Source of the DNA: a bacterium
Lineage (GTDB): Bacteria > Patescibacteriota > Patescibacteriia > Patescibacteriales > UBA12465
Assembly (NCBI GenBank): GCA_030696105.1
Contig: JAUYNJ010000004.1
Coordinates: 13,872-77,871 of the forward strand
Length of the DNA stretch: 64,000 bases
Direction of reading: 5' to 3'
A model generated the notes under the pieces. The model saw only the letters and a list, made by a program, of their open reading frames with translations. It was not told the DNA's origin and did not search any database. How positions within the stretch are numbered: position 1 is the first letter of the stretch; each line of letters opens with the position of its first letter. A program made the translations under genes and the position numbers. Below, piece after piece: positions 1 through 64,000 of this stretch.

Positions 1-111
1 ACCAAGCGCCGAAATAAGTAATACAAAAAGGGAGGCGCCAATAAGCACCTTCCCTTTTTTATCCAAATCTAATGATTCCAAGAATTTTTGAATTTTGCCT
101 TTATCCTCCAT
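1..111 (-). CDS. hypothetical protein, N-terminal fragment; gene runs off the left window edge
   Basis: ATG at 111..109, open for 37 codons to base 1 (MEDKGKIQKFLESLDLDKKGKVLIGASLFVLLISALG) with a hydrophobic stretch. Directly downstream of rplY on the same strand. Too short for the ORF track. Confidence 0.35.
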   Translation of the reverse strand, partial: MEDKGKIQKFLESLDLDKKGKVLIGASLFVLLISALG

Positions 112-130
112 AGAAGCAATTCTTTGTTTG

Positions 131-751
131 TTATTTGGTTTCCGGGGTCTCTTCTTTAGTCTCGCCAGCCGGTGCTGCTTCTACTGGAGCCGCTACCACT
201 GGTTCATCTTCAACCTTCTTTGGTTCTTCAACTACACAAACAACATCGCTATCATCATGCTCAAGAGTAATACCCTTTGGTAATTTTAGATCGCTAATAC
301 GAATCATATCACCAAATTCGTTCAAGTTGCTGATATCAACATCGATGTGGTCAACTAAGTCGGCTGGTAAACATTCAGCTGCGACTTCGTCCATACTTGA
401 TAGGAAGACACCGCCGAGCTCAGAAACAGCCTTTGAGGCACCAATAAATTCTAACGGGATTTCAGCCTTAACCTTTTCTTTCATATTAACCTGATAGAAG
501 TCAACGTGGATGAGGGTGTTTTTTAAAACATCTCTCTGTACGGTTTTAACAAGAACCGGAAACTCCTTATCCTCAAGGTGTAAAGTGATTAAATTTGATT
601 CACCAGCCTGTTCGAAAAGCTTTGCGAAGTTATTAAGCTTCACTTTGACAGAGCGGCTTTCGAGTCCGCGACCATATAAGATGCCGGCCAGGTCATCCTT
701 ACTTAACTTCTCATTTTTTGTGCGACTTTCCGCAGTTAATTTTAGTTCCAT
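131..751 (-). CDS. rplY: 50S ribosomal protein L25 / general stress protein Ctc (long form)
   Basis: 206 aa. L25/Ctc N-terminal fold motifs (ILYGRG, IHVDFYQV) plus an acidic Pro/Ala/Glu-rich C-terminal tail typical of Ctc-type L25. Confidence 0.9.
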   Translation of the reverse strand: MELKLTAESRTKNEKLSKDDLAGILYGRGLESRSVKVKLNNFAKLFEQAGESNLITLHLEDKEFPVLVKTVQRDVLKNTLIHVDFYQVNMKEKVKAEIPLEFIGASKAVSELGGVFLSSMDEVAAECLPADLVDHIDVDISNLNEFGDMIRISDLKLPKGITLEHDDSDVVCVVEEPKKVEDEPVVAAPVEAAPAGETKEETPETK

Positions 752-799
752 ACTTACATCTGGCTCGCCATAACTGAGACATGATCAGTCTAGCGGCGG

Positions 800-1906
800 C
801 TAATAATTAATTTTTGATTTGATAATGATGTTTTCAATAATGCCCACGAGAATGAATAAGGAGAAGATCGAGCTACCTCCATAACTAATAAAGGGCAACG
901 ACAAACCTACTACCGGGACAATACCGATATTCATACCAATATTAATAAACATTTGAATAAAAATCAAGCCCGCCGCCCCCAAAACAAAGTAAATGCTAAA
1001 GTCGTTCGGTGCTCTCTTTGCTGCCAACAAACAACGAGAGAATAAAACAGCAAAGAAAAAGAGCACGAGCGATACCCCTAAAAAGCCTAATTCTTCAGCA
1101 ATAACAGCAAAAATGAAATCATTCTGCGCTTCCGGTAGAAACTTTAACTGTGACTGTGAGCCAAAACCAACACCCTTGCCGTGCCATGAACCTGACCCAA
1201 CAGCGATGATTGCTTGTGATACATTGTAACCTTCAACTAAGGCATTGTCTCCTGGGTTGACAAAAGTTAAAATTCGTTGCTTTTGATAGTCTTTAAAGAG
1301 GAAAGACCAAGCAACAACTGCCAAAACCAGGCCCACCCCGATGATGGTAATAAAGTATTTTTTAGGAAATCCGGCGAGCGCCACCAGCACGAGCCAAATT
1401 ACGCCAAGCATAATTGCTGACCCAAAATCAGGCTGCATCATGACTAAAAACATCAAAAGTCCAGCCCCCAGGAATGAGGCAACAAAGTGTCGCATTGTTT
1501 TCACCTTCGTCGCCAAATCAGCAAAATACCCCGCTAAAAAAATTAGCAGAATTACTTTTACAAGCTCAACCGGCTGAATGCCAAAGCCTCCGACGTAAAA
1601 CCAGCCGCGCGTTCCGCGAATGTTGGAGCCAAAGAGAAGTACGGCGGTAAGAAGTCCGGCTCCAAACAAATAAATATAGCGACGCAGACTTTTAAGAAAA
1701 CGATAGTCAATCATCGCGAAAACAAACAGTAACAGAATACCAATGAAAATGAATAAAAGTTGCTTGTAAAAATTGAGTAAATCAAGATCCCCTTGTCCCA
1801 GGGCAACGCTATATATCTCCATCAAACCAAAAGCAGACAGTAGAATTACTGCTGCTAATAATAACCAATCAAAATTCTTGAGATACAACTTAATCCGTGA
1901 CCACAT
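800..1906 (-). CDS. SEDS family peptidoglycan glycosyltransferase (FtsW/RodA/SpoVE)
   Basis: 368 aa polytopic membrane protein. SEDS signatures QPVELVKV, QPDFGSA, PEAQNDFIFAVIAEELG, LPFISYGGSS. Confidence 0.9.
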   Translation of the reverse strand: MWSRIKLYLKNFDWLLLAAVILLSAFGLMEIYSVALGQGDLDLLNFYKQLLFIFIGILLLFVFAMIDYRFLKSLRRYIYLFGAGLLTAVLLFGSNIRGTRGWFYVGGFGIQPVELVKVILLIFLAGYFADLATKVKTMRHFVASFLGAGLLMFLVMMQPDFGSAIMLGVIWLVLVALAGFPKKYFITIIGVGLVLAVVAWSFLFKDYQKQRILTFVNPGDNALVEGYNVSQAIIAVGSGSWHGKGVGFGSQSQLKFLPEAQNDFIFAVIAEELGFLGVSLVLFFFAVLFSRCLLAAKRAPNDFSIYFVLGAAGLIFIQMFINIGMNIGIVPVVGLSLPFISYGGSSIFSLFILVGIIENIIIKSKINY

Positions 1907-1909
1907 AAA

Positions 1910-2815
1910 TTACTGCACGCTTCCGCCGCGGTAAGGAAGAAATACGTTGTTATTTAGGATATTGATGTCAGCGATAACTTCAGTACGAGTGACCCGTTCA
2001 CCAGCCGCTCGCCAAAATAAGCTCACTTCCCTTTCGTCTCCAGAGTAAAAGCTGTCGATATTATAAACATTTATACCTGAAGGCGTCTGCCCGTTATACA
2101 TAATTATACTAAATGGCACCGATAAAAAACTATAAGCCGACTTATTCTTTACCTTAAAAGTGAGACCGTGAAAGCCAGACGTTGAATTATTATACTTTAA
2201 ATCCGTCACTTCAATATTTAAGCGCTCATTCTTATACTCAGGCCAATTCGGGATAGCATGCGCGTTCAGCCTCTGCCAGAATAAATCGGTAATCACCAGT
2301 CTCACGTTGCTCGGACGGACTTCACTACTGACGCTCGGTATTAATAAATTTTTCTGAGAACTAGGCAGAATAAATGAGCCCCCACAAACCAATTCCTCTT
2401 CGCCCGCAAAGAGGCAGTACTGAAAATTACTATGATGCCTCTCATTAGAATTATTTAAGGTGACAAGAAAATCATATTTATCGGCGACCGCAAATGTCAT
2501 TACTGGGCCAACATCAAGATCTTTAGGGGCATTAGCCTCGCGATAAGCTTGAGTGTCAATCAGGCTTGCCGACAAATCAATAGCTAATTGATTATCTGCT
2601 TCCCGTCCATGCAGAAAATAAAAGACATAATTATAGCTGGAATAAATAAACATGCCCGCAGATACAACAATTAAAAAAATTATTAAGCCTCTGGTGAATC
2701 GACGGCGGTTCTCTGACAGCCACAAACCGAAATGCATACGACTAATCGTTAATCCCTCCCTGTCGTTATATTTATTTAAATTTATGGTTGATTTACCACT
2801 ATGCTTTGTCGCCAT
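1910..2815 (-). CDS. hypothetical membrane-anchored protein
   Basis: 301 aa. One N-terminal TM (GLIIFLIVVSAGMFIYSS) followed by a soluble domain. 3-nt gap to the SEDS gene suggests co-transcription. No family recognised. Confidence 0.6.
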   Translation of the reverse strand: MATKHSGKSTINLNKYNDREGLTISRMHFGLWLSENRRRFTRGLIIFLIVVSAGMFIYSSYNYVFYFLHGREADNQLAIDLSASLIDTQAYREANAPKDLDVGPVMTFAVADKYDFLVTLNNSNERHHSNFQYCLFAGEEELVCGGSFILPSSQKNLLIPSVSSEVRPSNVRLVITDLFWQRLNAHAIPNWPEYKNERLNIEVTDLKYNNSTSGFHGLTFKVKNKSAYSFLSVPFSIIMYNGQTPSGINVYNIDSFYSGDEREVSLFWRAAGERVTRTEVIADINILNNNVFLPYRGGSVQ

Positions 2816-2880
2816 ATTTATGTTATAATTAAGATTATTCTGATTATAACATAATAATATAAGTAAATAAACTTGTTTTT

Positions 2881-3846
2881 ATGATAGATTTTATTACTCC
2901 TCTAAGCGTACCAAAAAATAAACGCTCAACTTACCGACAAAATTTCAAGATTGCCACTAAGGGCACAGGAAAACTCCTGCTCTTCGCCGCCGATCAGAAG
3001 GTTGAACACTTAAACGACGATTTTTTCGGTGCTGGCATAACACCAGAAGACGCTTCACCAGAGCATTTGTTTCAGGTCGCTGCTGGTATCCCAGGTGCTG
3101 TCATGGCGGCTCACATTGGTTTACTTGCTCGTTACGGCGGAGACTATCGTCACCTGCCCTTCATTTTGAAAATTAACGGCAAAAGTCCACTAGACAAAAG
3201 AGCTGATGATTTATTCAGTGGCGCTTGGTTATCAAGTGAGCAAATTGAACAGTTTACCGAAACTAGCGGCTTAAATATCGTCGGTCTTGGCCACACTATT
3301 ATTCTCGGCAGCACTCAAGAAGCTAAGATGCTCAAGCAAGCTTCAAAGGTAATACAAACCGCTCATGAACTTGGCCTTCTCGCTATTATTTGGATGTATC
3401 CACGTAATGCGAGCATCAAAAATGAAGAGGATGTACATTTAGTTGCCGGTGGTGCCGGTGTCGCTGCCTGCCTCGGCGCTGATTTCGTGAAAGTAAAATA
3501 TCCTTACAAAAAATTCACTGACGATAAGAAGACTGCCGCCTTTTCTGAAGTAACAAAGGCAGCCGGACGCACTAGTGTCATTTGTGTTGGTGGTAGCAAA
3601 CTGCCAGCCGAAGAATTATTAAAACATCTTGGCCGACAATTAAAGAATGGCACAAAGGGGCTGGCCATCGGACGCAACCTACATCAACGCTCTTTAAGCG
3701 AGGCGACAGCGCTTGGTAATGCTTTATCTGCTATGATTCATAAAGATGTAAGCGCAAGCGAAGCTATTAAATTATTTAAGGGTAATAAGACAAATGCTAA
3801 GAAAGCGAACTCACACTCACCGCGACGTGTACTAGGACTATTCTAA
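2881..3846 (+). CDS. class I aldolase of the DhnA/FbaB (DeoC/LacD-like) family, probably fructose-bisphosphate aldolase
   Basis: 321 aa. TIM-barrel aldolase motifs (FAADQKVEH, ADFVKVKYP Schiff-base Lys region, VGGSK, AIGRN). Confidence 0.7.
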   Translation: MIDFITPLSVPKNKRSTYRQNFKIATKGTGKLLLFAADQKVEHLNDDFFGAGITPEDASPEHLFQVAAGIPGAVMAAHIGLLARYGGDYRHLPFILKINGKSPLDKRADDLFSGAWLSSEQIEQFTETSGLNIVGLGHTIILGSTQEAKMLKQASKVIQTAHELGLLAIIWMYPRNASIKNEEDVHLVAGGAGVAACLGADFVKVKYPYKKFTDDKKTAAFSEVTKAAGRTSVICVGGSKLPAEELLKHLGRQLKNGTKGLAIGRNLHQRSLSEATALGNALSAMIHKDVSASEAIKLFKGNKTNAKKANSHSPRRVLGLF

Positions 3847-3870
3847 AACGTAATTCTAATCTAGTATAAC

Positions 3871-3897
3871 AAAAGACGCCAGCTCGGCGTCTTTTTG
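3871..3897. terminator. bidirectional intrinsic terminator
   Basis: aaaagacgcc-agctc-ggcgtctttt stem-loop flanked by A and T runs, between convergent genes. Confidence 0.8.
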
Positions 3898-3919
3898 TAT
3901 ATAGAATTTTATTTATAAA

Positions 3920-5374
3920 TTACTGAACAACTTCTACTTTAATGCGGTCAGCTAAACTCGGCGCACGCTTAATAAACTTCGGGAAGAATTCTAGCTCATA
4001 GTTCTGAATTTCAGGGAAAGCCTGTAAGTATTCCGAGATTTGCTCCTCGTTAAGATTCACGAGTTGTTTGCGATCAATAATACCAGCGTCAGTGCGCAAA
4101 GACATATTGCCCTTGAAACTAGCGGCCACGGTCGCAGTGCTTGACGCGGCGTCATAGGTGTCTAAACGATAGGCAATGTCTTTACCATCGAAGGCGGATA
4201 ACTTCTTATCGTCAGGTAATAGGAAAGCAATCTTCGCTTTAACTAGAGCCTCTGCCTGCTCCTTTGAAAACATCGCAATGGCTAAAGTATTTTCTGCGGA
4301 GACAATAAATTCACCAATTTCGTCACCGAGCTTTGCGTCGATTTTTACAGCCGCCGCACTATCATCAAGATTGTAGGCTACAGCGAAAGTGCCACCCTGA
4401 ACTTCGGCTAGGGCCATTTCAGCCTTATCAGACAAAGCTTTCTTAATACCAACTATCGCCTGGTCGAGATCGCGCTGCTTTATAAAACGCTTAACCTGAT
4501 GCTGATATTCAAAAGCGGTATCACTTGTCGCGTAAATTTTATCTTGCAAACCAAGCCAAAGGCCAGGAATCGTGAATTTGGTTGGACCAACGGCCATGTC
4601 TAAAGATGCTTTGTCAGCATAAACTTCTGCCGTGACTGTACCGCCAGCGGGAATATTCACCGCCTCTTTCAAACGGAATAACTTGTTATCAACACTGAGT
4701 AAACGGGTTTTTGCAACCAGAGGTTGAGCTTTAGTATATTCATTATGCAAAGTAACTTCACCAACAACTTCTTCGCCTAAAATTTCTTCTCCGCTAGACT
4801 CAAATACTTTTTCAGCACTGAGAGTGATGGTGCGGACTTCACCGGCGACTAAACGGCTACCAGCACTTTCAGCCAGTGCATCCTCACTATCAGCTGAGGC
4901 AATACGTAATGATAAGCTATCAGCAATTGCCTCCGCGCTCGGGTGCATTGTTATCTTTAAACTAGGTAAGAAAAAATAGCCAACAACAAGCAGGAGTAAA
5001 AGAGTGAGGCCAATAAATTGATAAGCAATGCGACGATAAAGACTTAGAGATTTTCTTTGAACAGGGCGACGTCTTTCGCCTCCTGCAAGTGAGCTTGCCT
5101 TCACGGCCGGACCGTCTTTTTTTTGCTTCATGTCCGTTACCAAATCGGAAAAATATTTTTTCTGGACATCCAGCTGTTCGCGCTCAGAGGGATTATCTTC
5201 CGGCAATGACGAGAGCGGCTCACGAAATAACACCTCTTCATCATCAGCAATAATGTCAATGGTGATGGCCTTTGACTTGGCCTTAGGAATTGGTTTATCT
5301 TTCTGAACAACCCGCTTCGCGCTTGGTTTTTTTGGTGCCGGTTTCTTGGCGGCTTCTTTTTTTAATCTTGGCAT
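3920..5374 (-). CDS. hypothetical bitopic membrane protein with Lys-rich N-terminus
   Basis: ATG at 5374 is preceded by GGAGG (5385..5389, minus strand); the ORF-track start at 5395 is probably too early. One TM (FIGLTLLLLLVVGYFFL) and a large extracytoplasmic domain. Confidence 0.65.
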   Translation of the reverse strand: MPRLKKEAAKKPAPKKPSAKRVVQKDKPIPKAKSKAITIDIIADDEEVLFREPLSSLPEDNPSEREQLDVQKKYFSDLVTDMKQKKDGPAVKASSLAGGERRRPVQRKSLSLYRRIAYQFIGLTLLLLLVVGYFFLPSLKITMHPSAEAIADSLSLRIASADSEDALAESAGSRLVAGEVRTITLSAEKVFESSGEEILGEEVVGEVTLHNEYTKAQPLVAKTRLLSVDNKLFRLKEAVNIPAGGTVTAEVYADKASLDMAVGPTKFTIPGLWLGLQDKIYATSDTAFEYQHQVKRFIKQRDLDQAIVGIKKALSDKAEMALAEVQGGTFAVAYNLDDSAAAVKIDAKLGDEIGEFIVSAENTLAIAMFSKEQAEALVKAKIAFLLPDDKKLSAFDGKDIAYRLDTYDAASSTATVAASFKGNMSLRTDAGIIDRKQLVNLNEEQISEYLQAFPEIQNYELEFFPKFIKRAPSLADRIKVEVVQ

Positions 5375-5499
5375 AAGCTTGTTTCCTCCGGACAAGCCGG
5401 TAAATATAAAAGAGAATAGATGACGCGAGCGATGGCGCCAGTGTAATCTTTTTTATTATAACAGATTTTTACTGAGCTAACAATTATTTTATGATAACT

Positions 5500-8400
5500 T
5501 TATTTAATTTCAGCTGTTTGTTCGAGTGGCTCGACCACTTGCACTGATTTACCCATCGCTGTTTGTAATTTTAGACGTAACTCTGAGGTATTATTAACAA
5601 GATATGAGGTTTTAATAATATGGTCGTCCCTCCCCGCTAGTACGCGCAAGAATACAGCGTTTTCGCCCGGCATAGACAAAAGAATCGTCTTTAACATTTC
5701 TTGCTCTTCGGTAGAGGGCGCTTTTTTGAAGGCAAGCCGTAGTGCCGGCTCCTGCTCGGCAGTAAGCGCTGATTTCAGTTCCGGTTTGGGCGCATCACTT
5801 TGTGTAGTGACTGGTGTCGTCACGACTGTTTTTACAGCAGTCTGCGCAGGAGTATTGGAATAAGCCGGCTTTGGCTTTGACCAGCCCCCACCCTCACCAT
5901 TATTGCCGCGCCAGCGATTAACACTTTTATTCGCCATTAGTACGCGTTTAAAGTTATCAACTGATTCACTTGGGTTGTCGGTATCAATTGGCCCGACCTG
6001 GTCAACTAAAACTTTAATATCAGTATCTTTTTCAGACAACTTTCCGCGTACAATCACAATTGCTCCGTCTTTCCATAGCTCAAGAGTAGTTTTAAGAAGA
6101 CTCGGGAACACAAGCAACTCAACGCTACCACCCTGATCTTCAAACTTCACAAATATCATCGTCTCACCCTTGCGCGTGACGATTTTCTTAATGGATGTAA
6201 TAACGCCAGCTGCTACGATAGTGTCGTCTGAACGATGATTCTTCAACTTCATCAAGGGGATGGCGTAGCCATTGAGATATTCACCCAGCATTGATAGAGG
6301 ATTATCACTAATATACAAGCCCAGCAGTTCCCTTTCCCAGGAAAGTTTTTCAATCTTTGTTGGTTCAGGCGCGTCTAAAATTTGTGGACGCGACAAAACA
6401 TTGAGTTCAGGTGCGGAGGCGAATAAGCTTGCCTGCCGACTATCGACTTCCTTGGATATCTCTTTATTAAACGACAGAAATCTCTCTGTATTTGCAAGCA
6501 GACTGCCTCTTTCCCCAAAAGTATCCATCGCTCCGCTCTTAATTAAACTTTCGAGCGACTTCTTATTTAAATCTTTATCGTTTATTCGTTCAAGTAATTC
6601 AAAAATGTTCTCATAGGGACCACTCTTTTTGCGGTCATCAATAATAACACTGACAATGTGCTCGCCGACATTCTTTATCGCGTTCAGTCCAAAACGTATC
6701 GTGTCAACTTTTTCACCTTCAAGGGCTGTACGGTTTGATTTTGTACCAGCCGTAACCACAGTGAAGGAATCAAAAGACTCGTTGATGTCAGGAGGCATGA
6801 CTTTTAAGCCCATACTGCGACACTCCTCGATTTCAATCGCAACCCGGTCACTATCGTGCTGATCAGAGGTAAGTAAGGCTGCCATGAATTCAACTGGCCA
6901 GTGTGCTTTCAAATATGCCGTCTGATAACCAATCATCGCGTAACAAGCGGCATGCGAGCGATTAAAACCATAACCAGCAAAAGGCTCGATGAATGAGAAA
7001 ACCTTCTCCGCCAGTTCTTTATGTACGCCATTTTTAACACAACCGTCAACAAACTTTTCTTTCTGTTCGGCGAGTAAAGCGGCAATCTTCTTACCCATGG
7101 CCTTTCGCAGCACGTCAGCTTCACCGGGAGTAAAGCCAGCAAGTGCCCGCGATATTTTCATGACTTGTTCCTGATAAATCGCGACGCCATAGGTACGCGC
7201 CAAAATCGGTTCGAGTTTTGGGTGCAAGTAGACAACTTCTTTTTGTCTGTGCTTACCGGCAATATAATCAGGAATCCACTCCATCGGACCGGGACGATAT
7301 AAAGCAACCATCGCAATAATATCTTCAAATTCACTCGGCTTAAGGTCGCGCAAATAACGCTTCATGCCCGAAGACTCAAACTGAAAAACGCCAGTCGTCT
7401 CGCCGAGTTGAAAGAGGCGATAGGTTGCTTCGTCATCAAGTGGTAAGTTGTCGATATCAATTTCAAGCCCTCTTGTCTTTTTGATAATACGTAAAGCCGA
7501 CTCAATAATCGTCAGATTTTTTAAACCTAAGAAATCCATCTTAAGTAAGCCAAGATCTTCCACTGGGTGTAAAGAGTACTGCGAGATAACTGTCTTATCA
7601 GAAGATGAGGCGTATTGTATTGGCACGTATTCAGTTAATGGTCTCGGCGTAATTAATACACCGCAAGCATGTGTTGAGGTGTGCCGAGCGACACCCTCTA
7701 AGCGCTTCGCGTAATCAAGAATGCGCTTACCCTCAGCTTCATTATTATAAATATCTTTCACTTCCGGAACCTCCGCAATCGCTTTGGTCAGCGAGGTAAA
7801 CATCGGAATACTTTTGGAAATCTTGTCACAATACTCATAAGGCGCGCCTAATACGCGACCAACATCACGCACCGCAGCGCGAGCTGCCATCGTTCCGAAA
7901 GTAATAATCTGAGCGACGTGGTCTTGTCCATATTTCGTTTCGACGTAATTTAAAACATCAGCCCGGCGGATATCAGCAAAGTCCATGTCGATATCAGGCA
8001 TGGAAATACGGTCAGGATTTAAGAAACGCTCAAAGAGTAAGTCGTAGACGAGTGGATCAAGGTTAGTGATACCAGTAAGATAACAAACCAGCGAACCAGC
8101 AGCACTACCGCGTCCAGGTCCAACCACAATCTTATTATCTTTCGCCCAGTTAACGAAGTCACTAACAATTAAGAAGTAGGCGGGCCAACCCATTTTTATG
8201 ACAACCCCCAACTCATATTCAAGCCGCTCGACAATCTTTTCCAAACTTAAATTGATAGGCAGACGATTATCATCAGGATTAATAACATAACTGTCGCCCT
8301 CTTTAACGATGCCGTATTTCTTCTTCAGGCCAAGCTCACAAATATATCTTAAATATGAGTTCTCATCATAACCGGCCGGCACCTCAAAAATCGGCAACTG

Positions 8401-9243
8401 AATTTCACCAAGTGGCAACTCGAGGTCGCACATGTCGGCAATTTTTACAGTATTAGCAATTGCTTCGGGTACGTGCGCAAAAGCTTTCTCCATTTCCGCA
8501 GCTGGGCGCATTGAATAATCACCATGACCAATCATCCGCATGCGGTCAGTGTCATCAATTTTTTTCTTATTCTGCAAACACAATAAGATGTCCTGCGCCT
8601 CCGCGTCTTCGGGCTTAAAATAATGAACGTCGTTAGTGGCAACAAGTGGCACACCAAGTTCTTTGGAAAATTTGATTAACTGCTCATTAACCTTCTCCTG
8701 ACCTTCAAGCTCAGGATGATCCATTATTTCTAAATAATAGTTGCCTTGACCGAAGAGCTCATTGTATTCGCGTATTCTCTTCTCTGCTTTTTCTAAATCA
8801 CCATTCAATATATGCTGCGGAATCTCACCGCCAAGACAAGCACTACAAGCAATAACGCCCTCGTGATGTGCTGTTAACAGTTCCCAGTCAATGCGGGGTT
8901 TGTAATAGAAGCCTTCAATGTGAGCCGCTGAGACAAGTTTAATTAAATTATCATAGCCCGTCTTGTTCTTCGCGAGCAGCAAGAGATGATAACTGCGACC
9001 ATCAGCACGAGTGTGTTTATCGTGACGAGAATTAGGGGCGAGATAGGCCTCAAAGCCAATAATTGGTTTAATGCCCGCCTTCTTCGCTTTTTGATAGAAT
9101 TCGATGGCACCATAGAGCGCACCGTGATCGGTAATAGCTACGGCCGGTGCACCTTCTTCTTTAGCGCGACCAACTAACTCGTCAATCTTAGTAAGACCGT
9201 CGAGCAAGGAATAATGACTATGGTTGTGGAGATGGACGAACAT
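5500..9243 (-). CDS. dnaE: DNA polymerase III alpha subunit
   Basis: 1247 aa. PHP domain start MFVHLHNHSHYSLLDG, catalytic core motifs GRGSAAGSLV and PDIDMDF, OB-fold region, plus a ~160-aa C-terminal extension. Confidence 0.95.
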   Translation of the reverse strand: MFVHLHNHSHYSLLDGLTKIDELVGRAKEEGAPAVAITDHGALYGAIEFYQKAKKAGIKPIIGFEAYLAPNSRHDKHTRADGRSYHLLLLAKNKTGYDNLIKLVSAAHIEGFYYKPRIDWELLTAHHEGVIACSACLGGEIPQHILNGDLEKAEKRIREYNELFGQGNYYLEIMDHPELEGQEKVNEQLIKFSKELGVPLVATNDVHYFKPEDAEAQDILLCLQNKKKIDDTDRMRMIGHGDYSMRPAAEMEKAFAHVPEAIANTVKIADMCDLELPLGEIQLPIFEVPAGYDENSYLRYICELGLKKKYGIVKEGDSYVINPDDNRLPINLSLEKIVERLEYELGVVIKMGWPAYFLIVSDFVNWAKDNKIVVGPGRGSAAGSLVCYLTGITNLDPLVYDLLFERFLNPDRISMPDIDMDFADIRRADVLNYVETKYGQDHVAQIITFGTMAARAAVRDVGRVLGAPYEYCDKISKSIPMFTSLTKAIAEVPEVKDIYNNEAEGKRILDYAKRLEGVARHTSTHACGVLITPRPLTEYVPIQYASSSDKTVISQYSLHPVEDLGLLKMDFLGLKNLTIIESALRIIKKTRGLEIDIDNLPLDDEATYRLFQLGETTGVFQFESSGMKRYLRDLKPSEFEDIIAMVALYRPGPMEWIPDYIAGKHRQKEVVYLHPKLEPILARTYGVAIYQEQVMKISRALAGFTPGEADVLRKAMGKKIAALLAEQKEKFVDGCVKNGVHKELAEKVFSFIEPFAGYGFNRSHAACYAMIGYQTAYLKAHWPVEFMAALLTSDQHDSDRVAIEIEECRSMGLKVMPPDINESFDSFTVVTAGTKSNRTALEGEKVDTIRFGLNAIKNVGEHIVSVIIDDRKKSGPYENIFELLERINDKDLNKKSLESLIKSGAMDTFGERGSLLANTERFLSFNKEISKEVDSRQASLFASAPELNVLSRPQILDAPEPTKIEKLSWERELLGLYISDNPLSMLGEYLNGYAIPLMKLKNHRSDDTIVAAGVITSIKKIVTRKGETMIFVKFEDQGGSVELLVFPSLLKTTLELWKDGAIVIVRGKLSEKDTDIKVLVDQVGPIDTDNPSESVDNFKRVLMANKSVNRWRGNNGEGGGWSKPKPAYSNTPAQTAVKTVVTTPVTTQSDAPKPELKSALTAEQEPALRLAFKKAPSTEEQEMLKTILLSMPGENAVFLRVLAGRDDHIIKTSYLVNNTSELRLKLQTAMGKSVQVVEPLEQTAEIK

Positions 9244-9335
9244 TAAAAATTAGCTATTTTTTATGATTAAAGCATAACAATTTTATACTCATCTTTCAAT
9301 CTTGCCAAAAGATGCTATATCTGCCTTTTCATATC

Positions 9336-9365
9336 AAAAAAAGGGGGGAATTTCCCCCCTTTTTA
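9336..9365. terminator. bidirectional intrinsic terminator downstream of parB
   Basis: aaaaaaagggggg-aattt-ccccccttttt perfect GC stem with flanking A/T runs. Confidence 0.85.
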
Positions 9366-9381
9366 TATATTTCGTAAATAA

Positions 9382-10251
9382 TTACTCCTCAATTTTGTCT
9401 ATGATATTTCCAAGCTCTTCTTCACTGTAAAAATCGAGTATCACCCGGCCGCCACGACCAGAGCGAATAATGCGCGCCTTAGTCCCAAAATGAGTACGCA
9501 ACTTCTCTTCCTTATCCTTATCGGCGTAATTAATCACCACACGGGCTGACTTGGTGCCACCCATACGCTTAGTTTCATCGTGAGTCTGGGCAACGGATAA
9601 GTTCTGATTAATTATTTTTTTAAAAAGCACTGCCTGCTTACCCGGATTCTCAATTCCAAGCAAATATTTGGCATGAGCTTCCGTGATGCGACCAGAACTC
9701 AAAGCTTCTTGGATCTCTAAGGGCAACTCTAGCAAACGCAAAGTATTCGCGAGCGTTGAGCGCGCTTTACCGATGCGCTTGGCGGTTTCCTCTTGGGTGA
9801 GATTAAACTCGTCCATCAGGCGCTTATAGGCTCGCGCCGTTTCGACTGGGTCAAGATCTTGTCTCTGTAAATTCTCAATCAAGGCCAGTTCCAATTTTTT
9901 TTGCTCACTGGCTTCACGCACTAAGGCTGGCACTGTTTTAAGACCCAGTGCAGTTGCGCTGCGCCAGCGACGTTCACCCGCAATTAGTTCATACTTCCCG
10001 TCTTTGCGTGTTAAAACGAGCGGTTGGATAATTCCGTGTTCTTTAATAGAATCCATTAGCTCCCGCAAAGATACTTCACTGAAATTATGGCGCGGCTGAT
10101 AGGGATTCATGCTAATCTCTTTCGGATCAATATAGAAAACCCGATCGGCGTCAGCCATTACCGGCTGTGACGCCGCCTCAGTATTTAATGGTGTGTCGAT
10201 GTTTTTTTTGGGGATAAGGGAGCCGAGGCCCCGGCCTAGTGCTTGCGACAT
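9382..10251 (-). CDS. parB: chromosome partitioning protein ParB
   Basis: 289 aa. ParB box LIAGERRWRSA, HTH (ETAKRIGKARSTLANTLRLL). Follows parA with an 8-nt gap. Confidence 0.92.
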   Translation of the reverse strand: MSQALGRGLGSLIPKKNIDTPLNTEAASQPVMADADRVFYIDPKEISMNPYQPRHNFSEVSLRELMDSIKEHGIIQPLVLTRKDGKYELIAGERRWRSATALGLKTVPALVREASEQKKLELALIENLQRQDLDPVETARAYKRLMDEFNLTQEETAKRIGKARSTLANTLRLLELPLEIQEALSSGRITEAHAKYLLGIENPGKQAVLFKKIINQNLSVAQTHDETKRMGGTKSARVVINYADKDKEEKLRTHFGTKARIIRSGRGGRVILDFYSEEELGNIIDKIEE

Positions 10252-10259
10252 ATTTTAAA

Positions 10260-11027
10260 TTAAATTATTTCTAAGGCGATGATTTCTTCGGCCAAGGCAA
10301 AATAAGCTTTGGCGCCGCTTGATTTGGGATCGTAGTCTAAAATGCTTTTACCAAAACTTGGCGCTTCCGCTAGCTTAACGCTGCGCGGAATAAGGGTTTC
10401 AAAAACTTTTCCAGGAAAAAACTGCTTCAACTCTTCTAAAACGGCACCTGACAATTTATTGCGGCGATCGAACATAGTGACGACTGTCCCCATAATCTCT
10501 AAACTTGGTTTAAGATTATCACGTACAAGATTGATAGTTTCCAGCAATTGACCAAGACCTTCAAGCGCGTAGTATTCACTCTGAATCGGAATTAAAACTG
10601 AGTCAGCGGCCACTAAACTGTTAATCGTTAACAGACCTAAGGATGGTGGGCCATCTATAATAATATAGTCATATTCAGATCTAACTTCTTCAAGCATTAA
10701 AGCGAGCCGAAACTCGCGATTCTCAATTGTCACCAGCTCAATCCCCGCACCAGCCAAAGAAACGGTTGCCGGGGCGACATTGTACCCTGGTTTTGAAGTA
10801 TTCTGAATAACCGAAGTCAGAGACTGTTGTCCCAATAAGGCCTCATAGATACCAGCCTCAAGTTTTTGATGCTCGACACCTAAACCTGAGGTTGCATTAG
10901 CCTGAGGATCTAAATCAACCAGCAAAACCGTTTTACCAGCCTCGACCAAGTATGCGCCCAAATTTACGGTAGTTGTGGTTTTACCCACGCCCCCTTTTTG
11001 ATTGACGATGGCAATTATATGTCCCAT
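10260..11027 (-). CDS. parA: chromosome partitioning ATPase ParA/Soj
   Basis: 255 aa. Deviant Walker A NQKGGVGKTTT and the DLDPQ motif. Confidence 0.92.
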   Translation of the reverse strand: MGHIIAIVNQKGGVGKTTTTVNLGAYLVEAGKTVLLVDLDPQANATSGLGVEHQKLEAGIYEALLGQQSLTSVIQNTSKPGYNVAPATVSLAGAGIELVTIENREFRLALMLEEVRSEYDYIIIDGPPSLGLLTINSLVAADSVLIPIQSEYYALEGLGQLLETINLVRDNLKPSLEIMGTVVTMFDRRNKLSGAVLEELKQFFPGKVFETLIPRSVKLAEAPSFGKSILDYDPKSSGAKAYFALAEEIIALEII

Positions 11028-11105
11028 ATAGAAAAACGGGCAATCTTACTTAAAAACATTATCATTCGCGCCCGGATAAAATTATTATATCTTATAAGCA
11101 TTTCT

Positions 11106-11134
11106 TTGACAATTGATTTGTAATTTATTATACT
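11106..11134 (+). promoter_or_regulatory. sigma-70 type promoter for tRNA-Leu
   Basis: TTGACA (11106..11111), 17-nt spacer, TATACT (11129..11134), about 20 nt upstream of the tRNA 5' end. Confidence 0.7.
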
Positions 11135-11153
11135 AAACTTCGTAATAAACAAG

Positions 11154-11237
11154 GCCCGGATGTCGGAACTGGTAGACGAACACGACTCAAAATCGTGCGG
11201 CCGCGAGGCCATGAGGGTTCGAATCCCTCTCTGGGCA
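11154..11237 (+). tRNA. tRNA-Leu (anticodon CAA)
   Basis: Acceptor GCCCGGA/TCTGGGC. Anticodon arm CACGA-CTCAAAA-TCGTG. Long variable arm (cggccgcgaggccat). T arm GAGGG-TTCGAAT-CCCTC. CCA not encoded. Confidence 0.93.
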
Positions 11238-11243
11238 CATAAT

Positions 11244-11269
11244 AAAGAGACCTGAAGGGTCTCTTTATT
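11244..11269 (+). terminator. intrinsic terminator after tRNA-Leu
   Basis: aaagagacc-tgaag-ggtctcttt stem followed by a T-rich tail. Confidence 0.8.
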
Positions 11270-11431
11270 ATGTGACAAGGGAGCAAACCAGACTTGACAT
11301 ATATTCATAACCGTGATAGCCTGTTTTGATGGTCAAGGATGCCATTGCCACTTCGGCAGCCTTCAATAAATGAAGGTGTTATACAAATCCTAAACTAACA
11401 ACAGTTATTTAACAACCAAAATCTTACAAAA

Positions 11432-12601
11432 ATGAGAAAGAAACTGATTTCTTTGGTCGTTGCGCTCACATCGTCGGTAATCGCAATGTTTATTATGGTT
11501 ATTTATTTGGTGGGAGTATACCTATTCCCCGGAACACTGAATGAGCTTTCGCTCATATTCGGCATAACCGTAATGATTAGTATCGCGTGGATGAAATTTA
11601 GCCATCTTCTCGATCAATTGCAGCTCGAAAAATTGCATTATAAAGTCCGCCATGTAAACGGCTTATTCATCTTAATGGCAATATACTCTATGATTCTAAT
11701 CTTCATAGCAAGGCATGCGGAGATGAAGACAGTACCGGTTTATATGTGGATAATTATTCTTACCACTTTAGTGCTGTATGATACGGCTATACTAACAAAA
11801 AAGAACCTATGGGCGGGACGTATTTCGCATGGTGTAACCATAATGTTTATGGTTTCCATAGCAATGTATTATCAGACGCAATACGTTTGGCTGATCAGCA
11901 TAGCTTACTCAACAGTAGTTATTTTTATATCAGCCATGGGAGTGTTCAGGTGGAAAAACATGGACCTCTATCTCGGAGGTTACAGTCTCGTGATTGCGCT
12001 TGTATTAACAATTGTTCAATTCTGGCCGCATCTCAGACCTATATATTTATGGCTTAGCGACAATTACGTCTTAGTCATTATCATTTTATGTATTGCGCTT
12101 ATATTCTTCTACATCAGAAGAGTCCATATAAAAGCAAAACAAAAAAAGATAGAGCATCAGCAGATTGCGCAAAGACAGAAGTTAATGCGAGAAAAAGAAG
12201 CCCGCATCGCCACCGAGAAGGTTCGAGAAGAACAGGCAAATATTGTAAAAAAAATATTAGCAAAAGAACAAATAACTTTTGCTGAGTTTAATAAGCTTAC
12301 CAAAGACTCCCTAAACCAGACGAAAGGTGAATGGCTAAGTCTGATTACTCAATTAAATCTAACTGAAATAGTTGAAATATCAGAGCTTAAAAAGAAGCTA
12401 GTCTGGGATCAGTCTGTGCTTACCAAAGCCCTGCAACAGCTCGACTTAATTTTTGCGTCAACTCAGAATGACTTGCTCTTACAGCTCCTCATAGATGATG
12501 TAAATGCCCTGAAAAAGTGTGCAGAGCGTGAATATACTGGTAGCGGCACCCTGCTAAACCACGTAAGGCGCGATTGCCACTTCGCGAACTGTTATTTCTA
12601 A
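11432..12601 (+). CDS. hypothetical polytopic membrane protein with C-terminal coiled-coil/soluble region
   Basis: 389 aa. About 7 hydrophobic helices in the first 225 aa, then a charged KQKKIEHQQIAQRQKLMREKEARIATEKVREEQ segment. No family recognised. Confidence 0.6.
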   Translation: MRKKLISLVVALTSSVIAMFIMVIYLVGVYLFPGTLNELSLIFGITVMISIAWMKFSHLLDQLQLEKLHYKVRHVNGLFILMAIYSMILIFIARHAEMKTVPVYMWIIILTTLVLYDTAILTKKNLWAGRISHGVTIMFMVSIAMYYQTQYVWLISIAYSTVVIFISAMGVFRWKNMDLYLGGYSLVIALVLTIVQFWPHLRPIYLWLSDNYVLVIIILCIALIFFYIRRVHIKAKQKKIEHQQIAQRQKLMREKEARIATEKVREEQANIVKKILAKEQITFAEFNKLTKDSLNQTKGEWLSLITQLNLTEIVEISELKKKLVWDQSVLTKALQQLDLIFASTQNDLLLQLLIDDVNALKKCAEREYTGSGTLLNHVRRDCHFANCYF

Positions 12602-12609
12602 ATACAACA

Positions 12610-12635
12610 AACCCCGCCAAGCAAAGCGGGGTTTT
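12610..12635. terminator. bidirectional intrinsic terminator
   Basis: aaccccgc-caagcaaa-gcggggtt followed by a T run, between convergent genes. Confidence 0.85.
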
Positions 12636-12660
12636 ATATTTTATGAATTACTTCTCTTCT

Positions 12661-13014
12661 TTATTTCATCTTTTGAAATCTTACAGTGAACAAAGGTTCG
12701 TATTCAACTTGATTTTCATCAACCACTTTCACTGGCTCACCCTTGGTGAGTTGAGTGAGAGCAATGTCACTTAACATTTGCTTGTCACCGGCGATATTTA
12801 ATTTTAATCCCTCAAGTTTATCGAACTCTGCCTTTAAGTCTGCTTGCACACTCGCTTCAATTTGCTTCTTCTTTATCTTTAAAGCGTCGAGCTCAGTAAC
12901 AGCTTCATGATAGTTACCATTAACCGCCAGCGCTTCACGATACATCTTTTTTAATTCACGTTGCGCCTTCTGCTGTTCTTGCAGGCGCATAAAAACTTCG
13001 TTCAATTGGGACAT
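12661..13014 (-). CDS. hypothetical coiled-coil protein
   Basis: 117 aa, helical heptad-like N-terminal two thirds. No family recognised. Confidence 0.55.
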   Translation of the reverse strand: MSQLNEVFMRLQEQQKAQRELKKMYREALAVNGNYHEAVTELDALKIKKKQIEASVQADLKAEFDKLEGLKLNIAGDKQMLSDIALTQLTKGEPVKVVDENQVEYEPLFTVRFQKMK

Positions 13015-13121
13015 AGATTATGAAATTTAGTGTTAAGAATATGAAAATTATAGCACAGATGAGTGAAAACAAAAAAGAGCCGAAAAGGCTCATTTTTATT
13101 GATTTTTCGAAGATGAAATTG

Positions 13122-14213
13122 TTAAGCAATCACGCCGCCGCCAAGGATGCGACGTCCTTTATAGAAGACGGCGCTCTGTCCGACAGTAACGGCTCTTGTC
13201 GACTTTACCAGCGTCACTAAGACCTCATTAGCCCTCTTCCCTTTCCTGACAATACAGGCGACTGGAGCATGGCCGTAGCGAATAACAACTTGGCACTTAA
13301 GGGGCAAGCTCGGCTTTTTCTTATCCGTCCAGTTAACTGAATGCACCGCAAAATCACTACGATATAATAACTGATCATCCCAGGTGCGAACAACGAAAAG
13401 AGTATTATTTTTGAAATCCATTTCCGCAACGTAATAAGGACCGGTGCCACCAATTTCAATACCCCGTCTTTGCCCGACGGTATACAAAGACAAGCCTTCG
13501 TGCTGACCGAGAGTGACACCATCTTCCCGGCGTACAATCGGGCCTGGCTTCAGCTTTAAGTGTCTTTTTAAAAAATTATTGTGAGGCCCTGACAAAAAAC
13601 AAATATCTTGACTTTCAGACTTTGAGGCAGTTGGTAAGCCATGACGCGCGGCAATCGCGCGCACCTGCAGCTTAGTGTAATTAGCCAGCGGAAAATATAA
13701 ATGCTTTAACTCCGCTTGAGTGAAGGTATATAGAAAATATGACTGATCCTTCGCGTCATCTTTCGCCTTAAATATTCTCGTCTCGCCGTCAACATCAAGC
13801 CTCTTCAAATAATGCCCGCTCGCTAAGCCATCATAGCCTAAGGCCCGAGCGTGTTTAAGCAACAAGCCGAGCTTAATTTTCTTATTACAAACCACACAAG
13901 GGTTTGGTGTGCGACCCGCTTCATATTCAGACAAGAAATAATCAACGACTGCGGTTTTAAATTCAGCGGCGAAATTAAAGGAAAACATTGGTATTCCAAT
14001 TTTCGAAGCGACAGTCTTGGAATCATTAAATGATTCAAGTGAACAACACTTATTTTCCGATTTATCAGGGGCAGTTTCATCCTTCCAAAAATGTAAAAAA
14101 ACACCGGCGACATCGTGTCCCTGGTTTTTTAGTAGTTGCGCGGCGACCGAAGAATCAACTCCCCCCGACATCGCCACCAGTATTTTCAGTTTTTTATTCT
14201 TTGCGCTGCTCAT
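13122..14213 (-). CDS. mnmA: tRNA-specific 2-thiouridylase MnmA
   Basis: 363 aa. PP-loop SGGVDSSVAA, catalytic Cys regions (NPCVVCNK, DQSYFL, ESQDICF). Confidence 0.93.
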   Translation of the reverse strand: MSSAKNKKLKILVAMSGGVDSSVAAQLLKNQGHDVAGVFLHFWKDETAPDKSENKCCSLESFNDSKTVASKIGIPMFSFNFAAEFKTAVVDYFLSEYEAGRTPNPCVVCNKKIKLGLLLKHARALGYDGLASGHYLKRLDVDGETRIFKAKDDAKDQSYFLYTFTQAELKHLYFPLANYTKLQVRAIAARHGLPTASKSESQDICFLSGPHNNFLKRHLKLKPGPIVRREDGVTLGQHEGLSLYTVGQRRGIEIGGTGPYYVAEMDFKNNTLFVVRTWDDQLLYRSDFAVHSVNWTDKKKPSLPLKCQVVIRYGHAPVACIVRKGKRANEVLVTLVKSTRAVTVGQSAVFYKGRRILGGGVIA

Positions 14214-14647
14214 GTTTCAATAATAATTGTAGTTGGACCATCATTAATTAACGCCACTTCCATATGTTCACCAAAGGAACCAGTCTGCACGGCGAGTCCG
14301 TGCGCGCGTAGTTCGTCGGCGAGCATTTCGATAAGAGGTCTTGCCTCGTCACTTGCAACAGAGCCAATAAAGCTGGGGCGATTACCCTTAGTGCAGTCAC
14401 CGTAAAGTGTAAATTGAGATACAAGCAATACTTCTTGCTTTAAGTCGAGCAAGGAGAGGTTCATCTTCCCGGCCTCATCAGCAATTATACGCAAACGAGC
14501 AAGCTTCTCGCCCATTTTCTTTGCCTTCTCCGGTCCGTCCCCTGCGCGCACCGCAATCAACACGAGAAAACCATAGCCAATACGACTAATTTCCTGCGCA
14601 TTAACTGCAACGCTCGCCTCCTTTACCCTTTGCACAATAGCACGCAT
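14210..14647 (-). CDS. dtd: D-aminoacyl-tRNA deacylase
   Basis: 145 aa. MRAIVQRV start, SQFTLYGD and NDGPTT motifs. 4-nt overlap with the mnmA start. Confidence 0.93.
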   Translation of the reverse strand: MRAIVQRVKEASVAVNAQEISRIGYGFLVLIAVRAGDGPEKAKKMGEKLARLRIIADEAGKMNLSLLDLKQEVLLVSQFTLYGDCTKGNRPSFIGSVASDEARPLIEMLADELRAHGLAVQTGSFGEHMEVALINDGPTTIIIET

Positions 14648-14650
14648 ATA

Positions 14651-15793
14651 TTAAAGGCTCTTAAATAATTCAATATATTTTCTTGCAGTCTCATCCCAAG
14701 AAAATAACTTAGTTTGCTGCTTTCCTTTCTCAATTAAACCTTTTTTAAGCTCCGGATCAGTGATAACGAGTTCAAGGGCTTTCGCTATTTCGTTAATATC
14801 ATAAGGGTTAATGGTAAGCGCAGCGGAGCCAACAACTTCCGGTAAACTAGAGACGTTGCTGGTAATCACTGGTAAACCGCGGTCCATGGCTTCTAGTGGT
14901 GGCAGACCAAAACCTTCGTAATATGAAGGATAGATAAATACTTCCGCGCGATTATAGAGCAACTCTTTCTCGCGAGCAGAAACATAACCGAGGAATTTAA
15001 TATCACGGCGATAGGGCGAATCTTCCCAGGCACGGAAAATCGCTCGGTGACGCCAACCGCGTGCGCCAGCGAGCACTAACTGCACATCAACCAAATTTAC
15101 ATTCTCATCGCGCAAGCGATTGTAGGCGTAAATCAGACCGGTAATATTCTTTCTTGGCTCAATTGTGCCAAGATATAGTATAAACCTTTTCTTTAACTCA
15201 TGACGACGGAAGAAGGTGCGCTCTTCTTCGGGCCCTGGCATTGGGACTGGCGGGTTAATACCGGAATATATTGTCGTTACCTTACTTTCCGGCACAGCGA
15301 GCAGCTCAATAATATCTTGTCGCGTATTTTCAGAAACGGCAATAATGTGTTGGCAATTTTCAGTCAACTTCTTCAAGGTTAAGGCGCGATGCCAAATATT
15401 TTTTCGACGACTAAAGAATTCAGGATAATGCAAAAAAGAAATATCATGCACCGTTAAAACATGTTTTACTTCTTTAGAAAAGCAACTGAAATTGATGTGC
15501 GGTGACCAGAAAACATCCGCTCCACCAATAATGGAATCAATTTTGGGCCAGGACAATGACTTCTGCAGGCCGTAGTTAAATATTTTATTTGGGAAACCAG
15601 TGCGCTTGATAGTGACATTGGGGTGATCAAAGCGCCCGATACGACCGGCGACATTTTGAAAAGAATTATAGAAGAGATGAAATTTATCATCTTGATCTTG
15701 GCGCAAAATCGCCCTTAACACAGCGGAGGTGTATTCTGATACCCCGCTGTAGTGTTTGTCCATTAAAACCCTGATGTCTACACCAATTTTCAT
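14651..15793 (-). CDS. glycosyltransferase family 4 (GT-B, Glycos_transf_1 type)
   Basis: 380 aa. C-terminal EX7E-type motif region [16 protein letters not shown]. Confidence 0.85.
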
Positions 15794-16932
15794 TATATTG
15801 ATTGAGATTTTTTTTCAGCGATGAAGTCAGCAATTTGTTGTCGAAATTTCTCAACTGAATATTTTAAGGCTCCCTCTCTGATTCGCTCACCATTCCACAC
15901 TTTCGCCCCCGTGTCGACGTCGCTCATGAATCGTCGCACAGTTGTCATAATCGCTTGTGGTGTTTGCTCATCAAAGAAAACACCGCTCTCATTCTCAAGC
16001 ACCGTCTCAGTCGCGCCACCAGCGCGGTAGGCAATAACGGGACGACCGGACGCAAGCGCCTCAACCACTGTGATACCAAAATCTTCCTCCTGCGGATTAA
16101 TGAAGGCGAGACAATGCGAATACAATTCCGCTTTCTGAGTATTACTCACTCGTCCTAGGAATTCAATGTTAACCGCATCACCAGCTAACTTTTTCAGTCT
16201 TGCTAAGTCAACGCCGTCACCAAATATTTTCAAATTATAACCAACGCCCAATGCTTTAAAGGCAGAAACAACAATATCAACCCGCTTATAAGGCGCTAAG
16301 CGGCACCCAATTAAGAAATATCGCTCCGCAGTGCTTTGCCCGCTGATATCAGCAAGCTTAAACCTGTCAGTTTCAACCGGCGGATATATAACCTGTGATT
16401 CCCTTCGATAATATTTTGTAATTCTTCTCTGTACAGTTTTCGAGTTGGCAATAAAGTGATCAACGCGTGCGGCGGCAGCGAAGTCCCACAAACGCAAACG
16501 CCCAAGTGTCAGTGAAATTATCTTCTTAAAAAACTTATTATATTTTAACTCGTTCAAATACTGATGAGCATCACTCCAAAGATAGCGCGTGGGGGTGTGG
16601 CAATAGCAAATATGCAGCGTGTCAGGCGAAGTTATGACGCCTTTAGCAAAAGCGCTGGCGTCAGAGATGACTAAGTCGTAGCCGCGTAGGTCAAAAAACT
16701 CAACCGCCATCGGCATAAAAAACAAATACCACTTATAATGCTTAACGCCCCCAGGCAATTTCTGAATAATTGAAGTCTCAATGTGCCTATCGTGAAAATT
16801 CTTATGGACGTTTTCTTTCTCAAACAGCAGTGTATAAATCGGCGCCTCCGGATACATGTCAGCGAAGACTCTTAGTACTTTTTCGGCCCCGCCATCTTGA
16901 GCGAGGTGGTCATGAATCAAGGCAACTCTCAT
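15793..16932 (-). CDS. glycosyltransferase family 4 (GT-B, Glycos_transf_1 type)
   Basis: 379 aa. GGAEKV N-terminal motif and EDFGITVVEALASGRPVIA. 1-nt overlap with the downstream GT gene. Confidence 0.85.
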   Translation of the reverse strand: MRVALIHDHLAQDGGAEKVLRVFADMYPEAPIYTLLFEKENVHKNFHDRHIETSIIQKLPGGVKHYKWYLFFMPMAVEFFDLRGYDLVISDASAFAKGVITSPDTLHICYCHTPTRYLWSDAHQYLNELKYNKFFKKIISLTLGRLRLWDFAAAARVDHFIANSKTVQRRITKYYRRESQVIYPPVETDRFKLADISGQSTAERYFLIGCRLAPYKRVDIVVSAFKALGVGYNLKIFGDGVDLARLKKLAGDAVNIEFLGRVSNTQKAELYSHCLAFINPQEEDFGITVVEALASGRPVIAYRAGGATETVLENESGVFFDEQTPQAIMTTVRRFMSDVDTGAKVWNGERIREGALKYSVEKFRQQIADFIAEKKSQSI

Positions 16933-16944
16933 AATTTTTCGATG

Positions 16945-18360
16945 TTATTCGGCTTCTCGATGCTTTAAGACGGCAAAAGGCGTCTTCAGTAATATCGAGA
17001 TATCTAAAAGTAAGGACCAATTTTCTAAGTAATAAACATCTAGCTTCACTTCTTCTTCAAACAATAAATCGCTACGTCCTGATACCTGCGCGAGGCCAGT
17101 GATACCAGGTTTAACCGTTAAGGTTTTGCGATGATGATGTTCATATTTTGCAACCTCCTCCGGCAAATGTGGACGTGGTCCGACGAGACTCATCTTGCCC
17201 ATGAAAACAAGGAAGAGCTCAGGCAATTCATCGAGTGACCAGCGGCGAATAATACCGCCAACCCGAGTCACGCGGGGATCATCTTTGATTTTCACAAGCG
17301 GCCCATCAGTGCGTATATTCCTATCAGCGAGCTCAGAATAACGCATGCTATCAGAGTTTGCAATCATCGAACGGAATTTGAAATATTTAAAGGGAGCACC
17401 GCCTTCACCAACGCGAGTGACAGGCAAGCCGTCATCACGACGTGAAAAGAAGACGGGTCCACGTGAGTCAATTTTAATCGCAATCGTGACGGCGAGTAAT
17501 ACGGGTGAGAAAATAATAATTAAAAAAGCGGAACCAATTATATCGACGACGCGCTTTATGATACGTCCCCAGCCATCTAGCGTTGTCTTCTTTACCTCCA
17601 CAATCGGGATACCGGCAAAATCAGTCACTTCGGTGCGTAAAACTTTTACCTCAAGCAAATCGGCGACATATTTATATACTAAATGATGTTCAGCGGCAAA
17701 GTCATACAAGCGCAAAGCTTCGGCCTTACTTAAATTCGGATCGCTTTGCATGATTTCATCAATTGGACTCGTGCGCATCATTTCTGATAACTCCTGCGCA
17801 CTCTCTAAGGAAAAATCGCGCAATCTTTTCACGACAACATAACCAAGACCGGGACTAGTCGCATACTCCTCAAGCAACTTATCAGTTGTTTTGCTGTTAC
17901 CAACAAGCACTAAGCGTCTCGTGCCAATTCCAAATCTAAATAAACGGCGGCGAATCCAGTGCATCATTAAACGACCAAAACTGACATAAAGCATTGACAG
18001 CACCCAAGCAACAACAACAATGAAACGAGAATCAAATAATTCACGCTGGAAAAAAATCAGAATCGCGACTAAGGCGAGGCCGGTTGTACAAGCTAAAACA
18101 ACGCGAGCTAAGGCACGCGCCATATTCGAGGGCCGGCGGATGCGATACATGCCCGCAAAAGCAAAAATTAATACCCAAGCCGCAGCAATGATAAATACTG
18201 ACTCGAAGTAACGATCAAAAGGCAGATTAAAAATAATCGGCCGAATGTCCGTCGTGTAACTTGAGAAACGAATTGAGTAAGCCGAGAGTCCGGCAAGTAC
18301 CAACATCGCGTAATCAAGCGGCACGAGTAAGAGCGTAAAAAATAATTCAGGTTTTTTCAT
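16945..18360 (-). CDS. polyprenyl-phosphate glycosyl-1-phosphate transferase (bacterial sugar transferase, WbaP/EpsB-like)
   Basis: C-terminal Bac_transf motifs ([35 protein letters not shown]). Start moved to ATG 18360 (MKKPELFF...) because the ORF-track N-terminus (to 18441) overlaps the 3' end of RNase P RNA. Confidence 0.88.
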
Positions 18361-18381
18361 ATTTAAATTATATGTGTTAAC

Positions 18382-18740
18382 TAGGGCAAGCGATAAGCCG
18401 GATTCTGTCGTGAACGGCCATTTATCTAGCTCGACTGTCACCAGCCAAGTCTTGCGAGCTACTTTTTATCACGTATAGGCCTGACGGCCACGTGACTTTG
18501 CTCTTGCTCCAGGCAGGGTTTACCACGGACACGCCGTTACCGGCGGCCGAAACTTGTAGCCCCGAAGGACACCAAGTCACTTTTCACCTTTCTCCGTCTA
18601 TGAAGACAGATAGTATTGTCTCTGTGGCACTTTCCCTAAGATTACTCTCGGCGGACGTTATCCGCTGCCCTTTTTATGAAGTCCGGACTTTCCTCTTCTT
18701 TGCGACTAATAGCGCAAAAAAGCGGCCGCTTACTTGCCCC
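18382..18740 (-). ncRNA. rnpB: RNase P RNA, bacterial type A
   Basis: Minus strand reads GGGCAAG...GAGGAAAGTCCGGAC (CR-I)...GTGCCACAGAGA...GGTAAACCCTGCCTGGAGCAAG...CTAGATAAATGGCC...ACGACAGAATCCGGCTTATCGCTTGCCC (CR-V). P1 pairs GGGCAAG with CTTGCCC. Confidence 0.95.
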
Positions 18741-18753
18741 GATTAACACTTCC

Positions 18754-18782
18754 ATCGTACAAGAAAAGCCCCAAAAATGCAA
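18754..18782 (-). promoter_or_regulatory. candidate promoter for rnpB
   Basis: Minus strand TTGCAT (18782..18777), 17 nt, TACGAT (18759..18754), about 14 nt upstream of the P1 5' strand. Confidence 0.4.
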
Positions 18783-18816
18783 TAAATGACACATTTTGGG
18801 TAAAAGTGGCAATACC

Positions 18817-18845
18817 TTGACAAATTGTATAAAGTATGCTAATAT
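18817..18845 (+). promoter_or_regulatory. sigma-70 type promoter for the 418-aa gene
   Basis: TTGACA (18817..18822), 17 nt, TAATAT (18840..18845). Divergent from rnpB. Confidence 0.65.
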
Positions 18846-18906
18846 ATCCCCATGAGCAGCGGAAGTTTCCGGCAAACTGGTCATTAACAATAAAAACAAA
18901 CAAACA

Positions 18907-20163
18907 ATGAAGAAAGCAGCAGCAATGTTGATGCTGGTCATTTTGATGATCGGCAACGGCTTCACGGCCAATGTTAAACCAGGCGACACCGCAACCCTGC
19001 AAAACGGGGGTCAAATTCTCAATGCCAGTGAATACGTTCTCGAAATCGGTGATTACACTGATTTCGGAGAAGTCATTGTCACACACGGTGACAGCCTTAT
19101 GATGAACGGGGTGTGGATGAAAAACTATTCAGGTACACCAGTGGCAATGAGGGTTGAATTGTATTCACTGGGACACATTTTCCAGGAAACAGTGAAGCTT
19201 AACAAATCTCGTTTCGACGATGTTAATCTCATCCAGCCCGGTGACAGCGTTTTTCTATCGCCAAGATACGTTGGCGGACCAAACGAAGTCTGGATTGCAG
19301 ATAGTTTCCAGAATCTCGGAAAAAATGATTGTATCTGGCGCATCTGCGAGAGATACCGCGCGGGCAAATTAGATACTTCGCCATTTGTTATCGAATTAAT
19401 CTCAGCGCCTATTGATAAAGAAATCAACGAGGCTACACTTGCATTCAATTGGTGGGGATGGATTCTTCTCCTACTCGCATTCATCTTATTAGCCGGCTTT
19501 ATTTATTGGCTGGTTAGAAGAGTGTTAGATGAAGCTAGTCGCAATCCGGACAACCACCCTGCGGTGATTGAAGGGGGATTGAGTAGCGATCCAGTTACTG
19601 CAACAGCTCAAATCCAACAACATCTTCCTGATGGAAGCAGAGTTGTTCGGCTCGAGCGCGGAAAATTAAAAAGATGGTATGGACCAAAAAGGCTCCTCAC
19701 CAACATGAATTTTTCCGACAGGCAACGTCCGGCCTACATTCGTCCCGGTGAAAAGGTGGTTAGGGTCACTGTCGAAGACCAAAATGGCCTGCTTGCAGTA
19801 CAATACTGGCGAAGCCATTGTGGAAATCGATTCAGCGTGTTTGCCAGAGATCAATTCAATCTCCACGCTGGCTGGGAGTTTATTGTTGAAGTAGAATACA
19901 TCACTCAGGCAACTGAAAGCACCAGCACCGCCCCAGAAAACACTGAAACTGCTAACGCTGAAGCTGCCGCTCCAGTCCTTGCAGCTCCCGCCGCAACAGA
20001 CAATACAGCACCGGTACAAAACGGCCACCCTGTGGACCCAAAAAAGGAACTGTCAAATTTTGACAAGTTCTTAAACCTGGTTCCAAAGGACAATATCCAA
20101 GAACTAAAGTTCGAGGATAACGCCGAATTCGGCATGTCAGTTAGAGTTCGATTCAAGAACTAA
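18907..20163 (+). CDS. hypothetical bitopic protein (signal peptide, central TM, cytoplasmic C-terminal domain)
   Basis: 418 aa. N-terminal MKKAAAMLMLVILMIGNGFTA, central TM WWGWILLLLAFILLAGFIYWLV, Ala/Thr/Pro-rich linker near the C-terminus. No family recognised. Confidence 0.65.
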   Translation: MKKAAAMLMLVILMIGNGFTANVKPGDTATLQNGGQILNASEYVLEIGDYTDFGEVIVTHGDSLMMNGVWMKNYSGTPVAMRVELYSLGHIFQETVKLNKSRFDDVNLIQPGDSVFLSPRYVGGPNEVWIADSFQNLGKNDCIWRICERYRAGKLDTSPFVIELISAPIDKEINEATLAFNWWGWILLLLAFILLAGFIYWLVRRVLDEASRNPDNHPAVIEGGLSSDPVTATAQIQQHLPDGSRVVRLERGKLKRWYGPKRLLTNMNFSDRQRPAYIRPGEKVVRVTVEDQNGLLAVQYWRSHCGNRFSVFARDQFNLHAGWEFIVEVEYITQATESTSTAPENTETANAEAAAPVLAAPAATDNTAPVQNGHPVDPKKELSNFDKFLNLVPKDNIQELKFEDNAEFGMSVRVRFKN

Positions 20164-20182
20164 AAGTTAACTCACATGCCCC

Positions 20183-20226
20183 GAGCCAGTAACATACAGC
20201 AATGTATGAGACTGGCTCTTTTTTTA
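20183..20226. terminator. bidirectional intrinsic terminator
   Basis: gagccagt..catac-agcaa-gtatg..actggctc long stem followed by ttttttt, between convergent genes. Confidence 0.85.
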
Positions 20227-20234
20227 TTCTCCCA

Positions 20235-23200
20235 CTATTTTTCTGTGTTGTATTCTGATAGCACCTTCGTAGCATCCAATGCCCCGCGCCAGATTTTCAA
20301 ATTATCAATCTTATAATCCCAAACCGTACTACTAAACTTGAAAGTATCAATCTCACTTCCCTGCGGTAGTGGTAAGCGTAGCTCTTCAATTTTCAACTGC
20401 CCGTCAACAAAGAACTGCCAGCGGTAACGATAGTCGTCGTAAACGAGCGCAAAGTGATGCCATTCATTATCAACCGGCACGCTCCCATTTTCGACCCAGA
20501 TATTATCATTGTTTGGAGTTGCAATTATTTGCCGGTAGTGATCAAGCGAGAGACTTGATAACAAATTTTCACCTTGATAGGCATCGAGATGTAGTCTGCC
20601 ACCATAGGGCAAAGTAGCATCATTTTTCAACCACCAAGACAGCGAATAATTATTTGTCTTTATCTTTGGGACGTTCAGTAAATAAGGGGCGTCTCCTTTG
20701 GGATAATTTAAACCGCGACCGGTGAGCCCGTTATAGACAATGGAGCCTGACGGCAAAGTCCAATTTATACCGCCGACCTCATCGTGAGCAATACTGCCAC
20801 TTATCTCATCAAACTTCCAGGAATGCAACAAACTAAGCGCGGGAATTGCTTCACGTGTTACCTGCGGATTAAAGGGCTTGTTGGCTTCGGCATAAGCGTG
20901 TATTTCCGCCGTCGTTAAAGCGCGATTCCACAGCGCAACATCATCGAGTGCGTTCGTGCCTGAAATTGCTCCGGCCGTAAAACGATTAAAGTCTGGCGAC
21001 AGCCCGCTAAAGGCTTGATAGAATAATTCTTGCCCATCAACAAATAGACTCCAATAGCCTGCCGCCGCGTTCCAGACAAGCACCGCCTGATGCCACGTAT
21101 TATTCATATAGGCCGGGCAATCGTAACGGCCCTGCAAACCCGGAAAGCCGTGAAACTCCATCATCCAACCAAAGATATCAAGTTGCAGGGCAATATTTTC
21201 TGTCGTGTTTTCCAAACGAACGTAAGGGTGGCTATAATCATCATTGCCCTTAAATCGAAAAGCTAAACTAAAATTTGAACCGCTAAGGGCTGGCGACAAG
21301 TTCGCGCTGATGATATTGGGGGGATAGAGTAATTGATAGCCGCAGCCCCACTGACCGAGCTGCCACTTGCCGGCGAGAGTGAGCGAGTTGAGCGTGCTCT
21401 TGCTGACCATATCCATCGCTGAACTACCTGTGCATTCGGAAAATGACCAGAGGCGGAGCAACCCGGGACTATCAATTCCGGGGACAAGGGTGAAGGTGTC
21501 GTCATCTCCTGGAGTATTTCCGCCAGGCTGCTCATCCTCGTCTTCGTTGTCTCCCGGCTCTTCATCGTCACCGGGAGGGTCGTCATTGTTTGGGTTATCG
21601 TCGTCATCGTCGTTTGGAGCGGTTGGCAAGATGCCGCCAAGCGGCCATAATAACCAATCGCCCGCGTTATTATCATTATCATACTTCGGTGCCCAATTTT
21701 CTTTGCTCCCATTTTTCAGTATTTCAGAAAGAACTGTTCCCGCATCGGCCTTGCGTCGTAATAAGTAGCCTTCAAGTAACTTTGGAGCCGGTCCGCTACC
21801 TTCATAGTATTTTGCTTCACCGTAGCCGACATAATCAAGAATATCTTCATCTTCCGGACTGCTCACTGCCCCCTTAGCAAGATAGACGGTGTAGCCGCTG
21901 TCGGTCAAAGTAAAATCTGAACGGATGGCAATCGCATGCGCCGCATTGCGCAGTTCAAGCGCGGCATCATCACGCACAATGCGATAGCCTTCCCCTGCCC
22001 TAATAATTGTCCCGCCAGGGAAAGTCGCATCCGTCGCCGCATCGAAGCGAAGCATAATGCCGGGATCTGCCGCCGTCTTCGCCTTCTCCAAACGAATCTT
22101 ATTGGCAGCTAAATCAATATCCTCTTCCCCGTAGTTCCAAATTTCGAGCCAATCATCATCACCCTGTGTATGTAAGCGACTTATTACTAAACTAAGCACG
22201 GGCGTATCATCTTCATCGTCATTAAGTACTGGGCTCGTCGTAGCGGCTGTTGTCGTCGGCGTGGAAGATGTGAGCTTGCTCGCAATCGGCGTCCAAAGAG
22301 CGACATTATTATTGTCAGATTTTGTAGTCGTTTTTGTGGTGGCCGCGGCGGTCTTAGTGGTGCTTGTCGATGTCGCTGCCGGACTGGATACGGTCGGGCG
22401 GGCGGCAGCAAATATATCAGCACTCGCCACTGGACTGGCAATCGGATGTGACTCTTCCTCTGCTCTGTTCGGTGTGCCAATAACTGTAGTTACCTGAGCA
22501 CTAGAAACTGCTGCTGACGGAGCCGGGGTTGTTAAGGCCGGATTAATATCGGCTACGAGCGGCGCCGTTATCTTCTTATCAGCCAAAGTCGTTTGTCCGG
22601 CGAGTAATGTTGGTGAATCATCGCCCTCGTCCCAAACTAAGCGATTGGCCATATCTTTCTCTGGAAAAATTGTATTCCAGGCCTCGGCAATGCTATCAGA
22701 CAAATCACGCAGGCCTGATAAAGGATTATTGATTAAGCTCCATTTCAAAATGACGCCAACATTATTCACTTTTCCGCGCACCGCCTTGTCCGGAAAAGGT
22801 GTACTTAAATCAATATCAACCGGCTCGTCACGCAAAGTCGATTGCAGGGCTTGAGTATAGGGGATGAATAGATATCTTTGTCCTTCCACTTCCTTGCCGG
22901 CATTATAGCCAAGGATTTCAGGCGCTGGAAATATCGTCGTTAGTCTTCGTGAAATTTTAGAATATTCATAAGCGCGTGAAAAAACGTCACCATCCTCGTT
23001 ATAGATACTGCTTTTATCATAACCGTCAGGCGTAATGTTAACGGCGTAATATCTTTGATCATATTCAAGCGAGCCCAGCCGTTGTGGATTATCAGCGTTT
23101 GCACTTTCATAAACTTTTTCGGTTAAACCGACGCAAGTCCAATCTCCACTCCAGGGTCCTTTTTGCGCTGAGAAATCAAAGTCATAGGCTAAGTCGGCTA

Positions 23201-23579
23201 AGGCAAGATACTTCGCAATCGCCACCGCCTTTGCGCGTTGCCAAGGGCTGGCATATTTTGGTAAGCGAGCGGCGACGAGTTGCTCCCCTTCCGCTTCGTT
23301 TACAAAATACTTAGCCGGCATTTTTACAATCCCAGAGCCCAAAGCCTCAACAACATAATCGACCCCATCCTCTTTGCCGATATAAATACCGGCGTGACCG
23401 GAATAGATATTGGTAATCACCCCGGCCTTTTGCCGAATTAATTCTTTGCTACTAAAACCATACATCTTGCCTTCACCTGAGGTGCGATACAAAATTGTAC
23501 CTGGCTCCATCGCTTGCCCCGGAAACGCTAAGGTTAGGCCCGCATAGACAAGTAAACAAATTATTTTATATTTTTTCAT
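20235..23579 (-). CDS. secreted multidomain protein: permuted papain-like (YiiX/NlpC-P60 superfamily) peptidase + lamin-tail-like domain + two LamG (concanavalin-like) domains
   Basis: Start set at MKKYKIICLLVYAGLTLAFPGQA (signal peptide). N-terminal YSGHAGIYIG...VVEALGSG...WTCVGLTEKVY. Ser/Thr/Ala linker. LVISRLHTQGDDDWLEIWNYG (LTD-like). Asp/Glu/Pro/Asn linker. Two LamG_3-like endings (LDDVALWNRALTTAEI, IDNLKIWRGALDATKV). Confidence 0.75.
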   Translation of the reverse strand: MKKYKIICLLVYAGLTLAFPGQAMEPGTILYRTSGEGKMYGFSSKELIRQKAGVITNIYSGHAGIYIGKEDGVDYVVEALGSGIVKMPAKYFVNEAEGEQLVAARLPKYASPWQRAKAVAIAKYLALADLAYDFDFSAQKGPWSGDWTCVGLTEKVYESANADNPQRLGSLEYDQRYYAVNITPDGYDKSSIYNEDGDVFSRAYEYSKISRRLTTIFPAPEILGYNAGKEVEGQRYLFIPYTQALQSTLRDEPVDIDLSTPFPDKAVRGKVNNVGVILKWSLINNPLSGLRDLSDSIAEAWNTIFPEKDMANRLVWDEGDDSPTLLAGQTTLADKKITAPLVADINPALTTPAPSAAVSSAQVTTVIGTPNRAEEESHPIASPVASADIFAAARPTVSSPAATSTSTTKTAAATTKTTTKSDNNNVALWTPIASKLTSSTPTTTAATTSPVLNDDEDDTPVLSLVISRLHTQGDDDWLEIWNYGEEDIDLAANKIRLEKAKTAADPGIMLRFDAATDATFPGGTIIRAGEGYRIVRDDAALELRNAAHAIAIRSDFTLTDSGYTVYLAKGAVSSPEDEDILDYVGYGEAKYYEGSGPAPKLLEGYLLRRKADAGTVLSEILKNGSKENWAPKYDNDNNAGDWLLWPLGGILPTAPNDDDDDNPNNDDPPGDDEEPGDNEDEDEQPGGNTPGDDDTFTLVPGIDSPGLLRLWSFSECTGSSAMDMVSKSTLNSLTLAGKWQLGQWGCGYQLLYPPNIISANLSPALSGSNFSLAFRFKGNDDYSHPYVRLENTTENIALQLDIFGWMMEFHGFPGLQGRYDCPAYMNNTWHQAVLVWNAAAGYWSLFVDGQELFYQAFSGLSPDFNRFTAGAISGTNALDDVALWNRALTTAEIHAYAEANKPFNPQVTREAIPALSLLHSWKFDEISGSIAHDEVGGINWTLPSGSIVYNGLTGRGLNYPKGDAPYLLNVPKIKTNNYSLSWWLKNDATLPYGGRLHLDAYQGENLLSSLSLDHYRQIIATPNNDNIWVENGSVPVDNEWHHFALVYDDYRYRWQFFVDGQLKIEELRLPLPQGSEIDTFKFSSTVWDYKIDNLKIWRGALDATKVLSEYNTEK

Positions 23580-24525
23580 AATATTCTTGCCAATCCGCAC
23601 TCGTCGGTTCCGGCGTCATAATTTCTATCTCAAACTTCACTCGCAAAGTGTCAGCGGCTAAGCCACGCGTAATGACATCGAGCTGTGCATTTTTCGCGAT
23701 ATTGGATAATAATCCGCGCAATATTTCATCTTTTCCATTGGCCGCTTCAACGAGATACCACAAACGTTGCCAGCGTATTGCTTTGTCATTCTCTGCGTAA
23801 ATCAAGTGCTCAAGGGTAATTAAATCATCAGTCGCAAAGCGTATAGTGTTTTCAGGCCAGGAGGAGGCAACTTGCAAAGCGACTGACGTGAGTGAGCCCA
23901 TATTGTCTCGCATTAATATCTCCTTCACTAAACCACTGCTAGCGGCGTCGGGATAAGCGAAGAGGAGTTTGAGGGCATATACGCGCTCTTCAGACGCTGC
24001 CCTTTCATCCGTTACGACAAGACGTAAGTTACGCAGCCAATCTTCATCAGCAAAGGCCTCCGGAAATGATATGACAATCTGCCTCTTTATCTCCCCCGAT
24101 GCATCAGGCTGAGCAATGAACTCCGCTAAGACCGGTGGCAAGGAAGCACGACCGTAATCAGCCGCCATAATTTTAATTAAAGCTGATTGCAAGTCTTCCT
24201 TTCCATCTCTGAAGGCAAGTTCATACTGCACTGCCGCCACCTCCGCCCTACGCTTAAAATACGGACGCCAAATGTCTGCGTATGTTTGCCTTGAGGCGAG
24301 ACAACTTTCACGACACGACGAATTGAAAGTTGCTTGAAACTGTCGCCAGGCGATATCAGCTTTCAACTCGTCTGGATATTTTGTCCAAGGACGAAATACA
24401 TAGGGTGCGAGCAGGATGAAAATGAGCAAGACAAATATACCAAGCGACAACCAGGGCCAATGACGCTGGAGCAGCGCGACATATTTCTTCTTTTCTTTCT
24501 TTTTAAAATTTAAGGGCATTAACAT
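23566..24525 (-). CDS. hypothetical membrane-anchored helical-repeat protein
   Basis: Start set at MLMPLNFKKKEKKK...WLSLGIFVLLIFILLAPYV (TM). The remainder is alpha-helical and HEAT/ARM-like by eye. The stop overlaps the start of the 20235..23579 gene by 14 nt. Confidence 0.6.
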   Translation of the reverse strand: MLMPLNFKKKEKKKYVALLQRHWPWLSLGIFVLLIFILLAPYVFRPWTKYPDELKADIAWRQFQATFNSSCRESCLASRQTYADIWRPYFKRRAEVAAVQYELAFRDGKEDLQSALIKIMAADYGRASLPPVLAEFIAQPDASGEIKRQIVISFPEAFADEDWLRNLRLVVTDERAASEERVYALKLLFAYPDAASSGLVKEILMRDNMGSLTSVALQVASSWPENTIRFATDDLITLEHLIYAENDKAIRWQRLWYLVEAANGKDEILRGLLSNIAKNAQLDVITRGLAADTLRVKFEIEIMTPEPTSADWQEYYEKI

Positions 24526-24681
24526 ATTTATTTCGGGCCATCCGTCCCCGTTTGTAAAGCGGCGCGTGCAAAACAAACGGGGGCGGGATTGGCGTAGGTG
24601 GGTACCGAAAATATCATAACAAATAGTCGATGAAGGCTCGTGAAAAAGATTGTGAAAGTACACTTAATATTGCACAACAAA

Positions 24682-24712
24682 AAACGCCCGTAAACACGGG
24701 CGTTTCTAAGAT
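24682..24712 (-). terminator. intrinsic terminator after the O-antigen-ligase-like gene
   Basis: Minus strand aaacgcccg-tgttta-cgggcgttt followed by tttgttg. Confidence 0.85.
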
Positions 24713-24737
24713 ATTGCCAAGATACTTTTTTTCTCGT

Positions 24738-26963
24738 CTATTCCGGTGCAAAGCCACTTTCAATTTGTTCAATAAAACCTTCAACCGCGGGACGAAGAGA
24801 CGGATCAACTTCCGCCGCCTTTACTGCCGCTGTTAATGCCTCTTCAAGATTGCCTGCCTTCAGCTCCGCCTGAGCGAGGTTAGCGAGCAGCAAAGCCTCT
24901 TCAACTTGGGTTGATAGGGCTCGATAGGTGAGCAGAAGGCGCTCGTCATCTTTCGCCTCATAATATCGTGTCGAGAATTCTTTTAAGACGGCTGTCATTA
25001 GAGTTCTTCCCCCGCCCTGTAAACAAGTTTCAACGTAAGGCGCAGCTTCTTCAACTCTTTCAACCACAAAATAAAAGTTCGCGAGCTGACAGTGACCTTC
25101 AATGTATTCTGGATTTAAAGATTGAGCATACAGAAAGGTTTCTTCAGCGCCATCAATGTCGCCGCGGCTAGCGAGTATTTGTCCCTTTACGAAATACACT
25201 GGTGAACGGCGCGGACTGGCGGCAATCGACTTATCAATCGCCTCAACCGCCTTATCTGAATATTGCGCGAAGAGTGAAGGCTGATTAGTGTAATAGCGAG
25301 AAATGATGTCGTAAATTTGTGCGGCCTGCATTTGGGCCAAGCTGTCGTTTGGATTATAGGCAAGGTTCTTTTCTAATTCGGCTTCAACAAAATCGATACC
25401 TTCTTTGTAATTATCAGGCGAGAAGTACTGAAATATTGTAGGGTTGCTGATCACAATATTTATTACGGTTGTGCGGGCATCACGCACCAGCGGTGAATTA
25501 ATCGCTAGGGCATCACGATAGGCGTTAAAGCCCTTAACATACAGAGAAGAGGCGACATAGGAATACGCGTCAATGACGCGACTGAGCATTCTCATCGAAC
25601 GGACATTGTAGGTAAAGACAACAAAAAGCATTAACAGTCCGACAAGAATTAGACCTATATATTCTTTAGTGTCGGAGATAGCAGGCACATTCGAGACCGG
25701 TTCTGTTTCTATTTCAGGGCGAGTGATAAATATAAGATACGCGAGCGAAATCATCAGCCCCATGTAAGTCGGCAAAGAATCAAACACCGCTAGGTTTTGA
25801 ATGAAATAAGCAGTAAGTAAGGCAGCCATCACGAGTAACTCGCGCATCGCTGTTCCTTCAGACCCCGGCAAAACTCTATAAGCATGCCTCTTCACCGCTT
25901 TCAGCCAGGCCATTAAAGCAGCAATAAAAATACTTAAGTAAGCAAATAAGCCAACGAGACCAGTGGTGGAAACAATATCAATTAAATTATTATGAGCACG
26001 ATCAAAATATGTTTCGGTTGTTGAATAATTAAAGAATTCTGGATTAAACTGACGATCAAAGATAATCGCGTAATTACCAAAGCCCGTTCCTAATATCGGA
26101 TGAGCCGGAAAATCACGCATTGCTCCTTCCCAAGAAAGCCAACGCGTCTGGAAGGTTGCCTTATTTACACTCAAATCTTTCAAGAATGAATTCTCCTGAA
26201 ACCAAGCTTGATTATATTGTGAAAACAATGCCACAACGGCAATAACGGCAATGGAAAAAGTAATGAGGGCAATTTGACGCAAACGACGACGGTGAGCAAA
26301 CAAACCGAGCAAGAAAATTAGTAAGAGCACGCTCACACCTAAACCAATAATCGCGCCCGAAGTGTCAGCTCTAAAAAAGGCGACGAGCATCAGAATAATA
26401 CTGATATAGAAGGGCCACTGTTTCATGATTGTCGTGCGCAAGCATAGAAGCACCGCAAAATAGATATTGAAGAGCATGTAACCACTGACGTAGGCAGTGT
26501 TACCAATTGTGCCGATGCGCTCTCCGGTGAGAATAATAAAGGCCTGAATAGTTGCCACTAAGACTGAAGCAGACAAAAGCAAATACCAGTCATCACGCGT
26601 ACGAAAAACAGTGATGATATATAAATAGAATAGGAAAAAATGAAATATATGAAAAAATCCAAGCAGACGCTCGACATCACCCCAAAAACTGAGATTAAAA
26701 TCAATGCCTGTAAAACTGGTGATTAAAATTGCCGCCAGGAAGGCAGTGAGACCCCAGGTAATATATGATTTTGCTGGACGGAAGGCAGGAAACTTCCAGA
26801 TAAGCACTAACCAAAAAGGTAGCAGTAGCTCCATTAAAATATTGAAGCTTAATTGCTTCGAAGATATATAGGGGAAAAGGAGATTGCTAAAAAGCAAAAA
26901 TATTACCCCTAAAGAGGCAAAAATACCAATTTGCAAGATGCGTTGATAAGTACTCGCGGACAT
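24738..26963 (-). CDS. O-antigen ligase/polymerase-like (Wzy_C) membrane protein fused to C-terminal TPR repeats
   Basis: 741 aa. About 12 TM helices with a Wzy_C-like loop (FDRAHNNLIDIVSTTGLVGL), then ~300 aa of TPR-like repeats. Confidence 0.8.
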   Translation of the reverse strand: MSASTYQRILQIGIFASLGVIFLLFSNLLFPYISSKQLSFNILMELLLPFWLVLIWKFPAFRPAKSYITWGLTAFLAAILITSFTGIDFNLSFWGDVERLLGFFHIFHFFLFYLYIITVFRTRDDWYLLLSASVLVATIQAFIILTGERIGTIGNTAYVSGYMLFNIYFAVLLCLRTTIMKQWPFYISIILMLVAFFRADTSGAIIGLGVSVLLLIFLLGLFAHRRRLRQIALITFSIAVIAVVALFSQYNQAWFQENSFLKDLSVNKATFQTRWLSWEGAMRDFPAHPILGTGFGNYAIIFDRQFNPEFFNYSTTETYFDRAHNNLIDIVSTTGLVGLFAYLSIFIAALMAWLKAVKRHAYRVLPGSEGTAMRELLVMAALLTAYFIQNLAVFDSLPTYMGLMISLAYLIFITRPEIETEPVSNVPAISDTKEYIGLILVGLLMLFVVFTYNVRSMRMLSRVIDAYSYVASSLYVKGFNAYRDALAINSPLVRDARTTVINIVISNPTIFQYFSPDNYKEGIDFVEAELEKNLAYNPNDSLAQMQAAQIYDIISRYYTNQPSLFAQYSDKAVEAIDKSIAASPRRSPVYFVKGQILASRGDIDGAEETFLYAQSLNPEYIEGHCQLANFYFVVERVEEAAPYVETCLQGGGRTLMTAVLKEFSTRYYEAKDDERLLLTYRALSTQVEEALLLANLAQAELKAGNLEEALTAAVKAAEVDPSLRPAVEGFIEQIESGFAPE

Positions 26964-27033
26964 AGAGTTTTGAGTATATTAATTGAAATCGCTAAGGTTA
27001 TTATATATTATAACAAAAAAGATAACAATCTTC

Positions 27034-27061
27034 TTGATAACAAAAATAAATCTGCTATAAT
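27034..27061 (+). promoter_or_regulatory. strong extended -10 promoter with no downstream plus-strand CDS
   Basis: TTGATA (27034..27039), 16 nt, TGcTATAAT (27053..27061). Confidence 0.55.
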
Positions 27062-27067
27062 ATACTC

Positions 27068-27131
27068 ACAATACCTAGAGATCTCACGATCTCCTAGGCC
27101 CCGAGGACTCCCGCAAGGGGGTCCGTTTTTA
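27068..27131 (+). ncRNA. candidate orphan small RNA (~64 nt)
   Basis: Starts after the promoter. Hairpin 1 is cctagagatc-tcac-gatctcctagg. Hairpin 2 is ggactccc-GCAA-gggggtcc followed by gtttttatt (intrinsic terminator). Lies between two minus-strand genes. Confidence 0.4.
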
Positions 27132-27223
27132 TTCTCAAATATCATAGCAAATACCCCATGAAGACACCTTAAATTGTAAATAAAAAAACTGCAGCTATAA
27201 GGCTGCGGATTTATATACGCTAT

Positions 27224-28360
27224 TTATTTAATCGCAGCGGCAATGGCCGGGGCGATACGCACGTCAAATGGGTCTGGCAATATTTTATCCACGCTTAAAT
27301 CTAAAACTAAGGCGGCTAAGCTCTCCGCCGCCTGCACCAACATCGCGTCGCTAATGTGCTTAACCTTGTTATCTAAAGCGCCACGAAAAACGCCGGGGAA
27401 AATTAAGACGTTATTAATCTGATTCCTAAAATCACTGCGACCACTCGCGACCACGAAGGCCCCGGCCGCTTCAGCTTCAGCTGGCATGATTTCAGGTAAA
27501 GGATTAGCAAGCGCAAAAACAATCGCTTTTGGCGCCATAGCTTGAACCATTTCAGCGCTGACTAAACCAGCCGAAGAAACACCAATAAACACATCGGCGC
27601 CAACTAAGACCTCCGCCAAAGAGCCTTGGCGCTTTGCGGGGTTAGTAATCGCAGCTAAAGCTTCTTTTTCAGTATCTAAGCCCTCGCGACCAGCATAAAT
27701 TGCTCCCTGACGATCACAGGCGATAATATGCGTGACACCATACCCTAACAAGAGGCGAGCAATCGCATTACCAGCTGCACCCGCGCCACTTAACACTACT
27801 TTAACATCCGCCTTATCACTTCCCCTCAACTTCAAGGCATTAATTAAAGCTGCTAAGACGACAGTCGCTGTTCCATGCTGATCATCATGCATCACGGGAA
27901 TATCTAATTCGGCTTGCAAACGGCGTTCAATTTCAAAACAACGAGGAGCAGCAATGTCCTCTAAATTTATTCCCCCAAACACAGGAGCAATTAACTTTAC
28001 CGCTTTAATGATTTCTTCCGTATCCTGAGTATCTAAACAAATTGGAAAAGCATCAACGTCTGCAAATTTCTTAAAGAGCGCACACTTCCCTTCCATCACC
28101 GGCAAAGCGGCCTCAGGGCCAATGTTGCCTAAACCTAAAACAGCGCTACCGTCAGTTACGACTGCAATCATGTTACCCTTAATCGTGTGCGTATTGGCTA
28201 AACTTTTATCAGCGGCAATGGCATTGCAAACAGCCGCAACGCCAGGAGTATAAGCTAATGAGAGATCATGTTTATCGTCTAAAGGTACTTTTAAGGAGGT
28301 GCCAATCTTGCCCTCAGCAAAAAGGTGTAAAGCTAAAGACTCTTCGTATAAATCAGACAT
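27224..28360 (-). CDS. NAD(P)-dependent malic enzyme (short form, no PTA domain)
   Basis: 378 aa. LAYTPGVA, TDGSAVLGLGNIGP, Rossmann VLSGAGAAGNAIARLL. Confidence 0.88.
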   Translation of the reverse strand: MSDLYEESLALHLFAEGKIGTSLKVPLDDKHDLSLAYTPGVAAVCNAIAADKSLANTHTIKGNMIAVVTDGSAVLGLGNIGPEAALPVMEGKCALFKKFADVDAFPICLDTQDTEEIIKAVKLIAPVFGGINLEDIAAPRCFEIERRLQAELDIPVMHDDQHGTATVVLAALINALKLRGSDKADVKVVLSGAGAAGNAIARLLLGYGVTHIIACDRQGAIYAGREGLDTEKEALAAITNPAKRQGSLAEVLVGADVFIGVSSAGLVSAEMVQAMAPKAIVFALANPLPEIMPAEAEAAGAFVVASGRSDFRNQINNVLIFPGVFRGALDNKVKHISDAMLVQAAESLAALVLDLSVDKILPDPFDVRIAPAIAAAIK

Positions 28361-28517
28361 AAGAAGCGGACGGAAGCGTTTAATATATAAGCGGGACCGA
28401 TGAATAAATTAGTTTAAGTTAATACACCATAGCAAAGTTAAGTTTAAAATAAAAGGGCCGACAATATAAAAAACCTGCAGTTTTTGAAGCTGCAGGTGGG
28501 GGGAAATGAACAAAAAA

Positions 28518-28871
28518 CTAATTTACTGAGACAGTGTCGTGCCAACGGTGTAAAACGAGAATAACGAGAATGGCGAGCACACTGATCGATATACCAAACC
28601 AGGAAAGTATTGCTGCCTGGAAGGTTAGGAAGGAGCCGATGACAGTAATTGTTGTCACGGCCGAGCGAAATGCGAAGCGCGTCGAAGTAATCGCGACTGA
28701 AGCCAGGGCCGCCATCAATATGATAAGCGGGGCTACCTGTACGCCTTTTAAAGCGGAAACTCCAATAGCGCAGGCGGTGATTGCACTCAATATCGCCACT
28801 CTTGTTTCTGCGTCTTCATCAATAGCAAAGCATAGGGCGCCGAAAATGAACAGATAGATAAATGGTTCCAT
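28518..28871 (-). CDS. hypothetical small membrane protein (about 4 TM)
   Basis: 117 aa, hydrophobic throughout. Start lies 3 nt after the hppA stop. Confidence 0.55.
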   Translation of the reverse strand: MEPFIYLFIFGALCFAIDEDAETRVAILSAITACAIGVSALKGVQVAPLIILMAALASVAITSTRFAFRSAVTTITVIGSFLTFQAAILSWFGISISVLAILVILVLHRWHDTVSVN

Positions 28872-28874
28872 TTT

Positions 28875-30977
28875 TTAGAATATTAAATAGTGTAGCCACA
28901 AAGTGACCGGAAGAAATAGAATAGAAATAGTAACCATTAGTTTGGTTAAGATGTTAAGAGACGGAGCAACCGTGTCTTTGTAAGGATCACCAACACAGTC
29001 ACCGGTCACGGAGGCTTTGTGAGGCAGTGAGCCTTTGCCGCCGTGTAATCCAGATTCGATTAGCTTTTTTGCATTATCCCAGGCACCACCTGCATTTGCC
29101 ATATAAACACCTTTACTAAAAGCAGATGCAACGGCACCGAGTAAAAAGGCCGTAAGCATGGCAGGGCCACCAATAACTGCAACCGATAGCGGGATAATTG
29201 ATACAAGTATTGCCGGCACTAGGCTATATTTTTGTGCAGCCGCAACGGCGATACTTACGCACTTTTGGTAATCAGGCAAAGACTTGCCTTCTAGAATGCC
29301 AAGTTCAACAATCTGTCTTTCAACTTCTTCCATTATTACGTACGCGGTATTACCAACAGCCCGCAATAATTTAGCTGAGAAAATCCAAGGAATTGATACA
29401 CCGAGAATAATCCCAGTAATGACGAAGGAGTTGGTAATTTCGAGATTAATTTGTGAGGCGTCAACTCCCAATTTGCCAGTTACAATAGCCGTCAGATGCC
29501 ACAGTGCAGCTAACAAAGCGATAGCAGCAAAAGCAGCTGAACCAATTGCATAACCCTTACCAGTAGCGGCGGTAGTATTGCCAAGAGCATCTAAATCGTT
29601 ACCGATTTTTGCTCTCTCACCATGAATTCCCGTCATCTCTAGTAATCCCTGGGCATTGTCTGCAATTGCCCCAAAGGCATCGATACTTAAGGTAATAGGC
29701 AAGGTTGATAACATGGCAACGGCAGCAATACTGATACCGTACACGTCTCCAAAATAATAGGCCAACATCATATATAACACCAAGGCTACTCCAGTATAGG
29801 TGGCGCTCTCGCTACCAATAGCGAGGCCCTCCACTATAACATTTGCATCCCCGCCTCTAGCTTTATCGGCGAGTTTTTTTACTGGATTGAAGCAAGTGCT
29901 TGTATAGTACTCAGCAATATAGGCAATGGTGTTGCCAGCGGCTAAACCGATTAACACACAATACCATAAGTTGAGATCACCCATGATGCGATAAATGAGA
30001 AAACCACTACCGACAGCGACAATGGCCGAAGTAATGTAGACAGCTCGACGGAAGCTCTTCAGGAGCTGCCTAAAACCATGTCCATCAACTTTTATCGACC
30101 AGATACCAACAATAGAAGCTAAGACGCCAATTGCCGAAATGGCAAGCGGAATCATAAGCATTTGTGAGGCTAAAATTCCAAGACCGTAATACATAGCACT
30201 AGTCTCGTAGGAATGCACTCCTGCTTCCATAGCGGCAGCGTTTCCAGCAACATAAGACTCATATAAATCCTGTCCCATGCCACCACAATCACTTGCAATG
30301 TCACCGGCATTATCACCTATAGTTGCCGGATTACGTTTGTCGTCTTCCGCCATACTATAACGACCTTTACCCACTAAATCAGCTGCAAAGTCCGCAGCTT
30401 TAGTAAAAATACCACCAGCAACTCTGGCCATAAAAGCCATAAAGCTACCACCAAAGGAAAAGGTAATGATGGTGGTGGTTAAAATTGTGCTGATTTCAGT
30501 ATCACTTAAATGTGCATTGTTGGTGTAAATAATCAAATACCAGATAAAGAGGTCAAGCAGCACAAAACCGCAGACACTAAATCCCATAATTGCTCCTCCA
30601 CTTAAAGAGGTGTACACCGCCTGTCTCAGCCCATCCTTTGTGCTCACAGCAGTAGCCGCGTTCGCAAAGGTTGCGTAATACATGCCCACGAAGGCTGAGA
30701 GCGCTGAAAATGCAGCACCCGACAATACAGCAAAAGGTACATACCACGTCACAAACTCTTTACTAGCCAGATATAATAGGAGCACGAATATTGCACCTAT
30801 AATTTTGAAAGACGTTCCGTACTGCTTCATGATGAAGCTCATGACCGCCTTTCGAATATATCCGGCAATTTCTTGCGTGTCCGGATCAATCAGGATGCGC
30901 ATAATAAACAGTCGTCGATTCAAGACGACGGCAAAGGCCATAATAAATCCAACCGCAATAATCAGAAGGTTTTCCAT
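28875..30977 (-). CDS. hppA: membrane-bound proton/sodium-translocating pyrophosphatase
   Basis: 700 aa polytopic protein. H+-PPase motifs GDNAGD, GGAWDNAKK, GDCVGDPYKDTVAPSLN. Confidence 0.92.
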   Translation of the reverse strand: MENLLIIAVGFIMAFAVVLNRRLFIMRILIDPDTQEIAGYIRKAVMSFIMKQYGTSFKIIGAIFVLLLYLASKEFVTWYVPFAVLSGAAFSALSAFVGMYYATFANAATAVSTKDGLRQAVYTSLSGGAIMGFSVCGFVLLDLFIWYLIIYTNNAHLSDTEISTILTTTIITFSFGGSFMAFMARVAGGIFTKAADFAADLVGKGRYSMAEDDKRNPATIGDNAGDIASDCGGMGQDLYESYVAGNAAAMEAGVHSYETSAMYYGLGILASQMLMIPLAISAIGVLASIVGIWSIKVDGHGFRQLLKSFRRAVYITSAIVAVGSGFLIYRIMGDLNLWYCVLIGLAAGNTIAYIAEYYTSTCFNPVKKLADKARGGDANVIVEGLAIGSESATYTGVALVLYMMLAYYFGDVYGISIAAVAMLSTLPITLSIDAFGAIADNAQGLLEMTGIHGERAKIGNDLDALGNTTAATGKGYAIGSAAFAAIALLAALWHLTAIVTGKLGVDASQINLEITNSFVITGIILGVSIPWIFSAKLLRAVGNTAYVIMEEVERQIVELGILEGKSLPDYQKCVSIAVAAAQKYSLVPAILVSIIPLSVAVIGGPAMLTAFLLGAVASAFSKGVYMANAGGAWDNAKKLIESGLHGGKGSLPHKASVTGDCVGDPYKDTVAPSLNILTKLMVTISILFLPVTLWLHYLIF

Positions 30978-31152
30978 TTTCGCATTCTTTTAAGGTTAGT
31001 ACTGTGTAGAATTATTTTTCAATTGTGAAAGTGCGATGCACCTCATAAATTAGCACTAGGGGTGCAAATGTCAAGACTGGCATTTTTAAAAAAAGACTTG
31101 CAGTCAAACAAAAAGCCCCGACAAATTATCGGGACTTTACAATTTTCCAATA

Positions 31153-31356
31153 TTATTCTTTTTCCGCCTCAATCACCGATTGAATCACAGCCGGACTGGC
31201 AGTGTCAGCCTTATTAGTCGAGGGCGTCAATTCAGTTTCATCCTGAGACTGTGGGCGAGGTTCTAAGAGGTTCTTAGGACCGGACGTGGCATCGCCTAGC
31301 GAGCAGGCACTAAGTACGAGCGGGAGCAAAAACAAAAGCGTTAAGAGCTTTTTCAT
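31153..31356 (-). CDS. small lipoprotein
   Basis: Start set at MKKLLTLLFLLPLVLSAC (lipobox LSAC). 67 aa. Confidence 0.6.
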   Translation of the reverse strand: MKKLLTLLFLLPLVLSACSLGDATSGPKNLLEPRPQSQDETELTPSTNKADTASPAVIQSVIEAEKE

Positions 31357-31423
31357 ATTGTTAGTATATATTTTATTATCTGTTCTCAAGTATCCCATTA
31401 TCTTCTAATTTTGTAAAGAGGTA

Positions 31424-31458
31424 TTAAAAAGCCCAACTCTGAGTGAGAAGGGCTATGT
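31424..31458 (-). repeat. terminator module copy A (33/35 identical to 32592..32626)
   Basis: ttaaaaagcccAactctgaGtgagaagggctatgt. AGCCC/GGGCT stem with inner CTC/GAG pairs. Lies just 3' of gene 31469..31891. Confidence 0.8.
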
Positions 31459-31468
31459 TTTGAATGTT

Positions 31469-31891
31469 TTACAGTTTAGTCAGCTCGTTATCCTGCTGAA
31501 ATATCGCTATGCCAGCCAAGAAAGCAATGACGCTAAAATTGATAACGAAATATTCTATAATTTCAATTGCATCTTTGCTCAAGGAGCTATCATATTGAAA
31601 GTATGACATCATTCCGTGCCAAATTATTAAGCCAAGACCGATAACTGTAATTACTATCACTGACGAGGCCACATATTTATTGAGGCCGTTCTTTTTCCCA
31701 GTTTTAATGGCTTTTATCAGAAGTTGCCTGTGTGTCAGTAAGAAGAAATAACTAGCTACCGTCGCCAATGACAAGCTGTAAAGAACAGTCCCTGGCGATT
31801 CCGGTGGCAACTTCTCTCTCATCACTAAGTATACAATCACCGCCATAATGGTGCCGCCCGCAACGGTGGCAACCTTTATTACAACCCACAT
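31469..31891 (-). CDS. small polytopic membrane protein, cassette family member (lacks the family N-terminal helix)
   Basis: 140 aa, 4 TM. The segment LLTHRQLLIKAIKTGKKNGLNKYVASSVIVITVIGLGLIIWHGMM aligns by eye with LMRRQLYMRSLRTIKKFLPGVYVLAVAMVFSFLGLCLLTWQVM of 32635..33195. Confidence 0.65.
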   Translation of the reverse strand: MWVVIKVATVAGGTIMAVIVYLVMREKLPPESPGTVLYSLSLATVASYFFLLTHRQLLIKAIKTGKKNGLNKYVASSVIVITVIGLGLIIWHGMMSYFQYDSSLSKDAIEIIEYFVINFSVIAFLAGIAIFQQDNELTKL

Positions 31892-31896
31892 TAATC

Positions 31897-32007
31897 TCAG
31901 CTATATTCCCTGGTGCTGTAGCGCCAGTTGCGAATCCCTAGCACTATGAAATACATTAGAGCGATTGCCGTAATCACAGCAATGCCAATTACAAAGTTTG
32001 TTTCCAT
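31897..32007 (-). CDS. 36-aa ORF homologous to the N-terminal TM helix of 32635..33195 (split paralog or mini-protein)
   Basis: METNFVIGIAVITAIALMYFIVLGIRNWRYSTREYS* versus METIFLIGIAVITAIALLYVILLKARINNYSNRSD. The stop TGA lies 5 nt before the ATG of 31469..31891. Below the ORF-track size cutoff. Confidence 0.5.
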   Translation of the reverse strand: METNFVIGIAVITAIALMYFIVLGIRNWRYSTREYS

Positions 32008-32141
32008 GACTACTTGGTTTACTATGTGAATGTTTCCTCATCATACGGCTCATCAAGATTCTCGTGTAGCTGAGAATCGTCTAACTCAATTGGCATCAAT
32101 AGGCCAGAAATACATATGAATGCGTAGGCACCGATAAAATG

Positions 32142-32465
32142 CTAGACTATCAGCTGCAAATATATTACCAAGCACAAAGCGAGGCAAAACAGAGCGGACA
32201 AAAATACATAGGGCTGAAATAGGCCCGGAAATTCAACTTTTTCGCCGATAACAGGCGCATCAAGTAAGCCGATAAGGGCAGCGAAGTAGGCGATGGTTAC
32301 GGTCAGCAGCATACTATCTGCGGAGTCGGAAATAGTTATGTAAACAAGTAATATAGCCGCTGGGATGGTGCACCAAATAATTTTCAACATGGCAGGGCTA
32401 ATACTAATACGCCAAGTTCTTTTTTCAATCCATTTTCCGATGTAGAAAGCAACGAATGAAAACAA
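32142..32465 (-). CDS. small polytopic membrane protein; true start uncertain
   Basis: The 107-aa ORF begins at TTG. The in-frame upstream codons (IIEKFYFTFGAVIAGA) continue a hydrophobic helix back to a TAA at ~32523. The real start may therefore be a rare ATC/ATA/ATT codon near 32510..32520. Confidence 0.55.
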   Translation of the reverse strand: MFSFVAFYIGKWIEKRTWRISISPAMLKIIWCTIPAAILLVYITISDSADSMLLTVTIAYFAALIGLLDAPVIGEKVEFPGLFQPYVFLSALFCLALCLVIYLQLIV

Positions 32466-32556
32466 TGCGCCAGCAATAACGGCACCAAAGGTGAAGTAGA
32501 ATTTTTCTATGATTTATGAGTTTTGAGGATGAAATTGTAAAATGAACTATCCCGCA

Positions 32557-32585
32557 ACATTAGAACATTTTGAACTATTTGTCAA
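32557..32585 (-). promoter_or_regulatory. cassette promoter P1
   Basis: Minus strand TTGACA (32585..32580), 17 nt, TAATGT (32562..32557). Abuts terminator copy B. Confidence 0.65.
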
Positions 32586-32591
32586 ATTTAT

Positions 32592-32626
32592 TTAAAAAGC
32601 CCGACTCTGAATGAGAAGGGCTATGT
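32592..32626 (-). repeat. terminator module copy B
   Basis: ttaaaaagcccGactctgaAtgagaagggctatgt, just 3' of gene 32635..33195. Confidence 0.8.
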
Positions 32627-32634
32627 GTGAGAAC

Positions 32635-33195
32635 TTATTCTGCTTGTTTGCGGATGTCTTCCGCGATTTTTTTCATCATTTCTATGAATTCTCTTCTTGC
32701 AGCAGCCAATGTGTTAATGGCGATAAAAAACAAAACAAAGCACATAGCAATTGTAGCTACATATTGGCTATATGCATACTCAAACATGTCCATATCCATC
32801 ACCTGCCACGTCAATAAACATAGGCCGAGAAAGCTGAAGACCATTGCCACGGCCAGTACATATACACCAGGCAGAAATTTTTTAATGGTCCTTAGGGATC
32901 TCATATACAACTGCCGACGCATTAATATAAAACAAGCGCTGGCAAGCACTGCAAACAAATAGGAATGTAGAGCGATGACTGTAAATTCATTCATCAACAG
33001 ATTGCCTTGGGTGTAAAATATCAGTGCCCCCTGTACAATCAGACCAACAATTATTGTCGCTCTATAGAAATCGTCAAATAGGCCGAACATGTCAGACCGA
33101 TTACTGTAGTTGTTGATGCGCGCCTTTAGAAGGATTACGTAAAGAAGAGCAATTGCCGTAATTACAGCGATGCCAATTAAGAAAATTGTTTCCAT
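32635..33195 (-). CDS. small polytopic membrane protein, cassette family member (full length)
   Basis: 186 aa, about 5 TM plus a charged C-terminal helix (REFIEMMKKIAEDIRKQAE). ATG start. Confidence 0.7.
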   Translation of the reverse strand: METIFLIGIAVITAIALLYVILLKARINNYSNRSDMFGLFDDFYRATIIVGLIVQGALIFYTQGNLLMNEFTVIALHSYLFAVLASACFILMRRQLYMRSLRTIKKFLPGVYVLAVAMVFSFLGLCLLTWQVMDMDMFEYAYSQYVATIAMCFVLFFIAINTLAAARREFIEMMKKIAEDIRKQAE

Positions 33196-33239
33196 GATAT
33201 GGGGGGATTTTGGTTTAATTGTTAAAGAAGGTTCCTAGA

Positions 33240-33268
33240 ACATTAGTACATTATTGACATTTTGTCAA
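33240..33268 (-). promoter_or_regulatory. cassette promoter P2 with overlapping palindrome
   Basis: Minus strand TTGACA (33268..33263), 17 nt, TAATGT (33245..33240). The -35 sits inside the perfect inverted repeat ttattgaca-ttt-tgtcaataa (33251..33271). Confidence 0.65.
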
Positions 33269-33316
33269 TAAATAACCCTCGCCGAAACAAGGGGGTATTT
33301 TTTGCTCTTTTTTTAG

Positions 33317-33850
33317 CTATTCTTCGCCACGGCTAAGGTGGCGGTCGAAGTCTTCTAGTCTTCCCTGCAGTCGAACCGTTGTGACTGTAATGGAAGCGAG
33401 TAGTAGTGTTATCACGACACCAGCGCCTTTGACATTAATATCAGGACTAGCACCAGCAAAACCCATCGAGGCTGCGAACACAAGCGCGGTGAGTCCGTGC
33501 ATGAGAGCCATCAATATGACATTAATTGAGCGTCTTGGTGCGTAGGGGTCCCGATTGTTGTATATAACGAAATATACAAGCAGAAATAGGTTCAGCACTA
33601 TAAAGAAGAATGAGAAACCAGTGCTGTCAATTAGCACGTCCGCTCCCCTCCTTTCAGCATTGATTATTACCCGAAAGATCAAGCTAGCGATAATCATCAG
33701 CCACATTAGGAAGCCGAGATGCGGCGGCGTTGGTGCGGGTGACACTTCTTTAAAATACATCATCACGCATAGCAGAGCGATTGCAGCGCCAAGAATGAGC
33801 CAGGAATATTCACTGGGTAAGGTGCCGAAAATTTCAGTTAAAGTTTCCAT
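33317..33850 (-). CDS. small polytopic membrane protein, distant cassette family member
   Basis: Start preferred at ATG 33850 (METLTEIFG...), matching the MET- starts of the paralogs; the ORF-track start at 33889 is TTG. About 5 TM, charged C-terminus. Confidence 0.65.
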   Translation of the reverse strand: METLTEIFGTLPSEYSWLILGAAIALLCVMMYFKEVSPAPTPPHLGFLMWLMIIASLIFRVIINAERRGADVLIDSTGFSFFFIVLNLFLLVYFVIYNNRDPYAPRRSINVILMALMHGLTALVFAASMGFAGASPDINVKGAGVVITLLLASITVTTVRLQGRLEDFDRHLSRGEE

Positions 33851-33903
33851 TGGTTGCTGTTTTTTTTGGGGAGTTAGAAAATTTGACAATGAACAATATG
33901 TCT

Positions 33904-33932
33904 ATATTAATAATTTTTTCTATTTTTGTCAA
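33904..33932 (-). promoter_or_regulatory. cassette promoter P3
   Basis: Minus strand TTGACA (33932..33927), 17 nt, TAATAT (33909..33904). Confidence 0.6.
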
Positions 33933-34039
33933 ATCCTCCGCTATAGTTCAATAGCTTGAAAACACTTGTAATAGCTACGTCCCTACAAACCAAAAAAGAT
34001 GCCTGAAAGCATCTTTTTGTGAGTATTACAGAGTATTAT

Positions 34040-34681
34040 TTAGTTTGAACCGGGTTTGATAATGCTTCTAATTAAGCTGCGAAGACCGCGCTCTTTTTTT
34101 CTATCAGGCATTGTTTTAAGATTTTCATGCCCTTGAGTCTTATAATCTTTTATCTCCGCGTGTTGATCTTCTATTGCCACACCCTCAAGGTGAGCGTATT
34201 CCTCCACTAATACTTTGCGGTCTAAGCTCTCAACAACATCAACCTCGCTCATTTCCTTTGATTCCCCTTCCTCCCGATTAACATATATTTTTCCCTCCTC
34301 CGCTGAAACGGAAGCTGCCCCGATGATGCCCTTATTCTCAGGATTCAGTTCTTTAACGTCAAATTCATCGACTGAAGTTAATAGGAGCTCCTCATTGGAC
34401 ATCGTTGAGGCTTCGAAATTAGCTTCTTCATCCTCGCCTTCTTTCTTATTCTCCTCCCCGCCTTCACCGTATGACAGGTAATCAGCGTTTGGATCAGCGA
34501 CGTCTCTGATATCGACATAAGTATTGTTAGGATCGTTCTCTGTCACGCGCTTATCGTCTTCATCTCTTACCTCATCCTTAATGAAGTCCTGGTCTTGTGG
34601 CTTCAGATTATGCCGATCTAAAGCTTCGTTGTTTACAGCGCCCATCTCTTGCGCATCTTTAATGCCAAAATTTTCTCTCAT
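34040..34681 (-). CDS. hypothetical highly acidic, probably disordered protein
   Basis: 213 aa, very rich in Glu/Asp/Asn, no hydrophobic core segments, basic C-terminal tail (KKERGLRSLIRSIIKPGSN). Confidence 0.55.
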   Translation of the reverse strand: MRENFGIKDAQEMGAVNNEALDRHNLKPQDQDFIKDEVRDEDDKRVTENDPNNTYVDIRDVADPNADYLSYGEGGEENKKEGEDEEANFEASTMSNEELLLTSVDEFDVKELNPENKGIIGAASVSAEEGKIYVNREEGESKEMSEVDVVESLDRKVLVEEYAHLEGVAIEDQHAEIKDYKTQGHENLKTMPDRKKERGLRSLIRSIIKPGSN

Positions 34682-34843
34682 ACTTTTATTGATTAAAAAT
34701 AGTTATTGAAAATAATAGATAATTAATCCACAACCCTAATATTATATCATATATTCTGAAACTGGCAGTGATAAATGTCAATATATACATAGTGGTAATA
34801 AAAAACCCCTGTCGAAACAAGGGTGTAGATTCTTTGTACTTTT

Positions 34844-35218
34844 TTAAAATACGACTGCTACGAAGTTCGTATTTTTTGTGTCTTTTTTTTCCGGCAATTT
34901 ATTCCACCAATCAAGGGCTTTGGCGGGGGCGGCTGCGTGTGACCAATATGTGTCTCTTCCCTGCATCGGAATTGCCGGCACGTACCAACCAATGGACAAT
35001 CCCCGGCCCAGGAAATACGAACTGCACCAACCTTCGCTGTGACAGTTCTTTTGGTCATGCTCAGCACACGCAGTACACAAAAGCTTTGTTTGTGATACTG
35101 CAGTCTGATATTGTCGCCACAGCCTGACTGGAATAGCGCCGCAGTCATCACATTTGTAGTCCCGCGGGACAACCATGTTGGCGTAATTCACTGTGCCAAC
35201 TTTTTTTACTGTTTTCAT
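34844..35218 (-). CDS. hypothetical Cys-rich (zinc-ribbon-like) protein
   Basis: 124 aa. CDDCG...CTAC pairs plus additional Cys/His (CAEHDQKNCHSEGWC). ATG start, own promoter and terminator. Confidence 0.55.
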   Translation of the reverse strand: MKTVKKVGTVNYANMVVPRDYKCDDCGAIPVRLWRQYQTAVSQTKLLCTACAEHDQKNCHSEGWCSSYFLGRGLSIGWYVPAIPMQGRDTYWSHAAAPAKALDWWNKLPEKKDTKNTNFVAVVF

Positions 35219-35282
35219 CGTGTTGCTTTTTTGGGTTATTATTTAGGTTTTAATGTTCAAATCAAATTTCAGTGTTCAAAAA

Positions 35283-35311
35283 AGTATGTCACGGGCGTGA
35301 AGATTTGTCAA
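35283..35311 (-). promoter_or_regulatory. promoter for the Cys-rich protein gene
   Basis: Minus strand aaataaaTTGACA (35311..35306), 17 nt, CATACT (35288..35283). The upstream AAATAAATTGACAAA context is shared with the cassette promoters. Confidence 0.55.
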
Positions 35312-35400
35312 TTTATTTGGGGGGGGTGCGCACACACATATGGCGGTTTTCTGAGAACTCACATAAAACATGGAAAATAGCTTAGCAGCCTAATATTGAA

Positions 35401-36000
35401 CTATAAAGTTTGCAATGCAATTCGGATAGGCTCTGTTGATACACTAAACTGCTCTGCTAACGGATCGATTATATATTCAGTTAAATCAATGTCTTCAATT
35501 CCGTGAACAGCCAACTGCTTTCTTAATTTTATTAATAATTTTTCCTTATACTCTTTTAATACTGGTTTAGGAACCAAGAAGCAGCCCGCAAAATTATTGG
35601 CCTGAGTTTCAAGAAATCCGTACTGCCGAGCAGGCGCCTTCTCACAAAAATTATAATAATCCTCTAATGACTTAATACCCAGAGATTCGTATAGCTTTTT
35701 ATGTAAAAGAAAATGCCCTAGTTCATGAGCCATAGAAAACCTAACCCTCTTATACTTGTGGTCTTCGAGATATGCCTCATTATCAACATAGACGCTTTTC
35801 CAGTCTGACGTGATAAATGAATCAATACCTGCAAGTCTTTTCAAATCGGGTGTCGGGATAACCTTGATTTTCAGTTTCATTAAGACTTTCTCAATATCAA
35901 TTGGAATATCCGAACCCCAATACTTATCCCTTGATTGGTCTGCTAGTTCCCTTATTTGACCAATTCCAATATAGGGAGCCTTGAAGTGAGAATAGTCCAT
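35401..36000 (-). CDS. ImmA/IrrE family zinc metallopeptidase (COG2856 type)
   Basis: 199 aa. HEXXH motif in FSMAHELGHFLLH. Sits 8 nt downstream of the XRE gene. Confidence 0.85.
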   Translation of the reverse strand: MDYSHFKAPYIGIGQIRELADQSRDKYWGSDIPIDIEKVLMKLKIKVIPTPDLKRLAGIDSFITSDWKSVYVDNEAYLEDHKYKRVRFSMAHELGHFLLHKKLYESLGIKSLEDYYNFCEKAPARQYGFLETQANNFAGCFLVPKPVLKEYKEKLLIKLRKQLAVHGIEDIDLTEYIIDPLAEQFSVSTEPIRIALQTL

Positions 36001-36008
36001 ACAAATAT

Positions 36009-36380
36009 TTAAGCATTTTTAATCAATTTCATTAAACTATCAAGCTCTTCTTTCGAGGGCTTCTTGTTTCGCACCGTTCGGAAAAAGGCGGGCATTAACT
36101 GTAGTAATTCTTGATTATCCATTAAATCAGAAGGAATAATACCCTGCGCGATTTTAGCTTTATCAGAGAAGTCTTGAAGTTTTTCTTTTTCTACTGATAG
36201 TGCTTTCGCCCATAATTTCAAAGTCTTTTCATCGGAAGGAGGAGAAATTAAACCCCTTTCAATTTTACTCCAATTACTTGGATCATAGCTCACCATCTTA
36301 CACACCTCTCGAATGCTTAAATTGGCTTCAGCCCTCAACTCAAAAAGCAAAGAACCGAATTTTCTTAAGTTTTTCGACAT
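36009..36380 (-). CDS. XRE-family helix-turn-helix transcriptional regulator
   Basis: 123 aa. N-terminal HTH_3-like segment (LRAEANLSIREVCKMVSYDPSNWSKIERG). Confidence 0.8.
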   Translation of the reverse strand: MSKNLRKFGSLLFELRAEANLSIREVCKMVSYDPSNWSKIERGLISPPSDEKTLKLWAKALSVEKEKLQDFSDKAKIAQGIIPSDLMDNQELLQLMPAFFRTVRNKKPSKEELDSLMKLIKNA

Positions 36381-36492
36381 ACGATTATTTGTTGGTTAGT
36401 TATTGTGGTAATATTTTACCACACATATTTAAACTGTCAAGAATAACAAAAGGCCCTCCCAAAAGGAGGGCCTAATATCTCATAATAATACT

Positions 36493-37038
36493 CTAATCCA
36501 ACCACTCCCTCACCCCACCGTGCCCTGAACAAGTTCCCCGTCTATTTTTACTAAAGCTATAGGTACCGTCTCGACAAATGGCAGAGGCGCCCGCTGGTTG
36601 ACTTGGAGCATAGGCCGGTGAATGCACAGTGTCGCCATCAACGTTTACATAAGTATTGTTATTTGAAAGTGGAACATCAAACTCTTCCCTCTCAACTGTT
36701 GGGGATGTCACAACAGTCGGTGTGTAGACCGGAGGAGTCACAACTGCCGGAGTAACAACAACTGGCTTCACTTCTGGAGGTGTAACTACAGTCGGAGTGA
36801 CAACGGCTGGTACAACCTCTAAAACTGGGGCTAAAGTCTCAATAACTTTTTCCTCTAAGTTATTAACCGCCTCGGTCTGATATGTCTCTAGACCAGCGCT
36901 TTCTACTTCTGCTGCCCTCTGCTCTTCAACCACACCATAGGCCGGCTCCCCGCCATCGACTACAGGCGCTACATAATTAGTCGTGCAAGCCCCTAGTAAT
37001 ATGGGAAGGGCTAGGAGTAATAATACATACTTTTTCAT
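36493..37038 (-). CDS. lipoprotein with Pro/Val/Thr repeat linker and C-terminal DUF3761-like Cys domain
   Basis: 181 aa. Lipobox LLGAC. VVTP-type repeats (PAVVTPTVVTPPEVKPVVVTPAVVTPPVYTPTVVTSP). C-terminal CRDGTYSFSKNRRGTCSGHGGVREWL. Confidence 0.75.
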   Translation of the reverse strand: MKKYVLLLLALPILLGACTTNYVAPVVDGGEPAYGVVEEQRAAEVESAGLETYQTEAVNNLEEKVIETLAPVLEVVPAVVTPTVVTPPEVKPVVVTPAVVTPPVYTPTVVTSPTVEREEFDVPLSNNNTYVNVDGDTVHSPAYAPSQPAGASAICRDGTYSFSKNRRGTCSGHGGVREWLD

Positions 37039-37170
37039 AAAGTGTTATTAAATGTGATATTTAAATGTTATCGCGTGTGGCAGGTGGAGCAAAAATACGT
37101 TGCCACAGGACTATTTGAGATTTCTGGCAGGCTCCTGATACAATCGTTATTCTAAATAAGAATAAGAAAA

Positions 37171-39006
37171 TTATGACGTTATGTAGGGAGTTAAAGCACT
37201 TGATATAAATGCTTCGATTAAATATACCTTTGGAACCTTTCTCCCTCCAAATAATGAGTTTGTATTGTTTATCTCGGCCTCTAATTGATTTTTTAATTCG
37301 ATTAAAAAGTTGTTTTCTTTTTCTATATCAATAATATCCCCTTTTCTTTCATCGTACCGTTGTATGAATATCGATTTATAACGACTAAGAGAGGCAACGC
37401 CCTCTTGAATTAAAATATCCTTCATCTCACTTGCCTGCAAATATTGAAAATATGCCTCACCCTTACCCGAAGAGTCGTGTAAAAAATTGTAATTGATTAA
37501 TAGACCCAAGTCGTTACGGGATCCAACACCTTTTCTCAAAACTGGAAGTAATTCTTTTTGTATTTTCTCTTTAATATACTGTGGTCTTAATTCTTTAGTT
37601 TTACTATCCACAAAAATCATAAATTCTTTCCACTCGGAAGCTCTAGTGCCATGATAACTCAGGCCGTATGCACTATCATTCCAACCCATAATATCTGTTG
37701 ACCGCTCATTTAAGTTTAAAGGAAAATTATCATCTTCTATCAACTTATTTATATATGTCTTGGCCTGCTCAGTCAGCTCAATTTTAGTTTCTTCTATAAA
37801 TCCTTCTTCTGATAAAGAGAGAAGGACACCAAATACGTGAGAAATAATGAAGAAATCAGTATATTCTTGTTTGTTCCATTTAGTCATTACATCATAAAGC
37901 AAGCTTAAGAAAGCTTCACCATCTAACTCTCTAAAATGCCACAATTTCTGCCACGATGCTTCACGATCAGTGAAAAGACTTCGGATTCTTTCATTAATTT
38001 TAATCTTCTCATTGGGATTTAAACTACTGCCTTGCATTATATTCCCAAGAACCTCGACATCATAGCACATTAACCAATGACTGCTCATATTTTCATATTT
38101 ATCCAAAAAATGGACTTCCTTCTCATGCGAGATATCTTTAAAAAAGGAGTTTTTCTTTGTAAAATCTACGCCTTTTATCACCCCTTTCTTAAACTCAATG
38201 TAAATTACGATAAATTCGTAGATTACTTTGTCGAATATATGAGAGAGTTCATCAATTTCATTATCAATAATTGAATAAAAATGCTCAAAACTTGATATGG
38301 CTTGCTTCATTAATCGTAGATTATTATAGTTTGATTCAAAGAATATTTTAATAAGTACTTGCGTTATTACATCCTTCTTCTTAATTAATGAATCATTCTT
38401 AATATTCTCGATAAACTGCTGAATTGCTTCCTCGGGATTCGAATTTACAATAAATTCTTTTCCGATCAACTTTTCCTTTATGCTTAAATACTTGTTGCAG
38501 GAAGGAAGCTTTAATAATTCCTCTTCATTAGCAATTATAATCACTTTATGACCACGAAACTCTACAAGATGGTTAATGAATCCTAGTAGTTTACTAATTT
38601 CAATATCGGATCTTTCGAGGTCATCAAATATAAATACTAACCCAGTATTTTTTCTATCTAAATAAAAATCAAGAAAGATTTTATTGACATTATTAGGCAA
38701 CACCTCCCTCACGTGAGGAATTAGTTTTATAGCGCTACCTATGACACTTACAGTTTTACTGAGAAATCTTTTTATTTTTGAGGAAGTTGGTAATAATTCA
38801 ATCAAAATTTTTTCATTAATTTCCGTGAAGGTGCTTAGTCCGTATAGGCTGATATGAATATAATTCTTCTTACCATTAATATATTTTCTTATTAGATGAG
38901 TTTTACCACAGCCCCATTCACCTTTTAACAGTACTGCGAACGACAGGTCATTAGTGGCTGCACAATAATAATCCAAATAATCGTTTATGTGCTCGTTGAG
39001 TTGCAT
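37171..39006 (-). CDS. KAP-family P-loop NTPase (apparently soluble)
   Basis: 611 aa. Walker A LLKGEWGCGKTHL near the N-terminus, Walker B LVFIFDDLERS, long helical C-terminal region. No convincing TM insertion. Very AT-rich coding sequence. Confidence 0.85.
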   Translation of the reverse strand: MQLNEHINDYLDYYCAATNDLSFAVLLKGEWGCGKTHLIRKYINGKKNYIHISLYGLSTFTEINEKILIELLPTSSKIKRFLSKTVSVIGSAIKLIPHVREVLPNNVNKIFLDFYLDRKNTGLVFIFDDLERSDIEISKLLGFINHLVEFRGHKVIIIANEEELLKLPSCNKYLSIKEKLIGKEFIVNSNPEEAIQQFIENIKNDSLIKKKDVITQVLIKIFFESNYNNLRLMKQAISSFEHFYSIIDNEIDELSHIFDKVIYEFIVIYIEFKKGVIKGVDFTKKNSFFKDISHEKEVHFLDKYENMSSHWLMCYDVEVLGNIMQGSSLNPNEKIKINERIRSLFTDREASWQKLWHFRELDGEAFLSLLYDVMTKWNKQEYTDFFIISHVFGVLLSLSEEGFIEETKIELTEQAKTYINKLIEDDNFPLNLNERSTDIMGWNDSAYGLSYHGTRASEWKEFMIFVDSKTKELRPQYIKEKIQKELLPVLRKGVGSRNDLGLLINYNFLHDSSGKGEAYFQYLQASEMKDILIQEGVASLSRYKSIFIQRYDERKGDIIDIEKENNFLIELKNQLEAEINNTNSLFGGRKVPKVYLIEAFISSALTPYITS

Positions 39007-39074
39007 AATTATTTAATTATTTATCAAAATTTATTTTATTAATAGCAAAATATGATATATCCTCTCGCGGAAAT

Positions 39075-39938
39075 CTAATTTAATGCTGCTATTTTGGCAT
39101 CCTCAGTGTAATCTTTAAATATTTTAGCAATCTGAGGATACTTTGAGTTTGTATTCATTCTTACTTTATACTCATGCCCAACACGAAGCGCCTTATGATA
39201 ATAAACTTGATCTACACATCCAAAGAACAAACTTCCAGGAGACATTACCTCGTATCGATAGATGTATTCATTTTGCTGTAAATAAGTAACCTCAATAAGG
39301 TGTATCCTTATAATCTGACCACTCATGTCGATACTGCCTAGTTTAGTTTTTTTATTACTATATTTTCTTCTAACTCTAGTTACTTTTAAGGGATCATTTA
39401 ATGCGCCGAGCTTAGACTTTTCGGCGAGAGCGTCTGCTTTTTCATTAAACTCATCCCCTGAATGCGCACGAACTTTGACTATATCAACTTGTTTTCTTGT
39501 CTTATTAGCATTGTGCAATAGTTCTTTCCAAATCTTAACATTCAAAACAGGCTTTCCATCATTATTCCTCCATCCTTGTCGGCTCCACTGAAATAGTGCT
39601 CTTTTATAATTATCAACCATGTATTGAGAATCCGAGTGAACCACTATCCTCGACCAACCTGTTCCTAGGTCAATACTTTTTTCAAGCGCCAGGCAACAAG
39701 CTTTTAATTCCATCTCATTGTTTGTGCTTTTTTTGTAACCTAACGGAGAATATTCTAAAGGCTGTCTTTCCAGGTATTCAGGATATACAAAGACAATCCC
39801 AACGCCTCCCCTTTTGGTCTTGTGACACAGTGCGCCGTCAGTAAAAATATTTAGAGCGTTCGTATCTGTATTCATATACAAGAGACCCTCGATATAATTG
39901 CCATTATTAAAAAGAGCCCCAATGGGCTGATATTTCAA
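39075..39938 (-). CDS. RNase H (type 1) fold protein with ~110-aa uncharacterised C-terminal domain
   Basis: DEDD catalytic set present: IFTDGA, NNEMELKA, VHSDSQY, NEKADALA. The ORF-track start at 39938 is TTG; ATG at 39875 (MNTDTNALNIFTDGA) is an equally plausible start. Confidence 0.85.
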   Translation of the reverse strand: MKYQPIGALFNNGNYIEGLLYMNTDTNALNIFTDGALCHKTKRGGVGIVFVYPEYLERQPLEYSPLGYKKSTNNEMELKACCLALEKSIDLGTGWSRIVVHSDSQYMVDNYKRALFQWSRQGWRNNDGKPVLNVKIWKELLHNANKTRKQVDIVKVRAHSGDEFNEKADALAEKSKLGALNDPLKVTRVRRKYSNKKTKLGSIDMSGQIIRIHLIEVTYLQQNEYIYRYEVMSPGSLFFGCVDQVYYHKALRVGHEYKVRMNTNSKYPQIAKIFKDYTEDAKIAALN

Positions 39939-40110
39939 TATTAAGGTCTAAGTTAGTGCCCTTAAAATGACTGGTCGACTGAGCACGACTTTGAATAAAT
40001 ATGTCTTTAAAAATTTCACGCCTCCTCGTTAACATATAATTAAACCTACGATAACGTATTATTAACCCTGACATTATAATTATTCCACTTTACATGCATT
40101 TCGTCAAAAC

Positions 40111-40139
40111 AAAAGACCCCCGATGAAGGGGGTCTTTTT
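40111..40139 (-). terminator. strong intrinsic terminator after the S-layer-like gene
   Basis: aaaagaccccc-gatgaa-gggggtctttt; on the minus strand it is followed by a T run. Confidence 0.9.
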
Positions 40140-40187
40140 GTTCGATTAATTAAAGGAAATCGGTAAACTTTCTGCAAACTAAATTAA

Positions 40188-43100
40188 TTAGTTCTTAGAT
40201 AAGGTCCAAGTAGGTGTATCCAAACCAGCTACATTGTGGCCGTTTGCCCAAGTGTAAGCCTCGATGGAAGCGCCATCAGACCAAGCGAAAGCACCAGTAA
40301 TATCACCGAGAGTATCGTCAGCTTCGTAAGCAGCATCCTCAACAATCTTAGCAGTGATAGACTCAGAACCGGTTCCGGAAACGCCAACGGTAGCAATGAC
40401 CTCAAAGGTCTTGGTTGTACCAGCGGCGACGATTTCTGGGGTGCCGAGTAATACTGTCATTAAAGAGTCACCTGTACCAGAAAGTGTTTGAGTAGCAGCC
40501 TTATTAGAGCCGTTAATCTTCAAACCATTAGTAGAGGTGGCCAAAGTTGCACTTGCTGTCTTAGAAGTCAGCAAAGTGAAACGTCCGACAGTCACGTCAG
40601 CATTGGAATCTGCAGTCACAGTGAACTTAGCGATAACCTTTTCACCAGCATTTAAGAGAGTATCCGGTAATACCTGTGCGGTAATAGTCGGAACAGTCTT
40701 GCGGATGCGGAAGGTATTTGCAGTCACGTTAGTGTTTGCACTAGTTGCTTCAACACCAGCAGTTGACTTGAACTTAGTTGAAGTCAATCTTACCTGGATG
40801 TCCTTATTTGTAGCTGTAGCATCGTTCTCAATGTTGTTAAGAACAACGCGAACAGACAAAGTCTTGGAACCGTTTGCAGGAACGACTACAGTGTTATTAG
40901 CAATGGTGAATTTACCAGCGCCATTAACAGGTACGAACTGATCAACTAAATTTGCACCATCATAAAGTTTGATAGCAGCAATTCTAGCATCAGCTGAAGA
41001 TGTAGCGGCTGTTCCGTCCCAGTTTATAACGTTGATTTCAGTTAAGTTAGCGCTATCATCGATAGCGGTGAACTTAAATTGACCAACTTCCTGCTCAACG
41101 TTCTTGGAAGCCAAGATGCCGTCAACAGGTGTGTCGCCACCAACTTCTACTCTTAAAGTAGCGTTAGCAGTGATCTGGAACTGAGTTGTTTCTGCGGTAT
41201 GACCAGAAACGATCACAGTACCGCGAGAATCTTGAGCATTAACGGTCATTAAAGTCTTGAAGTAGCTGTCATCAGCAGCGGCTGAATCAAAGGAACCCAA
41301 GATTTCAACAGCCTTAGTAGAATCCTTAGCAATGTTAATATTCAATGAAGTGAAAGTAGATCCACTTGTACCGAAATTAACAGTGTTGCCAACCTGAACG
41401 CCGTCAACGAAGAGCTTCATATCGTTGATAGAAGAAGCTAAAGTTGAAGTAGCAGCGCCGATGTTTTGGCCTAAAGAAATCGATGTAACTGTAACAACAT
41501 CATTAGTTGCCTTTAAGACAAATTTACCCAAGGAAACATCGGTGCTTCCCTGAACAATGCTCTTATTGAGGCCGTAACCGTCATTACGAACAGTTTCTAA
41601 TCCAGCGCCTTGAACTGTAAATTCAGCACCTGTTGCATTTCCAGAGATGGAAGTTACAGAGTTGCCAGAGATTACATATTCAGCATTCATGCCAGTGAAG
41701 GCATCGTTGCCTAATTTAGCATAGAAAGCAGAAGCTGGAGTTGCATTGCTTTTTGCCTTAACCATCACCCTAACTTCGTTATCACCCTTGTTTAAAGTCA
41801 AACTGCTATCGATAACAGTTGATAAATCAGTGGTGGTGCTGAAGCTTGGATCGAAAGAGTCAAGAAGCACACCATTAAGGAATACTCTGACGTTTTCGAA
41901 TTGGTTGGTTGTTGAAGCAAAAGTTGATGCGGTTGAGCCATAAGTAAGTCTCATGCCGTCTGCATTAACCTGTTCATCAGCACGGATATTTGCGAGTAAC
42001 ACAACGTGATCTGTGCCCTTGATGATAGTAGTTGCTGAAGGAGAGGTGGATTTCTTAGAGATAGAAACTGCACCTGCTTCAATTTTTCTGGTAGAGATCT
42101 CGAGAGCGTTAGCAAGAGTTGTGCCACTGCTATTGGTGTAAGTATTTACACCAAAGCCAGTGCTCTTTTCGTAAGCTACTAAATCAGTAGACTTATTTAA
42201 CTCAAAGACGAAACTGTTATCACCAGAATTTTCTTTAGAGATAACATCACCCTTTAAGTAAATTAATTTGCTGCCGTCATCCTTCAAAAGGTCGAAACCA
42301 GAAATGAAGTTGAAAGTAACAAAGCGACCGTCTACAGTATAGCTAGAAGATACCTTGTTTCCAGCATATTCCAAGTAAAGATTCATGGATGCCTTGGATA
42401 AATCCTCGACACCATTATTCTTTAACATGACTGATGAAATTGTGACATCTTTAGCAGCTGTACTGTCACTTGTATTGAAGCCAATGTTGAAACGACCTAA
42501 ATCAGCCTTTTCATCACCAACCTTAACGTTGCTGGAAGTAGTAACAGTTCCGTCAACAGAAAGCTTAGCAACATTGTAAGCAATCAAAGACATCAAATTG
42601 CCGTTAATTGGGAAAGAACCAGTAACTGAAGCGGCAGTTGCACTAACCGCAGAAGCGGAGACGACAGCTAAACCGATGTTACCAGAACCAGAACCAGTCA
42701 AAGAAGCAAGTAAGTCAACAGTCACGGTCTGACCAGCTGGAACAACTAAAGCTGGAGAGAAGACTAAGATTGACTCATCATTTGAATTCATTGATTTCTT
42801 TGAAGCAACGATCATGCCGTTAACTTCAGCCCAAACCTTATCTACATCACCGTAAGATGATAAGCCGATTCTTTTAACAGTAATAGAGTTAACAGAAACG
42901 TTACCATCAGAAGCAGCGGTCAAGTTCATTTTTGTGAAAGGAACACGAACGCCGTTCTTTGGGATGGAAGTTGACATTGGGGTCTGTGAGCTTAAAGAAA
43001 GGCTCAAACCAGAACCAGTGATTGGAGAACCAACACCCCCTGAAGGAGCGGAGAAAGTCTCAGCGCCAGTGATGGAAGCGCCAGAAGCAGTCAAAGTCAT

Positions 43101-43715
43101 TGTGGTGGTAACAACATTACTCCAATTGAAGCGATTTGCATTGAATGCAGATTCGCTAGCAATCATGCGATAGTTGGTGCCATCAAAATAATAGATGCTG
43201 GCATTGTTTGCGTTCTTCAATAAAGTTCCTGCAGGATAAGTGCCGGAAGGCATTGGAGCGCCAACAGTGTAGTTGGTGAAGAATGAGTCAGCGACGTCAA
43301 CGATGATCTTGTTCCAATTGGAACCGTACAAAGCGATAGCGTCAGCTTCACTCTGGATCTTTCTTAAAACGCCATTAGGAGTAACAGCGTAAACAGAAGG
43401 ATCGGTTGTGATTTTCACGAGCTTAGTGCCCGGTCTCATTGTAACGTTTGAACCTAAAGGATAGGTTTGTAATTCAGAAGCAGGGATTGTGACCACGCCG
43501 CTGAAATCAGCATACCAAGAGAAATAAACGGATTCGCTTGGGAAGACATATCTTTTGCCATCGTTGCCAAGGTAATAAACGGAGGACAAGCCATCCATTT
43601 TAATCAAATCACCAGCCTGTGCAGCAGCCTTAGCTGTATTCACAGTCAAACCGCTCATAGCGATGATTGATAATACCATTACGCCGATGGTTAAGAATTT
43701 GCGTAATTTTTTCAT
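40188..43715 (-). CDS. giant secreted surface (S-layer-like) protein
   Basis: Start set at ATG 43715 (MKKLRKFLTIGVMVLSIIAMSGLTVNTAKA signal peptide; the track start at 43766 is TTG). Three N-terminal repeats of the type SSVYYLGNDGKRYVFP. About 950 aa of Thr/Ser/Ala/Val/Asn/Gly-rich beta-type sequence with very few charged residues or Cys. Confidence 0.8.
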   Translation of the reverse strand: MKKLRKFLTIGVMVLSIIAMSGLTVNTAKAAAQAGDLIKMDGLSSVYYLGNDGKRYVFPSESVYFSWYADFSGVVTIPASELQTYPLGSNVTMRPGTKLVKITTDPSVYAVTPNGVLRKIQSEADAIALYGSNWNKIIVDVADSFFTNYTVGAPMPSGTYPAGTLLKNANNASIYYFDGTNYRMIASESAFNANRFNWSNVVTTTMTLTASGASITGAETFSAPSGGVGSPITGSGLSLSLSSQTPMSTSIPKNGVRVPFTKMNLTAASDGNVSVNSITVKRIGLSSYGDVDKVWAEVNGMIVASKKSMNSNDESILVFSPALVVPAGQTVTVDLLASLTGSGSGNIGLAVVSASAVSATAASVTGSFPINGNLMSLIAYNVAKLSVDGTVTTSSNVKVGDEKADLGRFNIGFNTSDSTAAKDVTISSVMLKNNGVEDLSKASMNLYLEYAGNKVSSSYTVDGRFVTFNFISGFDLLKDDGSKLIYLKGDVISKENSGDNSFVFELNKSTDLVAYEKSTGFGVNTYTNSSGTTLANALEISTRKIEAGAVSISKKSTSPSATTIIKGTDHVVLLANIRADEQVNADGMRLTYGSTASTFASTTNQFENVRVFLNGVLLDSFDPSFSTTTDLSTVIDSSLTLNKGDNEVRVMVKAKSNATPASAFYAKLGNDAFTGMNAEYVISGNSVTSISGNATGAEFTVQGAGLETVRNDGYGLNKSIVQGSTDVSLGKFVLKATNDVVTVTSISLGQNIGAATSTLASSINDMKLFVDGVQVGNTVNFGTSGSTFTSLNINIAKDSTKAVEILGSFDSAAADDSYFKTLMTVNAQDSRGTVIVSGHTAETTQFQITANATLRVEVGGDTPVDGILASKNVEQEVGQFKFTAIDDSANLTEINVINWDGTAATSSADARIAAIKLYDGANLVDQFVPVNGAGKFTIANNTVVVPANGSKTLSVRVVLNNIENDATATNKDIQVRLTSTKFKSTAGVEATSANTNVTANTFRIRKTVPTITAQVLPDTLLNAGEKVIAKFTVTADSNADVTVGRFTLLTSKTASATLATSTNGLKINGSNKAATQTLSGTGDSLMTVLLGTPEIVAAGTTKTFEVIATVGVSGTGSESITAKIVEDAAYEADDTLGDITGAFAWSDGASIEAYTWANGHNVAGLDTPTWTLSKN

Positions 43716-44372
43716 AAGTAATAGATAAATCACTAGCAGTTGTCCGCACAATAGTAGCGGGAACAAACTGTTAATGATGAAAGAATTCGTTTTTCTATCA
43801 TCGGACTTCTCTACTTTTCTTTGCTTTCGCTTCTTAGAATTCTATCTTTGTCACTCACAGTCGATGTTATTGCCACCCGAAGTTCAAGATTATAGATTGA
43901 TCGGAATCCCGCTCCACCAACCAAGTCGGCAAGCAAGCTTTAAGACTGACATTACAATTAAGCGCTGCCAGCCCCTTAGGCTTCTTAGCCGAGGCTGGAG
44001 AAAAGCTTAACCAATCTACGGGGAACTTCGTGCGGCCTTCCTATCGACACGTAAGCAATTTGAGACATTGTCCTAATTTGCTCCGGCATTGAAGGCGGAA
44101 AAATCTTTTTGAAAAACGTTTCTAGTTAATAAGGAGCGATTACCTCCCACATAATTGGGAATCGACCTTGACTAGGCTCGCTTTAACCCTGGGCCACCGG
44201 CTGCTTTAGAGGTTTAATTCCGGAGCAGTCGGACTCGCCAGGATTTATTAGTTTATCTCCGGAGCGCAATCTAGATCGGAAGAGTTCAGTAATCTGATCT
44301 TCTAAAAAAGCATCGACTTCAGAGGCAAACTAATAAACACCGGCGAATACCAGTATTTAAATTTGTAATTTA
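43716..44372 (-). other. ~650-nt GC-rich, ORF-poor region upstream of the S-layer-like gene (long 5' leader and/or unrecognised structured RNA)
   Basis: Hand count 31/60 GC at 44161..44220 versus 12/60 in an ordinary spacer (47161..47220). Only one implausible 78-aa plus-strand ORF. 14-bp interrupted hairpin at 44188..44242. Candidate -10 tctataat near 43895 (minus). Confidence 0.5.
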
Positions 44373-45179
44373 TTATTTAATGAGCTCGCGCACTTCCTTA
44401 ATCTTCTCCATTGCGCCAGTATATTCTTTATTGTCGAATAATGTTTTCGCTTCATCGAGAATCTCACTCGCCGCCTTTACATCTTTAACAGGTTCAACTT
44501 TTACTTCCTCAGTGCCAGTGGCCGTGACGCTAGTGCTTGCAGTGGCGGTGGCATTAACAGTGCCGTTACTAATTGAGAGCTGCAAACCGGTATCATCTTT
44601 TTCGGTACCGGCAGAGATGACGATGTCATCAGGGTTTACGGTATCAGTATTAATGAGGTTAGGAGTAACATTTTTTTCAATTGAAGCGATGCGAGCACGG
44701 ACGGTGTTAAGTTCACGATCGAAATTCTTATTTAATTCTGCAACTCTTACTTCATTCTGAGCATTATCTTCGGTGCGGGATAAAACTTCAGTAATTGCTT
44801 CGGCGTGATCAGTCGCAAATTTCACTTCAAGCTTTGCCTTCTCTTCGTTGTTAAATACTGTTGAAAGCTTTGCCTTCTCCGAAATGATACGCGCGATATA
44901 TAATGATTCATCCGGCTTCGCTCTGTTGAAGGCGAGATGACCATAGGCGCTAGCGCCAGTCGCGAAGAGTAATAAGGCACCAAGCACCATGGCCGGTTGA
45001 GAGACGGTCATAGTAAAGCTGCGGGCATCAATTAAGATGCGCTTCCAGACGGATAATTCCTTGGCCCCAGAGTTAGAGATTTGGGATAGCAAAATCTCCC
45101 GGTTGCTTTTCAACCAGGCTGAATCAGGAGTTATCTTCTTGAGGTCCTTCAGTTGTGCGATGAAGTTATTCTCAGTCAT
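44373..45179 (-). CDS. hypothetical bitopic protein, DUF5667-like; possible anti-sigma partner
   Basis: Start set at ATG 45179 (MTENNFIAQL; the track start is TTG). One TM (PAMVLGALLLFATGASAYGHLAF), helical extracytoplasmic region. Same strand as, and downstream of, the sigma factor gene. Confidence 0.6.
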   Translation of the reverse strand: MTENNFIAQLKDLKKITPDSAWLKSNREILLSQISNSGAKELSVWKRILIDARSFTMTVSQPAMVLGALLLFATGASAYGHLAFNRAKPDESLYIARIISEKAKLSTVFNNEEKAKLEVKFATDHAEAITEVLSRTEDNAQNEVRVAELNKNFDRELNTVRARIASIEKNVTPNLINTDTVNPDDIVISAGTEKDDTGLQLSISNGTVNATATASTSVTATGTEEVKVEPVKDVKAASEILDEAKTLFDNKEYTGAMEKIKEVRELIK

Positions 45180-45355
45180 ACGCAATAGTATACGGATGGG
45201 GAGTCATTTTGTTACAGTCCCCCGCCCCATTTCTGCCCGTCTTTATTGATGATTTCTCGCTCATTGTGACTTAAGTCTAGGGATATGTGGACTTAAAGGT
45301 GGAGAGTGATAAAGTTGTAATTTATAGTTTTGTTAAATCGATGTTACCACTCATT

Positions 45356-45364
45356 TGCTAGAAT
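45356..45364 (+). promoter_or_regulatory. extended -10 promoter (TGcTAGAAT) for the tRNA-like RNA
   Basis: tgctagaat ends 9 nt before G45374. No good -35, as is often the case for extended -10 promoters. Confidence 0.5.
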
Positions 45365-45373
45365 GATTCCAGT

Positions 45374-45441
45374 GGGCCCGGCGAGGATGCAAGCGTGGTC
45401 TTAACATTCACGTCTTCGGGGTTCGAGTCCCCGCGGGTCCA
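45374..45441 (+). ncRNA. 68-nt tRNA-like RNA with G3:U70 acceptor pair, canonical T arm, no canonical D arm
   Basis: Acceptor GGGCCCG/CGGGTCC (G3:T70 wobble). T arm CGGGG-TTCGAGT-CCCCG. Discriminator A. Only 36 nt lie between acceptor and T stem. Central hairpin CGTGG-TCTTAACAT-TCACG. Confidence 0.55.
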
Positions 45442-45456
45442 CCCAGGTCTGGTTGC

Positions 45457-45484
45457 TTGACTACTAATATTCTCGTGTTATAAT
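45457..45484 (+). promoter_or_regulatory. near-consensus promoter
   Basis: TTGACT (45457..45462), 16 nt, TGtTATAAT (45476..45484). Confidence 0.6.
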
Positions 45485-45490
45485 GTAGTT

Positions 45491-45555
45491 GTTAAGATCA
45501 CGCTTGAGCCCTGAATTGAATATCAAATAAGCACCCGCTCGGGTGCTTATTTTTA
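45491..45555 (+). ncRNA. candidate orphan small RNA (~65 nt)
   Basis: Runs from the near-consensus promoter to the terminator aagcaccc-gctc-gggtgctt + attttta (45529..45555). No plausible ORF. Confidence 0.35.
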
Positions 45556-45578
45556 TATCCAAATATCAATTTGTTTAC

Positions 45579-46169
45579 CTATTTTTTACCCTTCTCGAGT
45601 TCGTCTTCAACCATCTCTTTTAAAGCGGCGATGGCGCGGTGCAAGATAACGCGGATATTGCCCCTCGACTTACCAGTGACAGCGGCAATCTCTTCGAGGC
45701 TTAAATCATTCACAAAGCGCAGGACGATGACTTCACGATACTCTTCTTTGAGCAAAGGTAACTGCTTACGTATGAGCTCCATGTCGCTTGCCTGATCCAT
45801 ATTCGCCGCCAGGTCCTGTTTGTCATCAACCACGTCAATTGGGTTGTTCTCATCATCAAGGGACACCTCAAGCTTATTACCGCTCTCACGATAATAGTCA
45901 ATAATGGAGGTGCGGGCAACTTTATACACTAAGGCGCGTAAGGTGCGGCTATCGCTTAGGCTATTTGCCTGAATATAATTCCAAGCTTTAAGGAAAATCA
46001 TCGAGGTTAAATCACGAGCTTCTTCCTCGCGCCCTACCTTAAAATAGACGAAACGATAAACGTCCTCCACGTAGTCGTCGTAGACTTTAATAAATGCCTC
46101 CTTATCTCCACTCTTTAGCTGTTGCAACAATTGCTTCTCTTTGAATTTTTTTATTAGATTAGGGGCCAT
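45579..46169 (-). CDS. RNA polymerase sigma-70 family (ECF-like) sigma factor
   Basis: Start set at ATG 46169 (MAPNLIKKF). Region 2 (DVYRFVYFKVGREEEARDLTSMIFLKAW) and region 4 HTH (LSLEEIAAVTGKSRGNIRVILHRAIAALKE). Confidence 0.88.
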   Translation of the reverse strand: MAPNLIKKFKEKQLLQQLKSGDKEAFIKVYDDYVEDVYRFVYFKVGREEEARDLTSMIFLKAWNYIQANSLSDSRTLRALVYKVARTSIIDYYRESGNKLEVSLDDENNPIDVVDDKQDLAANMDQASDMELIRKQLPLLKEEYREVIVLRFVNDLSLEEIAAVTGKSRGNIRVILHRAIAALKEMVEDELEKGKK

Positions 46170-46348
46170 GATTATAATCAAAAATAAAGGGAGTATTCCC
46201 TTTCGCGTGTGTCTCAATTTTAACTTCTTTATTCTAGCACAAAAAGGCAAAAAAGCAAGGAAAAATTATTCACTTTTGACTCTATAGCTACAACGCAAAT
46301 CAATACACTTTAGTCACTATCGCCGGCCCCAAGCTTTTCTTTACCCTA

Positions 46349-46377
46349 TTGACTAAATTATAGATTAGTGCTATGCT
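46349..46377 (+). promoter_or_regulatory. promoter for the 89-aa HTH gene
   Basis: TTGACT (46349..46354), 17 nt, TGcTATGCT (46369..46377). Followed by the 9-bp inverted repeat ttaagtcta-N8-tagacttaa (46395..46420). Confidence 0.55.
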
Positions 46378-46438
46378 TGGACTAAGTATCAATTTTAAGT
46401 CTACATTATCTTAGACTTAAATAATATATATCACATAC

Positions 46439-46708
46439 ATGCTCGAACTATTCAAAAACAAAGTCCTCAAAAATCCACTCTGGCTATCCGTTTCTGAAGC
46501 AGCGAAAATCGGAGGCATTAAAGATAAAACCGTTCGTCGCGCCTTAAAGGCCGAGAGCGGTCTTAAGTTTAAAATTATCAACAACCGCTATCAGATTGAA
46601 CTCGCCTCCCTTGTCGTCTATTTGCACCGCAGCACGAAACTCAAAAACAAGTTTTTTGAGCATGGACTTGGTCAGTACTGGCCGAAGGAGAATGATCACA
46701 AAAAATAA
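46439..46708 (+). CDS. small DNA-binding protein (excisionase/MerR-like HTH)
   Basis: 89 aa. LSVSEAAKIGGIKDKTVRRALK resembles the HTH_17/excisionase-type motif. Confidence 0.55.
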   Translation: MLELFKNKVLKNPLWLSVSEAAKIGGIKDKTVRRALKAESGLKFKIINNRYQIELASLVVYLHRSTKLKNKFFEHGLGQYWPKENDHKK

Positions 46709-46716
46709 TTAGATAT

Positions 46717-46747
46717 AAAAAAGCACCTGATTCCGTAGGTGCTTTTT
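46717..46747. terminator. bidirectional intrinsic terminator
   Basis: aaaaagcacct-gattccgt-aggtgcttttt between convergent genes. Confidence 0.85.
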
Positions 46748-46773
46748 TAGTATATGAGGAAGTCTATTTATTC

Positions 46774-47055
46774 TTATAGAACTGCATCCTTCACAGCCTT
46801 TGCAAGGCGGAACTTCACAACTGTCTTAGCTGGGATTTTGATAGTTTCACCAGTTGCAGGATTGCGGCCTTCACGTGCCTTTCTTTTTGCCTTCACTAAT
46901 TTACCAAAACCAGGAACGAGGCATTCGCCGCTCTTCTTCACTTCTTTGTAAACGAAAGTGGACATAGTTTCAAAAAAACCGCTGACATCTTTCTTGCTTA
47001 AGCCGGTGGCTTCAGCCATTGAGGCGACAAACTGCGCCTTAGTCACTTTTGACAT
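46774..47055 (-). CDS. hup: HU family nucleoid-associated DNA-binding protein
   Basis: Start set at ATG 47055 (MSKVTKAQFVASMAEATGLSKKDV...). GFGKLVKAKRKAREGRNPATGETIKIPA arm motif. The ORF-track N-terminal 40 aa is an artefact. Confidence 0.9.
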   Translation of the reverse strand: MSKVTKAQFVASMAEATGLSKKDVSGFFETMSTFVYKEVKKSGECLVPGFGKLVKAKRKAREGRNPATGETIKIPAKTVVKFRLAKAVKDAVL

Positions 47056-47397
47056 ACCTTTGCATGGGGCCTTTATTACGAAGCGACAAGCGTATTCGCG
47101 AGTCGGCGTAACAAGTAGCCGATTAAAGAATATTTTTATTAAAAAATACAATATTATAAATAAAGAATAAATCAATTTCTAGCCTATGTTTATTGAGTAT
47201 AAATTAAGCTCAAATTATTTATCCCCTGTTTATAAGGTTATTATAACACAATTAAAAAACAATGCCAATAAATACAAGGCTTTCGCCGAATTAATTATTT
47301 GACAAATTTTTAAAAATGCTTATTAACAAAAAAGCAATCTGCAAAAGATTGCTATTTTTGTTTAAATATAATTCTTTGGTGAGGTGTATTTTGTATT

Positions 47398-48195
47398 TTA
47401 TCTCATCTTTAAATAGCGCAGGCGGTCTTTCTCTGGCAACCTTTCAATTGCATAGCGCAACGCCGTGCGGGGCAGGCGTGTCGCATAATCATCAAGAAAC
47501 TGACGCAGCACTGCTTCATCCTTCTTCCCCATTTCACGCAACATCCACCCTACCGCCTTATGCATTAAATCTTCTTTATCATTTAACAACATCTTCGCAA
47601 GCTCAATGATTTCTGTATATTCTCCATTCTTTATCAGGGCCATCGTTGCTACCACGGCCAGGCGTCTATCCCAGAGATTTTTAGAACGCGCATATTTATT
47701 TAAGGCCGGTCTTTTTTCCGGATGACGTAATAAATAATCACCCCATATTTTATAGACGGATAAATCAACTAAATCCCAATTATTTATTCCCTGTCGGTTG
47801 GTATGATAGAAAGTAACGAAGGCCTTGCGCTCACTATCAGCTTTCGCTTTTTCGTATTTAGAAACTAAAATTAAAAGGCCAAGCAAGCGGATTTCGTGAT
47901 AGGGATTCTTTAGTAAAATTGTGATGTCTTCTAAACTTGCGTCAACATATTGTTTCGCTAAGGCGCGAGTAACAGGGACGGTAATACCTAAGAATTTATC
48001 ACCCTCACCATACTGACCCTTGCCGGTTTTAAAGAAGTAACCGAGGAATTTACCCTTATCCACATCGGCTTCCCTTATCATCACGGCGATGATTTCTTTA
48101 TGTTTATTTGTAGGTTTATTTGGCATATTTGATTTAATAGTATCTAAACTGTAACAAAAGGACTGCTCATCCGTATTATTAATGTCATAGAACAT
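47398..48195 (-). CDS. DNA alkylation repair protein (AlkD/AlkC-like HEAT-repeat glycosylase family)
   Basis: Family-typical NWDLVD, WDRR and HKAVGWMLRE motifs. Alternative ATG start at 48126. Confidence 0.8.
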   Translation of the reverse strand: MFYDINNTDEQSFCYSLDTIKSNMPNKPTNKHKEIIAVMIREADVDKGKFLGYFFKTGKGQYGEGDKFLGITVPVTRALAKQYVDASLEDITILLKNPYHEIRLLGLLILVSKYEKAKADSERKAFVTFYHTNRQGINNWDLVDLSVYKIWGDYLLRHPEKRPALNKYARSKNLWDRRLAVVATMALIKNGEYTEIIELAKMLLNDKEDLMHKAVGWMLREMGKKDEAVLRQFLDDYATRLPRTALRYAIERLPEKDRLRYLKMR

Positions 48196-48345
48196 TAATA
48201 TATCGGATGCACGCTCAAAGCTCTCGTTCCCTGCCGGTAATGTTTATCGTCAGCGAACGGGGGTCGAACAGTCAAAAAGAACTGATTCGACAGGCCAAGA
48301 GCCGGTCACTCTAGGTTCCCGCCTTATAAATTAACTCATAATTGT

Positions 48346-48495
48346 ATGAGAGAGCTAAGCGGTTTCCTTGGGTTTCTGGTTTTAATCCTTGCCCTGCGTT
48401 GGGTAATGCCTCCGGAAGCTGCCGATCTTGCTGGACAAATCCTTGTATCGATCCTAACGATCATCAGAGATTTACTCACGCAAGCTCGCACCTAA
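48346..48495 (+). CDS. candidate 49-aa membrane mini-protein
   Basis: MRELSGFLGFLVLILALRWVMPPEAADLAGQILVSILTIIRDLLTQART. CATAAT lies 4 nt upstream of the ATG (possibly leaderless). Followed by the terminator aagcctttc-aatatttt-gaaaggctt (48503..48530). Different frame from the implausible 109-aa track ORF. Confidence 0.4.
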   Translation: MRELSGFLGFLVLILALRWVMPPEAADLAGQILVSILTIIRDLLTQART

Positions 48496-48534
48496 GATAC
48501 AAAAGCCTTTCAATATTTTTGAAAGGCTTTTCTA

Positions 48535-49224
48535 TTACTCCGATATCTTTAAAGGTATCTCGCCTCGCCAGAGCTCACCATCTTTGCTGGCAAAGAAAAC
48601 AAGGTAGTCTTTCTCGGGAGTTAATTGTAAATCATAGATGCGCTGATAAGTCTGACTCTCCTTGCCATTGATTACAATCATATCACCACGACTATCACGC
48701 GCCTTGTAAATAAAGGCCTGACTGTCACTGGTAAATATGCGCGGGTTAAAAATCCAGTCATACTCACGCCCGAGCTCTCCGTTTACAATCGCGAGTTCTT
48801 TCTCTGAGCGCTTGGCGGTATAGGCAAAGTGTTTACCGTCAGGCGAAAAGCCCATGAAGGTGATGCCGTCAAATAGAGGACCGCTCTCGCCATTATAAAC
48901 CACTCGCTTAGCTGCATCTTCAGAAACAATATAAGCATAGCTCAGACCATCAGGTGAGCTGAGCAATGACAGCTCATCATACTCGCCTTTGTCAGGCAAA
49001 GATGCAACGAGACGTTCACTCAGCTTATCCTCAAGGGATAGGTCTGGTAATAACGCTGGACTTGCCGGAGATAAGACTGGCCAAGTGCGTAGCTGCCAGG
49101 CGAAGAAGAATAATAAGCAGGCGGCAATAACAAAAAGAATCAACATCGTCCAAGTGAGACGTCGTTGATTCGAATTTAAACTAAAACTTTTTTTGAGAGC
49201 CATATAATTATTATATGTGCTCAT
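48535..49224 (-). CDS. hypothetical membrane-anchored protein with beta-repeat ectodomain
   Basis: 229 aa. N-terminal TM (WTMLILFVIAACLLFFFAW) and repeated DG..FAY/Y.A-type beta-strand motifs. Confidence 0.6.
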   Translation of the reverse strand: MSTYNNYMALKKSFSLNSNQRRLTWTMLILFVIAACLLFFFAWQLRTWPVLSPASPALLPDLSLEDKLSERLVASLPDKGEYDELSLLSSPDGLSYAYIVSEDAAKRVVYNGESGPLFDGITFMGFSPDGKHFAYTAKRSEKELAIVNGELGREYDWIFNPRIFTSDSQAFIYKARDSRGDMIVINGKESQTYQRIYDLQLTPEKDYLVFFASKDGELWRGEIPLKISE

Positions 49225-49238
49225 TATATCAAATATGT

Positions 49239-49703
49239 TTAATAATGATAATCTTTGCCGGCATTAATTAAGAGTCCACGATATACTTGCTCAAGCAAGA
49301 CGACGCGTGCGAGCTCATGCGGAATTGTGAGAGATGATAATGAAATGCAATTATAGCGTTTCATAAACTCTTTTTCCCAACCTAAAGCGCCCCCAATAAC
49401 TAAAACTAAATCACGGCCATCATACTCGTTTAAAAACTCCGCAAAAGCGGGTGAGTCAAAAACACGGCCCTTTTCCGCCAAAAGAAATATATCCGCTTTT
49501 GGCAGCTTGTGCACAACTTTTTCAATTGCATCATTTTCCTGCTTTTTTGCGCGATTCTTGTCACTCTTACCAAAGGAAGTCGCACCCGTTTCAATCACTT
49601 TAAAACGGGCGTAGGGAGAGATGCGTTTTTCATAATCAGCGGCCAAAGTATGTAAAGCCTTATTTTTTAAGGCGCCGACCGCGATGAGGGTAATGTTGTT
49701 CAT
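49239..49703 (-). CDS. rlmH: 23S rRNA (pseudouridine1915-N3)-methyltransferase RlmH
   Basis: Start set at ATG 49703 (MNNITLIAVG). SPOUT motifs LVIGGALGW, LSLSSLTIPHELARVVLLEQVYRG, YH C-terminus. Confidence 0.88.
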   Translation of the reverse strand: MNNITLIAVGALKNKALHTLAADYEKRISPYARFKVIETGATSFGKSDKNRAKKQENDAIEKVVHKLPKADIFLLAEKGRVFDSPAFAEFLNEYDGRDLVLVIGGALGWEKEFMKRYNCISLSSLTIPHELARVVLLEQVYRGLLINAGKDYHY

Positions 49704-49818
49704 AAAGTTATTATAGCAGAAGCGCAAAAAAATATTTAGGTCAAGACCTCGGCCTCGTTTGACAAATTAATAAATTTGTATTTAAATAGATATATTGTTC
49801 ACCAAAAAAGCGCAGCAA

Positions 49819-50103
49819 ATGAAAGGTAGAAAAAGAATAAGCGAATTGGACGAGATGTTCAAGCGCTATGAAGAGATCATTGCCAAACCGGCCGATGAAA
49901 ACGAGTGTCAGGTAATACTGCTTGAGCTCGTAACCACCGCGACCACTATCACAGACGTCGGACTCGCCAGTAAATTCGAATCGCGATGGATGGACTTTAA
50001 AGATAAAGTTCAGTTACTCGCCGATGAGCGTATCTTCCGCGACGCACAAAACGAAATTGATATGCACCTTATCGGCATCCTTGATCCCGAAAGTGCAACA
50101 TAA
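49819..50103 (+). CDS. hypothetical small helical protein
   Basis: 94 aa from ATG 49819 (the track start at 49795 is TTG). Promoter-like TTGACA at 49759..49764. Terminator cccctctaaacaagggg + T run follows. Confidence 0.5.
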   Translation: MKGRKRISELDEMFKRYEEIIAKPADENECQVILLELVTTATTITDVGLASKFESRWMDFKDKVQLLADERIFRDAQNEIDMHLIGILDPESAT

Positions 50104-50195
50104 AAAATCTCCCAGCTTGCCTCCGGCCCCTCTAAACAAGGGGCTTTTTTTAATAATATTGTAACAATTTGCGCTTTGTTTCGTATACTATAGTA

Positions 50196-50401
50196 GAGAT
50201 AAATATATGCAATCACATTACATGTTGCAACTGAAGAACACAAAATGCCAGATCTTAGTCGATCGCGGCTCTTTTGCTGTTTACCCCCTTCCTGGGTCAG
50301 TTGGCATGTTTAGTATTATGATTGCGCCTTAAAAGGGCTCTCTCTAATAAACGGACACTAGTCAATCTCGACCCTACGGAATCAGGGTCGAGATTTTTTT
50401 T
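50196..50401 (+). ncRNA. candidate structured RNA: long interrupted hairpin plus intrinsic terminator (6S-like architecture, or leader of the MFS gene)
   Basis: -10 TATACT at 50184..50189. 50209..50234 pairs with 50297..50325 in three helices of 10/12, 4 and 7 bp. 62-nt apical region with an asymmetric unpaired 5' side. Terminator tctcgaccct-acggaatc-agggtcgaga + T9 (50366..50401). Confidence 0.4.
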
Positions 50402-50468
50402 CGTGTCAGTATTTATTGTTCATTACAAATTCACACAAACATCACTCACAATTAAAACTCACAGCCGT

Positions 50469-51644
50469 ATGAAAACCAAGATTGTTCGCCAATTCACCGT
50501 GATGGCCTTCCTGCTCAGAGCTGCGCCGGCCTTCTTCTTTGCTACCTACCAGCTCTTTCTTACAGAGCACGGTTTAAACATTTTAGAAATAAGCTTAATT
50601 AACAGCGCTTACATGATTAGCGTTTTTGTACTAGAAGTACCAACCGGCGCTTTCGCTGATAGTTATGGTCGCCGGCAATCAATTATTTGGGGCTGTCTCA
50701 TCTTGAGCCTTTCTTTCATCGGCTATTTCTTTGCCAATAACTTCCTCGGTTTTATCTTGGCGGAAATTGTCGGTGCGCTTGGCTCCTGCCTAATCTCAGG
50801 AGCGCTGGAGGCTTGGGTGGTCGATGCTTTAGAGGAAGAAAAAATTGATGAGCCCTTAGAGACCTTATTCAAACGCGAAGAGGTCTACAAACAATATGGT
50901 GTTATAAGCGGCAGCATCGCTGGCGCTCTAATCGGCTCCATTAATCTCGGTATTCCCTGGCTACTCAGTGGCTTAGCGATGTTGCTCGCCGCTCTCTATG
51001 CTCGTCGCCTTAAATGTGACGCCAAGCATAAGCATAAAAACTTTAAGTTTGACCTAACTCCTCTGCGTAACACTATTACTGAGAGCTGGCATTCCGGTCG
51101 CACTAACCCTGCCTTCCTCCGTCTCGCCGCTACCGGCACTGTTCTGGCGATGAGCGTGCAATCACTCAATATGCAGTGGCCCATCTTATTTAATCAACGC
51201 TTTGATTTGCCTATTTGGTCGCTTGGACTCATCTTTGCCGGCATTGCCGCTTTCACCGCCTTAGGAGCCCGTTTTGCGCCTCTCGCGGCTCGTAAATCAA
51301 GACATGAGGGACACAGTTTAGCGATTGCTCTGCTCATCACCGGTGTCATGATGATTCTTAGTGGACAGGCAAGTTTTGTTGCCCCCGCCCTGCTCTTCTT
51401 TCTCTTGCACGAACTCGGCCGAGGATTATTTTCTCCCTTAAAAAAGGCGATGATTAACCGTCGTATTGACGGACAAAACCGCGCCACGATGCTCTCACTC
51501 GATTCCATGGCTTTGTCGGCAGGTGCCTTCATTGGACTTGTCGGTGGCGGTTGGCTCGGCACACAATCAATCGCGCTCGCCTGGACAGTTTCCGGATTGC
51601 TCCTAGTATCACTGTTCCCCCTGCTCTACAAAAAGGGCATTTAA
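50469..51644 (+). CDS. MFS transporter
   Basis: Start set at ATG 50469 (MKTKIVRQFTVMAF). 12 predicted TM helices, with an MFS loop motif GAFADSYGRRQS between TM2 and TM3. Confidence 0.85.
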   Translation: MKTKIVRQFTVMAFLLRAAPAFFFATYQLFLTEHGLNILEISLINSAYMISVFVLEVPTGAFADSYGRRQSIIWGCLILSLSFIGYFFANNFLGFILAEIVGALGSCLISGALEAWVVDALEEEKIDEPLETLFKREEVYKQYGVISGSIAGALIGSINLGIPWLLSGLAMLLAALYARRLKCDAKHKHKNFKFDLTPLRNTITESWHSGRTNPAFLRLAATGTVLAMSVQSLNMQWPILFNQRFDLPIWSLGLIFAGIAAFTALGARFAPLAARKSRHEGHSLAIALLITGVMMILSGQASFVAPALLFFLLHELGRGLFSPLKKAMINRRIDGQNRATMLSLDSMALSAGAFIGLVGGGWLGTQSIALAWTVSGLLLVSLFPLLYKKGI

Positions 51645-51653
51645 CGAAAAACA

Positions 51654-51679
51654 AAAAGGAAGTCTTCTGACTTCCTTTT
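51654..51679. terminator. bidirectional intrinsic terminator
   Basis: aaaaggaagtc-ttct-gacttcctttt. Confidence 0.85.
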
Positions 51680-51697
51680 AAAGTATACAAAATGTTA

Positions 51698-52507
51698 TTA
51701 GCCTCTCAGCTTCGAAACGGCGAGCGCGCCAACGAAGAGAAAGAAGCCAGACAAAACAATACTTGCGCCAGCCGGTAGGCTGAAAACAAGAGCGGCCGCT
51801 AAGCCAACCCAGACGGCGAGCATGGCAAATACCCCGGAACCAAACAAGGCTTCTTTAAAATTGCGGGCATTCTGCAGTGAAGCTGCAGCCGGCAGAATTA
51901 ATAGAGCGGAAACAAGCATGACGCCAACCGCTTTCACGGCGACAGCAACAGTGAGCGCGGTGAGAATTAATAAGACGTTATTTAAAGCCTCAACTTTCAC
52001 TCCCATAGCCTTCGCTGATACTTCGTCAAAGGCAAGGGCGAAAAGAGGGCGATAGTAGACGATGATGAAAGTCAAGGCCAGCAGAGTTAAAGCAGCGAGA
52101 AAATATAACTCACCCCAGCTCACCGCCAGCAAGCTCCCAAAAAGGTAACTAAAGAGATCAACGTTGAAACCTTGAGCAAGGCTGGCGATAACAACGCCGC
52201 CGGCGACGCCGACGGCGGACACGATGCCAATGGCCGCGTCACCGTATAGCTTTGAACGTGTGCCTAATTTAAAAATGAAAAAGGCAGCAATGACTGTTAA
52301 CGGGACAGAGATGTAGAAAGGATATAGTCCAAATAAAAGGCCAAGGGCAACGCCCCCAAAACTGACGTGCGCCAAACCATCGCCAATTAATGATAGTTTA
52401 CGCAACACTAAAAATACACCCAAAACACCCGCCAAAACCGCCACTAAAGACCCAGCGATGAGTGCCCGAATCAAGAAATCATATTGGAAAAAATTGAGGA
52501 GCTCCAT
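51698..52507 (-). CDS. metal (Zn/Mn) ABC transporter permease
   Basis: 269 aa. ABC-3 family-like polytopic protein. Last gene of a three-gene operon. Confidence 0.85.
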   Translation of the reverse strand: MELLNFFQYDFLIRALIAGSLVAVLAGVLGVFLVLRKLSLIGDGLAHVSFGGVALGLLFGLYPFYISVPLTVIAAFFIFKLGTRSKLYGDAAIGIVSAVGVAGGVVIASLAQGFNVDLFSYLFGSLLAVSWGELYFLAALTLLALTFIIVYYRPLFALAFDEVSAKAMGVKVEALNNVLLILTALTVAVAVKAVGVMLVSALLILPAAASLQNARNFKEALFGSGVFAMLAVWVGLAAALVFSLPAGASIVLSGFFLFVGALAVSKLRG

Positions 52508-52510
52508 ATA

Positions 52511-53245
52511 TTAGTGATGATGCTGATGACAAATTAAATGCTGCGCAAAATCACCAAAATAATTTTGCATTTCGGCTGAATGACAGAAGTCAGCGAAGGG
52601 TCCAAAAAATATCAATTTCTCATCAAGATATAATAAAGAGCGGGCATAGCGTCCAATGTCAGCCGTGTCATGTGTCACCATCAGTATCGCCATATTCTTT
52701 TCCTTGTTCGCTTTTGCTAACATCGCAAAGAACTTTTCACGTACAACTGGGTCGAGTGCGGTCGTCGGCTCATCGAGAATAAGTAAGCGCGGCTCACGAA
52801 TTAAAGCGCGGGCCAGTAGCACCCGTTGCTGTTGTCCGCCCGACAAACGCGTAAATAAGCGATTCTCTTTCCCGTCAATGTCGAGCTCATGCAAAATTGC
52901 TCTCGCCCTGACTTTCGCCTCAGCAATATTTACGCTCGTAAGACCGCTAGCCACGACTTCTAAAACACTCGCCGGAAATAAAGGGTTGTGTTGTCTTTCC
53001 TGTGGTAAATAGGCAATCTTATCCCACTGCGAGAAGCTTGAAAGATCTTCACCGAATAACTCAATCTTACCAGCACTGACTGGCGCGAGACTAAGGAGGG
53101 CTTTCACTAAACTTGTCTTCCCGGCCCCGTTTGGTCCGGCCAAGCCAATATAATCGCCTTCATTAATCACAAAAGACACGTCCGCCACGGCTGGGCGTTC
53201 GCTATAGGCAACGGAGAGATTGTCGACTTTAATAATTACTGACAT
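52511..53245 (-). CDS. metal (Zn/Mn) ABC transporter ATP-binding protein
   Basis: 244 aa. Walker A GPNGAGKTS, signature LSGGQQQR, Walker B LLILDEP, His-rich C-terminus HLICHQHHH. Confidence 0.9.
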   Translation of the reverse strand: MSVIIKVDNLSVAYSERPAVADVSFVINEGDYIGLAGPNGAGKTSLVKALLSLAPVSAGKIELFGEDLSSFSQWDKIAYLPQERQHNPLFPASVLEVVASGLTSVNIAEAKVRARAILHELDIDGKENRLFTRLSGGQQQRVLLARALIREPRLLILDEPTTALDPVVREKFFAMLAKANKEKNMAILMVTHDTADIGRYARSLLYLDEKLIFFGPFADFCHSAEMQNYFGDFAQHLICHQHHH

Positions 53246-54207
53246 TTTAAACCTAATCTTAATTTCTCTAGATTCTCCCTCATAATGTGCTCATATGTCA
53301 AGCCAGCGCGTATATCTTCGCGACTGAGATTATGGGCCGAGTTTAAAGTGAGAATTGAAACCTTGGCCTCGGCAGCGAGCGCGTTCGCTAAATTACGACT
53401 ATCCGTTTCCTCGGTGAACACGTATTCGGCTTTTTTATCTCGCAGTAAATTCGTGAGCTCAATTAAACGTGCCGGACTGCTTTCAGCATCTGGTGAAAAG
53501 CCTTGCGCCGCTTCGTGTTGCAGATTATAGCGCTTGGCTAAATAGCCGAAGGCAAAGTGCCCTGCATAAACTAAGTCCTTATGCTCACAATTGCTCAGTC
53601 CTGTCTGATAATCATTATCAAGTGCTCCCAGGCGCGCCTTGTAGTCTTCGTTGCGGGCATTATAGTATTCAGCATTCTCGGCATCAATTTCAGAAAGTTT
53701 CGCCGTTAAACGATCAGCCGCGCTCGCCATAACGGTAAAATCAAGCCAGACATGCGGATCAAGGCCAGTGTGTTCTTCCTCATTACCCTCCAAAGCATCT
53801 TCATCTTCGTGTTCATCTGTTAAGGTCGCGTAACCTTCACCTAAAGCTGATGAGGCAGGCGCACCCTTACCGAGACTGGTAATAATATCTTTCGCCCAAG
53901 GCTCAAGATAATCACCAGTATAGAGAAACAAACCAGCCCCGCCAATATTAATCATGTCACTCGGTGTGGGCTCAAAAGCGTGGGCCTCAACTCCTGGTGG
54001 CAATAGCAAACTAACCGCGACCTGTTCACCACCGATTTCGCGCGCTAAGTCATACCAAGGAAAAAGACTCGCAACGACAAATATTTTATCCTCATCGGCT
54101 GGCTTCTCTTTTTGCCAAGAAGATGAAACCCCCCAAGCGATGGCTGCGAGCATTATTAATAAAACCCCCAAATAAACAAAACGATTGCGCATATTATTTA
54201 ATTGCAT
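53236..54207 (-). CDS. metal ABC transporter substrate-binding protein (ZnuA/TroA cluster A-I)
   Basis: 323 aa. Signal/anchor sequence. Acidic His-containing loop TDEHEDEDALEGNEEEHTGLDPHVW typical of zinc-specific members. Confidence 0.85.
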   Translation of the reverse strand: MQLNNMRNRFVYLGVLLIMLAAIAWGVSSSWQKEKPADEDKIFVVASLFPWYDLAREIGGEQVAVSLLLPPGVEAHAFEPTPSDMINIGGAGLFLYTGDYLEPWAKDIITSLGKGAPASSALGEGYATLTDEHEDEDALEGNEEEHTGLDPHVWLDFTVMASAADRLTAKLSEIDAENAEYYNARNEDYKARLGALDNDYQTGLSNCEHKDLVYAGHFAFGYLAKRYNLQHEAAQGFSPDAESSPARLIELTNLLRDKKAEYVFTEETDSRNLANALAAEAKVSILTLNSAHNLSREDIRAGLTYEHIMRENLEKLRLGLKCQ

Positions 54208-54210
54208 TAT

Positions 54211-55311
54211 TTATTCAAAACGAAAGACAATTATCTCGCCAAAGCCATTCGTACGCAATGGTGGGCCCCAGGTCCCGGTGCCAGCGCTCGTGTAAGTTAG
54301 CATCTCGTTATATGTTTCGAGGCCATAGGAAAAGCGACCGTATAGCAACCAAGTCATCGCGGAGATGGGAAAAATTTGCCCCCTGTGAGTGTGTCCTGAC
54401 AGCATCAACTTTGCTTCGAGCGCCTCCGCCTCAGCCTGATCAACTGGTACGTGGTTAATAACTAAACGTGGCAAATCATTTTCAGGGCGTAAATTTGCAA
54501 TTTCACGACGCACATCACTATGTTCACGCGCGAGATAATTAAAACCGATGACTTCGATATTTTCAAATACAGCCGCCGCATCTGAGAGTAAAATAACATC
54601 ACCCTCTTCAATTAAACGCTCCATCTCACCCTCATAAATATAGTAATCGTGATTACCAGGGGTAAAGATGAGTGGCGCTTCAAAACTTTGCATCGCTGGC
54701 ACAAATTTATCCAGCTTCCCATCACTGCCATCAATTAAGTCGCCGCTGATGATGGTGAAGTTTGGCTCCAGATTATTTACCATTCCCGCAATGCGAGCGA
54801 CCCAAGCTGGTCGATAAACAGAGCCAATATGTAAGTCTGATAAATGCACGAAACTTTTACCCGACAACTCCTGCGGCCAACCGCTTAATACAATTGTTTT
54901 TACCCTCGGGTTATAGGCATTATAGGTGCCGAGTACAAATAAAATAGTCGCGATGCTTAAAGTAATGCAAGCAACGAGGCGCTTTCTATTAAGCCATGCC
55001 TGCTGATAAGGGCTTTTTATCATACTAAATACCGTAAAAAAAGCCCAATACATCGCCCCAAAAAGCATCATTTGTGTCAAAAAGCCAAACATTACCGCGC
55101 TAATGGCGTAAAGGTTGTGGATAAAATCGCCCCCTTCTCCTCGCATAATGACAAAAATTGAGAGAAAAAAGGTGGTAATTACGATAAAAAAGCCAAGAAT
55201 CCAGCGCCTATACGGAAAACTGCGCGGGTAGGCCTCTAATACGAGTCGCCAGGCGAAATAATGCCCTAATATTACCAGTGACAAAAATACTAAGAAAGAT
55301 ATAATCATCAT
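54211..55311 (-). CDS. membrane-anchored metallophosphoesterase
   Basis: 366 aa. About 5 N-terminal TM helices, then calcineurin-like motifs LSDLHIG, SGDLIDG, PGNHDY, GHTHRGQ. Confidence 0.85.
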   Translation of the reverse strand: MMIISFLVFLSLVILGHYFAWRLVLEAYPRSFPYRRWILGFFIVITTFFLSIFVIMRGEGGDFIHNLYAISAVMFGFLTQMMLFGAMYWAFFTVFSMIKSPYQQAWLNRKRLVACITLSIATILFVLGTYNAYNPRVKTIVLSGWPQELSGKSFVHLSDLHIGSVYRPAWVARIAGMVNNLEPNFTIISGDLIDGSDGKLDKFVPAMQSFEAPLIFTPGNHDYYIYEGEMERLIEEGDVILLSDAAAVFENIEVIGFNYLAREHSDVRREIANLRPENDLPRLVINHVPVDQAEAEALEAKLMLSGHTHRGQIFPISAMTWLLYGRFSYGLETYNEMLTYTSAGTGTWGPPLRTNGFGEIIVFRFE

Positions 55312-55410
55312 ATATTATTAGTTAAGATATATAGATATTAGCAGAAAATGAGCATTTTGTGAAATAAAAACAGCTTCTGGAATAGAAGCTGTTGGGTAGT
55401 GTTTTGTAAA

Positions 55411-57006
55411 CTATAATACATTGGCCGCCAATTCAGCCAGCGGACTCCGGACGTGCTGATCAAACATAACCACACGTACCAGCGGGTGGTTTCGCATTTT
55501 AGCAATAATATGTGCCAGGCCAGACGATTCACGCGTAATTCTGGGGTTATCAATTTGCGATAAGTCGCCGGTAATAATTAATTTAGTACCGACGCCAACC
55601 CTCGTGACAATCGTTTTGATTTTGTCACGACTGAGATTCGACCCTTCCTCAATGATTATTACCGCTCTCTGATATGATGCTCCCCGGATGTGTTGCAGTG
55701 GCTGAAAAGAGATTTTCTTTTCTTCAAGCATTTTCATGCCTTCATTACCAGTTGCTACGATTCTATTCGCGTCAATCAGTTTTTCCCTATTTTTCTGCTG
55801 TTTCTTCTCTTTAACACTTGAGCTCCGTGTCGTGATTAAGCTGAGGTTCTGAAAAATAGGCAATAACCAATGAGACGCTTTATTATTTACATCCCCAGGC
55901 GCAAAACCCATATCTTCATCGGGCGGACCGACGACAGAACGGGTAAGAATGATTTGGTCATACATGCCTTGAGCAACACACTCAAGTGCACCGGCTAAAG
56001 CTAACAGCGTTTTTCCGGTACCAGCTCCTCCTTGTAAAATCACACAGTGGATACTCGGGTCGAGCAAATAATGCATGGCGATAATCTGCTGCCAGTTTGT
56101 CATTCCTTTTTTTGACAAAGGCTTAATACCGGAAACGGAAAAAGTGTTCTTAAGAAAAACGAGCTTGCCCTCCTCACGCACCGCTACGAATTGCGGCTCC
56201 TGGTAAGAGTCGGTTTCCGTTAAGATAAGGACCGCGTCATTTTTTGGTAGCTTGTCCTTACTCTTAATATCATAGTACTGACGCCCATCGCCATCCATCT
56301 TGATTTCACCGCTCTTCATTTTAAAAGTTCTCAAGTTCAGCCGAGTTTTGGGAATTTTGACCTGATCTTTTTTGTATTTTTCAACAATCAGACTTGGGTC
56401 CAAACCGACTACTTTAGCAAATATAATCTCGCAGTCGTCATTTGTAATCAGCTTAACTTTGCTGTAGCCGATATATGGGCTATTTGGACTTTTGCGACTT
56501 TGAAGGACAAAGTTTACTGTTGCGAGTATGCGGTGGTCGGGTTTAGTCATGTCAAGGAACTTCATTTTTCTTTGTTCCTTTTCAATGATCAGGTTACCCT
56601 TATTTGCTGTCTGTAACGCTTGAATAGCTTTAATGGCTCTTTGCGCTTCTTCGGCGACATCAAACCTTTTCTTCAAACCATCCAGTTCCATTAGCACTTG
56701 ATAAGGGATTACCAAAAGATTGCCTCCTTTTAGTAAATCGGGTATCGCCCTATCGACTGATTCAATCAAGACATTAGTGTCGACGATAATAATGTTTTTT
56801 CCACGCCGTGACTCCACTTCCTTAAATGAAAGAGAATGCCCCGGTTTAAGAGACAAATGCCCCTTTGAATTATTTTTTTCTAAGCTCGACTGCGGCCTTG
56901 ATTCATTCGTTCGACTTTCTGGTCCGGGTTTTGCCTGCTTCGTTTTAGTGGCATTTCCTGACTGCGTGAACTGTGTTCTGCGTGGTCTCTGATTGACGTT
57001 GTTCAT
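55411..57006 (-). CDS. PIN-domain + PhoH-like ATPase fusion (PhoH2/YlaK type)
   Basis: 531 aa. PIN start IIIVDTNVLIE, Walker A LQGGAGTGKTLLAL, basic low-complexity N-terminus. Confidence 0.85.
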   Translation of the reverse strand: MNNVNQRPRRTQFTQSGNATKTKQAKPGPESRTNESRPQSSLEKNNSKGHLSLKPGHSLSFKEVESRRGKNIIIVDTNVLIESVDRAIPDLLKGGNLLVIPYQVLMELDGLKKRFDVAEEAQRAIKAIQALQTANKGNLIIEKEQRKMKFLDMTKPDHRILATVNFVLQSRKSPNSPYIGYSKVKLITNDDCEIIFAKVVGLDPSLIVEKYKKDQVKIPKTRLNLRTFKMKSGEIKMDGDGRQYYDIKSKDKLPKNDAVLILTETDSYQEPQFVAVREEGKLVFLKNTFSVSGIKPLSKKGMTNWQQIIAMHYLLDPSIHCVILQGGAGTGKTLLALAGALECVAQGMYDQIILTRSVVGPPDEDMGFAPGDVNNKASHWLLPIFQNLSLITTRSSSVKEKKQQKNREKLIDANRIVATGNEGMKMLEEKKISFQPLQHIRGASYQRAVIIIEEGSNLSRDKIKTIVTRVGVGTKLIITGDLSQIDNPRITRESSGLAHIIAKMRNHPLVRVVMFDQHVRSPLAELAANVL

Positions 57007-57180
57007 TGCGGGTTAGTATTAGTGAGACATGTTGTTAATGATCGTACTATAATCTTAGACACTCAGTCCTCTTGTGTCAAGAATAATATCTTATCCACAC
57101 ACAATTCGAAAATTGGCAATATTTACAGGAAGGGGAACGCATACTATAATAGATTGCAATGTAAAAAGTACCTTAATTAA

Positions 57181-57717
57181 ATGCTAAAAGTCATGAAAAA
57201 GCCAACAAAATTTAGGCTACTCATGGCAATTGCCGGTAGCCTAATCTTAATGATGATCGCGCTGCTCTCGCTTGAGCACTTTGGTCTGATTCGCATACCA
57301 GATATTGACAGCGTACGCCTCTACCGGCATGATCGTTTTTCTTTCGGGGCGCCTGAATATTTTCATCTGCCTCATTCTTACTCCAGGATATGGGATTTAA
57401 CCTTGCTGCCGATTTTTATCGGTTTGCTCTTGTGGTCCTGGCGTTATGCAAAACATGAGTCAAACCTCAAGCATTTATTGCTTGTGACGCTCGTATTTAT
57501 GGGGGCAGCATACTTACTCACGAGCAATATCGTGAGTCTAGTTGCCGCTCTGGTCTTCGCTGTTGTCAGTGGCTTTTCTTTTGGTCACTGGACGGCCCTA
57601 TTCATTTCGACGACACTAGGTCTAATAATCGGCCTGGTCTCCTTCGGACTGTTAATAGGATTAATTTCTAGTTTCGGCGCCTTCGCCCTATTTTCAGGCG
57701 TAAAGCGCATCCTCTAA
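57181..57717 (+). CDS. hypothetical polytopic membrane protein
   Basis: 178 aa, about 5 TM. No family recognised. Confidence 0.55.
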   Translation: MLKVMKKPTKFRLLMAIAGSLILMMIALLSLEHFGLIRIPDIDSVRLYRHDRFSFGAPEYFHLPHSYSRIWDLTLLPIFIGLLLWSWRYAKHESNLKHLLLVTLVFMGAAYLLTSNIVSLVAALVFAVVSGFSFGHWTALFISTTLGLIIGLVSFGLLIGLISSFGAFALFSGVKRIL

Positions 57718-57767
57718 AAAAAGCCTGCTATATTATTAGCAGGCTTAATTTTTTATATACTCTTTAT

Positions 57768-59231
57768 TTATTTTGACGATATCTTCCCTAAATCAAGTTC
57801 TTCGTCCATTCTAATTTGACTGACAAATTCTGGCATATGACTCACCATAATAATCGCGCCTTCAAACTCATTTATTGCCTTAGCAATAACCGGGATATGA
57901 CGGAAGTTGATGTGATTTGTCGGTTCATCCAGAATGAGTAGACCAGGCTTCATTAAGGCTAAGCGAGCAAAAGCAAGCAAACCCTTCTGCCCTTCTGATA
58001 GGGCCGCGACTGGTAGAGCGAGTACTTCACCGGTTAATAAGAAGCCGGCCGCCGTAGAGCGTAGTTCCTGCTCGCCTAAACCGTCCATCAAATCAGCTTC
58101 CAAAACTTTATAAGCAGTTTTATCAAATGGTAAGTTAGCAAAGTCTTGGCTGTAATAGCCGACTTTCACTTTCGGATTAATCATTAACCCTTCCTGAGTA
58201 CCGGCGACTAGTGCGCGTAGCAAGGTGCTTTTACCGATACCATTTGGACCAGTCACCAACATGCGTGTGCGTCGAGTCATCACCTTATTTGCGTCACACA
58301 AAACCGGCTCGTATTTTTTAATCACCCGTATTTTATCAAGTCGTACAATTTCACCAACCAAATCTTCTTGTTCTTTTATCTCAAAATCTCTAATCGTTTT
58401 GTCTTCGCGGCGCACATCAACCATATTTTCTTCCAGTTCCTCCGTCTCCTCTTTCATCTTCTGCGCAAGCTTACGCATCTTTCCGCCCTTATGAGCAAAG
58501 AAGTTAACTTTCTCTTTACGGTCAATGATTTTCTTTTCCAGCTGTGCATTCTTTTTAATTTCACGTTCAACCCGTTTACTAATCTCCTCCACTACTGAAT
58601 AATAGTCACCGACATACATTTCGGTTTGATGGGTAAAGACATCGAGGTAAATAACGCCTTCGGTGAAGCAATTTAAGAAATCGGCATCGTGAGAGATAAC
58701 AATCACAGTTTTCTCATACATGATTAAAAAACTCAACAAGTGATCAATACCCTCTTTATCTAAATTATTCGTCGGCTCGTCAAGCAGTAAAATATCCGGA
58801 TCCTGAATAAGTGCATAGGCCAAAAGTATGCGAGCCTGTTGTCCACCGGAAAGCTCACCGATAATTCGCTCAAAAGGAGCCTCAAGATTAACCGCCTCCA
58901 TCACCTTGCTAATACGGCTGCGTAAATTCGCTGGCTTTTCTTTGAAAGCAGACGCAAAATACTCTTCTAGGGTAAGAGTGAGGTGCTCGCGCGCCATTGT
59001 CTGATTTGCCGCGCCAATGCTTGGGTTGTTTGTTGTCGAGATTTTGCCGCTCTTAGGGCTAACCTCGCCCTTCATCAGCGCAAATATGGTGCTTTTGCCG
59101 GCGCCATTCTGACCCATTAGGGTAATTTTGGACCCGCGACGCACGCTAAAACTAGCCTCTTTGAGGACCGGTTTTTTCACGAGATACTCGAAAGTTACCT
59201 CATCAAATCTTAAAATCACTTCTTCTGCCAT
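57768..59231 (-). CDS. ABC-F family ATPase (two ABC domains, no TMD)
   Basis: 487 aa. Walker A GQNGAGKST and GPNGIGKST, signatures LSGGQQAR and LSEGQKGL, charged inter-domain linker. Confidence 0.88.
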   Translation of the reverse strand: MAEEVILRFDEVTFEYLVKKPVLKEASFSVRRGSKITLMGQNGAGKSTIFALMKGEVSPKSGKISTTNNPSIGAANQTMAREHLTLTLEEYFASAFKEKPANLRSRISKVMEAVNLEAPFERIIGELSGGQQARILLAYALIQDPDILLLDEPTNNLDKEGIDHLLSFLIMYEKTVIVISHDADFLNCFTEGVIYLDVFTHQTEMYVGDYYSVVEEISKRVEREIKKNAQLEKKIIDRKEKVNFFAHKGGKMRKLAQKMKEETEELEENMVDVRREDKTIRDFEIKEQEDLVGEIVRLDKIRVIKKYEPVLCDANKVMTRRTRMLVTGPNGIGKSTLLRALVAGTQEGLMINPKVKVGYYSQDFANLPFDKTAYKVLEADLMDGLGEQELRSTAAGFLLTGEVLALPVAALSEGQKGLLAFARLALMKPGLLILDEPTNHINFRHIPVIAKAINEFEGAIIMVSHMPEFVSQIRMDEELDLGKISSK

Positions 59232-59360
59232 ATCTTATTTAATAATACTTATAATTTCTCCCCTAGGATAACAAAGTTCTATAAAAAAAGCTAGTCTGAA
59301 ATCAAAAGAAGCGGCCAACAATAACCGCCTCTCTCTTCAAATCGCCCCTTTTGTTTTATC

Positions 59361-59558
59361 TTACGTACGTATTGATTTAGGCGCATCAGCAGCCACTAAG
59401 ATGGCGCTAAGACCGACCAATACGTAAACAATGCGGGAGGCAATGCTCATGTCACCGAAAATAGCGGCCACAAGGTCAAAGCCGAACAAACCGACGAGCC
59501 CCCAGTTTAGGCCGCCGATTACGAGTAGCACTAAGGCGATACTGTTTAGTGTTTTCAT
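59361..59558 (-). CDS. DUF378 family small membrane protein
   Basis: 65 aa. Diagnostic IGGLNWGLVGLFGFDLVAAIFG. Confidence 0.8.
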   Translation of the reverse strand: MKTLNSIALVLLVIGGLNWGLVGLFGFDLVAAIFGDMSIASRIVYVLVGLSAILVAADAPKSIRT

Positions 59559-59669
59559 AAATTTGTTTGCCTGCTTTATAGAAAGCGTGGCTGTTAATTA
59601 TATAAAATTGAATAATTTATCGGGGACCGCCATCCGGACTAGGACGCGATCCAGTTGAAGGATACGCGT

Positions 59670-60335
59670 TTAGCGTTCCGCCGTAATATCAACCATTAGC
59701 TGCATCTCGTCTTTAATAATAGAATCACCTAAATCTTGAAAGAATTTACCAGAACCATATTTTACACCCCAAATCGTTCTATCAATACTTAAATCTGCCT
59801 GTACCCTCACAAGGCCTTCAGCCTCACTAAGTCTGGCAATGAATGATATTGGTGCTGTAATATCTTTAATAGTGAGATTAGCATTAGCGGTGAATACACC
59901 TAAGCCCTCTTCTTTTGTCACATTGGTAATGCTTAGCTTCGCCTCTGGGTAAGTTTCAACTTGGAAAAAATCTTCACTCTTTAAGTGAGTTTCAAGTCTA
60001 TCGTTATTTTCGTCACTTTTTAAGCTCGTCATCGTGATTATAAACTCACCGCCGCTTAGTTCACCTTCAGTCACTGTAAAATTTCCGCTCTGGAGATTTG
60101 TAGTACCTTCATGTGAATTACCGATGACGCGTTCGCCGCGCCAACGAATAACTGAGACTTCAGTATCAACCAAATAAATACCGTCAGATGGAGCTGTGCT
60201 CGTTTCATTCTCATTTTCTATGACTGGCGGAGTGACAACATTCTGATTTAAATTGATTTCTCTGCCTTCAATCGTACAAGCTGACAAGGCAATTAATCCA
60301 ATGCCTAGGATGCCAATAAGGTATAGTGATCTCAT
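59670..60335 (-). CDS. YceI-like lipoprotein
   Basis: 221 aa. Lipobox LSAC. YceI-type beta-barrel motifs (F.V..G.L.G, ANANLTIKDITAPISF, DRTIWGV). Confidence 0.8.
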   Translation of the reverse strand: MRSLYLIGILGIGLIALSACTIEGREINLNQNVVTPPVIENENETSTAPSDGIYLVDTEVSVIRWRGERVIGNSHEGTTNLQSGNFTVTEGELSGGEFIITMTSLKSDENNDRLETHLKSEDFFQVETYPEAKLSITNVTKEEGLGVFTANANLTIKDITAPISFIARLSEAEGLVRVQADLSIDRTIWGVKYGSGKFFQDLGDSIIKDEMQLMVDITAER

Positions 60336-60446
60336 AAATGATGTAAATTAAATAATTAATAAGTGCGTATATTATAGCACTATACTGGTATTGACGCAAG
60401 TATCATCTATAATGTATAATACAGTAACTAAAGTAACTGTAAATAT

Positions 60447-60797
60447 ATGATAAACAATAACAAATTTAAGTGTCACGGCGCTGTGCAGGCAACTCTTGGA
60501 GCCATCGGCGGTAAGTGGAAGATCCTTATCCTTTGGCAATTACTTGAAAAAAAAATGCGTTTCAATGAACTGCAGAAAAGTTTAAAGACAATCTCACAGA
60601 AGATGCTCGCCAATGAACTACGTTCACTTGAGACCAATGGTCTAGTGCACCGGGAAGTTTATCGGCAAGTGCCACCAAAAGTTGAGTACTGGGCGACGCC
60701 ATACGGCGAGACCTTAAAACCACTATTAATGGCGATGGCCGACTGGGGTTATAAACATCAGACCAAGCAACCGAAAGTTCGAAAGATTAACAAATAA
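60447..60797 (+). CDS. HxlR family transcriptional regulator
   Basis: 116 aa. GGKWKILILWQLLEKKMRFNELQKSL winged-helix motif. Confidence 0.88.
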   Translation: MINNNKFKCHGAVQATLGAIGGKWKILILWQLLEKKMRFNELQKSLKTISQKMLANELRSLETNGLVHREVYRQVPPKVEYWATPYGETLKPLLMAMADWGYKHQTKQPKVRKINK

Positions 60798-60814
60798 GAA
60801 TTCTGACATCCCTT

Positions 60815-61387
60815 ATGTCAAAGTATTTAATTATTTACGCTAACCCGCGTCATGACGGTCACGGCGGGTATCTACTGGAACAAGTGGAGAAAGGTTTTGA
60901 AAACTATGGCGCTGACTTTGAAACTATCGATTTATACCGCATCGGCTATGATCCGGTTTTAAAAGAAACAGAATTATACAGCACTGGAAATCGTCACATC
61001 GATGCCCAAAATTTGCTGTTCCAGGAAAAGATAAAAACCGCTTCCTCCCTGCTCTTTATTTATCCAACCTGGTGGCAGGCGCCGCCTGCAATGCTTAAGG
61101 GCTTCATCGACCGTGTGTTCACGAGTGGCTTCTCCTTTACCTATGCCTACGGCCTTCCTGTTGGCTTACTGAAGAATAAAAAAGCCGCGGCCTTCACTAG
61201 TAGCGGCAGCCCTTCCTTTTATCAATTTTTCACCGGCAACCCCGCTCTAAAAGTATTATTGAAATACACTCTCGCCTTCTCTGGTATGCGTACTCGTGGC
61301 TACGCTCTCGGTCGCGCTTCAAGCTTAGAAACTAACAAGAAAGAGCTTGAAGATATTGCTAAGCGCATTGTGAAGTATTTATTATAG
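60815..61387 (+). CDS. flavodoxin-like fold NAD(P)H-dependent oxidoreductase (quinone reductase type)
   Basis: 190 aa. Flavodoxin_2-like start KYLIIYANPRHDGHGG and PTWWQAPPAMLKGFIDRVF. Downstream of the HxlR gene, a common pairing. Confidence 0.82.
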   Translation: MSKYLIIYANPRHDGHGGYLLEQVEKGFENYGADFETIDLYRIGYDPVLKETELYSTGNRHIDAQNLLFQEKIKTASSLLFIYPTWWQAPPAMLKGFIDRVFTSGFSFTYAYGLPVGLLKNKKAAAFTSSGSPSFYQFFTGNPALKVLLKYTLAFSGMRTRGYALGRASSLETNKKELEDIAKRIVKYLL

Positions 61388-61441
61388 AACCTATAATTTA
61401 AACAGGCCCACTGCTGGGCCTGTTTTTTGTTTTTCTTATCA

Positions 61442-64000
61442 TTACTTCGAACCGAGTAGTGGTTGTAATAAAACATCAGAATTTTTCTTTTTGCTTGAGC
61501 GATAATATATTAATTTAAAGGCTTCAGTGCTAGCGAGATACAAGGCGCAAATACCGAGTATCCATACGATGTATATTGGCTTAGGCGCTTCGAAGTGAAA
61601 GTACTTGGCCCCAAAGGCGGTAAACGGAATAAGAATCGCCATCGCTGCAGCGGGCAGGGTCAACCATAGTAAAGACTTGCCGGGGCGACGAGCGAAGAGG
61701 AAGAAGCGGCGACTACGAATTGAGAAGATAAATACAAGTTCAGTTAAGACACTCGCGATAAACCAATTTGTCTGTAAGGCTGCCGGCGAAATACGACTAA
61801 AAATCGCAAATGACATAAAGTCAAAAATAGTACTAATAACGCCCAAAGCCAGCGCGGCAATAATAATTTCTCTCGTATCATAGCGCTTCGGCGTCTTTAA
61901 CTCCTCATCATCTACCGTGTCGCCAGCGATGGCAATCATCGGAAAGTCGGAGAGTAGATTGAGTAAAAGGATCTGCAAAGGCAGCATCGGCAAGTAATTA
62001 ATCAGTAACGAGGCGATGGCCACGGCGTAAAAATTACCGAAGTTAGAGGCGAGCGTCGCTTTAATATACTTAATGCTATTTGCAAATATTGCCCTGCCCT
62101 CACGGATGCCGTCAATAATAATATTTAAATCATTTTCGAGCAGGATAATATCAGCCGCTTCGCGGGCAATATCAGAGGCATTATCAACTGCGAGTGACAC
62201 GCCCGCTGCTTTCAGTGCCGGCGCATCATTAATGCCGTCACCAAGATACCCGACGCTATATTTCGCCTGCAAGCGAGAAATTATCTCATGTTTTTCATCA
62301 GGAGCGACACGGGCGAATATATTATAATCCTCAAGGGCTTTAAGCTTCTCTTCCTCACTTAGAGTTGAAAAAACGGAAGCGAGCATAACTTCGCTCGGGC
62401 GCACACAGAGTCCAACCTCAACGCCCACCGCCCCCGCCACCTCAGCGCTATCACCGGTAATAATCTTTATTTTAATCCCTAGTTCGGCCGCTCGCGCAAC
62501 CGCCGAAATTGTACTTTCCTTTACCGGATCGGAAAAAGAAATAAGCCCAACAAATGTCATCTTTTTTTCTTGATCCCGGAAACGACTCGAAAAATCGTCA
62601 AAGTGTAATTTACTAATTTTTTTTGAGGCAAGGGCCAAAACGCGGCGACCCAAGGTGCCCTGCTTGCGTGCCCAAGCTTCTATTTTTTTAGCATCAGCTG
62701 CCGGACACATTGGCAATATTACCTCCAGCGCGCCACGCACCACAAATACCGCCTTCTTATCTTTCTCTGCTAATACATTATTGCGTAGAAATTTAGGATC
62801 AAACGGTGACTCAAATAATACTTTATAGTCGCCTAACCAATTCTGCCCACTACTCCCTGCCGCTAAGCGAATCGCCTGGTCGAAGGGATCATCATTTTCG
62901 ACGTCCGGACCAGAGGCAAGAAGGCCGAGTAACAGCGCTTCTTCTTTGCCCTGCGGCGTTAGTGCGTAGCGGTCGGCAACTCTTAACTTATTCTCGGTCA
63001 GGGTGCCGGTTTTATCAGAACAAAGAATTTCAATATTACCGAGGTCTTCAACGGCTGATAAGCGCTTCACGACCACTTTACGCTTCGCTAAGTTCGCCGC
63101 TCCTTTGGAAAAAGAAAAAGTCATCACGAGCGGTAAAGCTTCTGGAATCACACCGATAGCCAGCGCAATGCCAAACAATAAGAGCTCAGGCCAGTTGAGG
63201 TTGCCGCCCTTAATGACAAAGTTGAGGAGCAGTATAAAAGCCAGCGTCACTAAGACCAGCTTCATGATGAAGGAAGAAAACTTACTAATACCAACCTGAA
63301 AGCTACTGACACGCTTTGTGGAAGCCGCCAGACTCGCGATACGCCCAAACTCCGTGTGCTTCCCGGTCACCGTTACCATAGCCAGCGCCCTTCCAGAGAC
63401 AACTGCCGTACCAGCAAATACCATATTACTAGCTGTCGAAATATTTTTAGCTGCTTTAGACAATCTCTCTGCTTGCTTATAAATAGCCTCAGACTCTCCG
63501 GTTAACGCTGACTCATCAACGCTGAAATTATGAACTGAAAGAATACGCGCATCGGCTCCAATTTTATCACCGGTTTCCAGAATCACTACATCGCCCGAGA
63601 CAAGCTCGTCCATCGGGATGTTCGCCTCTTGCCCATCACGCATCACTTTTGAGCGCCAGGAGATTAATTTTGAAAGCATGCCCGCAGTTTTTTCCGAACG
63701 ATACTCCTGAAAAAAACCGAGCGCTGTATTGATAGCGATAAACAGAAAAATCATCACGCCTTCTGAATAATTCGTTAAGACCGCCGACAAAATCGCCGCG
63801 ACGAGCAACATGTAAATGAAGGGCGACTTAAGTTGCCTTAAAAAAATACGCCAAGCGCTGGTATGAATAACGCTAATAATATTGCGGCCGTCTTGTTCTA
63901 GTCTTTTTTGAGCCTCTTCCGTGCTAAGCCCATTCTCACTATTACTACCTTTTTGTTTGCATAAATCTAAAACATCTAAGGTTGCGTAATCTTGCCAAGC
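61442..64000 (-). CDS. cation-transporting P-type ATPase (P2/P3-like), N-terminus beyond the right window edge
   Basis: DKTGTLT (CSDKTGTLTENK), TGD, GDGINDAPALK. The frame stays open from 63811 to base 64000 (63 further codons, ...LSTEEAQKRLEQDGRNIISVIHTSAWRIFLRQLKSPFIY), so the ORF-track start is internal. Confidence 0.9.
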   Translation of the reverse strand, partial: AWQDYATLDVLDLCKQKGSNSENGLSTEEAQKRLEQDGRNIISVIHTSAWRIFLRQLKSPFIYMLLVAAILSAVLTNYSEGVMIFLFIAINTALGFFQEYRSEKTAGMLSKLISWRSKVMRDGQEANIPMDELVSGDVVILETGDKIGADARILSVHNFSVDESALTGESEAIYKQAERLSKAAKNISTASNMVFAGTAVVSGRALAMVTVTGKHTEFGRIASLAASTKRVSSFQVGISKFSSFIMKLVLVTLAFILLLNFVIKGGNLNWPELLLFGIALAIGVIPEALPLVMTFSFSKGAANLAKRKVVVKRLSAVEDLGNIEILCSDKTGTLTENKLRVADRYALTPQGKEEALLLGLLASGPDVENDDPFDQAIRLAAGSSGQNWLGDYKVLFESPFDPKFLRNNVLAEKDKKAVFVVRGALEVILPMCPAADAKKIEAWARKQGTLGRRVLALASKKISKLHFDDFSSRFRDQEKKMTFVGLISFSDPVKESTISAVARAAELGIKIKIITGDSAEVAGAVGVEVGLCVRPSEVMLASVFSTLSEEEKLKALEDYNIFARVAPDEKHEIISRLQAKYSVGYLGDGINDAPALKAAGVSLAVDNASDIAREAADIILLENDLNIIIDGIREGRAIFANSIKYIKATLASNFGNFYAVAIASLLINYLPMLPLQILLLNLLSDFPMIAIAGDTVDDEELKTPKRYDTREIIIAALALGVISTIFDFMSFAIFSRISPAALQTNWFIASVLTELVFIFSIRSRRFFLFARRPGKSLLWLTLPAAAMAILIPFTAFGAKYFHFEAPKPIYIVWILGICALYLASTEAFKLIYYRSSKKKNSDVLLQPLLGSK

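Follow-up and report, generated by a model that had tools for sequence, protein, structure and literature searches.

The window analysed here, a stretch of 64,000 nucleotides, carries a tandem set of small minus-strand membrane-protein genes, which raises the question of whether they form one family and what they might do. An earlier note on this DNA had read them as a diversifying paralog family with an immunity, exclusion or host-interface role.

Gene content of the locus

Open reading frames are present at the coordinates that the note gave, and the promoters, terminators and ~5-TM ORFs lie where it placed them, far above chance. However, the "four to five genes" claimed are four (A to D), two intact (A and B) and two damaged (C and D), and two of the ORFs are halves of D:

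33317..33850, minus strand: gene A, intact, 177 aa, ~5 TM, start METL; a longer ORF with a TTG start reaches 33889
32635..33195, minus strand: gene B, intact, 186 aa, 5 TM, start METI; paralog of D
32022..32510, minus strand: gene C, probable pseudogene or truncated gene; ortholog of the intact C′ (156 aa, 30% identity) of a relative
31469..32007, minus strand: gene D, frameshifted; 36 aa (31897-32007, TM1) plus 140 aa (31469-31891, TM2-5)

The reported MET(I/N/L) starts were recovered in A, in B and, as METN, in the 36-aa ORF of D. In C, an ATA codon (32508-32510) stands where the other units have an aligned ATG, and an in-frame TAG lies at 32142-32144; the ORF previously placed at 32142-32465 (107 aa, TTG start) is part of this longer frame. 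The frameshift in D lies near 31897-31903, and D is collinear with B and with its intact ortholog D′. For A, B, C and the 140-aa part of D, the proposed frame was the only one with positive codon log-odds; for the 36-codon part they were near zero, yet the highest of its six frames.

A simple hydropathy scan gave five hydrophobic cores each in A, B, C and gene X of the relative, with a positive-inside bias in A, B and C. D and C′ showed four cores at the threshold used, and a weaker third helix was aligned with TM3 of B by eye. B is predicted to be N-out/C-in, with 16 lysine and arginine residues in the loops after TM1, TM3 and TM5 versus none in the other loops. The units encode predicted orphan inner-membrane proteins of ~5 TM and 150-190 aa that fall into at least three sequence families (A; B/D; C).

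Promoters, terminators and junction modules

All genes from ~35311 to 31112 are stand-alone promoter-ORF-terminator units on one strand. The regulatory elements of A to D are as follows:

33904..33932, minus strand: promoter of unit A (TTGACA-17-TAATAT), from a pattern scan
33276..33293, minus strand: hairpin terminating unit A, nearly the same as that at 34806-34823
33208..33270, minus strand: promoter (33240-33268) and 5′ leader of unit B
32592..32626, minus strand: terminator module T2 after B, hairpin and U-run
32557..32585, minus strand: C-D unit promoter (TTGACA-17-TAATGT), which copies the promoter block of B at 71% identity
31424..31458, minus strand: terminator module T2′ after D, matching 32592-32626 at 33/35 positions

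The motif TTGACA-N16-18-TAATRT occurred four times in 64 kb versus 0.10 expected, and three of these sites, all on the minus strand, are those at 32557-32585, 33240-33268 and 33904-33932. The looser TTGACA-N16-18-TAnnnT gave nine sites in the window, the other six of which precede a tRNA gene or the start of a long ORF by a short distance. The 35-nt terminator module was found only at its two positions above, with two mismatches between the copies and 0 expected by chance, and both copies gave a hairpin with a U-run after it (folding energies of -13 and -12 kcal/mol, with z -4.1 and -3.9). In addition, the 49-nt terminator-plus-promoter junction at 33249-33297 was 76% identical to 34779-34827. 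The terminator and promoter-block copies bear out the proposed reuse of regulatory modules, and the motifs point to independent sigma70-type transcription units with intrinsic terminators, as had been suggested. The statement that each unit has its own promoter fails for D, which follows C as D′ follows C′ in the relative.

An Rfam scan of 30.9-35.5 kb returned nothing but a sub-threshold rimP match at 31088-31168, so the conserved leader corresponds to no known RNA element. The junction modules are common also to soluble genes, namely a 124-aa zinc-ribbon-like gene and an acidic 213-aa gene, so that genes with a module in common need not have a common ancestor. Two of the further units are:

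34040..34681, minus strand: acidic 213-aa protein, stand-alone unit, 35-40% identity with the relative's copy
31153..31356, minus strand: predicted 67-aa lipoprotein, next stand-alone unit, with a promoter-like site at 31389-31417 and a terminator at 31112-31138

The acidic gene is the only other gene common to the relative's module, and it has conserved N- and C-terminal blocks. Its C-terminal basic stretch is a possible amphipathic helix, as judged by eye. The promoter of the lipoprotein unit is conserved downstream of D′.

An intact C-D operon in a relative

The relative, a Candidatus Falkowbacteria MAG (PKM89390.1; L082, L163, L175), carries an intact C′-D′ operon with ~10 nt between the two genes. 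C and C′ were 30% identical (E 3e-15) and D and D′ 40% identical (E 6e-28), all comparisons between genomes resting on this one outside genome with the locus (n = 1). C′ reads through the TAG position, and D′ (169 aa) reads straight through the frameshift point. The promoter and leader of the C′-D′ operon were 81% identical over 63 nt to those of unit B, and the hairpin and downstream promoter are also kept after D′ (67% over 107 nt). In our genome C and D likewise make up one operon, and this arrangement of two genes, promoter-C-D-terminator, is the ancestral one. This genome has a second D-type gene, B, flanked by copies of these promoter and terminator modules. Gene content indeed differs between the sole two genomes that carry the locus, as A and B were not found in the DNA contigs recovered for the relative.

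The C-D operon in the window bears three lesions (the ATA at the start, the TAG and the frameshift), and they are identical in a second assembly (L001), which may share reads with the first. The lesions may reflect a sequencing, assembly or consensus error. The split D could also still function, with TM1 and TM2-5 made separately from reading frames whose TGA and ATG are 5 nt apart. Phase variation at the frameshift was rejected, as no homopolymer or short repeat is found there. The strong divergence that underlay the label "diversifying family" is real, and the coding bodies are saturated at synonymous sites between the two genomes, but the frameshifted D and the lesioned C look like gene decay rather than active diversification.

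We consider it quite improbable that the entire set is functionless, being either a decaying old insertion or partly spurious ORFs with fortuitous promoters. A and B are intact, the codon log-odds favour the proposed frames (or, for the 36-codon piece, rank its own frame best), and the damaged frames carry one or two lesions each and are otherwise open. Promoter with leader and terminator are kept across genomes. Furthermore, C/C′ and D/D′ keep protein similarity and topology although their synonymous sites are saturated, which indicates purifying selection. What speaks for decay, besides the lesions, is that neither of two gene callers called C or the 36-aa piece of D, that a word-indexed search of 5.8 billion protein clusters gave A and B no match other than the queries themselves, and that a B/D profile gave a single outside relative.

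Sequence relationships among the four genes

Demonstrable kinship among A to D was limited to one pair, B and D (35% identity; blastp E 1e-23, tblastn 7.8e-16). The pattern RQL..(K/R)..K..hydrophobic..W, which the note had seen in two products, was found in B and D and also in their sole outside homolog D′ (QRQLLLQSIQLNKK...MLMW). An exhaustive search of 1.84 billion representatives with the B/D profile recovered B, D and D′ only (D′ as P0004, E 5e-15), and the B/D alignment has no conserved stretch of 7-10 columns. An AgrB-like peptidase was rejected for B, since His77 and Cys88 are present but not conserved in D or D′.

Gene A had no detectable relative and was unrelated in sequence to B, C and D. 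For C, an hhalign comparison of B/D/D′ with C/C′ was collinear over 109 columns with P 0.0019 and a probability of 14%, and reversed-sequence controls reached P 0.018. The blastp match between C and D had an E of 4e-4 without composition correction, and neither A nor C matched B/D under composition-based statistics. The profile-profile scores of A and of the relative's X were no better than those of reversed-sequence controls. Judged from these comparisons, the kinship of C to B/D would be at best marginal. AF2 models of A and of B (run with D) predicted five long helices each, with low confidence (pLDDT 60.1 and 52.7, respectively), too low for comparing helix packing. Foldseek searches with both models against the PDB gave no hit at E <= 0.001, with TM at or below 0.38.

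The model of the earlier note would make A, B, C, D and X one ancient family with the same 5-TM fold, driven past sequence recognition by diversifying selection. All five share a size class (156-186 aa), and A, B, C and X have ~5 TM cores, an ME- or similar start that leads directly into TM1, basic loops behind the first and third helices and a C-terminal tail with charged residues; the collinear profile alignment and the uncorrected match between C and D also agree with such an origin. However, the 14% probability is low for an alignment whose reversed controls go up to P 0.018, TM composition inflates scores of this kind, A and X stay at control level, the composition-corrected matches are lost, and the junction modules flank soluble genes as well. 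We regard common descent of all five as unlikely. A single paralog family, which the note had made dependent on significant relatedness between the products, does not hold for A and is unproven for C, only B-D being significant.

An insertion hotspot between conserved genes

The genes are part of an insertion hotspot of 13 kb that is bounded by a conserved surface-protein gene (40188-43766; 1192 aa, 79% identical between the two genomes) and a Wzy_C/TPR gene (24738-26963). In L167, L168, L172 and L173, the surface-protein gene directly abuts the Wzy_C gene, leaving an empty site. Other occupants of the site are a coiled-coil gene (L169/L170), a Gp49-HTH pair (L174) and tiny TM ORFs (L164). The hotspot in our genome includes a defence module, in which a KAP NTPase (PADLOC PDC-S49 match, E 7.5e-113) is adjoined by an HTH and capP-like M78 peptidase pair, the peptidase matching PADLOC capP and RmrA. 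Further cargo consists of a malic enzyme and an H+-PPase; in scans of GTDB genomes and JGI metagenomes with the latter, the best among the matches listed, mostly to the generic GAWDNAKK pattern, were only 43-44% identical, so that none of these is closely related to the PPase. LTD/Laminin_G and Bac_transf genes lie farther along.

The KAP-NTPase/CapP-like module and the empty site in several relatives agree with an accessory, defence-island-like setting. The set was not, as stated, immediately next to the AT-rich island: the AT-rich stretch (37-40 kb, GC 31-36%) is ~3 kb distant, and the GC content of the cassettes is only slightly under the window average. No toxin gene or phage gene was found near the locus, no phage structural, integrase or lysis genes occurred among the scanned window ORFs, and there was no tRNA-linked att site, the single tRNA being at 11154. 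The cassette set is real but fairly ordinary accessory DNA that is specific to the strain. Taken as a whole, the locus is probably strain-specific accessory cargo that occupies an insertion hotspot in the chromosome of a Falkowbacteria-like member of the Patescibacteria (CPR).

A large surface-protein gene with beta-strand repeats followed by a variable set of small genes also recalls polymorphic toxins. Polytopic immunity proteins are known against membrane-acting toxins, and the membrane proteins could be current and orphan immunity proteins to a variable C-terminal toxin of the surface protein. However, the surface protein keeps its last 160 residues in the closest relatives (73-81% identity, with no replacement), nucleotide synteny continues through the end of the gene and its terminator, Pfam shows no toxin domain, and the site is empty in several relatives. 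The VARTIG/polymorphic-toxin modules (PMC8416519) that provide this layout likewise have a large surface-protein gene and a genome-unique downstream gene set, whereas the C-terminus here is not hypervariable and the downstream site is often empty. The conserved C-terminus largely refutes this model, which we judge highly improbable.

Divergence of coding bodies and junctions

The flanks of the two genomes were ~80% identical in nucleotide sequence (dS 0.7-1.7), with identity at 395/651 fourfold sites. Of such sites, the acidic gene had 6/29 identical (Fisher p 2e-5), and C plus D together had 10/30 (p 0.004); these counts are small, and at 30-40% identity some aligned identical residues arise by chance, although the acidic-gene blocks are clear. 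The coding bodies are saturated between the genomes even at synonymous sites, whereas the junction modules remained 67-81% identical. A comparable mosaic was seen between B and D, in which nucleotide identity was 70% over codons 1-30, fell to ~40% over codons 31-120 and was 94% for the terminator. Both between genomes and between B and D, the promoter with leader, the first helix and the terminator would seem to stay recognisable. From saturated bodies with recognisable regulatory ends, we infer that the bodies are older than the flanks, and on these alignments the most likely origin of the gene bodies is replacement by recombination, not divergence in place. A diversity-generating retroelement was rejected, as no reverse-transcriptase family was present among the scanned ORFs and the substitutions in the 94-nt repeat of B and D were mixed, not adenine-confined, by eye.

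A bolder proposal is that the promoter-leader-TM1 and terminator blocks serve as homology arms of a recombination-driven cassette exchange, by which old 5-TM and acidic-partner bodies would be exchanged, copied and lost among Falkowbacteria lineages, with phages or the host cell of the episymbionts imposing frequency-dependent selection, as a CPR-specific membrane "allotype" system. We hold this to be distinctly unlikely.

Alleles older than their flanks, as in replacement islands, would also fit accessory subunits of the envelope, whose partners would be the surface protein of 1192 aa or the cluster of Wzy_C, glycosyltransferase and sugar-transferase genes, and which would vary with surface type. 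The position of the locus, exactly between the surface-protein and Wzy_C/TPR genes, and the LTD/Laminin_G and Bac_transf genes farther along are in keeping with this idea. However, the site is empty in most relatives (the four named above), which keep both flanking genes, so the proteins are not needed for either neighbour. The other occupants are unrelated cargo (the TA-like pair, the coiled-coil gene, the KAP NTPase, the H+-PPase and the malic enzyme), and the surface protein, 79% identical between genomes, has no hypervariable C-terminus. An envelope role is thus improbable.

Possible role and comparison with known systems

With autonomous promoter-ORF-terminator units on a common strand, the locus has a "moron-like" architecture, and its products would be membrane proteins that the cell makes constitutively and can do without. 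From this context, they may plausibly serve in immunity or exclusion. More specifically, and only tentatively, A to D are putative protective factors that act at the membrane like exclusion or immunity factors by binding or blocking an incoming factor, and are unlikely to be enzymes or transporters. Searches of Pfam and NCBIfam with A to D gave best E values of 0.005-0.09, far below the curated cut-offs, so that the match to a known transporter or respiratory family named beforehand as a refutation did not arise. The PDB sequence search gave nothing below E 0.38, and PHROGs and PADLOC had no match for A, B, C or D. Scans of viral contigs (with the acidic-protein alignment, B and A) and tblastn against phage genomes found no relatives of A or B and nothing for the acidic protein.

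Immunity proteins of pore-forming colicins (Cai- and Cei-type) are polytopic inner-membrane proteins of 3-4 TM and ~110-180 aa with a constitutive promoter of their own and allele-specific diversity. Compared through Pfam and by these general features, A to D resemble them as small polytopic inner-membrane proteins with their own promoter and allelic diversity. They differ in having no Pfam match at E <= 0.1, no toxin gene nearby, a predicted topology of 5 TM, N-out, and a CPR bacterium as host.

Integrons also hold tandem small ORFs in the same orientation, each with a hairpin-forming 3′ module, together with IntI, attI and attC cores. The co-oriented ORFs and similar 3′ hairpins here are reminiscent of such arrays, whereas each unit here has its own promoter. 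An integron was rejected, as Pfam scans of the window's longer ORFs gave no integrase or recombinase family, the 3′ hairpins are plain U-run terminators, and no attC-like cores were seen by eye.

Flexible genomic islands, whether replacement or additive, can lie next to genes of the cell envelope; one such is the cell-wall-associated island of Haloquadratum walsbyi (PMC4535781). Islands of this type resemble our locus in a fixed hotspot between conserved envelope genes, in strain-variable content and in alleles more diverged than the flanks. In place of glycosylation genes, our locus combines a defence module with metabolic genes and orphan membrane proteins, and the comparison draws on a handful of MAG contigs.

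Among the morons of temperate phages, gene 15 of HK97 encodes an inner-membrane superinfection-exclusion protein (PMC3594210). [quoted passage not shown] In contrast to the moron, they lie outside any recognisable prophage: the window has neither phage structural genes nor an integrase gene, and A to D matched neither PHROGs nor phage genomes. With 5 TM and 150-190 aa, their products also depart from the one or two helices of moron proteins. The GC content of the units is just slightly under the window average, and their exclusion role is putative.

The locus opens no long-standing question. The pattern of recognisable regulatory junctions around coding bodies saturated beyond flank divergence is of modest interest, and with more genomes one could test cleanly whether recombination replaces cassettes in a lineage that is uncultured. 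Most membrane proteins of CPR bacteria are unannotated. If the reading as strain-specific accessory cargo is right, the locus would be one more example of flexible-island cargo and would provide three or four previously unseen families of small membrane proteins from CPR bacteria.

Transcription units and gene content

Three transcription units were found on the minus strand, from 33932 to 31424 of the window, and they carry four membrane-protein genes, A, B, C and D.

Transcription units (window positions)
33904-33932, minus, promoter of unit A
33317-33850, minus, gene A (177 aa, METL...)
33276-33293, minus, terminator hairpin of unit A
33240-33268, minus, promoter of unit B
32635-33195, minus, gene B (186 aa, METI...)
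32592-32626, minus, terminator module of unit B
32557-32585, minus, promoter of unit C-D
32022-32510, minus, gene C
31469-32007, minus, gene D
31424-31458, minus, terminator module of unit C-D

The earlier note had reported promoters at these sites and a reused 35-nt terminator, and both observations were confirmed. TTGACA-N16-18-TAATRT has four occurrences in the 64 kb where 0.10 would be expected; three of these are the promoters of A, B and C-D. The looser TTGACA-N16-18-TAnnnT occurs nine times in the window; the other six lie just upstream of a tRNA gene or a long-ORF start, and the pattern thus looks like the real promoter consensus of the organism. The 35-nt module is confined to 31424-31458 and 32592-32626 (33/35 identical, 0 expected by chance), and each copy has a predicted hairpin with a trailing U-run (-13 and -12 kcal/mol, z about -4). 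A second, terminator-plus-promoter junction pair (33249-33297 and 34779-34827, 76% identity over 49 nt) is found at the ends of membrane gene A and a soluble 124-aa zinc-ribbon-like gene, and the hairpin CCCTTGTTTCGNCNRGGG was found at two sites only in the 64 kb, both within this pair. These junction modules are the sole substantial short repeats across the whole window. The -35 region of the B promoter (33254-33268) is a perfect palindrome, TTGACAaaaTGTCAA, which is not kept in the copy of a Candidatus Falkowbacteria relative and is thus probably fortuitous.

The "four to five genes" of the earlier note exist as ORFs, but they amount to four genes, since the 36-aa (31897-32007) and 140-aa (31469-31891) ORFs are halves of D. 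When the two halves are joined by shifting the frame by 1 nt near 31897-31903, D aligns collinearly with B along 166 residues (35% identity, E 1e-23; 7.8e-16 with composition correction) and also with its intact ortholog D' in the relative. No homopolymer was found at the frameshift site. The ORF at 32142-32465 is a portion of the longer frame C, which has ATA at 32508-32510, the position of ATG GAA in units A, B and D, and is interrupted in frame by TAG at 32142-32144, after which 39 further codons stay open. No Shine-Dalgarno-like motif was found within 20 nt upstream of the about 38 window gene starts examined, where leaders are A/T-rich, so a non-AUG start would have little support. The same lesions in C and D were present in a second assembly (Logan L001), while D' continues uninterrupted past the point of the D frameshift and C', the counterpart of C, past the TAG position. 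For A, B, each part of C and the 140-codon part of D, codon log-odds were positive only in the proposed frame; for the 36-codon part, the score was near zero and still the top of its six frames. C and D, two of the four genes, appear to be damaged.

Relatedness and predicted features of the products

B and D were the only demonstrable paralogs among the products. A profile comparison of B/D/D' with C/C' gave a collinear but weak match (P 0.0019, probability 14%; reversed-sequence controls reach P 0.018), and comparison of A, and of the relative's protein X, with the other families gave no signal. The proposal that all the units form a single paralog family is thus unsupported for A and unproven for C.

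In a simple hydropathy scan, A, B, C and X each showed five hydrophobic cores. D and C' showed four at the same threshold, with a weaker third helix, seen by eye, that aligns to TM3 of B. Positive charge is concentrated after TM1, TM3 and TM5 (in B, 16 K+R vs 0), predicting an N-out/C-in topology. AF2 models of B (with D) and of A, both of low confidence (pLDDT 52.7 and 60.1), showed five long helices each, and Foldseek found no match to them in the PDB at E <= 0.001. No credible family was found for the products in Pfam, NCBIfam, PHROGs, PADLOC or PDB sequences. By eye, the B/D/D' alignment contained no conserved polar or catalytic-looking residue within the helices, a weak argument against an enzymatic or transport role.

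The homologous locus in a Falkowbacteria relative

When 5.8 billion protein clusters were searched with a word index, A and B matched only themselves (source names 'MAG: hypothetical protein Q8Q67_01700/01705 [bacterium]'). The B/D profile, run exhaustively with HMMER against 1.84 billion representatives, hit a single outside protein, P0004 (E 5e-15), which is PKM89390.1 from a Candidatus Falkowbacteria MAG (GCA_002841655.1). The locus of this relative was read from contig L082 (identical to L163), with the 3' end from L175.

Order of the relative's locus
1177-aa surface protein
X, 175 aa, 5-TM, without sequence similarity to A-D
Acidic 216-aa protein
Promoter
C', 156 aa, intact
D', 169 aa, intact, about 10 nt after C'
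Terminator

C and C' are 30% identical (E 3e-15), D and D' 40% (E 6e-28), B and D' 30%, and the acidic proteins 35-40%. By tblastn, neither A nor B was found in the recovered contigs of the relative, and the window contained no additional copies. On this comparison the ancestral unit is a C-D operon. The window genome has in addition B, a second gene of the D type, and A, which is unrelated, and its own C-D copy is damaged.

The gene for the acidic protein (34040-34681, 213 aa; counterpart at L082 8708-9358, 216 aa) is the sole non-membrane gene common to both versions of the module. Its product is very acidic and probably disordered, with conserved blocks M.ENF..NEALDR, ELNPE..G.IGAAS and NREEG, and a basic C-terminal stretch, NLKTMP..KK.R..RS.IR..IKP, that resembles by eye a membrane-targeting amphipathic helix. 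No family or structure match was found for it.

An insertion hotspot beside a candidate defence module

The units lie between a surface-protein gene (40188-43766, 1192 aa), whose homologs are named Falkowbacteria or Patescibacteria, and a Wzy_C/TPR gene (24738-26963). In related Patescibacteria, the surface-protein gene encodes 1150-1190 aa, and in four relatives with a 63-65% identical gene (L167, L168, L172 and L173) the Wzy_C/TPR gene follows directly, after about 150 nt. Other relatives carry different cargo: a coiled-coil gene in L169/L170, a Gp49-HTH pair in L174, and in L164 three tiny single-TM ORFs, two of which have a TTGACA promoter just upstream. The 13 kb of window content (26963-40188) is an insertion relative to related Patescibacteria, and since the site is empty or differently filled in relatives, the A, B and C-D cassettes are evidently cargo of an insertion hotspot, beside a candidate defence module.

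Hotspot cargo in order (the first five entries, 35401-39938, make up the candidate defence module)
39075-39938, RNase H-like gene
37171-39006, KAP NTPase (PADLOC PDC-S49, E 7.5e-113; GC 31-34%)
36493-37038, DUF3761
36009-36380, HTH_31, regulator pair with the M78 peptidase
35401-36000, capP-like M78 peptidase (E 2e-17)
124-aa zinc-ribbon-like gene
Acidic gene
A, B and C-D
Small lipoprotein
28875-30977, H+-translocating pyrophosphatase
117-aa gene
Malic enzyme

HTH and capP-like M78 peptidase form a regulator pair known from defence operons (10.1101/2022.04.27.489752). The H+-translocating pyrophosphatase is at most 43-44% identical to the matches found among GTDB species representatives or in a JGI metagenome scan, both saturated by a generic pattern, and is probably horizontally acquired cargo. 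On the left flank, the Falkowbacteria relative has counterparts of the core genes (ECF sigma factor, DUF5667-like, surface protein) at 80-95% identity. Within the surface protein, identity to the Falkowbacteria ortholog is 99% over residues 1-100 and 63-93% over the remainder; the former stretch may be a recombination tract or reflect strong constraint on the N-terminal signal or anchor region. L164, L165 and L166, independent assemblies of one relative (Logan SRR32367551-3; surface protein 72% identical), all break about 950 nt past the surface-protein gene, L171 ends right after it, and L082 and L163 both end within D'. Such contig breaks at the hotspot suggest strain heterogeneity or repeats.

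Divergence pattern and possible function

Between the window and the Falkowbacteria relative, the flanking DNA is about 80% identical, an alignment that runs as far as the terminator of the surface-protein gene; the flanking genes have dN of 0.03-0.14, dS of 0.7-1.7 and 61% identity (395/651) at fourfold sites. Within the module, nucleotide similarity is lost save for two non-coding blocks: a promoter and leader (81% over 63 nt), ahead of B in the window and of C' in the relative, and the terminator and next promoter after D/D' (67% over 107 nt). The coding bodies show dN of 0.6-0.8 with synonymous sites saturated; fourfold identity falls to 6/29 in the acidic gene (p 2e-5 vs flanks) and 10/30 in C plus D (p 0.004). 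Within the window, the comparison of B with D is mosaic, with nucleotide identities of 70% at codons 1-30, about 40% at codons 31-120 (third positions at chance level), about 50% at codons 121-176 and 94% in the terminator.

The simplest reading of these alignments is that selection on promoters and terminators preserves the junctions, which would also supply the homology through which gene bodies are duplicated, deleted or replaced, and that the gene bodies of both genomes trace back to alleles whose split long predates that of the flanks. On this reading, in-place diversifying selection alone cannot account for synonymous divergence above that of the flanks. That the locus is a recombination-driven cassette-exchange site, with the conserved regulatory ends as homology arms, we consider improbable. 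The polymorphic-toxin layout was rejected on the conserved C-terminus of the surface protein, and the integron and DGR models lack their defining parts among the window ORFs scanned.

Involvement with the neighbouring envelope genes is less likely, given that most relatives have nothing at the hotspot. The context of autonomous, apparently constitutive units in a hotspot, the adjoining candidate defence module, the old alleles and genes still being gained (B, A) and lost (C, D) favours a dispensable, strain-specific membrane role. The closest functional analogy, tentative and somewhat doubtful, would be an inner-membrane exclusion protein such as that encoded by the HK97 gene 15 moron (PMC3594210), whose autonomous promoter-ORF-terminator layout resembles that of the A, B and C-D units, or a polytopic immunity protein. 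The feature is real and was accurately observed, with four genes, two of them damaged, and one demonstrable paralog pair. It represents orphan accessory membrane-protein units within a flexible island of a candidate phyla radiation (CPR) genome.

Follow-up and report, generated by a model that had tools for sequence, protein, structure and literature searches.

A tRNA-Ala mimic and an adjacent antisense small RNA form a candidate RNA-only two-gene module in Patescibacteria

We analyzed a 64-kb stretch of DNA (64,000 nucleotides, referred to here as the window) from a member of Candidatus Falkowbacteria (Patescibacteria). Between the gene for an ECF sigma factor and the gene for its DUF5667 membrane partner, an envelope-related pair, the window contains two small putative RNA genes in tandem (Table 1). 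The first specifies a 68-nt mimic of alanine tRNA, and the second, beginning 48 nt after the mimic ends, a predicted antisense small RNA. The original prediction, made by reading the sequence, described only the first of these genes: an extended -10 element 9 nt upstream of the acceptor stem (45365-45373 in our numbering), a 7-bp acceptor stem with a G3:T70 pair, a perfect T arm, a discriminator A followed by CCC, and only 36 nt between the acceptor and T stems (45381-45416). We found all of these features exactly where they had been read. Of the readings it offered, the tRNA-mimic one is favored by the evidence set out below; the antisense partner of the central hairpin had been missed.

Table 1. 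Features of the mimic and small RNA genes, in window coordinates.
Feature	Position	Strand	Basis or remark
Extended -10 promoter-like element of the mimic, TGcTAGAAT (TGCTAGAAT)	45356-45364	+	Consensus match only; good -35 absent
Alanine-tRNA mimic (tL), 68 nt	45374-45441	+	Covariance model, covariation, RNAalifold, tRNA-Ala comparison
Mimic acceptor, 5' strand, GGGCCCG	45374-45380	+	Read in sequence
Mimic mini D hairpin, GC/GAGGAU/GC, 2 bp	45381-45390	+	Covariation, RNAalifold
Mimic long central stem, 5' strand	45391-45398	+	Covariation, RNAalifold
Mimic central loop, U-CUUAACA-U	45399-45407	+	Covariation, RNAalifold
Mimic long central stem, 3' strand, single bulged U	45408-45416	+	Covariation, RNAalifold
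Mimic T stem-loop: CGGGG (45417-45421), TTCGAGT (45422-45428), CCCCG (45429-45433)	45417-45433	+	
Mimic acceptor, 3' strand, CGGGTCC	45434-45440	+	Pairs as 7-bp stem including G3:T70
Mimic discriminator A73	45441	+	CCC comes next; CCA not encoded
Target site for the small RNA: last mini-D base, long-stem 5' strand, most of loop	45390-45406	+	17-nt inverted repeat
Near-consensus sigma-70-type promoter of the small RNA: TTGACT, 16-nt spacer, TG-n-TATAAT	45457-45484	+	11/12 matches, TG present
Antisense small RNA, ~65 nt	45490-45554	+	Predicted ends
Small RNA block 1, complementary to 45390-45406	45490-45506	+	
Small RNA block 2 (GAGCCCUGAA), complementary to 45415-45424	45506-45515	+	
Intrinsic terminator, AAATAAGCACCCG-CT-CGGGTGCTTATTT plus T run	45525-45554	.	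Palindromic, A and T tracts on both sides

Like a canonical tRNA, the mimic has an acceptor stem of 7 bp and a T stem of 5 bp capped by a UUCRANY loop, but it lacks the canonical body. Across the family, the D region is a hairpin of 2-4 bp with a conserved GG and a loop of 3-6 nt, the central hairpin has 8-9 bp, and there is no variable loop. The AlaRS identity element G3:U70 is present in the window copy (G45376:T45438), together with A73. The single-sequence folding energy is uninformative (z = 0.14 relative to shuffles, for a segment, 45376-45443, that is 2 nt out of register with the mimic). Because folding energy alone cannot separate the mimic from shuffled sequences, the case that it is more than a chance structure rests on comparison.

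We found about 40 distinct homologues of the mimic in Patescibacteria, with several copies per genome–for example, there are at least four on one 881-kb contig. Many of the contigs come from the Rifle and Hainich sites. A covariance model was built from six copies; the window copy is one of them, so its score of 85 bits (E about 1e-17) is a match by construction. Independent support comes from 34 metagenome-locus copies outside the training set, which score 54-81 bits. The search pattern used to collect these metagenome copies fixed the acceptor and T arms, and the invariance of both arms in the metagenome set is therefore partly an effect of ascertainment. One acceptor pair that the pattern left free, 6:67, is CG in 32 copies, UA in five and UG in three, and never C.A. 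The original prediction had proposed looking for covariation in homologous loci, and the alignment shows compensatory changes at 11 of the 21 base pairs, with both the mini-D stem and the central stem covarying. Alignment cells are paired in 94.5% of cases, compared to at most 62% when the partners are slid, and 127 cells are changed on both sides, compared to 39 +/- 7 in shuffles. An equivalent of the -10 element, TGnTATAAT, ends ~7-16 nt (mostly 9-13 nt) upstream of G1 in family members; an automated promoter scorer picked unreliable hexamers for the mimic promoter, and we took this spacing from the upstream sequences themselves. On this comparative evidence, we conclude that the element is a real tRNA-Ala mimic, conserved among the tiny bacteria of the candidate phyla radiation.

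The acceptor stem (GGGCCYG/CRGGUCC), A73 and the T arm of the mimics are identical to those of 71-72-nt genes recovered by the same pattern, a match that is partly by construction; ARAGORN calls all 16 of the 16 genes sampled from this 71-72-nt group tRNA-Ala. A generic scan of 1.3 Mb of fetched DNA found no mini-tRNA with a different acceptor stem. CCA is usually not encoded in the mimics. It is encoded in three (L121, L111a and L129b), and in the first of these, on a GC-rich contig, the tRNA genes encode CCA too. Pairing between leader and trailer extends the acceptor stem of the mimics by a mean of 3.6 bp, compared to 0.5 bp in real tRNA-Ala genes, and U(-1) faces A73 as a potential pair in 39 of 39 copies. 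Such pairing might impede RNase P or RNase Z, and the mature mimic may therefore be without tRNA-like ends.

Downstream of every mimic that has at least 150 nt of downstream sequence (36 of 36 copies), we found a cognate small RNA. In the window, its first block is complementary to the target site over 17 nt (94%, the sole mismatch being a G:U pair), and the loop motif that it targets is YU(Y)RRCA, a U-turn of the YUNR type. The second block is complementary to UUCGGGGUUC, which in the mimic runs from the junction along the 5' strand of the T stem into the beginning of the T loop. An A/U-rich stretch follows, and then the terminator hairpin (45525-45552) and a U tail. The terminator is a palindrome flanked on either side by A and T tracts, and the convergent sigma-factor gene therefore probably uses it as well; its hairpin sequence is kept at loci L001 (3 copies), L002, L003, L006, L008, L010 and L011. 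With its central hairpin targeted by an antisense small RNA dedicated to it, the element seen in the original prediction is one half of a two-RNA module.

Several comparisons indicate that the complementarity is specific to each module. Ungapped complementarity between mimic and small RNA is 8-20 nt, compared to 6-12 nt for tRNA-Ala controls, and the duplex energies are -24 to -50 kcal/mol, compared to a control median of about -22 kcal/mol. Across 30 modules, each column of the target register keeps its pairing in 90-100% of cases, with 2-6 different kinds of pair, except for an invariant C:G at the anchor. Cognate partners are 84% paired and non-cognate partners 63 +/- 1.3%; between the window and L010, four positions are altered on both partners. 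The second complementary block is also cognate-specific (0 of 2000 permutations reach the observed value). Cofolding gives a ddG of -14.7 kcal/mol for the window pair and -7.5 to -18.6 kcal/mol across modules, and the 5' tail of the free small RNA is predicted to be weakly structured, with a 5-bp hairpin in the window copy. From sequence, the pairs appear to be mutually orthogonal.

The small RNA has a near-consensus promoter just 5' and a terminator 3', and the mimic has a weaker promoter, an arrangement that predicts separate transcription of the small RNA. Small RNA promoters in 31 modules have a mean of 10.2 matches out of 12, and their -10 elements end 4-11 nt upstream of the antisense segment. 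We also considered whether the locus makes a single structured transcript of ~180 nt, in which the complementary segments form a hairpin in cis and the internal promoter is unused. There is no terminator between the two genes, and 45374-45560 folded as one RNA has an energy of -69.1 kcal/mol (z = -4.6), both as expected for one transcript. However, the spacer between the genes keeps a near-consensus TTGACn-17-TATAAT (with TTGAC in 28 of the 31 modules) at a fixed distance from the antisense start while the rest of it is unconserved, and stand-alone small RNA units with the same promoter exist, so we regard a lone long transcript as highly improbable. Read-through probably occurs in addition, and is compatible with two transcripts.

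No Rfam family reaches its gathering score on the mimic, and ARAGORN, run over the whole window, calls a tRNA-Leu(caa) but neither the mimic nor any tmRNA. The Rfam tRNA model (RF00005) gives 26.7 bits against a gathering score of 29, and does so only by borrowing 45281-45326 as a 5' half across a 90-nt insertion. We rejected this hit (45281-45441), since the borrowed 5' half runs into a palindromic, operator-like site (45268-45296), and that site is also conserved in L007 and L008, where the mimic is absent. The best Rfam model for the window copy is RF01684 (mascRNA-menRNA), at 30.4 bits (27.6-33.8 bits across the family; gathering score 42.5). The permuted tmRNA model (RF04321) scores 9.9-15.4 bits against a gathering score of 47 and aligns to the T arm alone; unlike permuted two-piece tmRNA, the mimic has both acceptor strands in one RNA.

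The standard tmRNA model (RF00023) scores 36.6 and 36.2 bits on L111, 30.9 bits on L041 and L100, and 20.4 bits on the window copy, and it aligns the mimic family end to end (model positions 1-374) with the 304-308-nt body deleted, matching the acceptor stem, a D-loop-like UGGAU, helix 2a (the long stem) and the T arm. This alignment and the arms that match tRNA-Ala favor the suggestion in the original prediction of a minimal RNA resembling the tRNA-like domain (TLD) of tmRNA or otherwise mimicking tRNA. The mimic might then be a mini-tmRNA consisting of this domain only, which when alanylated would act with SmpB and EF-Tu on stalled ribosomes, in tagless rescue or by adding untemplated alanine, with the small RNA tuning its availability. 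G3:U70 and A73 are in place for such a role and there are precedents: constructs made of the TLD alone accept peptide in vitro when SmpB is present, and the coding part is missing from some mitochondrial tmRNAs. Nevertheless we consider a mini-tmRNA unlikely. All tmRNA scores fall short of the gathering score of 47, the D region forms a hairpin that covaries where tmRNA has an open D loop, and no tag reading frame is conserved in either the mimic or the small RNA. The acceptor stem and T arm match pattern-recovered tRNA-Ala genes, multiple copies with diversified hairpins are unneeded for a rescue factor, and a dedicated antisense RNA is hard to rationalize. No smpB or ssrA gene lies near the modules, and tblastn with an unverified E. 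coli SmpB query found nothing in 1.3 Mb (a weak negative). We also rejected a two-piece tmRNA with the small RNA as its coding piece: no frame or stop is conserved across the small RNAs, and the strand topology is wrong, with the small RNA leaving the helix at the end nearest the tRNA-like domain.

If the central loop were an anticodon loop, the mimic could be an atypical tRNA that decodes Ser or Leu codons as alanine, a form of regulated mistranslation. The triplets at positions 34-36 in a 40-row alignment are UGA (20), CGA (7), UAA (6), UAG (4), UGU (2) and UAU (1), mostly Ser or Leu anticodons; the L122 loop (GCUUCCUAUC) is off the motif, so at least one of these counts is approximate. U33 is usually present. 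The GC-rich outliers of the family are L122 and L121, and the latter, which has a 7-nt loop, G37 and an encoded CCA, is called tRNA-Ser(cga) by ARAGORN despite its alanine identity. Against decoding, there is a C at position 37 in 38 of 40 copies and at position 33 in eight of 40, the pair closing the loop is usually mismatched, and all low-GC copies are rejected by both ARAGORN and the Rfam tRNA model. With a stem of 8-9 bp and no variable loop, the arm exceeds what a standard L shape allows by 2-3 bp. The original prediction had ranked decoding last among its readings, and we too consider it very improbable.

The distribution of the module is patchy among close relatives. At L001 the module is inverted and accompanied by three more small RNA genes without an adjacent mimic; L002, L006 and L008 retain the small RNA alone, and at L009 the small RNA adjoins a mimic that has lost its T arm. 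The converse, a mimic without its small RNA, was not seen in any copy with enough downstream sequence. The apparently orphaned small RNAs may have targets elsewhere in their genomes. Within lineages, modules occupy conserved sites among core translation genes (rpsU-yqeY, ybeY, gatC), outside mobile or defence islands. When flanking ORFs were clustered all against all and 101 neighbors were scanned with Pfam, no conserved neighbor gene emerged, and we rejected linkage to an integrase, reverse transcriptase, nuclease, SmpB or AlaRS, the flanks consisting only of lineage-specific housekeeping genes. A search for a hidden peptide toxin found none: the modules have no conserved ORF, and ten of them have no ATG-initiated ORF of at least 12 codons on either strand. 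A phage origin was rejected, with 0 matches in viral contigs. The conserved positions among translation genes and the absence of viral-contig copies would also fit a housekeeping regulator. Full-text literature searches, including work on Patescibacteria tRNA genes, found no account of such a module.

Another suggestion of the original prediction was that the element is a degenerate tRNA or tmRNA remnant at the border of an accessory region; it would then be att-site debris left at the edge of an integrated element. tRNA-Ala genes serve as integration sites, and we did find such att-site debris at L136 and L155, where a tRNA-Ala 3' end is duplicated ~30 nt downstream of the intact gene. These genuine cases look different from the mimic, having only the 3' part. 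The mimic has both acceptor strands, its own promoter and covarying stems, and its ~40 conserved homologues are in unrelated housekeeping contexts, each with a co-evolving partner RNA. Conservation and covariation refute the remnant reading, and we give it essentially no weight.

The persistence of small RNAs without an adjacent mimic (the three extra L001 genes, L002, L006 and L008), and the fact that the stronger promoter belongs to the small RNA, are what would be expected if the small RNA were the effector, acting in trans through its 5' seed, and the mimic a stable decoy or sponge using a tRNA frame as a stability scaffold. Sponges derived from tRNA precursors are known–for example, 3'ETS-leuZ. 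Yet the complementarity spans 12-30 nt and follows the mimic base by base, taking in the mini D hairpin as well as both stem strands, which is well beyond what a seed mimic needs. A mere scaffold would not need G3:U70, A73 and a tRNA-Ala-like T arm, and no mini-tRNA with another acceptor stem was found in the 1.3 Mb scanned. In the 64-kb window, the best other match to the seed is a site with three mismatches in the DUF5667 gene (44705-44721, minus strand), which carries no weight as a second target because about one shuffle in four contains a match of this kind (mean 0.26 per shuffle). We therefore judge a sponge improbable.

The alanine identity elements on a body unsuited to decoding could alternatively mark an RNA dedicated to donating alanine outside the ribosome, to FemAB-type peptidoglycan transferases or enzymes like them, comparable to the non-proteinogenic staphylococcal tRNA-Gly, with the small RNA regulating the supply. 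FemAB-family genes directly adjoin the module at L082 and L134, and the window module lies within an envelope-related gene pair. The FemAB adjacency, however, is seen in only two of ~36 modules, both from one lineage. Dedicated cell-wall tRNAs weaken EF-Tu binding, and the mimic differs from them in having a T stem unchanged from tRNA-Ala. Several paralogues with diversified hairpins and private antisense RNAs are also unneeded for a donor, and we think this role very unlikely.

The reading that we prefer, at roughly an even chance, is that an alanine-acceptor mimic is held in check by a dedicated antisense RNA, in a two-RNA module resembling a toxin-antitoxin system. As judged from sequence, the module is autonomous, RNA-only, made of two genes and found in Patescibacteria, and its anatomy, its conservation, the covariation within the mimic and between the two RNAs, the lack of an ORF or protein link, and the pattern of gain and loss are established here; we infer its transcription, processing, charging, RNase III cleavage and toxicity. 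The first gene would produce a mimic that keeps the parts of tRNA-Ala read by RNase P, RNase Z, the CCA-adding enzyme, AlaRS and EF-Tu, with the tRNA body swapped for the mini D hairpin and an 8-9-bp hairpin with a U-turn (YUNR-type) loop and C37. The second gene, with its much stronger promoter, would produce a small RNA whose 5' tail pairs with this loop and continues down the 5' strand of the stem, while the partner of its second block would be either the stem's 3' side or the T stem. This pairing is predicted to unfold the body of the mimic, leaving the acceptor/T minihelix intact, and to make a duplex of at least 17 bp, a likely substrate for RNase III. Because it would both unfold the mimic body and form a long duplex, the small RNA is a candidate dedicated antagonist of the mimic, with a recognition logic in common with Sok/hok and CopA/CopT.

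Free of its antagonist, the mimic would be matured, alanylated and able to act on the translation machinery, possibly by competing for AlaRS, EF-Tu or SmpB or through unproductive entry into ribosomes. Since an unrestrained mimic would presumably be harmful, the pair would behave as an RNA toxin and an RNA antitoxin. The genomic distribution suggests a population pattern like that of toxin-antitoxin systems: multiple copies, patchy presence, small RNAs without an adjacent mimic, and no mimic seen without its small RNA. A further reading, which we put forward tentatively and with more doubt than belief, is a hitherto unrecognized RNA-only toxin-antitoxin or regulatory class in Patescibacteria, in which a minimal, alanine-charged mimic of tRNA or of the tmRNA TLD acts directly on the ribosome or its loading factors, a co-evolving bipartite antisense antidote unzips its body, and several orthogonal pairs coexist per genome. 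A mimic of this class might work by poisoning trans-translation or taking its place, by adding alanine without a template, or by misincorporating it at Ser or Leu codons.

To our knowledge, very few stand-alone bacterial genes for tRNA mimics exist, the main example being tmRNA, which is single-copy and universal. The mimic would add a second lineage of tRNA mimics that accept alanine. Its shortness makes it a natural "minihelix plus hairpin", and it is present in multiple copies, each locked to its own antisense RNA. If it is charged and acts on translation, it would represent a new RNA-only way to regulate or sabotage protein synthesis, in tiny-genome organisms that are experimentally almost unexplored. 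The module is directly testable in vitro, and because the pairs are small, modular and apparently mutually orthogonal, they could serve as synthetic RNA control parts. There is also a consequence for annotation: standard tools miss the mimic genes, and one variant is labeled tRNA-Ser in spite of its alanine identity.

Among known RNAs with tRNA-like parts, the tRNA-like domain of tmRNA has in common with the mimic G3:U70 and A73, the canonical T arm, a D region that is reduced but keeps a conserved GG, and a helix where tRNA has its anticodon arm. The mimic differs in having no mRNA-like domain, pseudoknots or tag frame, and in its small covarying D hairpin; it is also multi-copy, matches the tRNA-Ala genes that the search pattern recovered, comes with an antisense RNA of its own, and scores below the tmRNA gathering threshold. 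The pseudo- or non-proteinogenic tRNAs of Firmicutes (tRNA-Other of B. cereus and the staphylococcal cell-wall tRNA-Gly) derive from tRNA, are encoded on the chromosome and charged, and work outside normal decoding, but they have a full cloverleaf and no antisense partner, whereas the mimic has a minimal body with alanine identity. Mitochondrial tRNAs with reduced D arms resemble it in that their D arm is shortened or missing and their anticodon stem is longer than usual. Those tRNAs take part in decoding: they have a purine at position 37 and a proper loop of 7 nt, and elongation factors dedicated to them; the mimic has C37, a loop usually closed by a mismatch, and bacterial hosts. The mascRNA/MEN-beta RNAs are also ~60-nt cloverleafs with a stunted D arm and a non-decoding "anticodon" arm, but they are vertebrate RNAs cut from the 3' ends of long nuclear RNAs and are without alanine identity or an antisense partner. 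The resemblance to mascRNA is convergent and does not reflect homology.

Among two-component systems, type VIII toxin-antitoxin pairs (CreT/CreA, SdsR/RyeA) likewise have two non-coding RNAs side by side and a proposed toxin that acts on translation. CreA acts via Cascade, and CreT sequesters a rare tRNA through a mini-ORF; the modules described here have no CRISPR link and no ORF, and the putative toxin would itself be a tRNA mimic. The type I system hok/Sok and the CopA/CopT pair are similar in that a strong neighboring small RNA attacks a U-turn (YUNR-type) loop with its largely unpaired 5' tail and then extends the duplex, and loci of the hok/Sok kind are likewise patchy and multi-copy, with leftover antisense genes. 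In the modules, unlike these systems, there is no toxin ORF, the target is shaped like a tRNA instead of being an mRNA, and the antisense gene lies in tandem with its target instead of overlapping it.

The bases reported in the original prediction for the 68-nt tRNA-like gene were present on re-reading the sequence: an extended -10 element with GGGCCCG 9 nt further on, a G3:T70 pair formed with the 3' acceptor strand CGGGTCC, the T arm, the discriminator A45441 followed by CCC, and 36 nt between acceptor and T stems (coordinates are in the table). ARAGORN and Rfam, two of the detection tools that it proposed, gave no ordinary tRNA or tmRNA call; the Rfam matches at the locus were below threshold. 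ARAGORN left the element uncalled, and at gathering thresholds Rfam reported nothing there, the only RNAs passing in the window being tRNA-Leu and RNase P RNA. With thresholds relaxed, its scores were 30.4 bits with the mascRNA-menRNA model (gathering score 42.5), 20.4 bits with the tmRNA model (47) and 26.7 bits with the tRNA model (29). The tRNA alignment requires 45281-45326 as its 5' half plus a 90-nt insertion, and we treated it as an artefact because that half overlaps a palindromic site that relatives conserve whether or not they have the element. This palindrome is perfect in three relatives (L008-L010; TTAAGTCTAG-N6-CTAGACTTAA) and is probably a transcription-factor operator. The folding energy of the single sequence was no better than that of shuffles (z = 0.14), for a fold taken 2 nt out of register relative to the element. 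The tmRNA match bears on a rival reading, a mini-tmRNA reduced to its tRNA-like domain; neither tmRNA nor smpB (query, an approximate E. coli SmpB sequence) was found in 1.3 Mb of fetched DNA.

Features of the window, and parts of the mimic as seen across its family
Feature	Position	Strand	Detail
tRNA-Leu(caa)	11154-11238	+	sole ARAGORN call in the window
RNase P RNA	18378-18741	-	class A, 224.9 bits
Secreted or surface protein gene	40188-43766	-	1192 aa, no significant Pfam domain; just upstream of the sigma/DUF5667 pair
DUF5667 membrane protein gene	44373-45179	-	anti-sigma-like
DUF5667 apparent own promoter	45177-45215	-	GTAACA-17-TATACT
Palindromic site	45268-45296		GACTTAAGTCTAG-GGATAT-GTGGACTTAA; 5' of DUF5667 gene
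Mimic extended -10	45356-45364	+	TGCTAGAAT
Leader-trailer pairing	45372-45373 with 45441-45442		predicted pairing
Acceptor 5' strand	45374-45380	+	GGGCCCG
Inverted repeat, first arm	45390-45406		CAAGCGTGGTCTTAACA; element centre
T arm	45417-45433	+	CGGGG/TTCGAGT/CCCCG
Acceptor 3' strand	45434-45440	+	CGGGTCC
Small-RNA promoter	45457-45484	+	TTGACT, 16-nt spacer, TG-n-TATAAT; 11/12 positions match
Inverted repeat, second arm	45490-45506		TGTTAAGATCACGCTTG
Terminator hairpin	45525-45552		with a T run
ECF sigma factor gene	45579-46145	-	convergent with module
Acceptor stem	mimic family		7 bp
Mini D hairpin	mimic family		stem 2-4 bp, loop 3-6 nt, conserved GG
Long stem	mimic family		8-9 bp, often one bulge
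Loop	mimic family		contains YU(Y)RRCA
T arm	mimic family		canonical

Scanning metagenome contigs with a sequence pattern gave 120 loci, which fall into two length classes. Matches of 71-72 nt are tRNA-Ala genes of the ordinary kind, their anticodon being GGC, CGC or UGC (ARAGORN called tRNA-Ala for 16 of 16 sampled), and matches of 67-70 nt form the tRNA-like family, which comprises about 40 distinct sequences when genome relatives and metagenome loci are pooled and lies on contigs of 35-50% GC, save two GC-rich outliers. Both classes have GGGCCYG/CRGGUCC, A73 and the T arm, so the element is, by its sequence, a derivative or constrained copy of tRNA-Ala, the likeness in acceptor and T arms partly reflecting a search pattern that fixed them. 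Pair 6:67, which the pattern left free, stays paired (CG 32, UA 5, UG 3, C.A never). A covariance model (R1) scored the metagenome copies, all outside its training set, at 54-81 bits and its own six training copies at 76-86 bits, and found one copy in the 64-kb window. Among the tRNA-Ala loci, several on Patescibacteria contigs (L065, L067, L068, L071, L072, L074, L085 and L099) have tRNA-Arg(CCU) flanking tRNA-Ala(GGC), about half adding tRNA-Ser(CGA); this is apparently a small tRNA cluster that has been conserved.

Covariation, which the original prediction had asked for in homologs, gives good support to a four-helix cloverleaf. In the 40-sequence alignment 94.5% of cells are paired, compared to at most 62% with slid partners; both sides have changed in 127 cells (39 ± 7 in shuffles); and 11 of 21 pairs, all the variable pairs of the mini D hairpin and long stem, show compensatory change. 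RNAalifold recovered the same fold. The helices abut without linker nucleotides or a variable loop. Sequence comparison shows a conserved alanine-tRNA mimic, and the suggestion that the gene is a degenerate remnant is refuted by the roughly 40 conserved homologs and by their covarying stems. True remnants look different, as two loci illustrate (L136, 305-370, and L155 on the minus strand): there the 3' end of tRNA-Ala, comprising the T arm and acceptor strand, is duplicated about 30 nt past an intact tRNA-Ala. Such a duplication is the classic trace left when an element integrates into tRNA-Ala.

Could the mimic be a mistranslating tRNA? The loop triplet at positions 34-36 is UGA in 20 of the 40 rows, CGA in 7, UAA in 6, UAG in 4, UGU in 2 and UAU in 1, by a hand count that is approximate for one GC-rich (62%) atypical copy, L122, whose loop departs from the motif. 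Decoding is disfavored because position 37 is C (with A at 38) in nearly all copies, the stem is over-long and the loop closure is usually mismatched. The mimic loop fits the YUNR U-turn, a motif of antisense-RNA target loops such as those of hok/Sok and CopA/CopT. One variant on a 63% GC contig (L121, 9550-9622) encodes its CCA and combines a 9-bp stem with a loop of the normal 7 nt, GUCGAGA, in which position 37 is G; the ARAGORN call for it is tRNA-Ser(cga), yet its G3:U70 and A73 are alanine identity features. The 122 nt available contain no partner small RNA. This variant may be a tRNA that really does mistranslate, or else an ancestor-like form of the family.

The original prediction pictured a single gene and omitted a second, predicted RNA, for which an antisense segment, a promoter and a terminator lie downstream. 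A 17-nt inverted repeat, whose one mismatch is G:U, joins the element's centre to a site beginning 5-6 nt past the best sigma-70-type promoter of the region. Repeat, promoter and terminator together predict a small RNA of about 65 nt, whose 5' tail would be antisense to the central hairpin, covering its loop and its 5' strand. This tail is predicted to be mostly free before pairing, with short weak hairpins in some copies, including the window's. In the window clade a second block (45506-45515) pairs with UUCGGGGUUC at the T stem (45415-45424). The cofolding ddG is -14.7 kcal/mol for the window (range -7.5 to -18.6).

An nhmmer search with the intergenic region found the whole module in L001, L009 and L010 and the tRNA-like part in L041, L044 and L046; all six Patescibacteria loci have a promoter and small RNA 3' of the mimic, with a 5' end complementary to the local hairpin. 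The L001 cognate pair (TAGGCATGAACTTGAC / GTCAAGTTCATGCCTA) is complementary despite differing in sequence from the window, and between the window and L010 four positions are altered on both mimic and small RNA. Thirty-six distinct mimics are followed by 150 nt of sequence or more. Their longest ungapped complementarity to the 170 nt downstream spans 8-20 nt, with a median of 15, versus 6-12 nt in tRNA-Ala controls. It begins 34-69 nt downstream except in L082 (138 nt) and L177 (5 nt, where the ungapped method failed), and allowing bulges gave a partner for 36 of 36. With C37 as the anchor of the register, 90-100% of 30 modules have pairs at positions -11 to 0; each column shows 2-6 pair types, save for an invariant C:G at the anchor. 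Cognate combinations are 84% paired in this register and non-cognate ones 63 ± 1.3%. Except in the window clade, where it pairs at the T stem as above, the target of the second block is the stem's 3' strand (mean run 5.55 nt for cognates versus 4.71 nt; reached in 0 of 2000 permutations), and in some clades pairing extends into the mini D hairpin. These comparisons show a predicted bipartite antisense RNA co-evolving with the mimic.

The small-RNA promoters average 10.2 of 12 consensus matches (TTGAC in 28 of 31, extended TG in 26 of 31), and the mimic promoter combines an extended -10 and a poor -35; the promoter and terminator signals are consistent with separate transcription of two RNAs. 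Under a rival explanation the genes make a single long RNA. We found no terminator between them, so read-through transcripts carrying both segments are likely also made.

In the 67-70-nt class, pairing between the 5' leader and 3' trailer (-6..-1 with 73..78) lengthens the acceptor stem by a mean of 3.6 bp, compared to 0.5 bp in tRNA-Ala genes; 39 of 39 copies have U(-1):A73, and -2:74 covaries. This pairing could delay maturation; it may act as a gate on processing by RNase P or RNase Z, or signal maturation unlike that of tRNA. Most mimics do not encode CCA; the L121 mimic does, as do the tRNA genes of its contig.

There is no conserved ORF inside the modules, no family common to the flanking ORFs, and no copy on viral contigs: the module is autonomous and RNA-only. 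Pfam neighbors are housekeeping genes, constant within a lineage and different between lineages (rpsU-yqeY; ybeY and femAB; gatC and ligA; HU; the ECF sigma/DUF5667 pair). In one lineage, FemAB-family genes (L082, 223-1323; L134, 920-1927) converge on the module terminator, with ybeY at the other side; this family comprises aminoacyl-tRNA-dependent peptidoglycan transferases. The window's ECF sigma factor is 95% identical to a Candidatus Falkowbacteria protein and has 57 relatives in Patescibacteria genomes. The -10 of the DUF5667 promoter ends 7 nt 5' of an ATG at 45179, so its mRNA would be leaderless, and the TTG start at 45185 in the mechanical ORF list is probably wrong.

One 881-kb contig has at least four mimics in three places, and two other contigs (L111, L129) have two each. 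The locus is fluid among the window's close relatives: in the closest (L001, 4585-5640; sigma factor 95% identical) the flanks enclose the module in inverted orientation, and the intergenic region has three more small-RNA genes with differing 5' tails and no matching mimic adjacent. L001 also has an extra ORF of about 93-112 aa without a Pfam match. Three loci (L002, L006, L008) retain the small RNA alone, and in L009 it lies beside a mimic lacking the T arm; no mimic without a cognate small RNA was found among the 36. This asymmetry is expected of a harmful RNA guarded by its antidote, and also fits a small RNA with an independent role. Another alternative makes the mimic a sponge for the small RNA.

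Any helix that has G3:U70 and ends in CCA is charged by AlaRS, and RNase III takes long RNA duplexes as substrates. From this established behavior, maturation and alanylation of the mimic are probable, and the small RNA would be its antagonist, unfolding it and destroying or blocking it. An alanylated mimic might alternatively serve as a non-ribosomal alanine donor. Our best guess, which we consider about as apt to be wrong as right, is an RNA module that is toxin-antitoxin-like or tightly regulated and acts on translation; our confidence in the two-RNA architecture by itself is much higher. No Rfam family matched the mimic at threshold, and in full-text literature, including work on Patescibacteria tRNAs, we did not find such a two-RNA module described. 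The combination of mimic and antisense RNA may form a new class. Taken singly, its parts have known counterparts: the tRNA mimics, and the antisense pairs found in toxin-antitoxin systems of type I or type VIII.
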